Below are positions 1 to 53,737 of a DNA stretch of 53,737 nucleotides, piece by piece (position 1 is the first letter of the stretch; every line of letters starts with the position of its first letter). The position numbers were made by a program, and so were the translations under genes. The notes under the pieces are model-generated. The model searched no databases. It worked only from the letters and a program-made list of their open reading frames with translations, and was not told the origin of the DNA. Source of the DNA: Candidatus Undivivens industriae (GTDB lineage Bacteria; Omnitrophota; Gorgyraeia; Gygaellales; Profunditerraquicolaceae); the NCBI GenBank assembly GCA_012514745.1, contig JAAYZR010000007.1:1-53737 (forward strand). The letters run 5' to 3'.

Positions 1-10
1 CTTCTATTTT

Positions 11-34
11 CCGGCGAAGCCAATGCTTCGCCGG
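11..34. other. Perfect 10-bp stem / 4-nt loop hairpin (CCGGCGAAGC-CAAT-GCTTCGCCGG) at the distal end of the repeat block
   Basis: Read directly from the sequence. There is no U-tract on the minus strand, so it is not a canonical intrinsic terminator. Confidence 0.6.
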
Positions 35-95
35 TACACAGCGCTTATTCGGCTGGCTGCTTATTCCGGCAACCTCCCCGGAGCTTCACACGAGT

Positions 96-354
96 GAACA
101 CCTGCCTCTCCAATAAGGCAGGGTGTTCCCCGCAAGGGAACACTTGCCCAATTCCTCACAAGGGCAGGGTGTTATCCCAAGGTGAACACTTGCCCAATTC
201 CCCACAAGGGCAGGGTGTTATCCACAGGGGAACACTTGCCCAATTCCCCACAAGGGCAAGGTGTTATCCCCATAGGCCAAGGTATAACACACAGGTGTAT
301 ACTTTCACACTGGTGAACACTTGCCCAATTCCGCACAAGGGCAAGGTGTTATCC
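96..354. repeat. Tandem array of ~46-nt hairpin repeats: intact copies at 96-129, 138-177, 184-223, 230-269 and 315-354, plus a decayed copy at ~276-309
   Basis: The plus-strand unit is GAACACTTGCCC-AATTCCCCACAA-GGGCAAGGTGTTATCC. The arms AACAC(-)TTGCCC and GGGCAAGGTGTT pair as 11 bp with one bulge. Copy starts at 138, 184 and 230 give an exact 46-nt period, which is not a multiple of 3. Confidence 0.9.
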
Positions 355-370
355 CCATTGGCTAAGGTAC

Positions 371-412
371 CCCCCCGGGTTAAAACCCGGGGATTTCTGG
401 GCGAGGGGATTT
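371..412 (-). repeat. Copy of the dispersed GC-rich hairpin element (minus strand CCTCGCCCAGAAATCCCCGGGTTTTAACCCGGGG)
   Basis: Near-identical to 40565-40603. It shares the core CAGAAATC-CCGG-loop-CCGG with copies at 3359-3400, 11685-11724 and 29151-29191. Confidence 0.8.
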
Positions 413-431
413 AAAAGTAAGATACCGGATT

Positions 432-460
432 ATTTTATACCTGGAGGCGGGATTTGTCTA
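432..460 (-). promoter_or_regulatory. Candidate sigma70-type promoter TAGACA-N17-TAAAAT pointing into the hairpin array
   Basis: On the minus strand, the -35 TAGACA is the reverse complement of 455-460 and the -10 TAAAAT is the reverse complement of 432-437, with a 17-nt spacer. The region is AT-rich, so a chance match is possible. Confidence 0.3.
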
Positions 461-556
461 TTTATATAAGAAGGTTTTCCGGATACGCGCGAGAGAAAAT
501 CGTTACTTGTTCTATATTTGTGCCTCGGGCTTTATCCTCCGCCCTGCGGCCCGCGG

Positions 557-1591
557 CTATCCCGTAAATACCCGCCGCAGGCAGGAAGATTCCCGCCTGG
601 CGTGGCAGTCTTGCAGGCAGAAATCACGGCAGCTCTTTATCATGGACCGCTTCCTGCGGGCGGCGCTCGAATGCCATATCCTTCTTATGTCCGGGCACCG
701 CCTGAAATTGCCGATGATCTCGCCGCACATCTGAATGTTCCCGTCCGGACAGACCACGAACCGCCTGAACCCGGCGAAACACGTCCAGTCGTTCTTGGCG
801 AGAGTCCCGCTGAAATATTTTTTTATAAGGGAGAAACTCGGGTAGTCGAACCTGTAGTATTCATCCTGCATTTTCTCCAGCTCCGCCATAACTTCGTCAA
901 GCCGCCGGAGGCGGTCTCCGGTTATCCAGAGAGGATGGTTCTCCCTGCGGGAATAAAGACGTATATTGTCCGCCACCAGCGAAGTCAGATAGACCGCGTC
1001 CACTCCCAGCTTTTTCGCCATACGCACGTACTCAACGGCTTCGTCAAGGTTCTCGTTATGCAGTGTCAAGATGAGGACTGTTACCGGCCGCCCGGCTTTT
1101 TTCGCGGCGTGGAGCGATTTAATCCCTTCAATGATCTTGCCGTACGCGCCCGGGACTCCGCGGATAGAGTCATGCATCGCAGCCGTAGCCCCGTCAAGCG
1201 ATATACAAACTATGTGCACGCCCGAACCAACCAGTTCCGCGGCGGAATCGGCATTTATAAGCGTGCCGTTGGTTGTCAGGATAACTTTTAGCCCCTTTTT
1301 TACGGCGTGCCTTATGACATCGAAACATTTATCGCTTAAAAGCGGCTCGCCTCCGCAAAGGTTCATCTCAGGGATGCCCCATTCAACCGCCTGGTCAGTG
1401 ATATTCAACACCTCGGCGGCCGTCATCTCGTTCTCCCGGCCGGGATTGGACCAGACACTGCACATTTTACATTTAAGATTGCAGGCGTTTGTAAGAGAGA
1501 CCTGAATGGTATCCGGTACAACAAGCGGAATACCGGCTTTACGGGAGAGCCAGAACCTGAAATCACGAAACAGTACGCGGAAATCCTTCAT
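557..1591 (-). CDS. Radical SAM protein with a Cys-rich SPASM/twitch-like C-terminal domain
   Basis: 344 aa. It has the CxxxCxxC cluster motif (TNACNLKCKMCSVW), GGEPLL, and C-terminal cysteines (CFAG..VVCPDGNIQMCG..CPD..CRDFCLQDC). Confidence 0.85.
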   Translation of the reverse strand: MKDFRVLFRDFRFWLSRKAGIPLVVPDTIQVSLTNACNLKCKMCSVWSNPGRENEMTAAEVLNITDQAVEWGIPEMNLCGGEPLLSDKCFDVIRHAVKKGLKVILTTNGTLINADSAAELVGSGVHIVCISLDGATAAMHDSIRGVPGAYGKIIEGIKSLHAAKKAGRPVTVLILTLHNENLDEAVEYVRMAKKLGVDAVYLTSLVADNIRLYSRRENHPLWITGDRLRRLDEVMAELEKMQDEYYRFDYPSFSLIKKYFSGTLAKNDWTCFAGFRRFVVCPDGNIQMCGEIIGNFRRCPDIRRIWHSSAARRKRSMIKSCRDFCLQDCHARRESSCLRRVFTG

Positions 1592-1730
1592 TTTAGGACG
1601 TGAGCATAAAGGCTATGCTGAGTTAATATACCGTAAGGGCCGGAGAATAATCCGCTCCGGCCCTGGTGAACGTCGTCTTAAGTTTTTTTTCCGCGCGGAC
1701 ATCTTCCGCGTTCGCGCGAAAATAAAAGCA

Positions 1731-3263
1731 TCAATATTCCCTTTCCTGGGCAATGGTCATATCGAGGAAAGAACGCAGTCTTCTGGCCCGCGTGGGATGC
1801 CGGAGTTTCTTCAAGGCCTTGGCCTCTATCTGCCGTACGCGCTCTCTGGTAACCTTGAATATGTTACCAACCTCCTCCAGGGTACGAGGACATCCATCCG
1901 TCACGCCGAAACGCAAAACCAGTATTTTACGCTCCCTATCGGTAAGGGTATTAAGAGCAGATCCCATCTCTTCTTTAAGCATGGAATGAACTGTGGCGTT
2001 CGCGGGAGAAACAGCCCTCTTATCCTGTATAAAATCCCCGAAATGCGTGTCCCCTTCATCGCCTATAGGCATCTGTAAAGATATCGGTTCCTGCGCGATC
2101 TTCAATATAGACTTTATCTTATCCTGGGGCAGGCGCATCTTGCAGGCGATCTCCTCAGGGGTAGGTTCGCGGCCGTTCTCCTGGACGAATATTCTCGAAA
2201 AACGCATTATCTTGTTGATGGTCTCCGTCATATGTACCGGAATGCGTATGGTGCGCGCCTGATCGGCGATGGAACGCGTTATGGCCTGCCGGATCCACCA
2301 GGTGGCGTAAGTGGAGAATTTATATCCTCTTTTGTACTCGAACTTCTCTACCGCGCGCATAAGTCCGATGTTGCCTTCCTGTATGAGATCGAGGAAAGAG
2401 AGCCCCCGGTTTGTGTATTTCTTGGCTATACTGACCACAAGGCGCAGATTGGCTTCCACCAGCCGCTTTTTTGTCCGGTTGAATTTCAGCTGGCAGGACC
2501 TGATAAGCCTAAGCTGCTCCTTGATCAAAGGAAGCGGCTCGCTGAGATGTTTCAGGATCTCGCGTTTCCTGGAGGGATTACCGTGTTTTCTGTGGCGGAG
2601 ATTCTCATATTCACGCACCAACCCATGCATCTTTACCACCACGCCCTCGATCACGGATATGGTGAAATTGAACTGCATCAATAATCCCAGTGACGTCTGG
2701 CTGCTGCGCGTGGCTTTGATCTTTTTGCTTATATTCCTGATCTTCCTGACCACCGCGTCCTTGTTCGTCTTGATATCCTCTTTCAATATCTCTTCCAGAT
2801 TCGCCCTGTCTTCCAGTATATCCCGGGCCACGCCCAGCAGCTCATTGCGGGCGAAGCGAGTCACCAGAACCGCTCTTTTCAGATTAAGCTCGGCCTCTTC
2901 TATCTTTTTGGCCAGATCAAGCTCTTCTTCCCGGGACAACAGGGAGATCGAGCCCATCTGCTTCAAATACATCTTCACGGGATCATCCAGGGGCATAAAG
3001 CGCTCTTCCGCCTTTGCCTTGTCCGCCCCCTGGTCATCCTGCCCGCCCAGTTCCGCCTGCTTGGGGGCGCTGACTTCTCTGCTGCTCTCCACGATCTGTA
3101 TATCTTCGTTGCCGAGCATCTGGAATATCTGGTCTATATCCTCCGACGATTCGATATCCTCGGGAAGCATATCGTTAACCTCGTCGTAAGTAAGGAACCC
3201 TTTCTGCCTGCCGAGAGCGATTATCTTTTTTATGTCTCTCTTGACCGTTTCTTTTCTTTTCAT
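1731..3263 (-). CDS. rpoD: RNA polymerase primary sigma factor (sigma-70 family)
   Basis: 510 aa. It contains [12 protein letters not shown] (region 2) and [24 protein letters not shown] (region 4.2), and lies directly downstream of dnaG as in the conserved dnaG-rpoD arrangement. Confidence 0.97.
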
Positions 3264-3358
3264 CTTCTCATCCTTTACATGACTGTAATAATAAAGCCCG
3301 GGGGTTCTTTCTCAAGTAACCCCTTGTCGTAAGATACCGGGAAAATCCCTTCGGTTAA

Positions 3359-3400
3359 GGTAAATCCGGCTTTCAAGCCGGGGATTTCTGTGGTTTGATT
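3359..3400 (-). repeat. Copy of the dispersed hairpin element overlapping the 3' end of dnaG (minus strand ATCAAACCACAGAAATCCCCGGCTTGAAAGCCGGATTTACC)
   Basis: 35 of 41 positions match the copy at 29151-29191. The dnaG stop codon TGA lies in the hairpin loop. Confidence 0.85.
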
Positions 3401-5160
3401 AAAGTATTGAATTCCTTAAGTAATACGTCCAGTTTCACCCGGTCGCCGGAAACCTGGGCGTCCTTTATCTGCTGATGCAGGCACCTTCTCCGGTTGTTCA
3501 TATTGTGCATTTTTATGCGTTTAACGCAGTCGCTGGCCATCTTTTCTTTTTCCTCGGCCGAGACGTCTTCCGAGGATAAAACCGGATCGCACACTATCCC
3601 GGAGATACCGCTGCCTTCCAGATGGTTCATAATCATACCCGCCCCCACACACACGCCCTGGGCGGATAATTCAAACATCGTCCTCACTATCTGCCCGGCG
3701 GTCCTGCTCTGGAAATCAGAGGGGTCGAGCGAATCGCGTATCCTGGATATAAGCTCGTTCTCCTGAAGCATAAGCTGTATCAGAAGTTTCTCCGCCGGCA
3801 GCACCGCTTCCGTCTCCCGGGAAGGGACTTGTTTGTCCTGTTCCGTACGCCGGACTTCTTTTCTCCCGGATTTAATCTTGTTAAGTTCCTCCAACAAAGC
3901 TTCCTCGGGGACGTTTAACTCTCCCGCAAGCACGCGCAGATATTCCGATCGGACCACCGCGCTATGGAACTTGCTTATAATGGAAAGCATCTCCTCTGCC
4001 ACGGCGTCCTTACCGGCGGCTCCGGATACATTGTGCCTGGATTTCAATATGCCCAGTTTATAATCGAATATTTCCTTCGCTCCGTCTATTAAGCCGCGGA
4101 AGGCCTCAGGCCCTTCTCTACGCACGAAGGTATCCGGGTCGTCCCCCTGGGGCAAAACGGCTACGCGCACGTTCATCCCCTCTTCGATGAACAGCTCAAG
4201 CGCCCTCAAGGCCGCGCTTTCTCCGGCCTTATCTCCGTCGTATATTATCACGACTCCGGAGGCGTACCTCTTCAAGAGCCTGATCTGCTCTTCGGTAAGC
4301 GCCGTGCCCTGCGAAGCGACCAGATTGTCCACCCCCTCCTGGTACGGGATCAAGAAATCCAGGTATCCTTCCACGACCACGGCGCAGTCCTTTTTTCTTA
4401 CGGCGTCCTTGGAAAGGTTGAGCCCGTAGAGATTGCGTCCTTTCGTGTATACCGCGGTCTCCGGGGAATTGATATATTTGACCCCTTTGTCGGCTGCCGA
4501 ATAAACCCTGCCCCCGAACCCTATTATCCTGGAACGAGCATCGCTGATGGGAAACATAATTCTGTTCCGGAAACGGTCGTAATAACCTCCGCCCTGGCGC
4601 GGAGTTATCAGCCCGGCCTTATCGAGCAGGGAAAGCGGAATACCTTTACCGCGCATAAAAGATATCAAGCCGTCCCAGCTGTCCGGCGCGAGGCCGACCC
4701 CGACTGACTCCAGGATTTCCCTGCGCAAGCCTCTCTCCTTCAGGTAGGTCAAAGCGGCGTTGCCGGCCGTAGAAAACAGCCGCGCGCTGAAGAAACCGGC
4801 GGCGAGCTCATTCGCCTTGAATATCTGAGCGTTCACTCCTTCGGCGTTGCGGTCCGCGCTCAATTGCGGGATGACCACGCCGCAGCGCCGGGCCAGCAAC
4901 TCGACCGCCTCCATGAATTCCATACGTTCATGCTGCATAAGAAATTTGAACGCGTTACCGGACTCCCCGCAGCCGAAACAATGATATATTTGTTTATCTG
5001 GAGAAACCATAAAAGAAGGGGTCTTCTCGTTATGAAAAGGGCAGCAGGCCCGGAAATTCCTCCCGGCCTTCTTCAACGGGATATACGCGGAAATCAGTTC
5101 CACGATATCCACCCTGGAGAGTATATCATCCAGTACGTTCTCGGGTATTCTTCCCTTCAT
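3373..5160 (-). CDS. dnaG: DNA primase
   Basis: It has the CHC2 zinc finger CPFHNEKTPSFMVSPDKQIYHCFGCGESG and TOPRIM motifs (VVVEGYLD, IYDGDKAG). I took the start at MKGRIPENV (ATG 5158-5160), which forms an ATGA overlap with the upstream stop. The longer GTG start at 5190 remains possible. Confidence 0.95.
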   Translation of the reverse strand: MKGRIPENVLDDILSRVDIVELISAYIPLKKAGRNFRACCPFHNEKTPSFMVSPDKQIYHCFGCGESGNAFKFLMQHERMEFMEAVELLARRCGVVIPQLSADRNAEGVNAQIFKANELAAGFFSARLFSTAGNAALTYLKERGLRREILESVGVGLAPDSWDGLISFMRGKGIPLSLLDKAGLITPRQGGGYYDRFRNRIMFPISDARSRIIGFGGRVYSAADKGVKYINSPETAVYTKGRNLYGLNLSKDAVRKKDCAVVVEGYLDFLIPYQEGVDNLVASQGTALTEEQIRLLKRYASGVVIIYDGDKAGESAALRALELFIEEGMNVRVAVLPQGDDPDTFVRREGPEAFRGLIDGAKEIFDYKLGILKSRHNVSGAAGKDAVAEEMLSIISKFHSAVVRSEYLRVLAGELNVPEEALLEELNKIKSGRKEVRRTEQDKQVPSRETEAVLPAEKLLIQLMLQENELISRIRDSLDPSDFQSRTAGQIVRTMFELSAQGVCVGAGMIMNHLEGSGISGIVCDPVLSSEDVSAEEKEKMASDCVKRIKMHNMNNRRRCLHQQIKDAQVSGDRVKLDVLLKEFNTLIKPQKSPA

Positions 5161-6032
5161 ATCCTTCTTATCCTCCGAAAACCTGAACACTCCATAAAAC
5201 TGAACCTCTCGTCTGAAAGCGATTCTATTCCGTCTAAAAGCAGATTCATCCCCAGGGTATCCGAAGATATGTGCCCGGCTACTACGACGTTTACGTTCCC
5301 GGCCCTAAGCCTGGAAAAATGCTCTTCGCTCATATGCATGGAGACTACCGTCCCCACTCCTCCGGAAGCCAATTTCTCGAACAACTGTTTGGGCCCTTCC
5401 GTCCCGCCGGTCATATCCACAAACACCTTGCCGCAGGGGCGGCCCGGACCGCCTATAATCACACGCGGCCCGGCGGAATTACCGGCAGCCTCGGCGTATT
5501 CCGGAAGCGACGACAGCATATTAAGAAGTTTTTCTACCGTGGCCGGGGCCTCTCTGTCAAATTTCTCCTGCAGGAACGCGTGCACATGGTTGTCGGCGGG
5601 CGTATGCGCGCACATCAAAGGGATATCAAGCAGACGCGCGGCATCCACCGTGCGCATATGATTCTGCGCCAGCAGTTTCCTGGAAACTTCCAGCATGCGT
5701 TCTTCCAGGAACCCGTCTACGGCAGCCGGCTCTACTCCAAGCCCCCGCCAAATCACGGATTGAAGAGGAATGACCTTGTAAAAAGACGCCCAGGCCTGTC
5801 CTGCGGGATGATGAGACAACACAAGGTCAACTTTACGCGCGTCCGCGAGCCTGTCGGCGAGAAGCAATTCTTGAGTATCAATATCTATCCCGGCAAGGAT
5901 ATTCCTGACTTCCTTTTCCGGACTGCCGTAAAGCACGGCTGTATCCGGATATGCTTTGACGCCTTTAACGCCGCGCGGATCGCGTTCCCTGCCGAGCCGG
6001 ATAACGTATTCGTAGAAAACCGATAATTTCAT
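5157..6032 (-). CDS. NIF3/YbgI-like metal-binding protein
   Basis: 291 aa. It shows an N-terminal DLVLSHHP motif and a C-terminal VVAGHISSD motif, as in the NIF3 family. This family call is by eye only. Confidence 0.7.
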   Translation of the reverse strand: MKLSVFYEYVIRLGRERDPRGVKGVKAYPDTAVLYGSPEKEVRNILAGIDIDTQELLLADRLADARKVDLVLSHHPAGQAWASFYKVIPLQSVIWRGLGVEPAAVDGFLEERMLEVSRKLLAQNHMRTVDAARLLDIPLMCAHTPADNHVHAFLQEKFDREAPATVEKLLNMLSSLPEYAEAAGNSAGPRVIIGGPGRPCGKVFVDMTGGTEGPKQLFEKLASGGVGTVVSMHMSEEHFSRLRAGNVNVVVAGHISSDTLGMNLLLDGIESLSDERFSFMECSGFRRIRRI

Positions 6033-6607
6033 TTGTTCAGGCTGTCGCGGATAATATCCAGGGAGGCGTTATATTGTTCCCCGTGCATGAATTTCGACAT
6101 AACGGTATTCCAGATCCAACCGTAAGTACCGGCGACGTTATCGACAAGTCCGCGCCCGGATAAGGATTGCGCTACGCTGGAATGCAGATAATCACGCGCA
6201 GATATGGAAAACGCCAGAAAAAGCAGCCCGCTGAACAACACCCCCCGGCAGAGACCCAGGAGAAATCCCCCCCAGGAATTCAATATTTGCGCCGCTTCGA
6301 TCTTGAGGAAACGCATGAGCAGACGTCTCGGCAGGATGAAAATACCGTAGCCCAAAGAACATAATGCTATAAATAATAATGTTTCAGGAAAAGCCGCCGA
6401 ACTGCCTTCCGCGCCCAGACGGCTGTGAAAAAAACCCGCCAGGGAAGCGTAATAATGACACCCGAGATAAACGGCAAGTATGCTCCCGGAAATTTTAAAG
6501 ATCTCGACAAGAAAACCGTTTCTAATAGCGACGTAACAGGTTCTTATTAAAAGAATTACAAAAACAAGGTCTATCCAGTTCAAACGGTTGACGATCTCTG
6601 CGAGCAT
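6029..6607 (-). CDS. cvpA: CvpA-family integral membrane protein
   Basis: 192 aa with about 4 hydrophobic helices. The N-terminus LNWIDLVFVILLIRTCYVAIRNGF is typical of CvpA-like proteins. Confidence 0.72.
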   Translation of the reverse strand: MLAEIVNRLNWIDLVFVILLIRTCYVAIRNGFLVEIFKISGSILAVYLGCHYYASLAGFFHSRLGAEGSSAAFPETLLFIALCSLGYGIFILPRRLLMRFLKIEAAQILNSWGGFLLGLCRGVLFSGLLFLAFSISARDYLHSSVAQSLSGRGLVDNVAGTYGWIWNTVMSKFMHGEQYNASLDIIRDSLNK

Positions 6608-6634
6608 ATGTGATTTCCCCCTTTAAGTTGATAA

Positions 6635-6664
6635 AGTATAACATATTTTTTTCTCTATTGTCAA
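6635..6664 (-). promoter_or_regulatory. Candidate sigma70 promoter TTGACA-N18-(TGt)TATACT upstream of cvpA
   Basis: The -35 is the reverse complement of 6659-6664 and the -10 is the reverse complement of 6635-6640, with a TG extended -10. It lies about 28 nt upstream of the cvpA ATG. Confidence 0.5.
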
Positions 6665-6777
6665 GAAAGCGCTTTCTTTAGGCCGGTTTTATTTCAAGGA
6701 CTGACCTTCAGACGGAATAATGGGAGTATCTTCGAGGTTTTTACGGTTTAGCCCGGCCGGCGTTATGGGAAAAGCCG

Positions 6778-8049
6778 TTATAGCGGTTCAGCGCGCATAC
6801 CGCCGCTGATTATTTCTTCCAACCGCACCCGCAGAGCGGTCTTATAATCGGGAAGAATTCCACGGGAAGGGATCAACACCCTGATGTAATTCGCGCTGTA
6901 TCCTTCAAGAAAGACGCTTTTATTGTCGCGAGCCGGCAATATCTCCTCCGGCATCACTTCGCTTTCCTTGCCGATGAAATCTTGCATATACTCGCGCGAG
7001 CATTCCTGCGCCAACCGCGACAAAATAATTCTTCTTCCTTTTATAGCCTCCCGGTCAAGATGACCGGACATTTGAGCAGCCGCCGTTCCCTTGCGCGGAG
7101 AAAAAGGAAAAACATGCGTACGTAAAGGCTGTATCTCCTTTAACGTGCGCAAGGTATTCGAAAATGCCTCTTCATCTTCTCCGGGGAAACCTACTATGAC
7201 GTCTGTGGTAATCGAGACGCCGGGAACGTTTTTCTTGATGTCTTTCACCCGGGACAGGAATACGCTTCTATTGTACCGCCTGCGCATGACGGCCAGTATG
7301 CGGTCATCTCCGCTCTGCAGCGGCACGTGAAAATGCGGGCAAAGCTTCCCGTTCCCGGAAAACAATTCAAGCAGTTCCGGGGAGATATCAGCCATCTCTA
7401 TAGAACTCAACCTTATCCTGCTGATCCCCTCTATCCGCGTCAGTCCTTTCAGCAATCCCGCCAGCGATCCCGGGCTGTCTTTATCCTTACCGTAAGAGCC
7501 GAGGCAGATGCCGGTCAGCACTATCTCCCGGTAACCGTTGGCGGAGAGCCGGGACGCCTCATCCACTATCTCTTTCTCATCCCGGCTTATGGACTTGCCG
7601 CGCACCAGTGCTACTTTACAGTAAGAGCAACGGTTGTCGCAACCGTCCTGAACTTTGATAAAGGCCCGGCTGCGGCCCTGGAAAAACGAAATGCCTCCGC
7701 GCTTCCCTCCCGCGGAGGATGCCGGGAGGAACTCGAGGATGCGTTTCTTGCAGTCGTTGCGCAATACCGCTGAAACACCTTTGACCTTCTTTATGCGTTC
7801 CTCATCCATCTCAGCCAGACAGCCGGTAACCAGAATAAGAGCCCCCGGGTTTTCCACGACGGCCTTGCGTATTATGCGCAACGACTCGCTGTCCGCTTTA
7901 GCGGTAACAGTGCAGGTATTGATAACGCATACACCGGCAGGCTCCCCGGGTCCGGCCTCTTCGAGCCCGGCGCAAAGCAAATCCTCCCGCATGCACTGCG
8001 TTTCATACTGGTTAACCTTACAGCCAAGAGTAAAGAATCTCGCCTTCAT
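6778..8049 (-). CDS. mtaB: tRNA methylthiotransferase, MtaB-like (MiaB/RimO superfamily)
   Basis: It has the N-terminal FFTLGCKVNQYE (UPF0004) motif, a radical SAM GCDNRCSYC motif and a TRAM-like C-terminus. I chose the start at MKARFF because GGAGGG sits 7 nt upstream. Adjacency to rsmE matches the B. subtilis yqeU-yqeV arrangement. Confidence 0.9.
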   Translation of the reverse strand: MKARFFTLGCKVNQYETQCMREDLLCAGLEEAGPGEPAGVCVINTCTVTAKADSESLRIIRKAVVENPGALILVTGCLAEMDEERIKKVKGVSAVLRNDCKKRILEFLPASSAGGKRGGISFFQGRSRAFIKVQDGCDNRCSYCKVALVRGKSISRDEKEIVDEASRLSANGYREIVLTGICLGSYGKDKDSPGSLAGLLKGLTRIEGISRIRLSSIEMADISPELLELFSGNGKLCPHFHVPLQSGDDRILAVMRRRYNRSVFLSRVKDIKKNVPGVSITTDVIVGFPGEDEEAFSNTLRTLKEIQPLRTHVFPFSPRKGTAAAQMSGHLDREAIKGRRIILSRLAQECSREYMQDFIGKESEVMPEEILPARDNKSVFLEGYSANYIRVLIPSRGILPDYKTALRVRLEEIISGGMRAEPL

Positions 8050-8081
8050 GATGGGGCCCTCCGGACTAAAGGCCGGGGAAT

Positions 8082-8831
8082 TTATGAACGATAATCTGCG
8101 CAAAAATGGAAGAAAGAAGCGACGGCGACGGCTGCGGTATCCACCCTCAACACCAGATCCCCCAGGGATACCGGTATAAAACCGCGGGTTTTCGCATCCT
8201 TTACCTCGGCAGGAGAGAAATCACCTTCAGGGCCGATAAGAAAAGCCAATTCCCCCGTTTCAGGACCAAGACGAGCGAAATCGGTTATATGCCGTCTATC
8301 ACCCTCAAGAGTGGGAATAAGCTTCATCCCGCAATCCGAGGTGATTTCAAGGGCCTCGGAGAAAGTGCATACCGCTTCCAGCAGAGGCGGATGCGGCCTG
8401 CCGCATTGCTGAGTGGAGTTCAAGGCTATTTTCTGCCAGCGCTGCGTTTTGCGCGTAAGGACGGTTTTATTGGGACGGACTACCGTCCGCTCCGTTATCA
8501 TAGGTATTATACGGACTGCCCCCAGTTGAGTCAGGCTGTCTACTATATCGTCCATGGCGCTTTTCTTCGGTAAGGCGCAGGCCACGGTTAGAGAAAAAAG
8601 GCCGGCCCGCCGGACGCTGCGCCCTTGAACGGACAGGACAATCGAATTCTTTCCGCAGCTGTCTATTATGCACGCGTATTCCGCTCCGGAATCGTCGAAT
8701 ACGGAAAGCGCGTCTTTGGGGCCCAGGCGAAGGACATCTCTGATATGATGCACCCTCTCAGGGATATCTATCACGATCCTGTTACCGGCGACGCTGCGGG
8801 AGGGACAATACGTCCTGTAAACATGCGGCAT
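8082..8831 (-). CDS. rsmE: 16S rRNA (uracil1498-N3)-methyltransferase
   Basis: It has the C-terminal LIGPEGDFSPAE motif and a PUA-like N-terminus. The start is taken at MPHVYRTY; the tracked ORF extends to 8912. Confidence 0.87.
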   Translation of the reverse strand: MPHVYRTYCPSRSVAGNRIVIDIPERVHHIRDVLRLGPKDALSVFDDSGAEYACIIDSCGKNSIVLSVQGRSVRRAGLFSLTVACALPKKSAMDDIVDSLTQLGAVRIIPMITERTVVRPNKTVLTRKTQRWQKIALNSTQQCGRPHPPLLEAVCTFSEALEITSDCGMKLIPTLEGDRRHITDFARLGPETGELAFLIGPEGDFSPAEVKDAKTRGFIPVSLGDLVLRVDTAAVAVASFFHFCADYRS

Positions 8832-9218
8832 TGTTATCTTTCCAGTCCGGGAGGATATATAGAATACCCGGTTGCGAACGTGAAAAAGGAGCGGCTCTCT
8901 GCGCGGTCTCACCCGGTACTCAAAAAAAACATAAGGTATGATTCTTACGACTGCACTATTAACAAAAGTTCTGCCGGTATCCGCGATCCGAATGCCGAGT
9001 TGACCCCGGGCTTCAATCCCGGTCTTCGATTAACTCCATGCGCCGTCAGGATAAAAAGGCTAATGTAACGGCAGTCTGCGGGCTAAAGGGGAGTGGCTCT
9101 GCAATAAATACTCATTATATCCGGCAGCTCACAAACCGCGCCGGCGGATGCGCGGAGCACAAGATCAGGGGCATAGACTTCAAGCGGCATCAAGACGCCG
9201 GGATCGAGAATGGAAATA

Positions 9219-9291
9219 TGGACCCGAGCGGAGTCGAACCGCTGATCTCCGCAATGCGAATGCGGCGTTCTCCCAACTGAACTACGGGCCC
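9219..9291 (-). tRNA. tRNA-Ala (anticodon CGC), CCA not encoded
   Basis: Minus strand: GGGCCCGTAGTTCAGTTGGGAGAACGCCGCATTCGCATTGCGGAGATCAGCGGTTCGACTCCGCTCGGGTCCA. It folds as a cloverleaf with a 7-bp acceptor stem containing the G3:U70 Ala identity pair, anticodon loop TTCGCAT, and T-loop GGTTCGACTCC. Confidence 0.93.
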
Positions 9292-9372
9292 GAAACTACG
9301 GCTCTATGTATTCTGGGATATATACTCAACAGTGAGTATATAGTGTAACACAGACGGCTGAAAGGTCAAATG

Positions 9373-9918
9373 TTAATTCAGCGAAACGGAAGGCATATTG
9401 CCGGAGGAAAACAGGGAAACTTCCGGATTGTTGGTCGAAACGCCTGAAACCGGGTCATAACGCGCTACAATGGAAAAATTCATGTAATTGACCGAGGCGG
9501 GCACCGTGCAGACAAAAGATACGACTTTACGGCTCAAGATCGTATAAGTCCCCGGGCTGCCGCTGTAATTGTCGTATTTGCGCAGTTGGTGAGTCGTGGA
9601 GTCATAGCCGTAGGCCACCTGGCGGTCAGACCCGTCCCTGACGCCGTTCTTGTTGTAATCCACCCAGATGGTGACAAGCGAAGTATTACCTCCGGAGGTG
9701 CTTATAGCCAGCGGCCATTCGCCGCTGGATCCCAGCGCGCTGTTCAAATCCTTGCACAAGGAGGCGGCTATGAGATACGCATCGTTCTGCAGTCTCGATG
9801 CCCGGTCTATATCATTTACTTCAAAACGGCCGAAAAGCTCGAAATTGGCCGCGGTCAGCGCCACTACCCCCAAGATCATGACGACGAGGACCAATTCTAT
9901 CAATGTGAAGGCTTTCAT
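9373..9918 (-). CDS. Prepilin-type minor pilin / pseudopilin (FimT/GspH-like size)
   Basis: It has the class III signal MKA|FTLIELVLVVMILGVVAL with Glu at +5. The tracked ORF extends upstream to 10005. Confidence 0.75.
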   Translation of the reverse strand: MKAFTLIELVLVVMILGVVALTAANFELFGRFEVNDIDRASRLQNDAYLIAASLCKDLNSALGSSGEWPLAISTSGGNTSLVTIWVDYNKNGVRDGSDRQVAYGYDSTTHQLRKYDNYSGSPGTYTILSRKVVSFVCTVPASVNYMNFSIVARYDPVSGVSTNNPEVSLFSSGNMPSVSLN

Positions 9919-10128
9919 AGTAAGGCCGGCGGTCCCTTCCTTTTTCCGGAGAAGCTTCGGCTTAACCGGCGCAATGCGTATACCGGGCAGTAAACCTGTT
10001 ATCACTCCGTCATATAGCTTTCTGATAATCGAAAACAGAAGTCAAACCGCTTCACTGCTCAAGGCGCTCAAGACAGAGCAGGCGCTCATCCCCGCGGGTA
10101 CAATCCGGGAATCCCTGCGTTAAGGAAA

Positions 10129-10569
10129 CTAAGGAATATACTCCGTCCAGTTAACGGTCAGTTTAACCCTCCGCAGATTGTGGAAATCCTGGACCTCATA
10201 CTTGGCGCTGTAAACCAGGCGGTTGAGCGTCCTCTCGGATAGCGGAAGACAATTCGGCGACTGCGGAGTAAAGCCGCCTCCGCAGTAATAAGTGGAGGCG
10301 GTCAATGCATTGCCGGAAGCGTCCCAGGTATCCGCCCTGACATACATCGGCAGAAAAGAAAAGAACTTGTAAGCCAACTGCCCGGCGACGGTCTTGGAAG
10401 TACTTAATACGGAATGCCTCTTTCCGGCGGTAAAAACCGCCATCATCCCGAACATTACCAGCGCCAACAGTATGCTGGAGACTACCGCTTCCATCAGATT
10501 CATGCCCCTGAGCGAGCGTATATTCACGACGTCCCCGTAATAAACGGCGCCCTTGTCCGGGGCGCCCAA
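10129..10569 (-). CDS. Prepilin-type minor pilin (PilV-like)
   Basis: The leader ends ...LRG|MNLMEAVVSSILLALVMFGMMAVF (Gly at -1, Glu at +5). Confidence 0.7.
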   Translation of the reverse strand: MGAPDKGAVYYGDVVNIRSLRGMNLMEAVVSSILLALVMFGMMAVFTAGKRHSVLSTSKTVAGQLAYKFFSFLPMYVRADTWDASGNALTASTYYCGGGFTPQSPNCLPLSERTLNRLVYSAKYEVQDFHNLRRVKLTVNWTEYIP

Positions 10570-10594
10570 AGATCCTTTTCCCGAGAAAAGGCTT

Positions 10595-11014
10595 TTAAGG
10601 AATACAATTATCCCCTCCCAAGGAGGTACATGTTGGTTCTTCCGCTGTTATGGCTATAGACCAGCGTCTTCCGGATGGGGAGCGCGATGCGGTGGCCGCG
10701 CCGGTGCCGGTTGTGGTGGAGTAAGCCCAATGCGCGTTGCTTGAGGTGGGCAGGAACACTTTCAGATGGGTATTCAATAAACCATGGTTTACCGTACCGG
10801 AATACGGATAATAGAAGCCGTTCTGCATATAGTATATCTTTTCCGCGGCCTGGAGAAGTTTGAGGGTGGCTTTCGCCTCATTGTCATAACTCTTCTCCTT
10901 CATTTTCCGCAGATTCGGCAGGCTTAAAGTCGCCAGAATGCCTATAATGATAATTACGACCAGCAGCTCGAGAGCAGTGAACGCCGTCGTCATCTTCCGA
11001 CTCATCGAAAGCAT
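10595..11014 (-). CDS. Prepilin-type pilin (GspG/PilE-like)
   Basis: MLSMSRKMTTA|FTALELLVVIIIIGILATLSLPNL, followed by the amphipathic helix EAKATLKLLQAAEKIYY. Confidence 0.85.
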   Translation of the reverse strand: MLSMSRKMTTAFTALELLVVIIIIGILATLSLPNLRKMKEKSYDNEAKATLKLLQAAEKIYYMQNGFYYPYSGTVNHGLLNTHLKVFLPTSSNAHWAYSTTTGTGAATASRSPSGRRWSIAITAEEPTCTSLGGDNCIP

Positions 11015-11035
11015 ATAAGCCTCCCTGTAATATAA

Positions 11036-11064
11036 AGTATAGCCGTCCGCCGGGAGCTTGTCAA
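11036..11064 (-). promoter_or_regulatory. Candidate sigma70 promoter TTGACA-N17-TATACT upstream of the 139-aa pilin gene
   Basis: The -35 is the reverse complement of 11059-11064 and the -10 is the reverse complement of 11036-11041. The SD GGGAGG follows. Confidence 0.55.
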
Positions 11065-11079
11065 TTTAATTGTCTTCCT

Positions 11080-11481
11080 CTAATAATACCCGGCTGTTCC
11101 GCTCCAGGCGCCGTCTGAATAACTCAAGGTAATGGTATATGCCGAAGGTGCATCGGGATGTTTTCCGCCGGAAGTGCATCTCACCGCCGAGGCCGAAGCG
11201 GCCGTCAGCGAATAAGAAAAGAAATGCGAGGCGGTACAAGCGGCAGGAAAATTCACTTCTATAAAACTGCTCTCGGCGGCGTAAGAGCCGTGCTCCAACC
11301 TGTAACTTTCCTGCGCGGAACGTATGGTCCCGAGGATGTTTCTCGCCTCCGCAGTCCTGGCTTTTTCGATCGACTTTATAAACTGGCTGAAACCGATGGA
11401 AGCAAGTATGCCCAGAATAATGATAACCACGATCACTTCCAGCAGCGTAAAGCCGTCGTTCTTATTAGCGATAAGGAGCAT
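11080..11481 (-). CDS. Type IV pilin paralogue (133 aa)
   Basis: It has ...NDG|FTLLEVIVVIIILGILASIGFSQF and shares the C-terminal ...SGTAGYY with the two 126-aa pilins. Confidence 0.88.
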   Translation of the reverse strand: MLLIANKNDGFTLLEVIVVIIILGILASIGFSQFIKSIEKARTAEARNILGTIRSAQESYRLEHGSYAAESSFIEVNFPAACTASHFFSYSLTAASASAVRCTSGGKHPDAPSAYTITLSYSDGAWSGTAGYY

Positions 11482-11558
11482 TTAGTTGTCTTTCATATTG
11501 ACGAGAAAGGCTTTGCCGAGAAGACCTGTAAATACCGGAATATCTTGCTTTATTTGAC

Positions 11559-11594
11559 AGAAAAACGGCCCCTCTTTCTTGAAGAAAAAGGGGC
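11559..11594 (-). terminator. Rho-independent terminator after the 126-aa pilin gene
   Basis: Minus strand: GGCCCCTTTTTCTT-C-AAGAAAGAGGGGCC followed by GTTTTTCTG. Confidence 0.75.
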
Positions 11595-11684
11595 CGCCGT
11601 AAATCAAACAACTTTCGCATTAGGAGGTTAGGCTTCCCATTGAAGCTCCCTGAACTTGAAGCCCGGGGTAACCTTCACCGCATT

Positions 11685-11724
11685 CATTTCCGGCTCGAAA
11701 GCCGGGAATTTCTGCGCTTTGATT
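11685..11724 (-). repeat. Copy of the dispersed hairpin element abutting the pilin stop codon (minus strand ATCAAAGCGCAGAAATTCCCGGCTTTCGAGCCGGAAATG)
   Basis: Sequence similarity to 3359-3400 and 29151-29191. It overlaps the TAA stop at 11723-11725. Confidence 0.8.
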
Positions 11725-12103
11725 AATAGTATCCCGCGGTTCCGCCCCATACTCCGCTGGAATAATTCAAAGTGATACTATAGGCGCTTCCCTGCGGGGT
11801 CTTGCCGCCGGTAGTGCAACGAGAGGCCGTACCGGTCGCGGCCCCTGCGGCATAGCTGAAATAATGCGTCGTCGTGCAGGCAGAAGGGGCTTCGACGGGA
11901 AGATCGCCGATCGACGATGCGTACGAACCCTGTTCAAGCTTGTAGGTTTCCTGCGCCGTGCGTATCTGACCGAGGACCATTCTGGCTTCCGCGCTGCGGC
12001 CTTTCTCCACCATCTTCATGTATTGTGAAAATCCGAGAGTAGCAAGTATACCCAGGATTATAATTACGACAATAAGTTCCAGAAGCGTAAAGCCCTTTTT
12101 CAT
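11723..12103 (-). CDS. Type IV pilin (126 aa), likely the major pilin
   Basis: MKKG|FTLLELIVVIIILGILATLGFSQY. It has its own near-consensus promoter and a downstream terminator. Confidence 0.9.
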   Translation of the reverse strand: MKKGFTLLELIVVIIILGILATLGFSQYMKMVEKGRSAEARMVLGQIRTAQETYKLEQGSYASSIGDLPVEAPSACTTTHYFSYAAGAATGTASRCTTGGKTPQGSAYSITLNYSSGVWGGTAGYY

Positions 12104-12141
12104 ACCCCCTCCTTTGTGAGTTTTTTGTTCACACTTGCTGT

Positions 12142-12169
12142 ATTATAGCTCACAGGGATTCGCTGTCAA
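12142..12169 (-). promoter_or_regulatory. Consensus sigma70 promoter TTGACA-N16-TATAAT upstream of pilin gene 11723-12103
   Basis: The -35 is the reverse complement of 12164-12169 and the -10 is the reverse complement of 12142-12147. The SD AAGGAGGGGG precedes the ATG. Confidence 0.65.
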
Positions 12170-12202
12170 TCATTATTTTAGGGTTGTGGCACTATCCGGG
12201 GA

Positions 12203-12583
12203 TTAATAATACCCGGCAGTTCCGCCCCATACTCCGGTGGAATAGACCAGCGTGATGCTATAGGCGCTGCCCTGCGGCGTCTTGCCGCCGGTAGTGCAGC
12301 GGGTCGCCGTCCCTCTTGTCGCATTCGCGGCGTAGAGGAAATAATGCGTCGTCGTGCAGGCAGTAGGCGCCAGTACGGAAAGATTGGCGACCGACGTTGC
12401 GTAAGACCCGTTCTCCAGTTTATACGCCTCCTGCGCCGTGCGGATCTGCCCGAGAAGCATTCTCGCTTCCGCGCTGCGGCCTTTCTCCACCATCTTCATA
12501 TACTGCGAGAACCCCAAAGTAGCAAGAATCCCCAGGATGATAATAACGACAATAAGCTCCAACAGCGTAAAACCTTTTTTCAT
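12203..12583 (-). CDS. Type IV pilin (126 aa), tandem paralogue of 11723-12103
   Basis: The first 42 residues are identical to the neighbouring pilin and the whole protein differs at about 17 of 126 positions by eye. The SD AAGGAGGGGTG lies 46 nt after the pilC stop. Confidence 0.9.
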   Translation of the reverse strand: MKKGFTLLELIVVIIILGILATLGFSQYMKMVEKGRSAEARMLLGQIRTAQEAYKLENGSYATSVANLSVLAPTACTTTHYFLYAANATRGTATRCTTGGKTPQGSAYSITLVYSTGVWGGTAGYY

Positions 12584-12629
12584 GATAAACCCACCCCTCC
12601 TTTGCTAAAGTTAAACCCGGGTTAATATC

Positions 12630-13871
12630 CTACCCGCTTATCTTGCTTATCTGGAATATGGGCAGGAACATGCCGATGACCATAATGCCGATGACCACGC
12701 CCATGAATATCAGGATTATAGGTTCGAACATAGAGGTAAACCTTGTCAAAAAAGTATCCACGTAGTCCTGATAAAAGAGATTTATCTTCTTGAACATCTG
12801 CGACAGTTCCCCGATCTCTTCACCGATGGTAACCATCTGCACCACCATCGGCTCGAAAAAACCGCTGTTTTCCAAAGGTGTATGCAAGTTTTTCCCCACG
12901 CGGACGTCTTCCTTAATATTCCTGATTATCCCCCCCATCACGATATTCCCCACGCTGTGTTCCGCTATCTCGAGAGCGTACAGTATCGGCACGCCGCTTT
13001 CTATGAGCGTGGACATCTCGGAGGAGAATCTCTCTATTACTATGGCCCGAAAGAATTCGCCGGCCAGCGGAAGTTTGAAAATGAATTCTTCGAAGGTGCG
13101 CCTGCCTTCCCGCGTCTTCAGATAGTTCTTCAAAACATAGACGCCCGCGACTATGCCGACCACGATCAGCACCATGAATTTCCGGATAAAATCGCTGACG
13201 GAGATCAAGGCTATGGTCAACGGCGGAAGCGTTATGTTGAACCCGGCAAAAAGCTGGGCAAAAGTAGGAATGATCTTGATCGTAAGAAAAAGCAGGGCCC
13301 CGGTAGAGGCCAGCATTAGTATTATGGGATACACAAGGGCGGAGATGATCTTCCTCTTGAAAGCCGCGTTCTTTTCCAGATAGGTAGCAAGCCTGTTAAG
13401 AATGGCGGCCAGGTTACCGGAGGCTTCGCCGCTTTCGACAAGATTGATCCAGAGATCGGAGAAGACATCCGGATGTTTACTCATCGCTTCATGGAAACTC
13501 AAGCCGGCTTCCATGTTCTTTTTCAAGGTCTTCAGCACGTTATATAGCTTGCGGCTGGAGACCTGGAGCGAGATGACCTCCAGGCTCTTCAAAATGGTGA
13601 TACCGGCTCCCAGCAAGGTAGCCAGCTGCCGGCAGAAAAGCACGAGATCGTCCGCGGTTACTCCGTAATGTTTCGGTTTCGTTCGGGCGGCGGTCGAGGG
13701 ACCGGCCTGTTTCATGGCAGCGGCCTCGGCGTGAGTCTGCGTATCCACCTGGATGACTATGAGATCGCGCGACTGCAGCCGGTTTATCACGTCCTCCTGG
13801 CTGGCAGCTTCTTCTGTTCCCGCGATTTTCTTTCCTTCGCGATCGCGGGCTAAGTAAGAGAATACGGCCAT
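12630..13871 (-). CDS. pilC: Type IV pilus / T2SS platform protein (GspF/PilC family)
   Basis: 413 aa with two T2SSF-type repeats and three hydrophobic segments. There is a 1-nt TAATG overlap with pilB. Confidence 0.93.
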   Translation of the reverse strand: MAVFSYLARDREGKKIAGTEEAASQEDVINRLQSRDLIVIQVDTQTHAEAAAMKQAGPSTAARTKPKHYGVTADDLVLFCRQLATLLGAGITILKSLEVISLQVSSRKLYNVLKTLKKNMEAGLSFHEAMSKHPDVFSDLWINLVESGEASGNLAAILNRLATYLEKNAAFKRKIISALVYPIILMLASTGALLFLTIKIIPTFAQLFAGFNITLPPLTIALISVSDFIRKFMVLIVVGIVAGVYVLKNYLKTREGRRTFEEFIFKLPLAGEFFRAIVIERFSSEMSTLIESGVPILYALEIAEHSVGNIVMGGIIRNIKEDVRVGKNLHTPLENSGFFEPMVVQMVTIGEEIGELSQMFKKINLFYQDYVDTFLTRFTSMFEPIILIFMGVVIGIMVIGMFLPIFQISKISG

Positions 13872-15598
13872 TATTCCACCCCTATAGTCACGCTCAACGC
13901 TTCCTCAAGGCTGGTAGTCCCATCCTCAACCTTTCTCATCACGGAGTCGTAAAGAGTCAGCATGCCGTTGGCACGCGCGGCCTCCCTTATTTTCTGGAAT
14001 GAAGCCCTCTGATTGATCAATTCCCGGATCTCCTCATTGACGACAAGTATTTCCGATATACACAACCTGCCTTTATATCCTATCTGGTTGCATTTCGCGC
14101 AGCCCTTGGCGCGGTAGATCAGGCCCGCAGTGAGCTTTAAATCCTGGACCTGCTCCGAAGAAGGTTCGTAAGCTTCCTTGCATTCCGGGCAAAGTTTGCG
14201 GACGAGACGCTGCGCGACCACCATCAAAAGCGAAGGCGCGATCATATAAGTCTCAATCCCCATATCCGCCAGCCTCGTTACTGCGGAAGGAGCGTCGTTT
14301 GTGTGCACAGTGCTCAGCACAAGGTGCCCGGTAAGCGCCGAACGTATGCAAATCTGCGCGGTCTCGAGGTCGCGCACCTCGCCGACGAGCATCACGTCCG
14401 GATCCTGGCGCAGGAAACTGCGCAGGGCGGCCGCGAACGTCAGCCCTATATCCGGCTTGATCTGCACCTGGTTGATCCCGTCAAGCTTGTATTCCACGGG
14501 GTCCTCGACCGTCACGATATTCTTGGAAGGGCTTTTTATCTCGTTGAGTATGGCGTAAAGGGTAGTGGTCTTTCCGCTTCCCGTGGGCCCGGCCAGGAAT
14601 ATCAGCCCGTAAGGCATCTGCACCACTTTACGGATAAGCTCCAGCTGCGCGCCGCCGAAACCGAGCTGGGCCAGGTCGAGCACCACGCTGGAACGGTCAA
14701 GTATTCGCATGACCACTTTCTCCCCGTATATCGTGGGGACGGTGGAAACACGCAGATCTATGGGCTTATTGTTTACCTTGACCATAAAGGCCCCGTCCTG
14801 CGGCAGACGTTTTTCAGCTATATCCAGCTTGCTCAATATTTTCACGCGCGACGCGATCGCCAAATGAAGATGCTTTGCCGGAGGCGGGATCTCGTAAAGC
14901 CTGCCGTCTATCCTGTACCTGAGGCTCAATCTGTCCTTGAAAGGCTCGATATGAATATCGGAAGCGTGTTCCTCTATAGCCTGCCGGATGATCAAGTCAA
15001 CAAGTTTTACTACCGGGGCCTCTTCAGCCCTGGCGATCAGGCGGTCAAGGCTCAACTCGTCGTCTCCGGCTGAACCGGCCGCGTCCTCCATCAGGCTGTC
15101 GGATGACGTTACGGAATATGAACTCTCGATCGCCTCTTTTAAATAGGCGTTTTTGCCGTAGAACTCTTCTATCGCCCTGACGATGTCGGACCTCGTAGCC
15201 AGCACCGGTTTGACCTCGTAACCGGTAAGTTTCTTGATGTTGTCCAGCAGAATGATGTCGGTGACGTCGCTCATGGCCACCGAAAGGGAATTGAGAGTAA
15301 GAGAAAGAGGCAGGACGCAGTTCTTGAGGGCAAAGTCCCTGGAGATTATCTTCTCCAGCCCCTGCCCCACCGCCGGATGCAGCATCCCGGTGCCGAGGGC
15401 GAAATACGGCACGCCGGCCTGCTTGCCGAGGACCTTCATCATGTCCTCTTCTTTTATAAAACCCATTTCAACCAGAATCTCCCCCAGACGTCCACCCTGC
15501 TGTCTCTGGACGCTGATGGCTTTTTCCAACTGATTGGTGCTGATGAGCCCCTCTTTAACGAGCAGCTCACCAAACCTTAAATATTTTTCCTTTAGCAT
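13871..15598 (-). CDS. pilB: Type IV pilus assembly ATPase (GspE/PilB family) with an N-terminal MshEN-type domain
   Basis: It has Walker A GPTGSGKTTT, Walker B DPDVMLVGEVRD, and the tetracysteine CPECK...CAKC. The N-terminus carries two RLGxxLVxxG(L/F)I...Q motifs. Confidence 0.95.
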   Translation of the reverse strand: MLKEKYLRFGELLVKEGLISTNQLEKAISVQRQQGGRLGEILVEMGFIKEEDMMKVLGKQAGVPYFALGTGMLHPAVGQGLEKIISRDFALKNCVLPLSLTLNSLSVAMSDVTDIILLDNIKKLTGYEVKPVLATRSDIVRAIEEFYGKNAYLKEAIESSYSVTSSDSLMEDAAGSAGDDELSLDRLIARAEEAPVVKLVDLIIRQAIEEHASDIHIEPFKDRLSLRYRIDGRLYEIPPPAKHLHLAIASRVKILSKLDIAEKRLPQDGAFMVKVNNKPIDLRVSTVPTIYGEKVVMRILDRSSVVLDLAQLGFGGAQLELIRKVVQMPYGLIFLAGPTGSGKTTTLYAILNEIKSPSKNIVTVEDPVEYKLDGINQVQIKPDIGLTFAAALRSFLRQDPDVMLVGEVRDLETAQICIRSALTGHLVLSTVHTNDAPSAVTRLADMGIETYMIAPSLLMVVAQRLVRKLCPECKEAYEPSSEQVQDLKLTAGLIYRAKGCAKCNQIGYKGRLCISEILVVNEEIRELINQRASFQKIREAARANGMLTLYDSVMRKVEDGTTSLEEALSVTIGVE

Positions 15599-15607
15599 TA
15601 TATACGA

Positions 15608-17212
15608 TTACCGGCTGTTGTTATCAAACGCGTTCAGACTAGAACTTACCGCGGACTGCCGGTTATACCCGGCGGCGGTATTCTGTTCCCTGTCCGGCAG
15701 GACCGCTTTATTGGTCTGGGAGAATTCCACAGTAGATTCTTTAAGGATATGCGGAGTGATAAAAACAAGCAGTTCCCTATCTTTGTCCTTTGCCTTGTCC
15801 TTATGCCTGAAGAAAGCCCCGATAATGGGTATATCGGAGAAGAACGGGAGCGAAGAGTTGGACTGGTTGAACTCGCTCCTGATCAGACCGCCGATAACCA
15901 CGGTCTCCCCGTCCTTGACGCGCACGGTGGTCTTGGTGGAGCGCTCTTCCGGATCGCGGAATTGATAAGTCTTGCCTGCCACGGTCAGGGGATTGCCGGC
16001 AGCGGCTTCCGTGACTTTCGGATACAGGAACATGGTGATCTCCCCGGTCTCGATGTTGATCTGGGGCGTGACCCTCAAGGAAACTCCTGTCCTGGTCCTC
16101 TCCGGGTCTCCGGTCGATTCGGTAGTGGTCCCGCCGGAAGAACTGGAAGAAGTCCCGGTCACTCCTATGGATTCATTGCTGCTTATCTGTATCTCCGCGG
16201 TTTCGTTGTTCAAGGTAATTATCCTCGGCCTGGCGAGGTATTTCGTGTCGGTCTGCGTGCGCAGATAATCCAGCAGCTGCGAATAGGTCCGGCCTAAGAT
16301 AACGGAACCGGCTGAAATAGGAACGCCCTCCCCTGCCGTAGAAATGATATCAGAGCCGTCCAGCGGAGAACTTATACCCGCGCCGCGGTTAGCCAGATTC
16401 CCCATAAAGAACTTCGTGGGTCCTGAAGAAGGGATAATCAAGGTAAAAGGATTGGTGCCGAAATTAAATCCCATCTTATCCACGGTATTCTTGCTGACGT
16501 CGAGCATCTCGACCTCTATCAGCACCTGCGGGGCCGGGACGTCGAGTGAGGCGATCGTCTGCGCTATCGCCTGCATACGGCTCGGGATATCGGTGATTAT
16601 CAGGCTGTTCGTGCGGTAATCCTCCACGATGGAACCGTGTTCGGAAAGCAGTTTCTTGACCGCGTTGGTTATGCCGCCTTCCTTGGCCGCGTCCTCGCGG
16701 GAACTGCCGGAAGAGCCGCCTCCCGATCCGGACGAACTGTCTGCGCCGGTATCCTCCATTATATCGTCTATCTCGCTGCGCATCACGGAGAGCCCGACCG
16801 TGGCATATTTGAGATAAAACACTTTCGTTACCGTCTCCAGGCTCGGTTTCCCCCAATCCTTGACGATAAACAAATTGGCGCTCCTGTCGTATTCATAAGA
16901 AAGGTTGTTGGCCTTGAAAATCTTGTTCATGGCGTCCTGCACCGGGACCTTGTCGAGATAAAGGGTGATCTTTCTGTCCTGGACCACCTCGGAGGCTATG
17001 AAGTTCATACCGGACTGCATGGAGAATATCTTCAGCACGTCCTTCAGGTTCACGTCCTGCAGGTCCATGGATACGGTAAGGTTCTGCTGTCCGCCTTCGC
17101 CGGACTGCTGCTGGGCGGCGGCGGCGTCCGAGTCGGCGGCGAAAGAAACGGGGTTACAAACGAACAAGAGAGAAAATAATGCCGAAAAACAGAAAGCGAT
17201 GATTCTCCCCAT
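15608..17212 (-). CDS. pilQ: Secretin (PilQ/GspD family)
   Basis: It has the signal peptide MGRIIAFCFSALFSLLFVCNPVSFA and a C-terminal secretin core (GETVVIGGLIRSE...LPFFSDIPIIGAFFRHKD). Confidence 0.9.
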   Translation of the reverse strand: MGRIIAFCFSALFSLLFVCNPVSFAADSDAAAAQQQSGEGGQQNLTVSMDLQDVNLKDVLKIFSMQSGMNFIASEVVQDRKITLYLDKVPVQDAMNKIFKANNLSYEYDRSANLFIVKDWGKPSLETVTKVFYLKYATVGLSVMRSEIDDIMEDTGADSSSGSGGGSSGSSREDAAKEGGITNAVKKLLSEHGSIVEDYRTNSLIITDIPSRMQAIAQTIASLDVPAPQVLIEVEMLDVSKNTVDKMGFNFGTNPFTLIIPSSGPTKFFMGNLANRGAGISSPLDGSDIISTAGEGVPISAGSVILGRTYSQLLDYLRTQTDTKYLARPRIITLNNETAEIQISSNESIGVTGTSSSSSGGTTTESTGDPERTRTGVSLRVTPQINIETGEITMFLYPKVTEAAAGNPLTVAGKTYQFRDPEERSTKTTVRVKDGETVVIGGLIRSEFNQSNSSLPFFSDIPIIGAFFRHKDKAKDKDRELLVFITPHILKESTVEFSQTNKAVLPDREQNTAAGYNRQSAVSSSLNAFDNNSR

Positions 17213-17228
17213 TTGGATTACCCTCCTA

Positions 17229-17714
17229 TTATTTTGTAGAACCGCTCCCCTGTGAATTAGTAACTACGGCAGGAGGAGGAAGACTATAATTTTTATAATC
17301 GAAGAAAACGACCACGCCTTCTCTCGTTATGTCCACCACCTTCACTTCGGAATCCAGCATGTCGCCTATCTTAACGACTCTGTTGTTGACGATAGCCTGC
17401 GGAAAAGCGCCGCCCCAGATCAGACCGTTCACGGTCATCGGAGGCAGAGGCCTGGCCTGCGGGGTTTGGGCAGAAACCCCTTGCGGACTGACGGCCTTTT
17501 GCTCTACGCCTTTGAACGGGTCCTTCAATCCTTCGGCTTTATATTTAACTTCCGGGCGCGCCGGGACCAGGGATTGCTTACCTGCTTCCGCATCGGCGGG
17601 GCTGGAAGTAAAAGCGCTCTCCGCTCCCCCGGGCACGGCAAAACAAACCGCACAGCCGAATGCCAGATAAACCAGAATCGCCGGTAATATTATCCTTGTT
17701 TGTCTTACAGTCAT
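17229..17714 (-). CDS. Secreted or lipoprotein-like protein, PilP-like by position
   Basis: It has an N-terminal hydrophobic signal (ILPAILVYLAFGCAV) and a C-terminal beta-rich segment LIWGGAFPQAIVNNRVVKIGDMLDSEVKVVDITREGVVV. It lies between pilO and pilQ. The assignment rests on position and pattern only. Confidence 0.45.
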   Translation of the reverse strand: MTVRQTRIILPAILVYLAFGCAVCFAVPGGAESAFTSSPADAEAGKQSLVPARPEVKYKAEGLKDPFKGVEQKAVSPQGVSAQTPQARPLPPMTVNGLIWGGAFPQAIVNNRVVKIGDMLDSEVKVVDITREGVVVFFDYKNYSLPPPAVVTNSQGSGSTK

Positions 17715-17808
17715 TCGCTTTTCCCGCTCTCCCGTTTACGCTCCGAACCCGCTCGATAATCCGTTCCGTAACCTGCCGGCGGGCAATCCAAGGATATCCT
17801 GCGGAGCT

Positions 17809-18378
17809 TCATTTCTGCAGGTTCTTGACCCAGACCGTGTTGATTACAAGCTCCGCTTTCAGCCTTCTGCCCCTATCTTCGCTTCCGTCCTCTTCATTCC
17901 GGCCATCCTGCTGCTTTTCGGCGGGCTGGATGGAAAGAGTATAAACCATGAATATCTCCGGAGATTCTTCCAGCTTGCTGATAAACTTGCCTAAAGAATG
18001 ATAATCCTTGGCAAGAACGGTCAGCTCGTAGCCATAGCGCGTGTATGCGGAATAATCCACATCGCCGCGGGGTCTCACGGAAATGATGGAGACCGAAAAA
18101 TCCTTGGCGAAGTTACTGATGGTATTCAGCACCGCGTTGAGATCCTTGGAATTGATGAGCTGCTTATACGCGTTTATCTTCTTCTCCGACTGGCTGATAA
18201 CGTTAAGGATCTCGTTTTTCTTTATCTCGTTCTCTTTCTGGATCTTCAGCGCCTCGATCTTCTTGGCGTAAATGCCGTACACGTTGTTGGCCACTATCAA
18301 CGCGAAGAACAGCACGGCGGCGTTGATCACTTTGCTTTTGTGCTTTTGCAGAAGTTCCGCGGTATTTAAAGTATTCAT
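17809..18378 (-). CDS. pilO: PilO-like pilus assembly protein
   Basis: 189 aa with a single TM segment (VINAAVLFFALIVANNVYGIY), a coiled-coil region and a C-terminal alpha/beta domain. There is a 4-nt overlap with pilMN. Confidence 0.7.
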   Translation of the reverse strand: MNTLNTAELLQKHKSKVINAAVLFFALIVANNVYGIYAKKIEALKIQKENEIKKNEILNVISQSEKKINAYKQLINSKDLNAVLNTISNFAKDFSVSIISVRPRGDVDYSAYTRYGYELTVLAKDYHSLGKFISKLEESPEIFMVYTLSIQPAEKQQDGRNEEDGSEDRGRRLKAELVINTVWVKNLQK

Positions 18379-19970
18379 TTAGCCACCTGCGATTTTACGC
18401 CCTTGCAGTTTATCTCGAAATCGGTCATCATCGAACTGCCGGTCTTGTTCTGTTCGACCGAAGTAATGCTCATATCCTTGAAGTAATCGCCGAACACCGG
18501 AAGCCCCCGCAGATTATTAAGGAACGAATTCACCAGGTTCATTTCCGTCTCGTTATCGCCCGCGTAAGCTATACCGCGCAAAAGCAGTTCGGCGTTCGTA
18601 TCGTCTTTCTTGAAAATCAACTCCTTGAGCCATACGCCGTCCGGAAGCGAACGGGGTATGCCGTCGAGCAGTCCGGTTATATAAAGCTGTTTCTTTATCA
18701 ACGCCTCGAGATCCTTGAGCCTTTTTCTATAGGAATCGTTTATAGTAGTCAACTCGTCCGGGCTGAGATCCACGGAGACGGAGGTCACGGAAGGCCGCAT
18801 GCTGATGATATTGGCAAATTCCTGTTCCACCGGTTTGAGACGGTATAACCCTATAAGAAAAGCGAGCGCGCAGATCAACAACCCCACGATCACCGTCTTG
18901 GGATTGATCTTGATGTCGGCGGCAAGGTTACCGACCCCGGCGGCTACCCCTGCTGCCTTGCCGTGGGGCTTCTTCACGGCCAGGAGCCTCTGCTTCGGAT
19001 TTACCACGTCCAGTTTGAAGTTGGTCTTCAGGACGCCCGATAACGCCGCGCCGTAACTCCTCAAAAGCCCCAGGTTCAAGACCGTTCCTATCTCAGCGGC
19101 ATATCTGGTGACATCTATAAAATCCAAAGGAAAACCGATCTCCTTAACGAATTCTTCGAGTATCGGACGGTAATTGCTGCCGGAGATAAAATAGACCTTT
19201 TCTATACGCTTCAGGGGGAATTTCCTCTGGTAATAATCGGCGGATATCCGTATTTCCGTCTTGAATTTTTCTATCAATTGCTCGCTGTTGCCGTTCTCCT
19301 GCCTGGGGATATCCGTTCCGCCGCGCGTGGTAAGCGGGATATCGCGGCTGAACAATGGATATCCGTTATCCAGCACCAGGAAATCCACCTCGTCTTCCGC
19401 GCTCAGATCCACGTTAAAAAGGCCTATGATACCCCTGTCGTTCACGCGCAAAAGGTTCAACAATCTCAACACGCTGAAAGCGGAATACTCCACGGTGCCG
19501 ATTTTTATGCCGCACTGGTTAAGAAGAAACTGGTGTCTGGTAAACACGTCGCGCTTTATGGCGGCGAACAGGACCATATTCCTGCGATTGATCCTGTCAA
19601 GCTGAACGTGAAAATCGAACATCAATTCCTCGAGTTTGAAGGGGATATATTTCTTGGCCTCGAAAGCGACGGCACTGTTAAGCTCGTCCTGCGGCATAAC
19701 CGGCAGTTCAAAGGTGCGGATGATAAAATCTTTGCCGGGCAGGGAAAGCACGGCGGGGGTGGAAGGTGACTTTATTTTCTTGAATTCGCTCGTCAGCAGG
19801 GCCAGTAGCGCGGCTTCTTCTTTATTCTTTTCCTGGGAGTCGGCGGCGGCAGGAACCTGCATAGGGATACTTATTGAAGTGACTACCTTCTTGTTGTCCA
19901 CTTCAACGGCATTGACGACCTGACCGCCGAAATATATCCCCAGAGAACCCGAAGCTTTTTTCCAGCTCAT
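18375..19970 (-). CDS. pilM: PilM-PilN fusion protein
   Basis: 531 aa. It has an N-terminal actin-like PilM pattern (LGIYFGGQVVNAVEVD...), an internal TM segment (TVIVGLLICALAFLIGLY), then a PilN-like periplasmic region. Confidence 0.78.
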   Translation of the reverse strand: MSWKKASGSLGIYFGGQVVNAVEVDNKKVVTSISIPMQVPAAADSQEKNKEEAALLALLTSEFKKIKSPSTPAVLSLPGKDFIIRTFELPVMPQDELNSAVAFEAKKYIPFKLEELMFDFHVQLDRINRRNMVLFAAIKRDVFTRHQFLLNQCGIKIGTVEYSAFSVLRLLNLLRVNDRGIIGLFNVDLSAEDEVDFLVLDNGYPLFSRDIPLTTRGGTDIPRQENGNSEQLIEKFKTEIRISADYYQRKFPLKRIEKVYFISGSNYRPILEEFVKEIGFPLDFIDVTRYAAEIGTVLNLGLLRSYGAALSGVLKTNFKLDVVNPKQRLLAVKKPHGKAAGVAAGVGNLAADIKINPKTVIVGLLICALAFLIGLYRLKPVEQEFANIISMRPSVTSVSVDLSPDELTTINDSYRKRLKDLEALIKKQLYITGLLDGIPRSLPDGVWLKELIFKKDDTNAELLLRGIAYAGDNETEMNLVNSFLNNLRGLPVFGDYFKDMSITSVEQNKTGSSMMTDFEINCKGVKSQVAK

Positions 19971-20179
19971 TATTTATCTCCGGTTTTCAATTCTTTGCCC
20001 GAACTCACGGATTGTTTTTTATGGTTTCTCAACCAGATATCCACTTCCCGGCGGTCGAATCTCCAAACGCCTCCTACTTTGATACCGGAAATCTTACCCT
20101 GGTGCAGCCAATTATAAATCGTCTGCTTTCCCAATTTCAGGTAAGACGCCAGATCATCGACATCGATCAAGCGGGACAT
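19970..20179 (-). CDS. Small MerR/excisionase-type helix-turn-helix DNA-binding protein
   Basis: 69 aa: LASYLKLGKQTIYNWLHQGKISGIKVGGVWRFDRREVDIWL. Its stop overlaps the pilMN ATG by 1 nt (TAATG). Confidence 0.8.
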   Translation of the reverse strand: MSRLIDVDDLASYLKLGKQTIYNWLHQGKISGIKVGGVWRFDRREVDIWLRNHKKQSVSSGKELKTGDK

Positions 20180-20311
20180 ATGCTTTAGTCGGCCTTTCTG
20201 TTGCGTTTTTTCTCAGTTGATAAAGCTCCTTGGGTTCAAGTCCGGGGTTCTTTCTCGATTTTCTCCGGAGCCGCAGAGCGGTAAAACATCTAATTTATCG
20301 CTTTGCATTCC

Positions 20312-20339
20312 ATCTTATAATCTTTTTCACTCCTGTCAA
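20312..20339 (-). promoter_or_regulatory. Candidate sigma70 promoter TTGACA-N16-TAAGAT upstream of the HTH-pilMN operon
   Basis: The -35 is the reverse complement of 20334-20339 and the -10 is the reverse complement of 20312-20317. Confidence 0.45.
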
Positions 20340-20418
20340 CTGTTTTTATATAATTTTACCGGGTTTTACTCGCTTAATACATACGGACAAAAACCGAAGA
20401 ACGCTGTCCGTCCCACGG

Positions 20419-20865
20419 CTACGGAGTAATGTCCTCTTCATTGGGTTCATAAGTGACCTTCACCGCAATACAGGCGTCCACTCCGCCGGGAGGAGAATGA
20501 GCTATGCAGGCGGAATTGCTCCTTTCGCTTACGGTAATCGCTATCTCTCTGATCGCCTTGACAAGGGTCTCATCGTTTACCACGTAACCGGAGCATGAGT
20601 GAAAAGCGCTGTTGCAGATATAATTCGTGTAAGTCAGCCCCGATGCCGGCATCGGCCAATGGGTGGAGTCGTCGTTGCGGCTGAGGCGCTCGTATCCGTA
20701 ATTCATCCCGGCGAGGGCCGCGTAATAGGCCTGGACGCGGCCGACATGTTTCCTGGAGAGAGACGTATTACTAAGTACGATGTTGAGCACGACACTTCCC
20801 AGTATGCCCGCGAAAATGATCACGCCCAGAACCACGAAAAGGACCATCCCACCGGAACGTCCCAT
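20419..20865 (-). CDS. PilX-N-like membrane-anchored protein (putative minor pilus component)
   Basis: MGRSGGMVLFVVLGVIIFAGILGSVVLNIVLSNTSLSRKHVGRVQAYYAALAGMNYG resembles PilX N-terminal domains. I trimmed the start from 21042 because the extension overlaps the wHTH gene. There is no clear SD. Confidence 0.55.
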   Translation of the reverse strand: MGRSGGMVLFVVLGVIIFAGILGSVVLNIVLSNTSLSRKHVGRVQAYYAALAGMNYGYERLSRNDDSTHWPMPASGLTYTNYICNSAFHSCSGYVVNDETLVKAIREIAITVSERSNSACIAHSPPGGVDACIAVKVTYEPNEEDITP

Positions 20866-20870
20866 ATATT

Positions 20871-21077
20871 CTAAAGATTCTTGCGCAGCGTTATGGAGAA
20901 ATCGTCCCCTGTCTTCTGCAGGATAACGTGCCCTTCCCGAGCCAGCCATCCCAGGCTGAGCAAGAGATTGTCTCTCGATCTGTCCAGGCCGCGGGCCAGA
21001 ATGGACAAACTGACATCCCCGTGCTGATCCAGATAATGCCATATCTCTCCCGCCACTATGCCTATCTCGATGATCAT
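20871..21077 (-). CDS. Small winged-helix (DUF2582-like) protein
   Basis: 68 aa: GEIWHYLDQHGDVSLSILARGLDRSRDNLLLSLGWLAREGHV matches the wHTH pattern of that family, from memory. Confidence 0.6.
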   Translation of the reverse strand: MIIEIGIVAGEIWHYLDQHGDVSLSILARGLDRSRDNLLLSLGWLAREGHVILQKTGDDFSITLRKNL

Positions 21078-21173
21078 TCTCCCCTCCCTTTAGGTTGATC
21101 TTTTTATGCCCCGCCGTATAAAAACCGGGTCACGAACTTTCCGCAGATATTATAAGCGCAATCAAAGCGGCGG

Positions 21174-21443
21174 TCAACTTTTTTCCGGGCGTCTCGCGGC
21201 CGAGGGCCTCAAGCCCGAATCCCTGCTGTTGTAACTGCCGCAGCGCGGACAAAGCGAGATCTTATCGTCCTTTGTATTGATATAAATATGCGTGCATATC
21301 GCACAAAGCCAAACGTGGCGGGCATCCAGCGACAAACCGCTCTTACCCCTGCCTTCGCGCAACGACAGGAACGCGGCCGCGGCGGCAGCCGTAACTGCCA
21401 GCATGACGGCGCAAAGCGCCCAAGAAAAGTCAACGTTCAACAT
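21174..21443 (-). CDS. Membrane-anchored zinc-ribbon protein (hypothetical)
   Basis: 89 aa with an N-terminal TM segment (ALCAVMLAVTAAAAAAFL) followed by CAIC-x18-CPRC. Confidence 0.5.
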   Translation of the reverse strand: MLNVDFSWALCAVMLAVTAAAAAAFLSLREGRGKSGLSLDARHVWLCAICTHIYINTKDDKISLCPRCGSYNSRDSGLRPSAARRPEKS

Positions 21444-22086
21444 GAGAAGGAGAGAAATCCACCTCCACGTTATGCCATCTGCCGCCCTGAAAATAGCGGC
21501 GTTGCAAAAAGAGGTAATATGCGACCTGCCGAAGCGCTATCAAATCCGCTTCAAGATTACCGCAGGAAGTTTTCCTTTTCACTTCGATGTACTCAGCCCT
21601 TCCGCCGGCAGAGGGAGCTATCCTGAACAATAGCTCTATATGCGCTTTTTCCCTGTCCTTGAAATACAAAGGAAAATAGGCCGGAAGCAGCGGATACATG
21701 GAAAGCGGTTTGTTCTCCGTCCTGCGAAAAACGGCGGCGTCTGACGGAATGACGGCGGAGACCTTATCGGCCGCCATGGACGGCGCCGCGGAAAGTAAAG
21801 GGTTCCTGTCCGAAAAGAACCGCGGCCGGTTACCCGCGGGCCCGGACGGGCAAGGCACCCGGAATTTCAACTTCGCCGCCGGAAACCGGACAGCCGGCCC
21901 GCCGGCCGGCGCAGTCCCGTCGAGGTCGTAATGCTCCAGCAGCCCGGCGCCGAAAAAGACATAAGGATATCCGCTCTGCCGGGCCCGGCTTCCGCTATAA
22001 AGAAAAGAAACGGAGAAAAGACTCAACGCGATCAGGTGAACAGCCAGAGAAATGAAAGTTACCGGACAGATTTCCCGAAACCGCAT
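21430..22086 (-). CDS. TonB/TolA-like energy transducer
   Basis: It has an N-terminal anchor (VTFISLAVHLIALSLF), a Pro/Ala-rich linker and a TonB_C-like end (YPLLPAYF...KAHIELLFRIAPSAGGRAEYIEVKRKTSCGNLEADLIALRQV). It follows exbB-exbD. Confidence 0.6.
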   Translation of the reverse strand: MRFREICPVTFISLAVHLIALSLFSVSFLYSGSRARQSGYPYVFFGAGLLEHYDLDGTAPAGGPAVRFPAAKLKFRVPCPSGPAGNRPRFFSDRNPLLSAAPSMAADKVSAVIPSDAAVFRRTENKPLSMYPLLPAYFPLYFKDREKAHIELLFRIAPSAGGRAEYIEVKRKTSCGNLEADLIALRQVAYYLFLQRRYFQGGRWHNVEVDFSPSHVER

Positions 22087-22089
22087 AGT

Positions 22090-22500
22090 CTAACGCTCCG
22101 TAAGGATATTTATCCGTTCCGCGCCGGCCCGGCGGCACTTGTTCCATACGCCGGCAAGCAGGGAGACCGGCACCTTGCCGGAAACCTTTATCACCAGCAC
22201 TTTTTCTCCCGCGAAAGAAGCCGCCAGCTTTTCAGCGATACGCTCAAGCGGGACCGGCCTGCCGTTCAACAGCATACTCTCTTCCCCGCGCACGATAAGC
22301 TCGTTAAAAGCCCGGCCGGATTCACGATAACTTTCTGCCGGCAGGGGATTCAGTGCAAGCGGAAGCCGGCAGAAATCTCCGGAAGCGCAAACGAAAAAAA
22401 TCAAAAGAAGAAGGAAAATATTTATCAATGGAACGGAAACCACGCTCCCCGCCCAGGATTTTTTATATACGGCATTCCTGATGAACCTGTGAAAATCCAA
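22090..22500 (-). CDS. exbD: ExbD/TolR biopolymer transport protein
   Basis: 136 aa with a single TM segment (PLINIFLLLLIFFV) and an ExbD-like periplasmic domain (VLVIKVSGKVPVSLLAGVWNKCRRAG). Confidence 0.85.
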   Translation of the reverse strand: MDFHRFIRNAVYKKSWAGSVVSVPLINIFLLLLIFFVCASGDFCRLPLALNPLPAESYRESGRAFNELIVRGEESMLLNGRPVPLERIAEKLAASFAGEKVLVIKVSGKVPVSLLAGVWNKCRRAGAERINILTER

Positions 22501-22533
22501 ATTTTTATCCTCCGGCGAAGCCGCGTTCCCGTT

Positions 22534-23151
22534 TCATCCGAAAAGTAATTCCACAAGATTATCGGCGGCCTTTTCCATCTCCAGGACCTGACCGTTGACG
22601 GCGGAAACGAAATAATTATAAGCGAGAAAAGCGGGGACCGCAGTCCCGATGCCGGCCGCGGTACAGACCAAGGCCTGCCAGATACCGGCATACAATTCAG
22701 CCGGATAGAAAGGCTCCAGGGCAACGGCGCGTAAATGTACGGCGTGAAAACAGTATATCATCCCGGCCACCGTCCCCAGCATCCCAAGCAAGGGCGCCAA
22801 TTGGAAAATCGCGGACAGCAGCGGCAGACAGGACTCCAGCCTGGGGATCTCGTAGCGCGCGGCATTCTCCATCGTTTCCTTCACCTCCTGCCTGTTCCTG
22901 TCGAATTTCAATATACCCGCCTTGAGGATCGAAGCCGCCGGCGCAGAAGATGCCTCGCAAATCTCAAGAGCTTCTTTAATGCGGTTATGCTTTATATTAT
23001 CCGATACCGCTGAAAGCAGGCGCTCGTTGGCTCTGCGCATGGACCGCAGCTGCCTGAACTTTATGATGATTATCGCGAACGCCGTCACCGAGCAGAACAG
23101 GATCGGCCACATCAGAGGGCCGCCGGAAAAGAATAATTCCCACGCACTCAT
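22534..23151 (-). CDS. exbB: MotA/TolQ/ExbB proton channel protein
   Basis: 205 aa with 3 TM segments. The conserved C-terminal part is LAPLLGMLGTVAGMI...ALVCTAAGIGTAVPAFLAYNYF. Confidence 0.88.
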   Translation of the reverse strand: MSAWELFFSGGPLMWPILFCSVTAFAIIIIKFRQLRSMRRANERLLSAVSDNIKHNRIKEALEICEASSAPAASILKAGILKFDRNRQEVKETMENAARYEIPRLESCLPLLSAIFQLAPLLGMLGTVAGMIYCFHAVHLRAVALEPFYPAELYAGIWQALVCTAAGIGTAVPAFLAYNYFVSAVNGQVLEMEKAADNLVELLFG

Positions 23152-25664
23152 TTTTCAGTCTTTCCTTTCTTCTCCTCCGCCGCCAGAATCTCCAGTCGTT
23201 CCCCTGCGTACTTAGCTTCCGGCACCGGCATCGCGCTTATTTTTTCGTATATTTTGCGCGCTTCTTTGAAATTCGCCGTTTTTTCATAGATACCGGCTAC
23301 GCGCAAAAGGGCCTTTAAGGAGACCGCGCTGTCCGGATAAAGCGCGTATATCCTAATGAATTCCCCGGCGGCATCCTCTTCCCGGTCTTCGGCCTGCAGT
23401 ATGTCGGCGAGCTTGAAATGTATCTCCGGCATTTCTTTGGAAGAGACGCACTTCAACGCCTGCCGGTAACTGGAAACGGCCTCTTCTTTATTGCCTTCAA
23501 GAAGGTAAAGATCGCCGATGCGCGGCAAGACCAGCCCGGCCATATGCGGATAATCGGCGAGTATATCTTTATATAAACTCATCGCTTCGGCGGCCTTCCC
23601 CTGTTTGGCGTATATATCGGCAACGGCAACGGAAGCGTTCCCGGCCATGTCCGATTTCCCTTTATCCATAAGCTTCTTGAAACTTTCTATCGCCTGGTCA
23701 TCCTTGCCTTCTTCCTCGTCTATGGCGCCGATATAATAATAAGCCGCGGGAGCGAGACTGCTTGAAGAGAAGTCCGAAGCCAGCGTGCTGAAATACCTCC
23801 TGGCCATTACCGCGTCGCCATGGCGGTAATAATATTCCCCCAGCCACCAGATCACCTCCGGGGTCAGGGTGGAATCCGGATATTTCGAGCGCAGCGTATT
23901 GAAACGCGCCATGGCTTCTTTCTCGTCGCCCATCTGGTAAAAACAATCCGCTATCTCGTATTCGCATTTCTGCACGAGAACGGCATCGGAAGGATATTGC
24001 TTGATTATTTCACGGAAAATATCCTGCGCCTCCCTGTATTTTCCCTGGTTAAACAGCGCCGAGGCCAGCAGATACAACGCATCCTGCCGTATGCCGCTTT
24101 CCCGGAAAGCGTTCAAGAAAACGCGCAGCGTCTCGGCGGCCGGCAGATAATCTTCTTTCTGGAAATAAGCCAGCCCCAAGGCGTAGGATATTTCGTCCCG
24201 CAGGGTGGAAGAAGGGTAATCGTTTCTCGCCGTTTTTAAAGCGGTCACCGCTCCCTCGTAATCGGAGGCTTTCATCAGCGCCAGCCCGGACTGGTAACGC
24301 ACGTAATCGTTATATACGCTGTCGGGGTATTCCTTCAATATCCTGCGGTAAGTATCGAAGGCCTTGATATATTCGCCCGAGTCCTGATAAGCGTCTCCCA
24401 CCTGGCAAAGCGCTCCCACTTTGACCAGATTGTCGCTGCTGGCGGCGGCTATACTGCTGAACGCCTCGATGGCCCGCCTGAACTCCCCCTCTTTCAGCAG
24501 CGACCAGGCCAGGCCGTATTGAAACTTATCCTTTATCTCCGACTGGACTGCGCCTCCGTATTCCTTTAAACCTTCTTCGTAGGCGGAAACGGCTTCGCCG
24601 AAACGGGACATGGCGTAAAGAGCATCTCCTTTTCCCAAACAGGCCTGCGCTTTCACGTTCCGGTCGAACGATCTGGCCAACAGTTCCCCGTAAATGTTCA
24701 ATGCGCCGCCGCTATCCCCGCATTCGGCGGCCAGCGCCGCTTTACCCAGAAGAAGGATCTCGGTATTCGGCCCGTCGAGTTCCTCGACTCTCACCGCGGA
24801 GAACATCTCCCGGGCCTTTTCCGCGTTCTTCATTTTCAGATAAGCCCATCCGCAGCCGAGGTTGGCCAGCGCCTGCATCTGCGCCGGCGCGTGTTGCGAA
24901 ATCACCGCCGAATAGGCCGAACAGGCTTCGGCATATTTACCCGTGTAATAATCCGCCTCGGCGGCGTAATAGTCCAGATAGGCTTTCTTCCGCTCGTCAG
25001 CCGGGTAATTCTTGCGCCAGGCGATCACAGCATCGCTCAGAGAACGGTAATCACGCAGGTTATACAAACATTCGAGGGCTTTGAAAGCCGCCTCGCTTCT
25101 TGTAACCATATCCGCTGAAGGCAGCCGGGACACCGCCGTAAATTGTTCAAAGGCTTCTTTGAAGCTGCCTTCCTCGAAAGAACACCATCCGAGCGAATAC
25201 AACGAAGCCGGATAATACCTGGACGACTGGAATTTATCAGACACCTTGCGGTAATATTCCCGCGCCTTAAGGAAGTTCTTGCTTTTTAAATGCGTCTCGC
25301 CGATCCAGTAAAACAGGGCGTCCTCCACCGGGCCGGACAACTGCGGATTGGATAACAAGGTGTCGAGAACGGACAGGGCGTCCTGGTATTTTCCCTGAAA
25401 GAAAAGGCACTGCCCGGAAAGCAGCTCGGCCTCCGCCTTCCTGGAGGAAAAAGGGTAATTCTGGCTGAAACGGGAAAGCAGATTCAGGCAGACATCGTAG
25501 AAACCGTCGTCGAACGCCTTGCGCGCCACATAGAAAGCTTCCGTCTCCCTGATATCCGCCGCCTTCTGCTGCGGATAGGCCCTTGACTGCAGGACTGGAG
25601 AAAACAACGCCGCGGCGGCGAACAGGAATGCGGCGCATCCCGGCGTTACATACTTGTTCAACAT
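23148..25664 (-). CDS. Large secreted TPR-repeat protein (multiple YbgF/BamD-like units)
   Basis: 838 aa with a signal peptide. It contains many repeats of the pattern F..A...Y..G.Y..A...F......P.S....A. Confidence 0.85.
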   Translation of the reverse strand: MLNKYVTPGCAAFLFAAAALFSPVLQSRAYPQQKAADIRETEAFYVARKAFDDGFYDVCLNLLSRFSQNYPFSSRKAEAELLSGQCLFFQGKYQDALSVLDTLLSNPQLSGPVEDALFYWIGETHLKSKNFLKAREYYRKVSDKFQSSRYYPASLYSLGWCSFEEGSFKEAFEQFTAVSRLPSADMVTRSEAAFKALECLYNLRDYRSLSDAVIAWRKNYPADERKKAYLDYYAAEADYYTGKYAEACSAYSAVISQHAPAQMQALANLGCGWAYLKMKNAEKAREMFSAVRVEELDGPNTEILLLGKAALAAECGDSGGALNIYGELLARSFDRNVKAQACLGKGDALYAMSRFGEAVSAYEEGLKEYGGAVQSEIKDKFQYGLAWSLLKEGEFRRAIEAFSSIAAASSDNLVKVGALCQVGDAYQDSGEYIKAFDTYRRILKEYPDSVYNDYVRYQSGLALMKASDYEGAVTALKTARNDYPSSTLRDEISYALGLAYFQKEDYLPAAETLRVFLNAFRESGIRQDALYLLASALFNQGKYREAQDIFREIIKQYPSDAVLVQKCEYEIADCFYQMGDEKEAMARFNTLRSKYPDSTLTPEVIWWLGEYYYRHGDAVMARRYFSTLASDFSSSSLAPAAYYYIGAIDEEEGKDDQAIESFKKLMDKGKSDMAGNASVAVADIYAKQGKAAEAMSLYKDILADYPHMAGLVLPRIGDLYLLEGNKEEAVSSYRQALKCVSSKEMPEIHFKLADILQAEDREEDAAGEFIRIYALYPDSAVSLKALLRVAGIYEKTANFKEARKIYEKISAMPVPEAKYAGERLEILAAEEKKGKTEK

Positions 25665-25689
25665 GTTGTCATCACCTTTTTCAGCGTTT

Positions 25690-28485
25690 TCATGAACCCG
25701 GCAATATCCTGCGCAGAAAAATCCCGGTATGCGAACGGGGATTGGCCGCGATCTCTTCCGGGGTCCCGCAGGCCACGACCTCTCCTCCTCCGTCCCCCCC
25801 TTCCGGCCCCAGATCTATTATATAATCCGCATTCTTTATAACGTCAAGATTATGTTCCACTACCAACACGGTATTCCCCATCTCCACCAGCTTCTGCAGC
25901 ACCGCGACCAGCCTGGCTACGTCGGCAAAATGCAGTCCGGTGGTGGGTTCGTCCAGTATATAAAAAGTCCTGCCGGTGGCTTTCTTGCTCAGTTCCGCGG
26001 AAAGCTTCATACGCTGGGCCTCCCCTCCGGAGAGGGTAGTGGCGGATTGTCCGAGATGTATATATCCCAGCCCCACCTCATTAAGAGTATGAAGCACGTT
26101 CCTTATGCGGGGTATGTTGGAAAAGAAATCCAGCGCCTCCTCCACCGTCATTTCCAGCACGTCGGCTATGGATCTGCCTTTGTATCTTACGGCCAGGGTG
26201 GCTTCGTTGAACCGCTTGCCGCCGCAGACGTCGCATTTCAGATATACGTCCGGAAGAAAATGCATTTCTATCTTTTTAACCCCGTCCCCGGAACAGGCCT
26301 CGCAGCGTCCTCCGGACACGTTGAAAGAGAATCTCCCGGGCCGGTAACCCCGCATACGCGCTTCCGGAAGGCTGCTGAAAAGCATCCGGATGTCGTCAAA
26401 GACCCCGGTGTAAGTACAGGGATTAGACCTCGGCGTCCTGCCGATCGGAGCCTGGTCCACCACCACGACCTTATCGATATGCCCCATTCCGTAAATCCCT
26501 TTATGCGCCCCCGGGCGTTCTTTTGCCCCGTGGAACGCCGCGGCCAGCCCCCGGTAAAGGATATCCTCCACCAATGTCGATTTGCCGGAACCGGAAACGC
26601 CGGTCAGGCAGATGAAGACGCCCAAAGGAAAGTCCACGTCTATATTTTTCAGATTGTGCTCGCGCGCTCCCTTCACTCGCAGGCATCTGCCCGAGGACAA
26701 TTTCCTGCGTTCCGGCGGACAAGGAATGGACATCTCGCCGCGCAGGTAACGCGCGGTTAGCGATTTTCCCCGTTCGAGCAGTTCGCCGGGGGTACCGGCG
26801 AAAACCACGCCGCCTCCCTCCCTGCCCGCTCCCGGGCCGAGATCCACGAGATAATCAGCCGCGCGGATGGTTGCCTCATCATGCTCGACGACCACCAGGG
26901 TGTTGCCGAGGTCCCTCAGGGAACAAAGGGTCGCCAGCAGTTTGGCGTTGTCCCGCTGATGCAGACCTATGCTCGGTTCGTCAAGCACGTATAACACGCC
27001 TGTCAGTCCGGAGCCGACTTGAGTGGCAAGCCTTATCCTCTGGGCCTCGCCGCCGGAAAGAGTGGAACTCTTGCGCTCGAGGGTCAAATAATCCAGCCCG
27101 ACGTCCACGCAGAACTGCAGGCGTTTCATAATCTCCTTGAGCGGCTGCGCGGCGATGGTTTTTTCCTGTTGCCCGAGTTCCAGCCGGGAGAAAAAATCAC
27201 GCGCTTCCCTGACCGTCAGACCACATACCCCGCTGATGTTCATCCCGCCGACCAGCACGAACAGACTCTCTTTCTTAAGCCGCGCCCCGCCGCATGCCGG
27301 GCAGGGCTGACTGGACATAAAACGAGATATCTCCTCTTTAAGATAATCGCTGTCGCTTTTTGAAAACAGCCTGGTTAAATGCGGGATGATACCCTCGAAA
27401 GGCTTGCCGCCCACGCGGACTTCCGTGCCGTAAAGCAGCGCTTTGCGCACTCCCCGCGGGAGCTTGTTGAAAGGTGTCTTCAGACTGAAGCCCAAGGCGG
27501 AGGAAAGCTCGCGCAGCAACCAACGGTAATAAAGAATATACCCCCTGCCTCCTCTTTTCCATACCTCTATCGCGCCGTCCTCTATGGATTTGCCCTGGTC
27601 CGGGATTATGAGGCCCGGATCGAATTCGAGCTTGATCCCCAGACCATTGCAGTCCGGGCAGGCCCCGTAGGGTGAATTGAAAGAAAAAGTCCTCGGCTCC
27701 ATCTCTTGATAGCTGATGCCGCAGTGAACGCAGGCATAGTGCCGGCTGTAAAGATCCTCCTTGCCTGCCTCCGGCCGGTATATGATGAGGACCCCGCTGC
27801 CGATCTTGAAAGCCGTCTCCAGCGAATCCGTGAGCCTGGCGGAGTTTTCCTGCCCGATATTCAGACGGTCAACTACGACTTCTATAGTATGCAGCTTGTA
27901 TCTGTCCATGCGCACGGAGAAAGGGGCCTCATATATCCTGCCGTCGGCCCTGATCCTGGAAAAACCGGACTTGCGCACCTTCTCCAGCACATCCTTATGC
28001 GCGCCTTTCTTTCCTCCTATCACCGGAGCAAGGATATGAATCTCTTCCCCGCGCGAAGAAGAAAGGAGCGTCTTTACTATTTCCTGCACCGACCGGCTGC
28101 TTATCAACCTGCCGCATTTGTAACAATGCACTCTTCCGGCGCGGGCAAACAATACGCGCAGATAATCGTATATTTCCGTCTGGGTGCCTACGGTCGAACG
28201 GGGATTCCGCGACGCGGTCTTCTGTTCGATGGCTATGGCCGGAGACAATCCGCGGATGTCGTCCACCTCCGGCTTCTGCAGCTGTTCCAGGAACAGACGG
28301 GCGTATGCCGAAAGGCTTTCGACATACCTGCGCTGGCCTTCGGCGTAGATAGTATCGAAGGCGAGACTGGACTTCCCGGATCCGGACAGCCCTGTAAAGA
28401 CCACGAGTTTATTTTTAGGGATAGAAAGGCTGACGTTCTTAAGATTGTGCTCTCGCGCGCCGCTGATTATTATCCGGTCTTCCAT
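25690..28485 (-). CDS. uvrA: Excinuclease ABC subunit A
   Basis: 931 aa with two ABC modules ([28 protein letters not shown]; [11 protein letters not shown]), LSGGE signatures and zinc-finger cysteines. Confidence 0.98.
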
Positions 28486-28620
28486 AATAGGACCCTTCGG
28501 GGAATAACGGCAGTGAGCCGTATGCGGTCATGCGCTAATCCCCGCGTAAAGAAAAGTGAATTGTATGCCGTGTATCGTTTTCTAATGAAGGCCGCCGGAC
28601 AGCCTGTATATGAGCTGTAA

Positions 28621-28672
28621 AGAACGCGCACCGCCGCAAAGGGTTTTCCCCCGGGCGACGGTGCGCGTTTTA
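28621..28672 (-). terminator. Candidate terminator hairpin after the small basic protein gene
   Basis: Minus strand: AACGCGCACCG(TC)GCC...GGCGGTGCGCGTT followed by CTTTAC. The U-tract is weak. Confidence 0.45.
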
Positions 28673-28688
28673 TTACGTTGGAGACGGC

Positions 28689-28991
28689 TTATCTCTTTTT
28701 CTTACCGCCTTTTTTCCCGCCTTTCTTTGCCGATTTCTTGGCAGGCTTCTTTGCGGCCTTCTTCTTGGTGCCGCCTCTGACCATCTTGGCGCAAGAGACG
28801 TCGCCGTCCTTATCGACGAAATACAGGACGCCTACCTCTCTTTTGATGCCGGTCTTGGCAATTTTCTTGGGACTACCCCCTTTTTTGCCTCCACGGGCCA
28901 TCTTGGCGCAGGATACATCCCCGTCCTTATCGACGTAATAGAGATATCCTTTTTCGCGCTTTACCCCCACTTTCACCAGTTTCTTCGCCAT
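28689..28991 (-). CDS. Small lysine-rich protein with two tandem ~33-aa repeats and a histone-H1-like tail (hypothetical nucleic-acid-binding protein)
   Basis: MAKKLVKVGVKREKGYLYYVDKDGDVSCAKMARGGKK / IAKTGIKREVGVLYFVDKDGDVSCAKMVRGGTKK, followed by AAKKPAKKSAKKGGKKGGKKKR. The SD AAGGGGGTG lies 6 nt before the ATG at 28991. Confidence 0.7.
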   Translation of the reverse strand: MAKKLVKVGVKREKGYLYYVDKDGDVSCAKMARGGKKGGSPKKIAKTGIKREVGVLYFVDKDGDVSCAKMVRGGTKKKAAKKPAKKSAKKGGKKGGKKKR

Positions 28992-29105
28992 TCGTTTCAC
29001 CCCCTTTCATTATGCTGTTTGACTGTTTATGGTACTTTCTCTTCCTTTAATACGGCTCCCCAATCGGCATTTTTCCGGCACTCTGCGGGGCACCCTTAGA
29101 TAAAC

Positions 29106-29125
29106 CAAGGGCAAGGTGTTATTCC
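29106..29125. repeat. Partial copy of the array hairpin unit (CAAGGGCAAGGTGTTATTCC)
   Basis: It matches the right arm plus tail of the 46-nt unit at 96-354. The partner arm is degenerate. Confidence 0.6.
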
Positions 29126-29150
29126 GATTAGCCGGGGCGCTATTCCGACA

Positions 29151-29191
29151 GGTAAATCCGGCTTAAAAGCCGGAGATTCCTGCGGTTTGAG
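29151..29191 (-). repeat. Copy of the dispersed hairpin element 9 nt after the nadX-like stop (minus strand CTCAAACCGCAGGAATCTCCGGCTTTTAAGCCGGATTTACC)
   Basis: 35 of 41 positions match the dnaG copy at 3359-3400. Confidence 0.85.
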
Positions 29192-29200
29192 TAAACGCCT

Positions 29201-30070
29201 TCAGGTGCCGACGCTTACCGGGCTGATGATCTGCCGCAACACGGCTGCGGCGGCAAGAACCGCCAGGTAACTGGTCTTACGATTCTCCGGATGCGGGACG
29301 TTCTCCGTTCTCGTCGTTATCACCGCCGCGTCCGACTCTATCCTGACCTCATGTATATTCTTCTTCACGCAGGGAGAGGCGATTATACGCACCCTGGTAG
29401 CGCGCGCCCCCAGACCGGCCAGACTAAGCACAGCCGCCACGTTTATGTTTTGCGGAAAGCAGCGCACGGCCTTCTCCGCCCTGCCGTCGAAAAGCACGGT
29501 ATCCTTATTTATCCCGGCGGGATCGATCTTCCGCCTGCGGAGATAATCCACTCCGGAGAAAGAAGCCGGATTCTTGATCGTCGTCAAAGTCACGCTCTTC
29601 AGACGCGCGCTTCGCGCGCCTCCGGCGGCTTTCAAGGCGTCTATCCCGGCAAGCGCCCCGCTGGGAACGTAGATACGGGCTCCGGAACGCTCCGCTTCAC
29701 GCGCCAGCAGTTCTACCCTGTCCACAATACCTCCGACGCTCATCACCATAACACTGCGGCCGGCCTTCAGACATTCGCACGCGATAGCGTAGGATGCCGA
29801 AGCGGAAGCCGCCTCCACCACCAGATCGGAAGCCTTTATCAACGCCTTCAGGTCACGCGCTACCGCGGTCTTAGCCGCTATATGCAACCGCCCGGCAAGC
29901 GCCGAGGCGTTCTCCGCGCGCAGGTCGAACAACGCGGACACGCGCATTTTCCCGCCGAACTCTTCCCGGACGATACGCGCCAGAGACCCTCCTATGGCGC
30001 CGCAGCCGACAATCCCTATTCTAAGTTTGGTCCCGCTTTTCTGTCCGGGCATAAAAGTATCATACCTCAT
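29201..30070 (-). CDS. nadX: L-aspartate dehydrogenase-like protein
   Basis: It has an N-terminal Rossmann motif IGIVGCGAIGG and a C-terminal region FPQNINVAAVLSLAG...NIHEVRIESDA...ENVPHPENRKTS resembling T. maritima aspartate dehydrogenase. There is an ATGA overlap with panC. Confidence 0.82.
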   Translation of the reverse strand: MRYDTFMPGQKSGTKLRIGIVGCGAIGGSLARIVREEFGGKMRVSALFDLRAENASALAGRLHIAAKTAVARDLKALIKASDLVVEAASASASYAIACECLKAGRSVMVMSVGGIVDRVELLAREAERSGARIYVPSGALAGIDALKAAGGARSARLKSVTLTTIKNPASFSGVDYLRRRKIDPAGINKDTVLFDGRAEKAVRCFPQNINVAAVLSLAGLGARATRVRIIASPCVKKNIHEVRIESDAAVITTRTENVPHPENRKTSYLAVLAAAAVLRQIISPVSVGT

Positions 30071-30918
30071 TTCACGTCCAGAGTCACGTTATCTATCAAC
30101 CTTATCCCGCCTACGCGCACGGCCAGCGCGACCAGGCATTTCCCTCCGCCTATGCTTTTCAGAGTTCTCATACTGCGGGGATCGACGATCTCTATGTAGT
30201 CGGTTTCCGCCTGAGGACAGCCGCTTATAATACGCCTCATGGATTCTTTTATCCTGGAAGAACGGCGTTCACCCGCCTCGACCAGTCCGGCGGCCTCTTG
30301 CAGGGAACGGAAAAGACAAAGCGCTTGTTCTTTCTGATTATCACCGAGATAGGCGTTGCGCGAGCTCAAGGCGAGCCCGCCGGGCCCGCGCACGATGGGA
30401 AGGATCTCTATGCGCACCGGCAGATTCAGATCTGCCGTCATTCTCTTTATTATCGCCGCCTGTTGGGCGTCTTTCGCGCCGAAATAGGCCGTGCGGGGAG
30501 AGACTATATTGAAAAGTTTCAGCACCACCGTGGCCACGCCTCTGAAATGCCCGGGCCGTGAACGCCCGCAAAGAACGTCGCCCATACCTTCCACCTCCAC
30601 GAAAGTGCGGAATTCCGGGCCGTACATCTCCTGCGCGGAGGGACAGAACAGCACATCCACTCCTTCTGCGCGGCAGATGCCGGCGTCGGAGGCGTGATCC
30701 CGGGGATATCTGCGGAAGTCTTCGGAAGGGCCGAATTGAAGCGGGTTGACGAAAACGCTGACCACTACCGCGTCGTTGTCGCGGCGGGCTTTTCTGATCA
30801 GGCTGACGTGTCCGGCGTGCAAAGCCCCCATGGTAGGGACAAAACCTGTTTTTCTGCCGCCGGCGGCGGCTTCGGAAGAAAAACCGGACATCGCCTTTAT
30901 GCTGCGTATTACCTTCAT
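30067..30918 (-). CDS. panC: Pantoate--beta-alanine ligase
   Basis: It has the PTMGALHAGHVSLI (HxGH) motif. The start is taken at MKVIRSI; the tracked ORF extends to 31053 and would overlap folK. Confidence 0.92.
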   Translation of the reverse strand: MKVIRSIKAMSGFSSEAAAGGRKTGFVPTMGALHAGHVSLIRKARRDNDAVVVSVFVNPLQFGPSEDFRRYPRDHASDAGICRAEGVDVLFCPSAQEMYGPEFRTFVEVEGMGDVLCGRSRPGHFRGVATVVLKLFNIVSPRTAYFGAKDAQQAAIIKRMTADLNLPVRIEILPIVRGPGGLALSSRNAYLGDNQKEQALCLFRSLQEAAGLVEAGERRSSRIKESMRRIISGCPQAETDYIEIVDPRSMRTLKSIGGGKCLVALAVRVGGIRLIDNVTLDVK

Positions 30919-30950
30919 TGTTCGCTTTTTCCCCCTCGAGGGAAGATGTT

Positions 30951-31331
30951 TCATAGAATCTCCAGCAGCGGGCGCAATACGAAATCGCGCCTGAACATCC
31001 GGGGATGAGGGATACATAATGCCGAACCGTTCAGCCTCTTCCCGTCGTACCAAAGTATATCCAGATCTATCGAACGGGGACCGTTGCGCGCGCCGGGCTT
31101 GCGGCCAAGTTCACGCTCTATCCTTTTTAATCCGGCCAGCAACCTGGACGGCGTCAGGCCGGTTTCCAGGCTGAAAGCGCCGTTCAAGAAATCCCCCTGG
31201 CCGCGCGGCCCCCCCGCGGGAGCGTTCTCGAACAAAGAAGAAACACTAAGCACTTTCGTCCGCGGCAGCGCGCCGGTCAGGGATATCGCCGCGCGGATGT
31301 TGCCGCGTCTGTCGCCGAGGTTCGAACCCAC
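30951..31331 (-). CDS. folK: 2-amino-4-hydroxy-6-hydroxymethyldihydropteridine diphosphokinase (HPPK)
   Basis: It has the GSNLGDR motif and the C-terminal PHPRMFRRDFVLRPLLEI. The real start is probably a few codons upstream (see findings). Confidence 0.85.
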   Translation of the reverse strand: MGSNLGDRRGNIRAAISLTGALPRTKVLSVSSLFENAPAGGPRGQGDFLNGAFSLETGLTPSRLLAGLKRIERELGRKPGARNGPRSIDLDILWYDGKRLNGSALCIPHPRMFRRDFVLRPLLEIL

Positions 31332-31354
31332 GGCTATATAACACCGTCCGGTTT

Positions 31355-32518
31355 TCAGAGCAATTTCTCCAGGCGTTTCAACGCCTCTTTGATCCTCTCG
31401 GCCGGTACGGTAAGCGCCATGCGCAGATACCCCTCTCCATTCTCGCCGAAACCCACGCCCGGGGTCACAATAATATCGGCTTTATCAAGGAGATAAGCCG
31501 CATATTCCATGGAACTCTTTTGTGGGTCGGGGACCTTGAACCAGAGATAGAACGTGGCGCCGGGAGAATGAACCCGCCAGCCCAGTTTGCGCAGTCCGCC
31601 GACCAGTATGTCGCGGCGTTCCCGGTAAAGAGCGCTCATCGCGTCCGTCTGCGCCGCGCTGTTGTCGAGAGCGGCGGCCCCGGCGTACTGCAAAGCCGTA
31701 AAAATACCGGAATCGATGTTGGACTTCACCTTGGCAAGCGCCGAAACAAGAAAGGAGTTTCCGCAGGCCCATCCTACCCTCCACCCGGTCATATTACAGG
31801 TCTTGGAAAGCGAGTGAAACTCTATCACGCAGTCCCCGGCCCCTTCGATCTCCAGCATGCTCCCGGGTTTATATCCGTCGTAAGACATCTCGGAATAGGC
31901 CAGGTCGGAGACGAGTATCAAACCGTGTTTGAGAGCGAACGCCACGGCTTCGGAGAAGAAAACCTTATCCGCCGTCCTGCCGGTGGGATTATTGGGATAA
32001 TTCAGAAATATTATCTTCGCTTTTTTCAATACGGATTCGGGAATACTCTTGAAGTCCGGGAGAAAAGAATTGTCTTCCTTTAACGGCATCAGATGTACCC
32101 TTCCGCCGGCGAGTATCGTCCCGCCTTTATAAGGAGGATAACACGGATCCGGAACAAGCGAATAATCCCCGGCGTTGAGAAAAGCTGCCGGAAAATGCGC
32201 GATACCCTCCTTGGATCCTATCAACGGCAGCACCCCCTTCTCCGGGTCGAGAGAGACGGAAAAACGCTTCCGGTACCAAGCGCAGATCGATTCGCGCAAC
32301 AAGGGTATGCCCTGGTCAAGGGCGTAACGGTGATTGGCGGGATCGCGCGCGGCGCGGCAGAGTGCGTCTATAACGTAACCCGGCGTAGGCTGGTCCGGAT
32401 CACCGATGCCGAAATCAATCACGTCCCTTCCCTCGGCCCTGGCCTTCCGTTTCGCCTTGTCTATCTCCACAAAAAGATACGGAGGCAGGCTCTGCAGATT
32501 ATCGGACAACTCGAACAT
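31355..32518 (-). CDS. dapL: Class I PLP aminotransferase, LL-diaminopimelate aminotransferase-type
   Basis: LPPYLFVEIDKAKRKARAEGRDVIDFGIGDPDQPTP and the SLSKTCNMTGWRVG PLP-lysine region. It lies next to dapB/dapA/dapF/lysA. The substrate call comes from context plus family resemblance. Confidence 0.8.
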   Translation of the reverse strand: MFELSDNLQSLPPYLFVEIDKAKRKARAEGRDVIDFGIGDPDQPTPGYVIDALCRAARDPANHRYALDQGIPLLRESICAWYRKRFSVSLDPEKGVLPLIGSKEGIAHFPAAFLNAGDYSLVPDPCYPPYKGGTILAGGRVHLMPLKEDNSFLPDFKSIPESVLKKAKIIFLNYPNNPTGRTADKVFFSEAVAFALKHGLILVSDLAYSEMSYDGYKPGSMLEIEGAGDCVIEFHSLSKTCNMTGWRVGWACGNSFLVSALAKVKSNIDSGIFTALQYAGAAALDNSAAQTDAMSALYRERRDILVGGLRKLGWRVHSPGATFYLWFKVPDPQKSSMEYAAYLLDKADIIVTPGVGFGENGEGYLRMALTVPAERIKEALKRLEKLL

Positions 32519-32574
32519 ATTTTATATCCCTTCTTCTATAACGCGATGTATCGCCCTTCTTTATCGATTTTTTA

Positions 32575-33288
32575 TCACAGCCCGAGCACATCCTTCATCG
32601 AATACAGACCCGGTTTCTGCCCGGCGGCCCATTTTGCGGCCTTCAGCGCTCCGAGAGCGAAAAGATCGCGCGTGTGCGCCTGATGTTTTATCTCTATGCG
32701 CTCGGAATTGCCGCAGAATATCACCGTGTGATCGCCGACGATGTCTCCCAGTCTTACCGAATGCACCGGCGGATTGGATAAACCGGAGGCCGCTATGACT
32801 TCCTGCATCTTTTTGGCCGTGCCGGAAGGAGCGTCCTTTTTCCCGTCGTGATGCGCCTCGACTATCTCCGCTTTATAATCCCGGCCGAGCTTGCGGCTGA
32901 TATCGGCCAGCGCGCTGAAAAGCACGTTAACCCCTACCGACATATTGGGGGAATAAACCAGCGGGATAGAATCGGATGCCCTGCGCACTTTAGATACCTG
33001 GTCTTCCGCAAGACCGGTGGTGCCGAGCACCAGCGCCTTATTATATTTAACGGCGTATTCCAGATTGGCGATACTGGCCTCAGGAGCGGAGAAATCCACG
33101 AACACATCTATAAGGAACATCCCGTCCGGGTTCGAGGATATCTTCACCTTGCCTAATTCCCTGCCTATCTGGGGGATGCCTTTGCGTTCCAAGGCCAGCA
33201 TTATCTCAAAATCCTTGTCGCAGGAGGCGAGCTCCAGAATACGCCTGCCCATCCGTCCGCAGACCCCCGAAACGCCAAGTTTTATCAT
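32575..33288 (-). CDS. dapB: 4-hydroxy-tetrahydrodipicolinate reductase
   Basis: It has the signature EAHHDGKKDAPSGTA and an N-terminal GVCGRMG motif. Confidence 0.95.
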   Translation of the reverse strand: MIKLGVSGVCGRMGRRILELASCDKDFEIMLALERKGIPQIGRELGKVKISSNPDGMFLIDVFVDFSAPEASIANLEYAVKYNKALVLGTTGLAEDQVSKVRRASDSIPLVYSPNMSVGVNVLFSALADISRKLGRDYKAEIVEAHHDGKKDAPSGTAKKMQEVIAASGLSNPPVHSVRLGDIVGDHTVIFCGNSERIEIKHQAHTRDLFALGALKAAKWAAGQKPGLYSMKDVLGL

Positions 33289-33305
33289 CGTCGCTTCCTT
33301 TCGGT

Positions 33306-34211
33306 CTAATTGCTATTATTGAAACTCCCCGGATCCTTTAATAAGCCGTAATCCTTCAACGACGCCCGCAGCCTTCCGGCGTTATCTTCCGACATAGGGG
33401 TCAAAGGCAGCCTCAAATCCGCATCGCACATACCGAGCATACCCATCGCCGTTTTTACCGGGATAGGGTTTGTTTCCAGGAACAGCGACTTTATCAACGG
33501 CAGCAGGCGGTAATGCAGTCTGCGCGCCTCGGCGGCCTTGCCGCTGCAATAATTGTCTATCAGGGCGGCGACGTCGGCCGGCACGATATTTGCGGCAACC
33601 GAGATCACGCCGGTACCGCCGATCGAAAGCACCGGCAGGGTCAGGCTGTCGTCCCCTGAAATAAGATCGAAGTTCTCCCCGCAGAGGGCTTTGACGCGCG
33701 ACATCTGGTCCAGGCTTCCGGAGGCTTCTTTGACGCCGACGATGTTTTTACAGTCGGCTGCCAGCCTGGCGATCGTCTCCGGTTCGATATTGACCCCGGT
33801 GCGGGAAGCTATGTTATAAAGTATGACCGGTATCCCGGCGGCTTCGGCGACCGCCTTGAAGTGTTCGTAAAGGCCCTTCTGGGTCGGCCGGTTATAATAT
33901 GGGGAGACCTGAAGAGAGGCGCCGGCCCCGGCCTTGGCGGCGTTTACCGTCAATTGTATGGCTTCTTGCGTGGAATTTGAGCCGGTCCCGGCGATCACCG
34001 GAACGCGGCCGGCGGACTGCTCAACCGATATCTCTATCACCCTCTCGTGCTCGCGCACGGAAAGAGTGGCGGATTCGCCCGTGGTCCCGCAAGGAACTAT
34101 ACCGGAGGACCCGTTCTCAATCTGAAAATCTATCAAAGACCGCAGCCGCTTCTCATCCACCTTGCCGTTCTTAAAAGGGGTAACCAGGGCGACAATGGAA
34201 CCGCTAAACAT
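33306..34211 (-). CDS. dapA: 4-hydroxy-tetrahydrodipicolinate synthase
   Basis: It contains GIVPCGTTGES, YNRPTQ and the GVKEASG (Schiff-base Lys) motifs. Confidence 0.95.
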   Translation of the reverse strand: MFSGSIVALVTPFKNGKVDEKRLRSLIDFQIENGSSGIVPCGTTGESATLSVREHERVIEISVEQSAGRVPVIAGTGSNSTQEAIQLTVNAAKAGAGASLQVSPYYNRPTQKGLYEHFKAVAEAAGIPVILYNIASRTGVNIEPETIARLAADCKNIVGVKEASGSLDQMSRVKALCGENFDLISGDDSLTLPVLSIGGTGVISVAANIVPADVAALIDNYCSGKAAEARRLHYRLLPLIKSLFLETNPIPVKTAMGMLGMCDADLRLPLTPMSEDNAGRLRASLKDYGLLKDPGSFNNSN

Positions 34212-35037
34212 AATAAACTCCTTTGTAGACGATTTTGGCCCCGCCTTCCAACCACACGTCGCTGAAAGAACAGTCCTTTTTCTTGTGAAAATACACTCTG
34301 AGGATCTCGCCGCTGCGTGTCAACACTCTGAAAACGGCATTACCTTCCGGCATAGCGAGATGACAGGATGCCGCCAAAGCGGCGGCAGTAGAACCTGTCC
34401 CGCACGCAAGCGTTTCCCCTTCCACCCCTCTTTCGTACGTCCTGACCTTTAGTGTCCCGGGCCCGGTTATCTCCGCGAAATCGGCGTTGGCCCCGGCAGG
34501 CGAGAACACCTTATGATAACGGATCATCCGCCCGAGCGCGTCCACGTCTATGGAATCGAGTCCCTGCACGAAGACCACCGCGTGCGGCACCCCGGTATTG
34601 ACGAAATAAGCCTTTAAGGCCCGGCCGCCGAGCGGCACATTCACCCCACCGCGGAACCCCTTGGGGGCGGTAAGCCGGATACGGACGCATCCTCCGCCGA
34701 CACGGCAGGATATAAGGCCGGCTTTCGTGTGAAGGTCAAGCGTTTTTCTGCCTGAGAACAAGGCTGCGCAGCGCGCCCCGTTGCCGCACATCTGCGCTTC
34801 CGAGCCGTCGGCGTTGAATATCCTCATTCTCACCCCGCCGGAAACCTCATCTCCGAGCAAAAGCATCCCGTCCGCCCCGGCCCCGAATTTTCTGTCGCAG
34901 ATCATCCGGGCCAACACGGGCAGGCTCCTGCGTCCGGCCGCGAGCGAACGCTCTTTCAGGATGACGAAGTCGTTGCCGGAGGCGGCCATCTTCACGAAAT
35001 CAATCGTTCTCCCGGAGGATTTCATTTTTCCTGCCAT
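34204..35037 (-). CDS. dapF: Diaminopimelate epimerase
   Basis: It has ASGNDFV and the two catalytic Cys regions MCGNGARC and ACGTGSTA. Confidence 0.93.
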   Translation of the reverse strand: MAGKMKSSGRTIDFVKMAASGNDFVILKERSLAAGRRSLPVLARMICDRKFGAGADGMLLLGDEVSGGVRMRIFNADGSEAQMCGNGARCAALFSGRKTLDLHTKAGLISCRVGGGCVRIRLTAPKGFRGGVNVPLGGRALKAYFVNTGVPHAVVFVQGLDSIDVDALGRMIRYHKVFSPAGANADFAEITGPGTLKVRTYERGVEGETLACGTGSTAAALAASCHLAMPEGNAVFRVLTRSGEILRVYFHKKKDCSFSDVWLEGGAKIVYKGVYYV

Positions 35038-35657
35038 TGGAATCTCCGCATTATTCTGTCCAGGTCCTCCATATATCCGTTCAGATCTTCCCTAACCTCC
35101 CCGCGGCAGGAAAGATTGAATATCACCGCCTGAAGCGCCCCCACGTCGCAAATCACGAAAAAATTGACCTTCCCGGGCGGACACTTTTCGTAGAAATAGG
35201 CTTCACAGGGGTACGCCGAAGAAGAAACGTAAACGGTATCCTTGTGAAAATCATCCAAAGAGCATTCCCCGTCGTTAAAATACTGTTTTTTGACCAGCTT
35301 CGCTATATCCTCTGCTTTCAGTCCGGCGCTGTTGTCGAAAGGTATTATCTTTATCCAGGCGTCCTCTTTTATACGCTTCCCGTACCAACTGCCGTCCACG
35401 GCGCCGGGAGGGACGCTCTCCGGAGCCCAGGCCGGCGGCATCTCGAACATATAGACCGCCGGAAACGGGGAGTTGACTGTGATAAATCTCATTATTCCAT
35501 CGCCGTGTTTGATAAATCTCTGTGTTTGCGCCGCGGCTTCACGGAGATAGAACGCGCAGAAGAACACAACCGCGGTGAAGAAACATATGATCCACGGCTT
35601 AGCGCCTTGTCTGCAGGCCGCTTTAAACAACGATCTCATTACGCACCAGATCCGCAT
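35022..35657 (-). CDS. Hypothetical membrane-anchored or secreted protein embedded between lysA and dapF
   Basis: 211 aa with an N-terminal hydrophobic segment (PWIICFFTAVVFFCAFYL). I recognise no family. It overlaps both neighbours by 16-35 nt. Confidence 0.5.
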   Translation of the reverse strand: MRIWCVMRSLFKAACRQGAKPWIICFFTAVVFFCAFYLREAAAQTQRFIKHGDGIMRFITVNSPFPAVYMFEMPPAWAPESVPPGAVDGSWYGKRIKEDAWIKIIPFDNSAGLKAEDIAKLVKKQYFNDGECSLDDFHKDTVYVSSSAYPCEAYFYEKCPPGKVNFFVICDVGALQAVIFNLSCRGEVREDLNGYMEDLDRIMRRFQWQEK

Positions 35658-36864
35658 AATCTTCCCTCCGCCTGATCAATACAGCGCGGTTCCCCCGCAC
35701 CATAATCTCCGCGGCCCTCGGCCGGGAGTTATAATTGGAAGACATACTGAAGCCGTAGGCCCCGGCGCTCATCACCGCCAGGCAATCCCCCTGTTTAAAG
35801 CGCGGGAGGTCCCTGTCTTTGGCCAGAAAATCCCCGCTCTCGCAGATGGGGCCCACAACGTCCGCTCTTTCCGACCCGCCGCGCATACTCTTCAGCGATT
35901 CGATACGATGAAAAGCCCCGTATAAAGCCGGCCTTATCAGGTCGTTCATACCGGCGTCTACGATGATGAATTTCTTCAACGGCGTCCTCTTGACGTAAAT
36001 GACCCTGGAGACCAGTATGCCCGCGTTGCCGCAGATAAACCGGCCGGGTTCCATAATTATCTTGAAACCGCTCTTCTTCAGCACCGGGAGCACCTTCCGG
36101 GAAAAAGCGAGGGCGGTCTGCGGGTTCTCTCTATCGTATATGATCCCCAGGCCGCCGCCGATATTCAGATAACGGATATCCGCGTCCGCAGAAAGGCTGC
36201 GCGCGAAACCGGCTACCTTGTTGATGGCGGCGAGAAACGGTTCTCCGTCGGTTATCTGCGAACCTATGTGCATATGCAGGCCGCAGATATCGAGCGAGCG
36301 GTATTTCGCCCTCGAGCGTATTATCCTGGCGGCGTTATCCAGGTCTATGCCGAATTTATTGGTTATCTTGCCGGTAGTTATGAATTTATGGGTCTTCGCC
36401 TCTACGTCCGGATTGATGCGCAGGGCTATCTTCACCCGCCTGCCGTATTTGCGGGCGATAAAACCGATCCTCTCCATCTCCGGCTCCGACTCCACGTTGA
36501 AGAACAGAATTTTCCCGGCTACCGCCTCTTCTATCTCCTTGTCCGTCTTGCCCACCGAGGCGTAAACTATTCTCTCCGGCGGACAGCCGCTCTTCAAAGC
36601 CCTGAAAAGTTCGCCGCCGGAGACTATATCCAGGCCGGCCCCTTCTTGCACCAGGGTCTTCAATATGGCCAGATTGGAATTTGCCTTCACGGAATAACAT
36701 ATCAACGGGTCTATTTCCCGGAAAGCGTCCTTGAGTTTGAGGAAATGCCCGGTCAGGGTATTGCGGCTGTATACGAAAAGCGGGGTACCGAACTTAGAGA
36801 CCGCCTTTTCAAGGTCCACACCCTCACAATATAACCTTCCGTTCCTGCGGACAAAATCGTGCAT
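35623..36864 (-). CDS. lysA: Diaminopimelate decarboxylase
   Basis: It has the PLP-lysine motif YSVKANSN, GGGLGI, and the C-terminal CESGD. Confidence 0.95.
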   Translation of the reverse strand: MHDFVRRNGRLYCEGVDLEKAVSKFGTPLFVYSRNTLTGHFLKLKDAFREIDPLICYSVKANSNLAILKTLVQEGAGLDIVSGGELFRALKSGCPPERIVYASVGKTDKEIEEAVAGKILFFNVESEPEMERIGFIARKYGRRVKIALRINPDVEAKTHKFITTGKITNKFGIDLDNAARIIRSRAKYRSLDICGLHMHIGSQITDGEPFLAAINKVAGFARSLSADADIRYLNIGGGLGIIYDRENPQTALAFSRKVLPVLKKSGFKIIMEPGRFICGNAGILVSRVIYVKRTPLKKFIIVDAGMNDLIRPALYGAFHRIESLKSMRGGSERADVVGPICESGDFLAKDRDLPRFKQGDCLAVMSAGAYGFSMSSNYNSRPRAAEIMVRGNRAVLIRRREDYADLVRNEIVV

Positions 36865-36885
36865 CTCTGTCTTTCTTTCCTGTGC

Positions 36886-38307
36886 TTAAAGTTCGACGGC
36901 CGGAGGCTTCAGCCCGGCCGGTTTCACGCCGCCGCTCTTCTTTTCCGGCGCGCGTTTTCCGCCTCCCGCCGCGTAAAACGGGTCCATCACGCGCTTGATG
37001 ACCGCGGCGTTAAACGCCGGATGCAGGCGCCGCAACTCGGCGTCTTTCATATCTTCTATCTTTTTCCCGGAGGATTCCGCCGCCTTTATCAGCGAGCCAG
37101 CGGCGTCGTGCGCCTTTTTAAAAGGCACCTTTTTCTCCCTCACCATCCACTCCGCGAGCTCGGTCGCGTAAAAAGTCCTGTCCGAAAGCGCCGCCTTCAC
37201 CGCCCCGACGTTCACCTTTACACCGGGCAGGAACCGGCAGAGAAGCGACAACTCGTTTTTCATGGTCTCCACGACGGAGAACAAAGGCTCTTTGTCCAAT
37301 TGCATGTCGCGGTTGTAACTCAACGGCAGCCCCTTCATCAGGGTAAGCATCCAGATCAGTCCGCCGTAAACCCTGCCGGTGTTCCCGCGCACCAGTTCCA
37401 GAAAGTCGGGGTTTTTCTTGTGCGGCATAAGCGAAGAACCGGTGCAGAACTCTTCCGGCAAGCTCAGGAAAGAATACTCGCTCCCGGAATACAATATAAG
37501 GTCCTCGGCAAGGCGCGAAAGGTGCATCTGTATGATGCAAAGCACGGAAAGCAATTCGATTATATAATCCCTGTCGCTGACATGGTCCACGCTGTTTTCC
37601 ACAGGGACCACCTTGGACCTGTCCCCGGAGACCGCCGCTTTCACCGCCTTGGCGTACGCATCTCTGCCGAGCGAGGTGCCGGCAAGGGCTCCGGCTCCGA
37701 TACCGACGCGCAGCCGGCCGTAATAATCGCCGAGCCTCTGCCTGTCTCGGCCGAACATGGAACGAAAAGCGTCGAGATAAAGTTCGAAAGTGATCGCCTG
37801 GGCCCTGCGAGCGTGGGTATAACCGAGAAAGATTACGCCGCGGTTCCTGTCGGAAAGCTTTTTCAGGGAGCCGTCCAGGGCGTCCATCAATCCGGCTATA
37901 TCCGCGCATTCTTTCAGGCAATACCATTTTTCGTCGAACGCCACCTGGTCGTTACGAGAACGAAAAGTATGAAGTTTCAGGGCGGCCCGGCCCGCTTCTT
38001 TTTCCACCTGCCCATGGATATAACTGTGAATGTCCTCCGCCGCCCCTTTTTCCCGGAGGATGAAACCCGGCCCTTCACTGCGGACGCGTTTCAGCAGGCG
38101 GCGCAGCGCTTTCCCCAGCGCCGCATATTCGCGTCCGTTCAACAGCCCGGCTCCGCGCAAGGCGGCAATGTGAATCAAAGAATGGGAGATGTCGAATTCG
38201 GCCAGCCTGAAGTCATAATCCAGCGATTTCTGAAAATCGAAGAACTCCCGGTCCGTGCGGCCGGAGAACCTTCCGCCCCACAACTTCTCAGCGCCGTATT
38301 TTTTCAT
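36886..38307 (-). CDS. argH: Argininosuccinate lyase
   Basis: It carries the fumarate-lyase signature GSSLMPHKKNPD. Confidence 0.97.
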   Translation of the reverse strand: MKKYGAEKLWGGRFSGRTDREFFDFQKSLDYDFRLAEFDISHSLIHIAALRGAGLLNGREYAALGKALRRLLKRVRSEGPGFILREKGAAEDIHSYIHGQVEKEAGRAALKLHTFRSRNDQVAFDEKWYCLKECADIAGLMDALDGSLKKLSDRNRGVIFLGYTHARRAQAITFELYLDAFRSMFGRDRQRLGDYYGRLRVGIGAGALAGTSLGRDAYAKAVKAAVSGDRSKVVPVENSVDHVSDRDYIIELLSVLCIIQMHLSRLAEDLILYSGSEYSFLSLPEEFCTGSSLMPHKKNPDFLELVRGNTGRVYGGLIWMLTLMKGLPLSYNRDMQLDKEPLFSVVETMKNELSLLCRFLPGVKVNVGAVKAALSDRTFYATELAEWMVREKKVPFKKAHDAAGSLIKAAESSGKKIEDMKDAELRRLHPAFNAAVIKRVMDPFYAAGGGKRAPEKKSGGVKPAGLKPPAVEL

Positions 38308-39509
38308 TCCGCCCTTCCCCGTTTCTTCGCCCCTTTATAGGGCATAGCCCAGAGTTTGATGAAACCTTCCGCCAGTTTCTGATCGAACTTGTCGTCGCGG
38401 CCGTAAGTGCTCAACTCTTTTTTGTAAAGTCCGTAGGGAGACCTCCGCCCTACTACCATGCAGTTCCCCCGGAAAAGTTTAAGCCGCATGGTCCCTGTGA
38501 CTTTCTCCTGCGTGGAATCCACGAATCTGCCGAGCGCTTCCCGCAGAGGCGAATACCAGAGGCCGTTATAGATCAACTCGGAATATTTGAGCGCAATACC
38601 CTCTTTAAAATGCGCCAACTCACGGTCGAAAACAAGACACTCCAGCTCTTTATGCGCCAGGTGCAGGATAGTCGCTCCGGGGGCTTCGTATATCTCGCGC
38701 GATTTAATCCCTACCAGCCTGTTCTCCAGCATATCGTAACGGCCCACGCCGTGTTTACCGCCGGTCTCGTTAAGACTCTGGATCAAAACGTCCGGCGGCA
38801 TTTTCCTGCCGTCTATCGCGCACGGCACGCCTTTCTCGAAAGAGACCTCGATATATTTAGGCCTGGAGGGAGCGGCGGACGGGCTGCGCGTAATCATATA
38901 GGCGTCCTCGGGCGGTTCCTGTTCAAGATCCTCCAGTATCCCCGCTTCTATGCTGATGCCCCAGATGTTCCTGTCTATACTGTAAGGTTTTTTCTTGGTC
39001 ACATCTATGGGAATGCCGAATTTTCCGGCATACTCCATCTCCTCTTCCCGCGATTTGAATTCCCAATCCCTTACAGGCGCGATTATCTCCAGGCCGGGCT
39101 CCAGGATGCCCGTCGTCACCTCGATCCTCACCTGGTCGTTACCTTTGCCCGTGCATCCGTGCGCCACGGCCGAAGCCTTTTCTTTACGGGCTATATCCAC
39201 CAGGTATTTGGCGATCAGCGGACGGCCCAGCGCGGTAGCCAGCAGGTACTTACCTTCGTAGACCGCGCCGGCTTTGAGCGCCGGTATGATAAAATCGTTT
39301 ATGAACTCCCGGCGCAGGTCCTTTATGTAAACCTTGGAGGCCCCGGCAACCAGGGCTCTTTTATTTATCAGGCCGAAATCTTCTCCCTTTCCCAGCCCCT
39401 GGCCGAGATCTGCCACAAAACAGATGACTTCATACCCCCGCTCCTTCAGCCAGCGGACTATACAGGAAGTATCCAGCCCGCCGGAATACGCCAAAACCAC
39501 TTTTTTCAT
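38304..39509 (-). CDS. argG: Argininosuccinate synthase
   Basis: It has AYSGGLDTS and GCTGKGNDQVR. Confidence 0.97.
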   Translation of the reverse strand: MKKVVLAYSGGLDTSCIVRWLKERGYEVICFVADLGQGLGKGEDFGLINKRALVAGASKVYIKDLRREFINDFIIPALKAGAVYEGKYLLATALGRPLIAKYLVDIARKEKASAVAHGCTGKGNDQVRIEVTTGILEPGLEIIAPVRDWEFKSREEEMEYAGKFGIPIDVTKKKPYSIDRNIWGISIEAGILEDLEQEPPEDAYMITRSPSAAPSRPKYIEVSFEKGVPCAIDGRKMPPDVLIQSLNETGGKHGVGRYDMLENRLVGIKSREIYEAPGATILHLAHKELECLVFDRELAHFKEGIALKYSELIYNGLWYSPLREALGRFVDSTQEKVTGTMRLKLFRGNCMVVGRRSPYGLYKKELSTYGRDDKFDQKLAEGFIKLWAMPYKGAKKRGRAE

Positions 39510-39547
39510 CTTATTCTCCGTCTCTTATCCTTATTGGCGGCCGGATA

Positions 39548-40477
39548 TCAACTCCTGCCGCGTCCTCCCAGGAACTTCATCAATACGGCCTTCTGCACGT
39601 GCATTCTGTTCTCGGCCTCGTCGAAAACAACCGAATGCCTTCCGTCAAGCACTTCATCCGTTATTTCTTCACCGCGGTGCGCGGGCAGGCAATGCATCAC
39701 GAGCGCGTCTCTCTTTGCCGAGGCCAGAAGCCTGTCGTTGACCTGGAATCCCTTGAACGCCTTCTTTCTTTTGGCCGTTTCCTTCTCCTGCCCCATGCTG
39801 GCCCAGACATCCGTGTAAATGACGTCCGCTCCCGCGGCGGCTTTGAAAGGATCCCTGAAAAGCTCTATGCTGCTGCCGCGCGAAGCGGCCAATTCCGAGG
39901 CCTCGGAGACGAGTTTCCTGTCCGGTTCGTAACCGTGAGGCGCGGCAATGCGCATATCGATCCCCAGTTTGGCGCAGACGTAAATAAGGGAATTGCAAAC
40001 GTTATTGCCGTCCCCCACGTAAACGAACGTCGTCTTATCCACTTCCCTGCCTTTCTCGATCACGGTATAGATATCGGCCAGCGCCTGGCAGGGGTGGGAG
40101 AAATCCGAGAGCCCGTTTATGATGGGTACGGAGGAGTATTCGGCCATTTCCAGAACGTTGTTGTGCGCGAAAGTCCTCAGAACTATCCCGTCCACATAAC
40201 GGGAAAGCGTCCTGGCGACGTCCCGGATCGCCTCTCTTACCCCCAGTTTTATCTCGTCGGGGCCGAGATAAATACCGTGCCCTCCCAGCTGAAACATCCC
40301 GACCTCGAAAGAGACCCTTGTCCTGTTGGAAGGTTTCTGGAAAAGCAGGGCGAGCGTCCTGCCGGAAAGCGAACGCGAATACCTGGAGGGATTTTTCTTC
40401 AATTTGCCGGCCAGCGCGAATATGCTTTTTATCTCGTCGGCCGTGAGATCGTTTATGGAAATAAGATCTTTCTTCAC
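39548..40477 (-). CDS. argF: Ornithine carbamoyltransferase
   Basis: It has SNRTRVSFE, HPCQALAD and HCLPAHRGEE. Confidence 0.95.
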   Translation of the reverse strand: MKKDLISINDLTADEIKSIFALAGKLKKNPSRYSRSLSGRTLALLFQKPSNRTRVSFEVGMFQLGGHGIYLGPDEIKLGVREAIRDVARTLSRYVDGIVLRTFAHNNVLEMAEYSSVPIINGLSDFSHPCQALADIYTVIEKGREVDKTTFVYVGDGNNVCNSLIYVCAKLGIDMRIAAPHGYEPDRKLVSEASELAASRGSSIELFRDPFKAAAGADVIYTDVWASMGQEKETAKRKKAFKGFQVNDRLLASAKRDALVMHCLPAHRGEEITDEVLDGRHSVVFDEAENRMHVQKAVLMKFLGGRGRS

Positions 40478-40513
40478 TATCCGTTCCTCCCTGCCAGCCC
40501 TGCCGGCATTCCG

Positions 40514-40603
40514 TTATTGAAACTCCCCGGGCTTGAAGCCCGTGGCAATCTACTCCGTATTTATCCCCGGGTTAAAACCCGAAGATTTCTGGGCGAGGGG
40601 ATT
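40514..40603 (-). repeat. Composite of three repeat modules between argD and argF
   Basis: The modules are a 17-mer TTATTGAAACTCCCCGG (40514-40530, identical to 33316-33332), a CCCGGG-type hairpin (40525-40545), and a hairpin element at 40565-40603 that is near-identical to 371-412 and overlaps the argD TAA stop. Confidence 0.8.
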
Positions 40604-41777
40604 AAACGCGGGCGAGGGCGCCGGACAAGATCCCCGCGGCCTTGTTTATCTGCCCTCTGGTAACGTTTAATGCCGGCATAACACGCAGCACCTTCTCATG
40701 CGTACAGTTTATCAAAAGCCCCTTCTCCCTGCAATATTCAACCACTCCGTCTCCGCTAACGGCAAGTTCGATGCCGAGCATCAGCCCCATGCCCCGCACA
40801 TCTTTAATGACCGGATACTTTCCCTTTAAAACGAGGAGTCGCTGTTTCAGGTATTCTCCCATTTCTACCGCGTTATCCAGCAATTTCTCTCTGCGTATCG
40901 CTCTCAACACGGCCAGCGCGGCCTTGCAGATCACCGGGCCGCCGCCGAAAGTGGAGGCGTGCATACCCGGCCCAAGCACGTCTGAAAATTCCTTCCTGAC
41001 CGCCATCAGCCCGATCGGCAGCCCGCCTCCCAATGCCTTGGCCGCGGTAAGCACATCGGGCATAACGCCGTAATTCTGGTAACAGAACATCTTCCCGGTC
41101 CGGCCTATCCCGGTCTGCACTTCGTCCACGATAAGCAGCAGCTTTTTACGGTCGCAAAGCTCCCTCAGGGAGGCGACAAACTCCTTTGTCGCCACATTAA
41201 TACCGCCTTCCCCTTGTATAAGCTCCAGCATCACCGCCGCCGTCTCCGGGCCGGCGGCTTTCTCCACCGCCGAGATGTCGTTGAAAGGCACGCTTTTAAA
41301 ACCTTCAAGCATCGGCCCAAAACCGCGCTGGTACTTTTCCTGGCCTGTAGCGGCAAGCGCCCCCATGGTCCTGCCGTGGAAAGCGTTCTCAAAAGTAATT
41401 ATCCCGTACCTGCCCTTGCCGAACTGCCTGGCCAGCTTTATCGCAGCCTCGTTCGCCTCCGCCCCGGAATTACAGAAAAAATAAGACGCCGGGAAGGTGT
41501 AAAAAGACAGCTCTCCGGCGAGTTGGGCCTGGCAAACGTTATAATATGAATTCGGCACGAATATCAGGCGCGAGATCTGGTCCCTGACGGCCGACATCAC
41601 CTTGGGATGGCAGTGTCCGACGTTGTTCACACCCCAGCCGGGAAAGAAATCCAGAAAAACCCTATTGTGAATATCCCAAAGCCTGCTCCCCTTGCCTTTG
41701 ACGAAAACCAGAGGTATCTTGCGGTAAGTGGAAAGTATGTGCTCTTCGTATTCCCCGAATATCTCTTCTTTTTTCAT
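40602..41777 (-). CDS. argD: Acetylornithine aminotransferase
   Basis: It is a class III aminotransferase with DEVQTGIGRTGK. Confidence 0.93.
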   Translation of the reverse strand: MKKEEIFGEYEEHILSTYRKIPLVFVKGKGSRLWDIHNRVFLDFFPGWGVNNVGHCHPKVMSAVRDQISRLIFVPNSYYNVCQAQLAGELSFYTFPASYFFCNSGAEANEAAIKLARQFGKGRYGIITFENAFHGRTMGALAATGQEKYQRGFGPMLEGFKSVPFNDISAVEKAAGPETAAVMLELIQGEGGINVATKEFVASLRELCDRKKLLLIVDEVQTGIGRTGKMFCYQNYGVMPDVLTAAKALGGGLPIGLMAVRKEFSDVLGPGMHASTFGGGPVICKAALAVLRAIRREKLLDNAVEMGEYLKQRLLVLKGKYPVIKDVRGMGLMLGIELAVSGDGVVEYCREKGLLINCTHEKVLRVMPALNVTRGQINKAAGILSGALARV

Positions 41778-41824
41778 CGTCTCCGAGAAAGATTAGTGGA
41801 GCCCTCAGCATAAGGGCAAGGGGA

Positions 41825-42679
41825 TTAATGATTTATCTCCGTGCCCACGCCCTGGTCGGTGAATATCTCCAGCAGCAGGCCGTGCGGAATCCTGGCGTCT
41901 ATTATGTGCGTCTTCTTCACCCCGGAGACAAGCGCTTCAATGCAGGCGTCCACCTTGGGGATCATGCCCTGCTGTATTACCTTGTCGCGCATAAGCTCGC
42001 GGGCTTCCTTGATGTTGATCGCCGAAATGAAAGAAGCCGGATCATCCGGATTCCTCATTATACCTTTGACGTTCGTCAACAGCACCAATTTTTCCGCCCC
42101 CAGGGCGACGGCGATATGAGAAGCCGCTTCGTCGGCGTTGACGTTATATCCTTTGCCGTCGGGGCCCAGGCCCATCGGCAGGACGACCGCCACCTTGTGT
42201 TTCTCCAGCTCCGAAGAAATGGCCCCCTGGTCTATGCGCACGATATCGCCGACGTAACCGAGGTCTATCTTAGCTTTCTTCTTCTCGGTGAATATTATAC
42301 CGTCGGAACGCCCGTTCAGTCCGGCCACCCTGCCGCCGATATCCGACATCTCCTCCACGATAAGCTCGTTAAGTTTCTGCAGTTCCTCCTCCACCACGGA
42401 CAGGGTCTCCTCGTCGGTAACCCGCATACCGTCCACGAACTCCGTCTTTTTGCCGGCGCTGCGCATTCTGTCGCTTATGTTCGGGCCGCCGCCGTGCACG
42501 AGCACCGGCCTCAATCCCATAAAGCTCAAAAAAACAATGTCCTCGAGCACCCCTTTACGTATCTTCTCTTCCCCGAGGATACTCCCTCCGTATTTGATCA
42601 CCACCGGCTTATTGTGGAAACGTTTTATATACGGCAGCGCCTCTATCAGCACATCCGCTTTCTTTATAGCTTCTTCCAT
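41825..42679 (-). CDS. argB: Acetylglutamate kinase
   Basis: It has VIKYGGS and VLVHGGGP. Confidence 0.95.
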   Translation of the reverse strand: MEEAIKKADVLIEALPYIKRFHNKPVVIKYGGSILGEEKIRKGVLEDIVFLSFMGLRPVLVHGGGPNISDRMRSAGKKTEFVDGMRVTDEETLSVVEEELQKLNELIVEEMSDIGGRVAGLNGRSDGIIFTEKKKAKIDLGYVGDIVRIDQGAISSELEKHKVAVVLPMGLGPDGKGYNVNADEAASHIAVALGAEKLVLLTNVKGIMRNPDDPASFISAINIKEARELMRDKVIQQGMIPKVDACIEALVSGVKKTHIIDARIPHGLLLEIFTDQGVGTEINH

Positions 42680-42700
42680 TTCTCCACGCCTCGCTTGCGG

Positions 42701-43840
42701 CTAACTGTATTCCGCGTTTATCTTTATGTATTCCGGCGTCAGATCGGAGGTATAAACCACGGCCTTGCCGCGGCCCGCGCCGAGATGAACATACACGTCG
42801 ACGTCTCTGCGTTTGAGAGACCCTGCTTTCAATCTGATTTTACCCGGATCAAACTTTATACCGCTGGCTCCCAACGCGGCGATGATCCTGCCGAAATTCC
42901 TGTTTTCCCCGTATACCGCCGTTTTGAACAGGTTTGAATTCGCAACGGCCAGCGCTCCGGTTCTGGCCTGGCGGTCGTTCAGCGCCCCTTCAACGCTGAT
43001 ACTGATAAACTTGCTCGCCCCCTCCCCGTCCCTGACCATCATCAACGCCAGCTCCCGGCAGACGGCCTCCAGGGCCGAACAAAAAGAAGAATAATCCTTC
43101 CCGCCCGAAATCTTCCCCGCCCCGCAGGCGCCGTTCGCAAGCAAAATGACGTTGTCGTTGGTGCTCATGCACCCGTCCACCGTGATACAATTGAAGGTCG
43201 GAGCGACCGCCTTCTTTAAAGCGGCTTGCAGCGGGCCCGGCCCCAGCGCGGCGTCGGTAAAGATGAAACAAAGCATCGTGGCCATATCCGGGGCGATCAT
43301 CCCCGCGCCTTTAGCCACTCCGCAGACTGAAGCCTTTCTGCCGGAGACGCTGAAAAAAGCCGTGGCCCCTTTTGAGAAAGTATCCGTGGTCATTATGGCC
43401 TTTTGCGCCCTTTGAATTCCTGAAACGGACAACGAAGAAATAAGGCCGGGGACGGCGGCACCCATCATCCTGGCCGGCATGCGTCTGCCGATTATTCCCG
43501 TGGAAGCGGCCAGGACCTGCCGAACGTCTATGGAAAGTCCGGCGGCAACGCGCCGGCAAAGATACAAAGCGTCTTCGATACCTTCTTGCCCGGTATAACA
43601 ATTGGCGTTGCCGCTGTTGGCGATGACGGCCCGGAAACTGCGGCTTGCGCGCAGATTCCGCATATTGACCGTCAAAGGAGCCGCCTTAACAAGATTCCTG
43701 GTAAATACCGCCGCTGCGGTCGCCGGAAGATCGGAATAAAAAAGCGCCAGGTCATCGGCGAGAGACTTCTTTAATCCGCACGAAGCTCCCGAAGCCTTGA
43801 AACCTCCGGGGAGAACAGCGCGCCTTATGAAACCGTTCAT
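42701..43840 (-). CDS. argJ: Bifunctional glutamate N-acetyltransferase / amino-acid acetyltransferase
   Basis: It has GFKASG and the autoprocessing site region PDMATMLCFIFTDA. The start is taken at MNGFIRR, just after the argC stop. Confidence 0.94.
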   Translation of the reverse strand: MNGFIRRAVLPGGFKASGASCGLKKSLADDLALFYSDLPATAAAVFTRNLVKAAPLTVNMRNLRASRSFRAVIANSGNANCYTGQEGIEDALYLCRRVAAGLSIDVRQVLAASTGIIGRRMPARMMGAAVPGLISSLSVSGIQRAQKAIMTTDTFSKGATAFFSVSGRKASVCGVAKGAGMIAPDMATMLCFIFTDAALGPGPLQAALKKAVAPTFNCITVDGCMSTNDNVILLANGACGAGKISGGKDYSSFCSALEAVCRELALMMVRDGEGASKFISISVEGALNDRQARTGALAVANSNLFKTAVYGENRNFGRIIAALGASGIKFDPGKIRLKAGSLKRRDVDVYVHLGAGRGKAVVYTSDLTPEYIKINAEYS

Positions 43841-43842
43841 AT

Positions 43843-44874
43843 TTAAAGCAGACCCTCTTTCTCGGGAAACCCGCACATTATATTCATATTCTGCACCGCC
43901 TGACCGGCAGCGCCTTTTACCAGATTATCTATTGCGGAGATAACGATGATCCTGTCCGCCTCTTCCTTTATGCCTATATCGCAGAAATTGGTTCCGCGTA
44001 CATCTTTTAACCGGGGGAACGAGCCTTCTTCCTTAAGCCGGATAAACGGTTCCGTCTCGTAGAAATTGGCGAAAAGCCTACGGACGGTCCCCGGGATACC
44101 GCGTTTTCTCCCGGAAACCGGTTTTCTGAAGCAATAAACCGTCTCCAGGATGCCTCTTTCCACCGGTAATAAGTGCGGGACGAACGTCACGTCCATCGTA
44201 TGCTCGGAAAGACGGGAAAGTACCTGGTTGATCTCCGGGATATGCTGATGCGTGTTGACCTTGTAAGCCTTGAAATCTTCGTTGACCCCGCAGAAAGAAA
44301 GTTCCTGCACGAGTTTTCGCCCTGCGCCGCTTGCCCCCGACTTCGCGTCTATCACCAGGGTATCTTCCCGGATAATGCCGCAGGCGACCAGCGGAGCCAA
44401 AGCCAGTATGGCCGCCGTGGGATAACAACCGGGGTTGGCAACGAGTTTCGCCCGTTTGATACTGAAACGGTAAAGTTCCGGCAGCCCGTAAACCGCTTTC
44501 TTGATGTTGGAGGTGTCTTTATGAGAAACCCCGTAGAACTTTTCATAAACACGATAATCTTTAAACCTGTAGTCGCCGCTAAGATCTATAACCCGCTTGC
44601 CCCTGCTAAGCAGAAAAGGAACGTAATTCATCGATATCGTGTGCGGCAGAGCGAGAAAAACGAGATCGCAGACTGAGGCGATCTCTTTGACCAGCGGAGC
44701 GCAGAAAACCATATCCAGCCTGCCGGAGAATTGCGGAAAGACCTCGCCGACCGCGCGTGTTTTGTATGTCTGAGAGAACAACCCGCTGATACGGACACGG
44801 GGATGTTTTAAAAGCAATTCTATAAGGATCTCTCCTGTATAACCGGAAGCTCCAACTACACCCACATTCAGCAT
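43843..44874 (-). CDS. argC: N-acetyl-gamma-glutamyl-phosphate reductase
   Basis: It has GASGYTG and the active-site PGCYPT. Confidence 0.95.
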   Translation of the reverse strand: MLNVGVVGASGYTGEILIELLLKHPRVRISGLFSQTYKTRAVGEVFPQFSGRLDMVFCAPLVKEIASVCDLVFLALPHTISMNYVPFLLSRGKRVIDLSGDYRFKDYRVYEKFYGVSHKDTSNIKKAVYGLPELYRFSIKRAKLVANPGCYPTAAILALAPLVACGIIREDTLVIDAKSGASGAGRKLVQELSFCGVNEDFKAYKVNTHQHIPEINQVLSRLSEHTMDVTFVPHLLPVERGILETVYCFRKPVSGRKRGIPGTVRRLFANFYETEPFIRLKEEGSFPRLKDVRGTNFCDIGIKEEADRIIVISAIDNLVKGAAGQAVQNMNIMCGFPEKEGLL

Positions 44875-44922
44875 TTCATTCGCCCTTCCTCGAAAGAAAC
44901 TTTATACGCTATATAATGTTTA

Positions 44923-44950
44923 ATTATACCGTTACCCCGCTTAAAATCAA
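44923..44950 (-). promoter_or_regulatory. Candidate sigma70 promoter TTGATT-N16-TATAAT upstream of argC
   Basis: The -35 is the reverse complement of 44945-44950 and the -10 is the reverse complement of 44923-44928. It lies downstream of the rpsI terminator. Confidence 0.55.
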
Positions 44951-45087
44951 GTTTTTTATCGTCGGGCGGCCGATGAAATTCGTCGCGGCTTCGCCGCTTT
45001 TGCGGAGGCAGACCGAAAAGCGGCGTATTCCCGGCCTGAATAATCAATTTGAAACTCCGCTTCCCGAAGACCGTTTTTGCTCCGCTT

Positions 45088-45124
45088 AAAATAAAAACCC
45101 GCTTCCCCTGGAAAGGGAAGCGGG
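45088..45124 (-). terminator. Rho-independent terminator after rpsI
   Basis: Minus strand: CCCGCTTCCC-TTTCCAG-GGGAAGCGGG followed by TTTTTATTTT. Confidence 0.88.
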
Positions 45125-45153
45125 CAAGATTACCGCCTGATTTAAGGATCTAT

Positions 45154-45549
45154 TTACCTCTTGGTCCACTGGAAACGTTTACGCGCCCCCTTCTGTCCGG
45201 CCTTCTTTCTTTCCTTCATCCTGGGATCCCTGGTAAGAAAACCCTGCCTGCGCAAGAGCTCTTTCGTATCCGGATCGGACTGCACCAAAGCCCTGGAAAT
45301 ACCGTGGCGCAAAGCCCCGGCCTGCCCGGTCAGCCCGCCGCCCCGTATATTCGCCACTATATCATACTTGGTGGAAACACCAAGTACTACCAGCGGCTGC
45401 TTGGCGAGAATCCTGTCGGTCTCTCTTATAAAGTAATTGTCAAAAGGCCTTTTGTTCACCGTAATAGCCCCGCTGCCGGGTAATAACTGCACCCTGGCTA
45501 TAGCTTCTTTACGTCTTCCCACAGAAATAAATTTTGTCACGTTGTCCAT
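45154..45549 (-). CDS. rpsI: 30S ribosomal protein S9
   Basis: 131 aa with GGGLTGQAGALRHGISRAL and the C-terminal RKKAGQKGARKRFQWTKR. Confidence 0.98.
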   Translation of the reverse strand: MDNVTKFISVGRRKEAIARVQLLPGSGAITVNKRPFDNYFIRETDRILAKQPLVVLGVSTKYDIVANIRGGGLTGQAGALRHGISRALVQSDPDTKELLRRQGFLTRDPRMKERKKAGQKGARKRFQWTKR

Positions 45550-45601
45550 ATTCTTCCAAACCCTTCCGTTTTTCTCTGCCGGCTTCCGCGGCAGCTATTC
45601 A

Positions 45602-46033
45602 CTAAAATTCGAGAACCGCCGGCTGCTGCGAATGCTGTTTATGCGTCTCTCCGGCGTAAACTTTAAGTTTTTTGATAAGATCCCTGCCCAGCGGACCGCC
45701 GGGCAGCATTCTCTGCACGGCCAATCTGACCACCATCTCCGGCTTTTTCGCCAGCATCGTCTCCAGGGGAACCTGTTTAAGCCCTCCCGGGTAACCGGAA
45801 TAACGGCTGTAAACCTTCTGTTTCATCTTGCGTCCCGTGATCTTCACCTTGGCGGCGTTGATCACGATAACGCCGTCGCCGGCGTCCATGCTGGGAGAAA
45901 ATATCGCCTTATGCTTTCCCCTCAACACTATCGCTATCCTGGTCGCCATCCTGCCCAGAACCTTCTCCTTGGCATCGACCAGATACCATTTACGCTTAAC
46001 ATCTTCTTTACGAGTTACGTATGTTTTGTTCAT
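45602..46033 (-). CDS. rplM: 50S ribosomal protein L13
   Basis: 143 aa: KWYLVDAKEKVLGRMATRIAIVLRGKHK. Confidence 0.98.
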   Translation of the reverse strand: MNKTYVTRKEDVKRKWYLVDAKEKVLGRMATRIAIVLRGKHKAIFSPSMDAGDGVIVINAAKVKITGRKMKQKVYSRYSGYPGGLKQVPLETMLAKKPEMVVRLAVQRMLPGGPLGRDLIKKLKVYAGETHKQHSQQPAVLEF

Positions 46034-46111
46034 AACACTTTCCCGTGTTGATTGTTACGTTTCAGGCAAATGACGCCCATGTTTAGCTGTAATCCCTATC
46101 AAGAAAAGATG

Positions 46112-46140
46112 ATATTATCACAGAAAGATCATCCCGTCAA
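46112..46140 (-). promoter_or_regulatory. Candidate sigma70 promoter TTGACG-N17-(TGa)TAATAT upstream of rplM-rpsI
   Basis: The -35 is the reverse complement of 46135-46140 and the -10 is the reverse complement of 46112-46117, with a TG extended -10 element. Confidence 0.55.
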
Positions 46141-46176
46141 TGTTTTTTATCGCGGTTTTTTTATCGCCGGAGACCT

Positions 46177-46956
46177 TCAATATTTAACTTCCACAAGGCA
46201 TAACCCGCATGCCGGGGCTGACTGCCCGGCGAACCTGCGATCCTGCGACTCCAGTATCCCGGCCGTGCTGCCGGCCGGCAATCTGCCCCTGCCGATATCA
46301 ATCAGGGTCCCGGCTATGTTCCTGGCCATATTGTACAGGAAACCATCCGCCTTCATATCTATGGAAATAATGCCGTCTGCGCGGTCGAGCTTCACCTCGA
46401 CAGAGAACATGTTTCGCACCGTTCCTCCCTTGCGGGGAGAACCTGCGTTCTGGAAAGCCCTGAAATCATGTCTGCCGCGTAATTCCCGCGCTTCCCTGCG
46501 CATCAAATCCACGTCAAGCTTATAAGAACAATGGTGCACCTTGCCCCTGAGCAGCGCCGGGGGCGCCCTTCGGTTAAGGATGGAATAACGGTAATGCTTG
46601 CTTTTTGCCGAGAACCTGCTGTGAAAAGCGCCGGGAACATCCTCAACGGAAAGCACCGATATGTCGCCGGGAAGAAAAGCGTTCAAGGCGTGCTGTATCC
46701 TGTCGCAGGAAAGCTTTGAAGATATCCGGAAGTTGGCGACCTGTCCGCGGGCGTGCACTCCGGCGTCGGTGCGCCCGGCCCCGGTCAGACGCGCTTCACG
46801 GCCGAAGAGCCTGCGCAGCGCCGCCGACACGGACCGCTCCACCGTCTTCTCCCCTTTTGCTTTCTCTTTCCGGTTCTGTCTCTGCCAGCCGGAATAACGG
46901 CCGCCGTCGTATTCAAGCACCAATTTTATGTTGCGCTGTTCGGTTAACGGAGGCAT
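46177..46956 (-). CDS. truA: tRNA pseudouridine(38-40) synthase
   Basis: It has the catalytic GAGRTDAGVHA motif. Confidence 0.95.
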   Translation of the reverse strand: MPPLTEQRNIKLVLEYDGGRYSGWQRQNRKEKAKGEKTVERSVSAALRRLFGREARLTGAGRTDAGVHARGQVANFRISSKLSCDRIQHALNAFLPGDISVLSVEDVPGAFHSRFSAKSKHYRYSILNRRAPPALLRGKVHHCSYKLDVDLMRREARELRGRHDFRAFQNAGSPRKGGTVRNMFSVEVKLDRADGIISIDMKADGFLYNMARNIAGTLIDIGRGRLPAGSTAGILESQDRRFAGQSAPACGLCLVEVKY

Positions 46957-46988
46957 ATCTTTCCAGAAGGCAGGCCGGCGGATGACTT

Positions 46989-48008
46989 TTATTGCCCGCT
47001 CAATATTTCCGCTATCTGCACGGCGTTGGCCGCCGCGCCCTTACGCAGGTTATCCGCCACGACCCATAGCCAGAAACCGTTTTTCACGAACGGATCGCGC
47101 CTGACCCTGCCCACGAAGACCTCATCCCTGCCGAGGACGTCTTTAGGCATAGGGTAAAGTCCTCCCGCCGGATCGTCGGCCATAATGATTCCGGGCGCGC
47201 CGGAGAGGGTTTCCTTGATCTGCGCCGCGTCGGCGTCGCGGGAAGTCTCCAGATAAACCGCCTCGGAATGACCGGTCATCACCGGGACTCGCACGGTGGT
47301 TGCGGAGATGCATATCTTGTCGTCATGCATTATCTTATGCGTTTCCTTGACCAGCTTCCATTCCTCGGAAGTATAGTCGTCTTCGGCAAAACCGCCTATA
47401 TGCGGAAAAACGTTGAACCCAAGCTGCTGCGGCATAGACTGTTCCGCAGCCGCCAGGCCGCGGATATCGAACCCGTTACGCACCGCTTGCGACGTTTCTT
47501 CTTTAAGCTGTTCGACCGCGCCTTTACCGGCGCCGGATGCGGCCTGGAGAGTGGTAACCACCACCCTTTTGACCCCGAAAGCCTTATAGATCGGAGAAAG
47601 GGCCACGACCATCTGAATAGTGGAACAATTAGGATTGGCTACGATTCCTTTATGCTTTAGGGCATCCTGCGGGTTGACTTCCGGGACCACCAGCGGAACG
47701 TCCTTTTTCATACGAAAATCCGCTCCGTTGTCGATGACCACCGCCCCGCGCTTCACCGCTTCGGGCGCGAATGTGACCGCCGCTCCTTTTTCCCCCTCGG
47801 TGCCGGCGAACAGCGCGAAATCTATTCCCTCGAAACATTCCGGAGCGACAGCCTTTACCGCGTAAGTCGTCCCATCGACCCGCATATCACGATTGGAACG
47901 GGCCAGCACGCTCAATTCCTTCACCGGGAATTTCCTGTCTTTCAGGCAGCGCAGCATCTCCACGCCTACGACGCCGGCGCCCACGACGCACACATTATAT
48001 TTTTTCAT
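46989..48008 (-). CDS. asd: Aspartate-semialdehyde dehydrogenase
   Basis: It has VVGAGVVG and the active-site NPNCSTI. Confidence 0.96.
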   Translation of the reverse strand: MKKYNVCVVGAGVVGVEMLRCLKDRKFPVKELSVLARSNRDMRVDGTTYAVKAVAPECFEGIDFALFAGTEGEKGAAVTFAPEAVKRGAVVIDNGADFRMKKDVPLVVPEVNPQDALKHKGIVANPNCSTIQMVVALSPIYKAFGVKRVVVTTLQAASGAGKGAVEQLKEETSQAVRNGFDIRGLAAAEQSMPQQLGFNVFPHIGGFAEDDYTSEEWKLVKETHKIMHDDKICISATTVRVPVMTGHSEAVYLETSRDADAAQIKETLSGAPGIIMADDPAGGLYPMPKDVLGRDEVFVGRVRRDPFVKNGFWLWVVADNLRKGAAANAVQIAEILSGQ

Positions 48009-48126
48009 TTTATGTTGGACCTCCGTTAGCGCGCTGTAAAACCGCTTCCAGCATTAGATCGCGCAGAGTAGTCGAAAATCGAAAACCAAAAAAATAAACA
48101 CTTGCTTTACAACACAGGCAAAAACG

Positions 48127-49191
48127 CTATTTAAGATCCTTGACCACAAGGTCGCCGATCTCCGTGGTAGAATAGCCCATCCTGCCCGCCGCCAGCGAAG
48201 AGAGGTCCTCCTTGACGATCTTTATCACAGCCCGCTCGATCGAGGCTGCCGCCTCGCCTTCTCCAAGAGTCTCCAGCATCATGGACACGGCGCAGACGGC
48301 CGCCAAAGGATTAATCACGTTCTGCCCGGTATATTTGGGAGCCGAACCGCCGATCGGCTCGAACATCGACACGCCCTGCGGGTTTATGTTCCCGCCGGCG
48401 GCGATGCCCATGCCGCCCTGGATCATCGCGCCCAGATCGGTGATTATATCGCCGAAAATGTTGTCCGTTACTATCACGTCGAACCACTCCGGGTTCTTGA
48501 CGAACCACATCGTGGTGGCGTCCACGTGGGCGTAATCGGTCTTGATATCGGGATATTCCCGGCCGACCTCCTCAAAAACCCTGCGCCAGAGATCCCAGGC
48601 GTAGGTGAGGACATTGGTCTTCCCGCAGAGAGTCAGCTTTTTTCTCTTATCGCGCCTGCGGCAGTATTCATAGGCGTATCTGACGCAGCGTTCTACTCCT
48701 TTGCGCGTATTATAGGATATCTGAGTGGCAATTTCATCTTTCGTCCCCTTGCCGATGAACTCACCCATACCTTTGTACAAACCTTCGGAATTTTCCCGCA
48801 CAACCACGAAATCTATATCTTCCGGCCTTTTATCCTTCAAAGGGCAGAATTTTTCGTTATACAACCTCACGGGACGCAGGTTGATGTATTGGTCAAGGGA
48901 AAACCTCAACTTAAGCAGTATGCCGGTCTCCAGTATTCCCGGTTTGACGTCCGGGTGGCCTATAGCTCCCAGATAAATGGCGGAATACCCCTTCAGTTCC
49001 GCGATGTCTGAATCCTCCAGGGTCTTCCCTGTCTTGAGGTATCTTTCTCCGCCGAAATCGAACATCTTCCTGGTGTATGAAAACCCGAATTTCGCGGAAG
49101 CCGCTTCGAGGACTTTCAACCCTTCCGCCACCACTTCCGGTCCGGTGCCGTCGCCCGGAATCACGGCTATATCGTAATTGCGCTTTCCCAT
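48127..49191 (-). CDS. leuB: 3-isopropylmalate dehydrogenase (isocitrate/isopropylmalate dehydrogenase family)
   Basis: It has IPGDGTGPEV and NIFGDIITDLGA and follows leuCD. The start is at MGKRNYD, with GAGGGG 5 nt upstream. Confidence 0.88.
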   Translation of the reverse strand: MGKRNYDIAVIPGDGTGPEVVAEGLKVLEAASAKFGFSYTRKMFDFGGERYLKTGKTLEDSDIAELKGYSAIYLGAIGHPDVKPGILETGILLKLRFSLDQYINLRPVRLYNEKFCPLKDKRPEDIDFVVVRENSEGLYKGMGEFIGKGTKDEIATQISYNTRKGVERCVRYAYEYCRRRDKRKKLTLCGKTNVLTYAWDLWRRVFEEVGREYPDIKTDYAHVDATTMWFVKNPEWFDVIVTDNIFGDIITDLGAMIQGGMGIAAGGNINPQGVSMFEPIGGSAPKYTGQNVINPLAAVCAVSMMLETLGEGEAAASIERAVIKIVKEDLSSLAAGRMGYSTTEIGDLVVKDLK

Positions 49192-49193
49192 TT

Positions 49194-49430
49194 CTACCCC
49201 TCTTCTATGCATTTGATGAACGCTTTATTCAATATCAGCGTGTTGCGCCGCGTCGGTATCTTGAAGAAACCGGAACTGACGGTCACGCCGGTGACGACTA
49301 TGAACTCTCTTTTGTCGTCGTTGATAAAATCCTGCAGTCTTTCTCCCTGGTTTATGTAGATGGTCCCGCGCACGGATGAAAAATCATTACAATGGATGGT
49401 TACCAGCTTCTTCTCCTTTTCCACCTTCAT
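49194..49430 (-). CDS. Small hypothetical protein (78 aa) between leuD and leuB
   Basis: The open frame is MKVEKEKKLVTIHCNDFSSVRGTIYINQGERLQDFINDDKREFIVVTGV.... Its TAG stop is 2 nt before the leuB ATG, and the last codons carry the leuB SD. I recognise no family. Confidence 0.5.
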   Translation of the reverse strand: MKVEKEKKLVTIHCNDFSSVRGTIYINQGERLQDFINDDKREFIVVTGVTVSSGFFKIPTRRNTLILNKAFIKCIEEG

Positions 49431-49923
49431 TTTTCTTCTCCTGTTTTGCGGTAACGTAATTGATCAATCCGCCTTTTTCCACGATGCCCCTGAGGAACGC
49501 CGGGAAAGGCCTCGTCCGGTATTTCCGGGAGGTCGTCAAGTCGCTTATCTGGCCGGAGCCGAGGTCTATCTCTATGACGTCGCCTTCGGAGATCTCGCCG
49601 GTATCCTGCAGTTCCACAAAGGGCAGGCCGATATTTATGGCGTTGCGGAAGAATATCCCGGCAAAGCTCTTCGCCACCACGGCCGCCACCCCGCAGCCCT
49701 TTAACGCCAGCGGGGCGTGTTCGCGGGAAGAACCGCAGCCGAAATTTTTACCGGCCACGATGATGTCCCCTTTGCCTACTTTAAGCGGGAAATCCGGGGA
49801 GATATTCTCCATGCAATGCTTACCGAGTTCTGCGGGATCCGTGGTGACCAGGTATTTTGCCGCTATTATATCGTCGGTATTGACATCGTCGCCGAATTTA
49901 TGCACCGCGCCCTTTATCAACAT
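49387..49923 (-). CDS. leuD: 3-isopropylmalate dehydratase small subunit
   Basis: It has GKNFGCGSSREHA and starts immediately after the leuC stop. Confidence 0.92.
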   Translation of the reverse strand: MLIKGAVHKFGDDVNTDDIIAAKYLVTTDPAELGKHCMENISPDFPLKVGKGDIIVAGKNFGCGSSREHAPLALKGCGVAAVVAKSFAGIFFRNAINIGLPFVELQDTGEISEGDVIEIDLGSGQISDLTTSRKYRTRPFPAFLRGIVEKGGLINYVTAKQEKKNEGGKGEEAGNHPL

Positions 49924-51204
49924 TTAGATCTCCTCCGGATGAGTGATACGCCCGGTGACCGCGGAAGCGGCCGCCACCGCCGGATTGGACAGATAAACGA
50001 ACGATTTCGGACTGCCCATCCTGCCGATGAAATTACGGTTGGTAGTGGCGACGCACGTTTCGCCCTCGGCCAGTATCCCGACGTGCCCTCCGAGACAGGG
50101 GCCGCAGGTCGGGGTGGAGAACACTCCTCCGGCGGAAACGAATATGCCCGCCAACCCTTCGGCCGCGGCCTGCATATATATCTTCTGGGTCGCCGGTATA
50201 ACTATCAACCGCACGCCCGCTTTGACCTTTTTCCCTTTTAACAGCCGCGCGGCCGTTCTTAAGTCGGATATCCTGCCGTTTGTGCAGGAACCGATAACCA
50301 CTTGATCGACCTTAACCTTGCCCAGTTTGTCCGCCGGTTGGACGTTCTCCGGCAAATGCGGACAAGCCACCTGCGGCTGCATGCCGCTGATGTCCCATTC
50401 ATAGATCTTCTCATAGGAAGCGTCGGGATCGGAATGAAGTGCCGACCATTGCCTGCGTTCTTTAACCCCGGCCTTGCGCCCGGTTTCCGCCACGTAATCG
50501 AAAGTTATCTCATCCGGCTCGATCAAACCGGCCCTTCCGCCGGCCTCGATAGCCATATTGGACATTGAAAACCTGTCGTCCATGGGAAGATTCTTTATTA
50601 CCGGACCGGCAAATTCCATCACCCTGTAGATAGCTCCGTCCACGCCGATCTGCCCGATGGTGAACAGGACAAGATCCTTCCCTCCCGCCCATTTGTTCCT
50701 TTTTCCTTTATAAACGAATTTAACGGTCGGCGGCACCTTGAACCAGCACTTACCGTCTATATAAGCACGGGCGAGATCGGTGGAACCGATGCCGGTGGCG
50801 TAAGCGCCGAGCGCCCCGTAGGTGCAGGTATGAGAATCGGCGCCGATAACCAGATTGCCGGGAACGACCAACCCTTTCTCCGGCAGCAAGGCGTGCTCTA
50901 TCCCCATCCGCCCCACTTCAAAATAATTCTTTATCTTCTGGCAGGAGGCGAAATCCGCCAGCACCTTACACTGATTGGCGCTGCGCAGGTCCTTCGCCGG
51001 GGCGAAATGATCGGGGACCAATACGATCTTGTTCTTGTCGAAAACGCGTTCCGCTCCGGATTTACGGAATTCCTCTATAGCCAGCGGAGCCGTTATATCG
51101 TTGCCGAGCGCCAGATCGACCTTTGCCTCGATGAAATCGCCCGGTTTGATATCTTTGACGCCGGCATGCGCCTTTAGTATCTTTTCACCTATCGTATATC
51201 CCAT
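49924..51204 (-). CDS. leuC: 3-isopropylmalate dehydratase large subunit (short, archaeal/HacA-like type)
   Basis: 426 aa with the aconitase-family motifs GADSHT and IGSCTNGR. Confidence 0.93.
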   Translation of the reverse strand: MGYTIGEKILKAHAGVKDIKPGDFIEAKVDLALGNDITAPLAIEEFRKSGAERVFDKNKIVLVPDHFAPAKDLRSANQCKVLADFASCQKIKNYFEVGRMGIEHALLPEKGLVVPGNLVIGADSHTCTYGALGAYATGIGSTDLARAYIDGKCWFKVPPTVKFVYKGKRNKWAGGKDLVLFTIGQIGVDGAIYRVMEFAGPVIKNLPMDDRFSMSNMAIEAGGRAGLIEPDEITFDYVAETGRKAGVKERRQWSALHSDPDASYEKIYEWDISGMQPQVACPHLPENVQPADKLGKVKVDQVVIGSCTNGRISDLRTAARLLKGKKVKAGVRLIVIPATQKIYMQAAAEGLAGIFVSAGGVFSTPTCGPCLGGHVGILAEGETCVATTNRNFIGRMGSPKSFVYLSNPAVAAASAVTGRITHPEEI

Positions 51205-51219
51205 ATCTTCCTTCGTTCG

Positions 51220-52467
51220 TTATCCCTTGAACTGCCTGACCACCAGACTGGCATTATGCCCGCCGAAACCGAGGGAATTGGACATCGCCGCCTTCACTTT
51301 ATGTTCCCGGGCTTTATTCGGGACATAATCGAGGTCGCATTCCGGATCCGGCTCGTCGTAGTTTATAGTGGGCGGTATAACCCCGTCTCTGATGGCAAGA
51401 CAGCAGGCCAGGAACTCCACGCCGCCGGCCGCCCCCAGCAAATGTCCGGTCACGGATTTGGTGGAACTCATCATCAATTTGGAGGCGCTCGCTCCGAAAG
51501 CTTTCTTCACCGCCAGAGTCTCTATTTTGTCGTTTAGTTTGGTGGACGTGCCGTGCGCGTTTATATAATCGATGTCCTGCGGGTTCAACCCGGCGTCGCT
51601 CAAGGCCCATTTCATCGCCAGCGCAGGGCCGTAACCGCTCGGATCCGGGGCGGTAATGTGATACGCATCGCAGGACATGCCGAAACCCGCCATCTCCGCG
51701 TAAATCTTGGCGCCTCTTCTTCTGGCGTGTCCCAGATTTTCCAGCACCACGATACCGCATCCTTCCGACATTATGAACCCGTCGCGGTTGGCCTCGAAAG
51801 GCCGGCTGGCTTTTTTGGGGTCGTCATTCCTCGTAGAGAGCGCCTTAAGGGCGCAAAACCCTCCCACCCCCAGGGAAGTTATGCAACTCTCCGTCCCTCC
51901 GGCCAGTACAACATCAGCATACCCCTGCTGGATTATCCGGAAAGCGTCGCCTATGGCGTGGCTGCCTGAAGCGCAGGCGGTAGTCACGCATATATTCGGC
52001 CCCTTGAAACCGAAACGTATGGCGATGTTACCGGCAGCCTCGTTTACTATAAGCATCGGAATCAGGAAAGGAGTTATCCGCGATGGGCCGTTCTTCAACA
52101 CAACGCTGTGCTCCTCCTCTATGATCCGCAGGCTCCCGATACCGGACCCCACCACGACACCGACCCTTTCCGGGTCGCAATTATCCGAATTGATACCGGC
52201 GTCGGATACCGCTTGATAAGCCCCGGCGATGGCGTATTGCACGAACTTCTCCATGCGGTTGACTTCTTTTTTGTTGAGGCCGTACAACTGCGGCTGGAAA
52301 TCCTTGACCTCGCCGGATATCCGCGCGTCGTAAGCGGAGGCGTCGAAAACCGTCAGTTTATCTATGCCGCTTATACCTTCTTTAAGAGAACGCCAGAACG
52401 AATCGACATCATTGCCTACCGGCGAGACCACACCGAGTCCGGTAACCACTACTCTGTTTTTATCCAT
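51220..52467 (-). CDS. fabF: Beta-ketoacyl-ACP synthase II
   Basis: It has the active-site TACASGSHAIG, then HGTSTKLND and GHLLGAAG. The start is at MDKNRVVVTG, with GGAG 9 nt upstream. Confidence 0.96.
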   Translation of the reverse strand: MDKNRVVVTGLGVVSPVGNDVDSFWRSLKEGISGIDKLTVFDASAYDARISGEVKDFQPQLYGLNKKEVNRMEKFVQYAIAGAYQAVSDAGINSDNCDPERVGVVVGSGIGSLRIIEEEHSVVLKNGPSRITPFLIPMLIVNEAAGNIAIRFGFKGPNICVTTACASGSHAIGDAFRIIQQGYADVVLAGGTESCITSLGVGGFCALKALSTRNDDPKKASRPFEANRDGFIMSEGCGIVVLENLGHARRRGAKIYAEMAGFGMSCDAYHITAPDPSGYGPALAMKWALSDAGLNPQDIDYINAHGTSTKLNDKIETLAVKKAFGASASKLMMSSTKSVTGHLLGAAGGVEFLACCLAIRDGVIPPTINYDEPDPECDLDYVPNKAREHKVKAAMSNSLGFGGHNASLVVRQFKG

Positions 52468-52553
52468 AATTAACGGCTCCATTGAAAGGGTCGTTTATGC
52501 GTCTATACAGCGCCATTTGCGGAGATAAGCACATATCCGGGCGCGCCTGCTGT

Positions 52554-52594
52554 ATAAAAATTACCCCGCCGACGCGGTAAGAAGGCGGGGTAAT
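52554..52594 (-). terminator. Rho-independent terminator/attenuator between acpP and fabF
   Basis: Minus strand: ATTACCCCGCC-N13-GGCGGGGTAAT followed by TTTTTATAC. Confidence 0.8.
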
Positions 52595-52617
52595 TCGGGA
52601 CTTCTTGTCGGTAAGAC

Positions 52618-52857
52618 TTATTTACCGGCGGATTTTTCCTCAATATACTTTACGGCATCCCCTACAGTAGTGATCTTTTCCGCGTCTTCATCCGGGATTT
52701 CCACGCCGAATTCTTCTTCCAAAGCCATAACCAGCTCGACAGTATCCAGGGAATCGGCTCCCAGATCATCGACAAAAGACGCTTCAGGGGTAACCTCTTC
52801 CGGCTTAACTCCCAGCTGTTCCGCGATTATTGACTTCACCTTATCTTGAACTGACAT
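52618..52857 (-). CDS. acpP: Acyl carrier protein
   Basis: 79 aa with the phosphopantetheine site [12 protein letters not shown]. Confidence 0.97.
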
Positions 52858-52927
52858 GCTTTTTTCCTCCTTTTAGGATCGGACGGACGCTAATTTCCGA
52901 CTGCATCCGCCATGTTGAACGTACAAA

Positions 52928-53671
52928 CTACGCTGTTACCATTCCGCCGTCCACGACTATAGTCTGACCGGTCACGTAAGCGGACTCATCAGCGGCCAGG
53001 AACAGACAGACATTGGCGATATCCGCGGGCAGCCCGAATCTGCGCAGAGGGATCGAATCCAGCATCTTCTGTTTCAGCTCCTCGGGAAGCTTCGCCGTCA
53101 TATCCGTCTGTATGAAACCGGGGGCCACGGCATTGACATTGATGTTCCTGGAAGCCAGTTCTTTCGCCGATGTTTTAGTAAGAGCGATGATCCCGGCTTT
53201 TGACGCTGAATAATTCGCCTGACCGGGATTGCCTATCAACCCTATTATAGAAGCTATGTTGATGATTCTGCCGGAACGCTGCTTTATCATTACTTTGGAT
53301 AAAGCCTTTGTACAGTTGAAGGTGCCTTTCAAGTTCACGGAAATCACCATATCCCAGTCTTTTTCGCTCATACGAAGGAGCAAACCGTCTCTGGTAATCC
53401 CGGCATTGTTAACTAATATATCAACCTTTCCGAATTTGTCAAGGATTTTATTGACCGACTCTTCGACTTTAACACCGTCTGTTACATCGAGTTGCAATCC
53501 TAAGGCTTTTCTGCCCAGAGATTCTATCTCTTTAACGGTGGCCGCGGTAATGTCGGGGTTAATATCGCCGATTGCCACATCTGAACCCGCTTTAGCGAAA
53601 GCCAGGGCTATCTCCCTTCCTATGCCCTGAGCACCTCCGGTAACAAAAGTGACCTTCCCTTCCAGCCTCAT
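52928..53671 (-). CDS. fabG: 3-oxoacyl-ACP reductase
   Basis: It is an SDR with TGGAQGIG, NNAG and YSASKAG. The start is taken at MRLEGKV, with AAGGAG 7 nt upstream; the tracked ORF extends to 53701. Confidence 0.93.
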   Translation of the reverse strand: MRLEGKVTFVTGGAQGIGREIALAFAKAGSDVAIGDINPDITAATVKEIESLGRKALGLQLDVTDGVKVEESVNKILDKFGKVDILVNNAGITRDGLLLRMSEKDWDMVISVNLKGTFNCTKALSKVMIKQRSGRIINIASIIGLIGNPGQANYSASKAGIIALTKTSAKELASRNINVNAVAPGFIQTDMTAKLPEELKQKMLDSIPLRRFGLPADIANVCLFLAADESAYVTGQTIVVDGGMVTA

Positions 53672-53696
53672 ATCCATGCTCCTTTCATACGGATGA

Positions 53697-53730
53697 AACA
53701 CTTGCGTAATTCCTATTAACGCAAGGTGTT
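53697..53730 (-). repeat. Solitary variant of the array hairpin in the fabG leader (minus strand AACACCTTGCG-TTAATAGGAATTA-CGCAAGTGTT)
   Basis: It has the same AACACCTTGC/GCAAGTGTT stem core as the units at 96-354, with compensatory changes at the loop-proximal pairs. Confidence 0.8.
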
Positions 53731-53737
53731 AATACAA

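What the first reader, a model, noticed from the sequence alone, without database searches (positions are those of the whole stretch)
1..460. Tandem GGA-presenting hairpin array with its own candidate promoter: sponge-type sRNA, type III antitoxin-like repeat RNA, or REP/BIME cluster?
Between the radical SAM stop (557) and the window edge lies a non-coding block with five intact copies and one decayed copy of a 46-nt unit (96-354). The period is exactly 46 nt (copy starts 138, 184, 230), so this is not a protein repeat. Each unit folds into an 11-12 bp stem (minus strand AACACCTTGCCC / GGGCAAGTGTT, one bulged C) with a 10-12 nt loop. Read on the minus strand, which is the sense of every gene here, the loops are UUGUGCGGAAUU, UUGUGGGGAAUU (twice), UUGUGAGGAAUU and, in the diverged copy at 96-129, UUAUUGGAGA. 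GGA survives in all of them even where the rest of the loop differs. Every single-stranded linker also carries GGA (AUGGGGAUAAC twice, GUGGAUAAC, UUGGGAUAAC, GCGGGGAAC). Two more GGA follow at about 60-90 (CCGGGGAGG, CCGGAAUAA). That gives at least 12 GGA in about 300 nt, alternating loop and linker. This is the architecture of CsrB/RsmY/RsmZ-type RNAs that titrate CsrA/RsmA. A sigma70-like promoter TAGACA-N17-TAAAAT (460-432, minus strand) sits just upstream, and a perfect 10-bp hairpin (11-34) closes the block. Two alternatives also fit. First, promoter + short tandem repeats + hairpin + downstream gene is the layout of type III toxin-antitoxin loci (ToxI-like); here the downstream gene would lie off-window to the left. 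Second, it could be a BIME-like cluster of REP elements, because related solitary copies exist at 53697-53730 and 29106-29125. Caveats: the stems are longer than in known Csr sponges; copies at 138 and 184 pair better in plus sense (T-G wobble) than in minus sense (C-A mismatch); the GGA regularity is partly a trivial consequence of repetition; and no csrA is present in this window.
Basis: partly seen in the sequence, partly recalled or inferred. Interest (0 to 1): 0.8.

Follow-up and report, generated by a model that had tools for sequence, protein, structure and literature searches.

The report
Dispersed hairpin repeat, not an sRNA
The tandem hairpins at the window's left edge are one copy of a repeat element scattered through the gene spacers of a small group of uncultured Omnitrophota bacteria (comparable to REP or BOX repeats elsewhere), not a dedicated regulatory RNA gene; it is ordinary in kind but undescribed in this phylum.

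Summary
Window 94-352 carries five 30-34-nt hairpins (AACACYTGCC-loop-GGCARGGTGTT), three of them at an exact 46-nt period, plus a decayed junction. The sponge-sRNA and type III antitoxin readings fail.

- The block is the inner part of a 440-nt modular element cut by the contig end. It has a left module, hairpins, and a right module ending GGGGA next to TTAAA.
- The same hairpins and modules occur in dozens of gene spacers in about eight related Omnitrophota MAGs: 138 model hits in 57 loci, none in 8 control loci. Hairpin number per element is 0-5, and assemblies often break there.
- At the orthologous spacer of four sister species the flanks and the promoter-like motif are kept but the array is absent. 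That motif most likely serves the next gene, a 731-aa radical SAM/SPASM protein and not a ToxN-type nuclease.
- The 12 GGA are real but only about 1.5 times the window average.
- No Rfam family matches, and no csrA was found in about 350 kb.

Best reading: a REP/BOX-like selfish or semi-domesticated repeat that grows by slippage and recombination. It may be mobilised as single-stranded DNA. Still unexplained: stems covary around a conserved TTCC loop, and 80% of copies lie antisense to the flanking genes.

The parts
1..93 (+). Left module (LT) of the repeat element, cut by the window edge; 31 nt more (GTGGAGCCCCTCGGGCTAAAGCCCGCGGCTC) lie off-window. It contains the perfect 10-bp hairpin at 11-34.
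   Evidence: L067 extends the window with 100% identity. 26 LT copies were found in other loci with variable left flanks. No terminator was called.
94..129 (+). Hairpin unit, 30-nt class (stem GCCT/AGGC, loop CTCCAATA)
   Evidence: CM R1 50.9 bits, E = 6e-13; pattern match
136..267 (+). Three hairpin units of the 34-nt class at an exact 46-nt period (136-175, 182-221, 228-267)
   Evidence: TRF period 46; CM R1 42.8-48.6 bits
268..312 (+). Degenerate junction: the 3' half of a GGCC-type unit, a linker, and a 5' half-unit
   Evidence: Read from the sequence and compared with linkers in relatives
313..352 (+). Fifth hairpin unit (34-nt class)
   Evidence: CM R1 46.7 bits
353..409 (+). Right module (RT): GGCTAAGGTA, then hairpin 373-392 (CCCCGGG-TTAAAA-CCCGGGG), then ATTTCTGGGCGAGGGGA. 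The element ends here, followed by TTTAAAAG.
   Evidence: 53 RT copies in other loci. The end is followed by TTAAA in 41 of 64 copies.
418..460 (-). Unique flank outside the repeat, conserved in sister species. It holds the promoter-like TAGACA-N17-TAAAAT, probably the promoter of the downstream 731-aa radical SAM/SPASM gene.
   Evidence: motif found. (conserved in L073, L074 and L076, which lack the array).
3288..3398 (+). Related 111-nt two-hairpin element (left-end hairpin variant plus RT variant) in the dnaG-rpoD spacer. It is absent in three sister species and replaces the last codons of DnaG.
   Evidence: Empty sites TGTA|TTAAAG in L074, L075 and L076; synteny
11640..11722 (+). Related 83-nt two-hairpin element, absent in the sister MAG
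   Evidence: Empty site GGCTTTCTA|TTAATAGTATCC in L055
29076..29190 (+). Mosaic copy: module CCGGCACTCT..., a half hairpin (GGGCAAGGTGTT) and an RT variant
   Evidence: same modules in L006
40517..40601 (+). Related 85-nt two-hairpin element ending GGGGA|TTAAA. The TAA of that pentamer (minus strand) is the stop codon of ORF 40602..41777.
53694..53737 (+). First unit (stem variant GCG/CGC) of a 3.5-copy, 48-nt-period hairpin array in the fabD-fabG spacer. The rest lies off-window.
   Evidence: L175; CM R1 35.7 bits for each of three copies

Best explanation
Window 1-409 is most of one 440-nt copy of a modular interspersed repeat family. The family is confined to a narrow clade of uncultured Omnitrophota.

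**Anatomy**
- The repeated core is a REP-like imperfect palindrome of 30-34 nt. Its frame is G-N-G-AAYACYT...ARGGTRT, with one bulged purine, a variable covarying stem top, and a TTCC-containing loop.
- The hairpins occur singly, or in direct tandem arrays of 2-5 with a period of about 42-48 nt.
- Arrays are often framed by a left module of about 125 nt and a right module of about 55 nt. Each module carries its own hairpin. This layout resembles the pneumococcal BOX element (boxA-(boxB)n-boxC).

**What is shown here**
- The copies are dispersed.
- Their presence, module content and hairpin number differ between genomes that are 92-95% identical in the flanking DNA.
- This particular copy is a lineage-specific arrival in the spacer between two radical SAM genes. 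It lies downstream of a conserved promoter-like motif and 26 nt upstream of the next start codon.

**What is inferred**
- Arrays grow and shrink by slippage or unequal recombination between the shared AAGGT(R) junctions.
- Modules are exchanged between copies.
- New copies insert next to a pre-existing TTAAA without a target duplication. Together with the subterminal hairpins and the strand bias, this suggests single-strand (HUH/Y1-type) mobilisation like IS200/IS605 or REP. I give this sub-claim about 0.3.
- In situ the element is probably co-transcribed, in its GGA-bearing sense, as a long structured 5' leader of the downstream gene. It has at most a side effect on mRNA stability or translation and no dedicated regulatory function.
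For: **Dispersal**
- The exact 18-mer of the unit hits about 30 contigs of MAG SO_2017_LW3_111 and several contigs of WOFB22, UBA6233, STD1_64 and SO_2017_LW3_55. Many hits are within 200 nt of contig ends.
- The right-module 24-mer adds further contigs and MAGs.
- Model R1 finds 138 units at E <= 1e-3 in 57 such loci, and none in 8 control loci that had matched the 18-mer by chance.
- In about 69 kb of the window's own genome there are 15 units at 4 sites.

**Modular anatomy**
- About 19 complete LT...RT copies span 142-440 nt, hold 0-5 hairpins, and contain no ORF.

**Variation between genomes**
- L027 has a 428-nt element where the window has 13 nt.
- L006 and L073 have a hairpin array where the window has only the right module.
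- Three species have empty sites in the dnaG-rpoD spacer.
- One orthologous site carries three different module sets in L011, L152 and L153.

**Orthologous locus of the finding**
- The flanks and the promoter-like motif are conserved in four sister species, but the array is absent.
- Six independent assemblies of the same strain are identical here, and five of them break inside the array.

**Hairpin under constraint**
- 93% of cells are paired, 6 of 11 pairs show changes on both sides, and 0 of 500 shuffles reach the observed score.

**Insertion site**
- The right end is followed by TTAAA in 41 of 64 copies and by TTAAN in 50 of 64. Left flanks vary. Three copies have RT abutting LT, as expected if the same target is re-used.
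- TTAAAG and TTAAT are already present in the two clean empty sites.

**Orientation**
- 41 copies lie antisense to the flanking genes, 10 lie in the same sense, and 4 are mixed.
Against: - No transposase partner was found. There is no multi-copy ORF in about 400 kb.
- The only Y1/RAYT-like gene, in a sister MAG, is single-copy, syntenic, and not flanked by these hairpins within 3 kb in 23 loci.
- No TIR and no TSD were seen, so the element is not a classical MITE.
- Several occupied/empty comparisons are not clean and look like in-situ remodelling rather than insertion.
- The TTCC loop motif (GGA in the gene sense) is kept in 34 of 42 distinct units across stem subtypes. Together with the 80% orientation bias, this leaves room for an RNA-level role that I cannot test.
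- Copy number per genome is extrapolated from fragments, not counted on a closed genome.
Confidence: 0.85

Rival explanations
1. Csr/Rsm-type sponge sRNA. A transcript driven by the promoter at 460-432 presents about 12 GGA motifs in loops and linkers and titrates a CsrA-family protein.
For: - 12 GGA in 301 nt on the gene-sense strand, alternating between loop and linker.
- A promoter-like motif lies upstream.
- The GGA-containing loop motif is kept in 34 of 42 distinct units.
Against: - The array is absent at the orthologous locus in four sister species that keep the promoter-like motif.
- Units are dispersed in dozens of spacers, often inside operons.
- GGA density is only about 1.5 times the window average.
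- There is no terminator. The element runs to 26 nt before the next ATG.
- There is no CsrB/RsmY/RsmZ match in Rfam, even at E <= 10.
- No csrA was found by tblastn in about 350 kb (weak test, queries recalled from memory).
- The minus-sense RNA does not fold into the one-hairpin-per-unit array.
Confidence: 0.03
2. Type III toxin-antitoxin. The tandem repeats are a ToxI-like antitoxin RNA, and the toxin gene lies just off-window.
For: The layout is a promoter followed by short tandem repeats and then a downstream gene.
Against: - The downstream gene is a 731-aa radical SAM/SPASM protein in conserved synteny with two other radical SAM genes.
- The repeats are dispersed genome-wide.
- There is no ToxN-like hit in about 350 kb (weak test).
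- There is no ToxI family hit in Rfam.
Confidence: 0.01
3. Exapted cis-acting RNA module. The hairpins spread as selfish DNA but are kept in the gene sense because their GGAA loops dock a global RNA-binding protein or modulate mRNA decay or translation. REP, ERIC and BOX elements are reported to have such effects.
For: - 80% of copies lie so that mRNAs carry the GGA sense.
- The loop TTCC is conserved while stems covary.
- Single hairpins sit 10-15 nt upstream of the Shine-Dalgarno sequences of fabG and yebC.
- BOX, REP, ERIC and Correia elements are reported to affect expression (PMC3049150).
Against: - Orientation bias is equally expected from purging of polar insertions. In the + sense, the off-window start of the left module is a hairpin followed by TTCTATTTT, which reads as terminator-like (sequence reading).
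- Orientation bias is also expected from strand-specific ssDNA insertion.
- G-T versus A-C wobble counts give no strand signal: 16 against 14.
- The loops of the different subtypes are homologous, so TCC retention may simply reflect shared descent.
- Presence varies between near-identical genomes.
Confidence: 0.1
4. Dedicated structured leader (riboswitch or attenuator) of the downstream radical SAM/SPASM gene.
For: It lies between a conserved promoter-like motif and the start codon and is strongly structured.
Against: - It is absent from the same leader in four sister species.
- The same sequence occurs next to unrelated genes.
- No Rfam cis-regulatory family matches.
Confidence: 0.02

Closest known systems
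REP / BIME elements of Enterobacteria and Pseudomonas, with their RAYT (TnpA-REP) transposases
   Same: - The units are 30-40-nt imperfect palindromes with a conserved short motif 5' of the stem foot and a required stem irregularity. Here that irregularity is a conserved bulged purine.
- Subtypes differ at stem positions that stay complementary.
- Copy number is high, and copies lie in gene spacers.
- Cluster size varies between strains.
- A Y1/RAYT-like gene is present in a sister genome.

Reference: PMC3333891.
   Different: - Units are in direct tandem, not the REP/iREP inverted pairs of BIMEs.
- The 5' motif is G-N-G-AAYAC, not GTAG.
- The RAYT-like gene is not flanked by the hairpins and scores below the NCBIfam RAYT cut-off.
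Pneumococcal BOX elements (boxA-(boxB)n-boxC) and the Streptococcus suis variants
   Same: - A left module, a variable number of tandem internal modules of about 45 nt, and a right module.
- The internal module folds on its own, so it can be absent or repeated.
- Length varies between strains.
- Elements are intergenic, often within operons, and are nested or clustered with other small repeats.

Reference: PMC3049150.
   Different: - There is no sequence relationship.
- No terminal inverted repeats resembling an IS were found.
- The hairpin arrays also occur without the two frame modules, for example in the fabD-fabG spacer.
BrickBuilt MITE of Porphyromonas gingivalis (leader, 23-nt minisatellite, tail)
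   Same: Flanking leader and tail subunits around a tandem minisatellite of variable length; always intergenic (PMC4596501).
   Different: - BrickBuilt has small inverted-repeat ends, and its 23-nt unit is not a hairpin.
- It has about 19 copies per genome. Here the count is at least 55 right-module sites, drawn mostly from one fragmented MAG and several relatives.
IS200/IS605-family elements and their non-autonomous derivatives
   Same: - No TIR and no TSD.
- Hairpins near both ends.
- Insertion next to a fixed pentanucleotide that is not duplicated and can be re-used.
- 17-19 nt between that site and the hairpin foot. In IS608 the distance is 19 nt (PMC3201880).
- Strand-biased orientation.
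   Different: - No tnpA or tnpB partner with matching ends was found.
- The guide/cleavage-site pairing could not be established.
- Several polymorphisms are not the precise gain or loss expected of this mechanism.
CsrB/RsmY/RsmZ sponge RNAs
   Same: Multiple GGA motifs, some in hairpin loops.
   Different: - Stems are 11 bp and loops 8-12 nt.
- The element is dispersed, multicopy and not conserved by position.
- There is no terminator.
- No Rfam family matches.
- No csrA was seen.

Membership tests
CsrB/Rsm-type sponge sRNA | A discrete transcription unit with its own promoter and terminator | tested here: not met
   The promoter-like motif is conserved in relatives that lack the array. No terminator was called. 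The element ends 26 nt before the next ATG. Transcription itself is not testable here.
CsrB/Rsm-type sponge sRNA | Conserved as a gene at a syntenic locus in related genomes, with GGA kept in loops | tested here: not met
   The array is absent at the orthologous spacer in L073, L074, L075 and L076.
CsrB/Rsm-type sponge sRNA | Cognate CsrA/RsmA protein encoded in the genome | tested here: inconclusive
   No tblastn hit better than E = 1.9 in about 350 kb of window plus loci. The queries were recalled from memory and the whole genome is not available.
CsrB/Rsm-type sponge sRNA | Match to Rfam CsrB/CsrC/RsmX/Y/Z models | tested here: not met
   Nothing at gathering score or at E <= 10 on window 1-600.
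Type III toxin-antitoxin (ToxIN-like) | ToxN/AbiEii-type endoribonuclease gene immediately downstream of the repeats | tested here: not met
   The downstream gene is a 731-aa protein with Radical_SAM and SPASM domains (L067 11649-13844).
Type III toxin-antitoxin (ToxIN-like) | Repeat array unique to the TA locus | tested here: not met
   138 units in 57 loci.
REP/BIME | Short imperfect palindrome, high copy number, extragenic | tested here: met
   All clusters lie between called ORFs.
REP/BIME | Stem irregularity and subtype-specific compensatory stem changes | tested here: met
   A bulged purine is present in all 42 aligned units. 6 of 11 pairs show double changes.
REP/BIME | Clusters made of REP and inverted REP in alternating orientation | tested here: not met
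   All units within a cluster share one orientation.
REP/BIME | RAYT (TnpA-REP) gene in the genome, flanked by the REPs | tested here: not met
   A Y1_Tnp protein was found in the sister MAG: PF01797 at 42.6 bits, and NF047646 at 65.7 bits against a cut-off of 80. No hairpin lies within 3 kb of it or of 22 homologues. The window strain's own genome could not be searched.
BOX-like composite repeat | Two conserved end modules around a variable number of tandem internal modules | tested here: met
   About 19 LT...RT copies, 142-440 nt long, with 0-5 hairpins.
BOX-like composite repeat | Length polymorphism of the internal array between strains | tested here: met
   Window against L006/L073 at the dnaG-rpoD spacer.
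Classical MITE | Terminal inverted repeats | tested here: not met
   LT and the reverse complement of RT share only a short CCCCT core (inspection).
Classical MITE | Target-site duplication | tested here: not met
   Left flanks are variable, and the right flank TTAAA is not repeated on the left.
IS200/IS605-derived non-autonomous element | Insertion 3' of a fixed tetra- or pentanucleotide without duplication; hairpins near both ends | tested here: inconclusive
   TTAAA adjoins 41 of 64 right ends and pre-exists in 2 of 2 clean empty sites. Hairpins are present near both ends. Only two clean empty sites are available.
IS200/IS605-derived non-autonomous element | Cognate TnpA (Y1) acting on the ends | not testable with these tools
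   This needs the complete genome and biochemistry. Only an unlinked RAYT-like gene was seen.

The most novel reading that the evidence does not exclude
The hairpins are more than selfish DNA. They would be a dispersed set of strand-specific RNA (or ssDNA) modules whose conserved GGAA/TTCC loop, on a covarying bulged stem, is read by one host protein: a global RNA-binding regulator or the syntenic RAYT-like Y1 enzyme. The roughly 80% gene-sense orientation and the placement just upstream of ribosome-binding sites and after stop codons would then reflect function. That would give Omnitrophota a genome-wide post-transcriptional or genome-structuring system built from a mobile repeat.
Probability: 0.08. 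Interest if true: 0.65.

Novelty: new member of a known kind. Interest (0 to 1): 0.3.

Why it matters
**Practical points**
- The family explains why assemblies of this Omnitrophota clade break at particular spacers. Both window ends, and five of six assemblies of the same strain, stop inside arrays.
- It warns against annotating such arrays as sRNA genes, CRISPR-like arrays or antitoxins in MAGs.

**Biological points**
- It adds a REP/BOX-type repeat family to a phylum known only from metagenomes.
- It shows very fast turnover. In about 14 kb compared between genomes that are 92-95% identical there, five spacers differ by small-repeat insertions or losses. Two of these involve a different 120-nt repeat family.
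- It provides a clean set of occupied and empty sites next to TTAAA. These could be used to test whether a domesticated Y1 enzyme mobilises direct-tandem hairpins.

The element also alters gene ends and leaders. It replaces the DnaG C-terminus and adds about 440 nt to a radical SAM gene leader, so it is a source of regulatory variation between strains.

Tried and rejected
- **Rfam.** I searched at gathering score on the whole window and at E <= 10 on 1-600. Only a tRNA and noise came back.
- **tblastn for known partners.** Queries were CsrA (E. coli and B. subtilis), E. coli RAYT, IS608 TnpA and ToxN, all recalled from memory, against about 350 kb. Nothing scored below E = 1. This is a weak test.
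- **All-against-all blastp.** I compared 1230 ORFs from the loci to look for a multi-copy transposase. Only orthologues from overlapping loci appeared.
- **HUH...Y motif scan.** It found one RAYT-like ORF. I followed it into 23 metagenome loci, and no hairpins flank it. The classical RAYT-REP link is therefore not supported.
- **Wobble test for the functional strand.** G-T 16 against A-C 14, which is uninformative.
- **TIR and TSD.** I searched the ends and flanks and found none.
- **Guide/cleavage-site pairing as in IS608.** It fits only the window's 7-bp stem variant, not the family consensus, so I dropped it.
- **Other readings considered.** Integron attC sites (the core motifs do not fit), CRISPR (a 46-nt period with no spacers), and a protein repeat (the 94..414 + ORF is an artefact of the repeat).
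- **Literature.** Two full-text searches of the held library (open-access PubMed Central plus bioRxiv) for Omnitrophota repeats found nothing relevant: Omnitrophota with 'repetitive extragenic palindromic' returned 0 papers, and none of the 10 listed hits of a broader search named the phylum.
Full report
**1. The observation**

The pattern AACACYTGCC-N(8-20)-GGCARGGTGTT matches five times, at 97-127, 139-173, 185-219, 231-265 and 316-350, all on the + strand. None is expected in 100 shuffles.

- Tandem Repeats Finder reports a 46-nt period over 117-270, and the repeat finder gives spacings of 46, 46 and 85.
- The perfect 10-bp hairpin at 11-34 and the promoter-like TAGACA-N17-TAAAAT at 460-432 (-) are both present. 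One promoter-like site in 700 nt is what chance gives (0.6 expected), and no terminator-like site is found on either strand.
- There are 12 GGA in 301 nt of the minus sense. Dinucleotide shuffles give 6.4 +/- 1.75, and the minus strand of the whole window averages 8.0 per 301 nt. The enrichment is therefore modest and comes from non-independent copies.
- Both strands fold better than shuffles (+ RNA z = -6.05, - RNA z = -4.02). Only the + sense gives the tidy one-hairpin-per-unit fold.

**2. The block is part of a larger element and is cut by the contig end**

A look-up of the radical SAM protein (557..1591, -) found six assemblies that carry it. One is a 180-kb contig (L067) that is 100% identical to window 1-11591 and continues 9.4 kb beyond coordinate 1.

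- The repeat continues for 31 more nt (GTGGAGCCCCTCGGGCTAAAGCCCGCGGCTC).
- After 26 nt of unique sequence comes the ATG of a 731-aa Radical_SAM/SPASM protein. That excludes a ToxN-like toxin.
- Five of the six assemblies stop inside or next to the array.
- The window's other end is the same kind of break. The 'solitary' hairpin at 53697-53730 is the first of 3.5 tandem 48-nt units in the fabD-fabG spacer.

**3. The units are dispersed**

- The 18-mer GAACACTTGCCCAATTCC matches about 30 contigs of one Omnitrophota MAG (SO_2017_LW3_111). It also matches several contigs of WOFB22, UBA6233, STD1_64 and SO_2017_LW3_55, often within 200 nt of a contig end.
- A handful of single hits in unrelated phyla are the number expected by chance for an 18-mer in 596 Gb (my estimate).
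- A 24-mer from the right module adds more contigs and MAGs. Some are labelled Planctomycetales, but they are syntenic with the window.
- A covariance model built from 42 distinct units (A1, R1) finds 138 units at E <= 1e-3 in 57 of these loci. It finds none in the 8 chance-hit control loci.
- In about 69 kb of the window strain's own genome it finds 15 units at four sites. Extrapolated to a genome of a few Mb, that is several hundred units. This is an extrapolation, not a count.

**4. Anatomy of the family**

Comparing copies shows three parts:
- a left module (LT, about 125 nt): GTGGAGCCCCTCGGGCTAAAGCCCGCGGCTCC-TTCTATTTT-CCGGCGAAGCCAATGCTTCGCCGG...;
- 0-5 hairpin units;
- a right module (RT): GGCTAAGGTAC-AACCGGGTTAAAACCCGG-GGATTTCTGGGCTAGGGGA.

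About 19 complete LT...RT copies span 142-440 nt, and none holds an ORF. The window copy is the longest seen.

The hairpins fall into five stem subtypes: GCCC/GGGC, GCCT/AGGC, GGCT/AGCC, GGCC/GGCC and AGC/GCT. All sit inside a conserved frame with one bulged purine.
- On the alignment, 93% of cells pair, 6 of 11 pairs show changes on both sides, and no shuffle out of 500 reaches the observed covariation.
- G-T against A-C counts (16 against 14) do not say which strand matters.
- The loop keeps TTCC (GGAA in the gene sense) in 34 of 42 distinct units.

Hairpin arrays also occur without LT and RT (fabD-fabG; upstream of tRNA genes and of yebC).

Shorter two-hairpin elements of 83-111 nt combine a variant of the LT hairpin with RT. 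They sit at window 3288-3398, 11640-11722 and 40517-40601.

**5. Turnover between close relatives**

Sister MAGs are 92-95% identical to the window in flanking DNA.
- L027 has a 428-nt element where the window has 13 nt.
- L006 and L073 have a hairpin array, plus a second insert inside the RT hairpin, where the window has only RT.
- Three more distant species have an empty dnaG-rpoD spacer (TGTA|TTAAAG). The window has 111 nt there and SO_2017 has about 400 nt.
- One site downstream of a conserved gene carries three different module sets in three genomes.

At the locus of the finding itself, four sister species keep the two radical SAM genes, the left flank TTATAAAGGT and the right flank TAAGATACCGGATTATTYTATACCTGGAGGCGGGATTTGTCTA, which includes the promoter-like motif. 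Between the flanks they have 40, 125, about 30 or about 150 nt of other sequence. In two of them this is a variant of the LT hairpin. None has a hairpin array.

The array is therefore a lineage-specific arrival or expansion. The promoter-like motif is better read as the promoter of the downstream gene. In the window strain the leader would then be about 480 nt instead of about 75-160 nt (inference).

**6. How it spreads (inferred)**

- Array length changes at junctions that share AAGGT(R)/GGTAA motifs. This fits slippage or unequal recombination, as proposed for boxB arrays (PMC3049150).
- For new sites: RT ends are followed by TTAAA in 41 of 64 copies and by TTAAN in 50 of 64. LT left flanks vary. 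In three copies RT abuts LT directly, as if a second element had used the same target.
- The two clean empty sites already contain TTAAAG or TTAAT at the junction.
- There is no TIR and no TSD. Hairpins sit near both ends, and the distance from the junction to the RT hairpin foot is 17-19 nt.
- These are the hallmarks of IS200/IS605-type single-strand transposition. In IS608 the target TTAC lies 19 nt from the left hairpin, insertion is 3' of it, and there is no gain or loss of target DNA (PMC3201880). REPs are thought to be processed by related Y1 enzymes (PMC3333891).
- A Y1_Tnp protein whose best NCBIfam match is the RAYT model (65.7 bits, below the cut-off of 80) is encoded in the sister MAG. 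It is single-copy and syntenic in relatives. It is not flanked by these hairpins, and no other transposase was seen.

I therefore give the ssDNA mechanism about 0.3.

**7. Orientation**

- RT modules lie antisense to both or the only flanking gene in 41 cases, in the same sense in 10, and mixed in 4. Hairpin clusters give the same picture.
- Most mRNAs that read through would therefore carry the GGA sense.
- Three explanations remain open.
  - Polar orientations may have been purged. In the + sense, the off-window start of LT is a hairpin followed by TTCTATTTT, which reads as terminator-like (sequence reading).
  - Insertion may be strand-specific with respect to the replication fork.
  - There may be an RNA-level role.
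- I cannot separate these without a closed genome or expression data.

**8. Comparison with known systems**

- As a hairpin, the unit is REP-like. It has a size of 30-34 nt, a stem irregularity, compensatory subtypes, high copy number and strain-variable clusters. It differs in that arrays are direct rather than REP/iREP pairs, the 5' motif is not GTAG, and no flanked RAYT exists.
- As a composite, the element works like BOX (A-(B)n-C) and BrickBuilt (leader-minisatellite-tail) (PMC3049150, PMC4596501).
- It is not a member of the Csr/Rsm sponge families or of type III TA systems. The defining features I could test were not met (see the membership table).

**9. Verdict**

The favoured interpretation is wrong.

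This is a new family of a known kind of element, in a phylum where no such repeat turned up in two full-text searches of the held open-access library. Interest is modest.

Two features remain unexplained and are worth a note: the conserved loop on covarying stems, and the strong strand bias.

Noticed in passing
window 1 and window 53694-53737: Both ends of the window fall inside hairpin arrays. The window is evidently a contig that the assembler broke at these repeats. Five of six assemblies of the same strain also stop at the left array.
   Followed up: yes
window 3288-3398: A 111-nt two-hairpin element sits in the dnaG-rpoD spacer and is absent in three sister species. The DnaG reading frame runs into it, so the last residues of DnaG differ: ...YFNTIM* in the empty-site species against ...YFNQTTEIPGL* here.
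   Followed up: partly
window 40602-40606: The TTAAA next to the right end of the element at 40517-40601 supplies, on the minus strand, the TAA stop codon of ORF 40602..41777. Insertion sites may often coincide with stop codons.
   Followed up: no
window 418-441, 3333-3345, 11533-11548: A short motif, TAAGATACCGG (or its reverse complement CCGGxATATCTT), recurs next to several repeat insertions and next to the promoter-like -10 box. Its meaning is unknown.
   Followed up: no
L067 15440-16060 (off-window, about 4 kb left of window coordinate 1): Upstream of the first tRNA gene detected by Rfam (L067 16285-16357) there is a 211-nt segment duplicated in tandem. Each copy carries a hairpin unit followed by a conserved stretch of about 70 nt (GGCTAAGGTATAGAGCGGAGCGAAAGGTCGCAAGGGATTCTCGAAAGAGAATACC...). 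Three more hairpins follow. Here the units lie in the same sense as the genes.
   Followed up: partly
L067 18302-18340 and window 53694-53732: Hairpins with different but compensating stems sit 10-15 nt upstream of the Shine-Dalgarno sequences of yebC and fabG, in the gene-sense (GGA) orientation.
   Followed up: partly
L011 621-1607 (-), sister MAG SO_2017_LW3_111: A 328-aa protein with an N-terminal Y1_Tnp/RAYT-like domain (HVHLL...YIHKNP) and a C-terminal extension that looks like a transmembrane segment followed by a charged coiled coil. It is single-copy and syntenic in at least three relatives.
   Followed up: partly
L006 1218-1439 and 2804-2926; L011 1985-2089; L152 2487-2636: A different repeat of about 120 nt (ATTGTTACATAAGTTTCTGATAATCGAGAATCG...CTTATTTAACAGCGC) is inserted in either orientation in sister MAGs. 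It is absent at the matching window sites (near 6702-6713 and 8077-8084).
   Followed up: no
L062 3229-3279; L074 downstream of its radical SAM gene; L062 6485-6577: A third small repeat (TCCTTCGACAA...TGAGCCTGTCGAACTGCTCAGGACA) is found nested inside the loop of the left-module hairpin, that is, a repeat within a repeat.
   Followed up: no
window 557-1591 and L067 11649-15362: Three radical SAM genes lie in a row (344 aa, 731 aa with a SPASM domain, 344 aa) downstream of the dnaG-rpoD genes. This may be a peptide-maturation or cofactor cluster. No precursor peptide was looked for.
   Followed up: no
window 28705-28763: A 12-nt-period tandem repeat (CCGCCTTCTTTG, 4.8 copies, 72% matches) was reported by TRF. 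It was not examined.
   Followed up: no
window 9219-9291 (-); L067 17840-18203: A tRNA-Ala(CGC) gene lies in the window. A class A RNase P RNA (169.5 bits) lies off-window to the left.
   Followed up: yes
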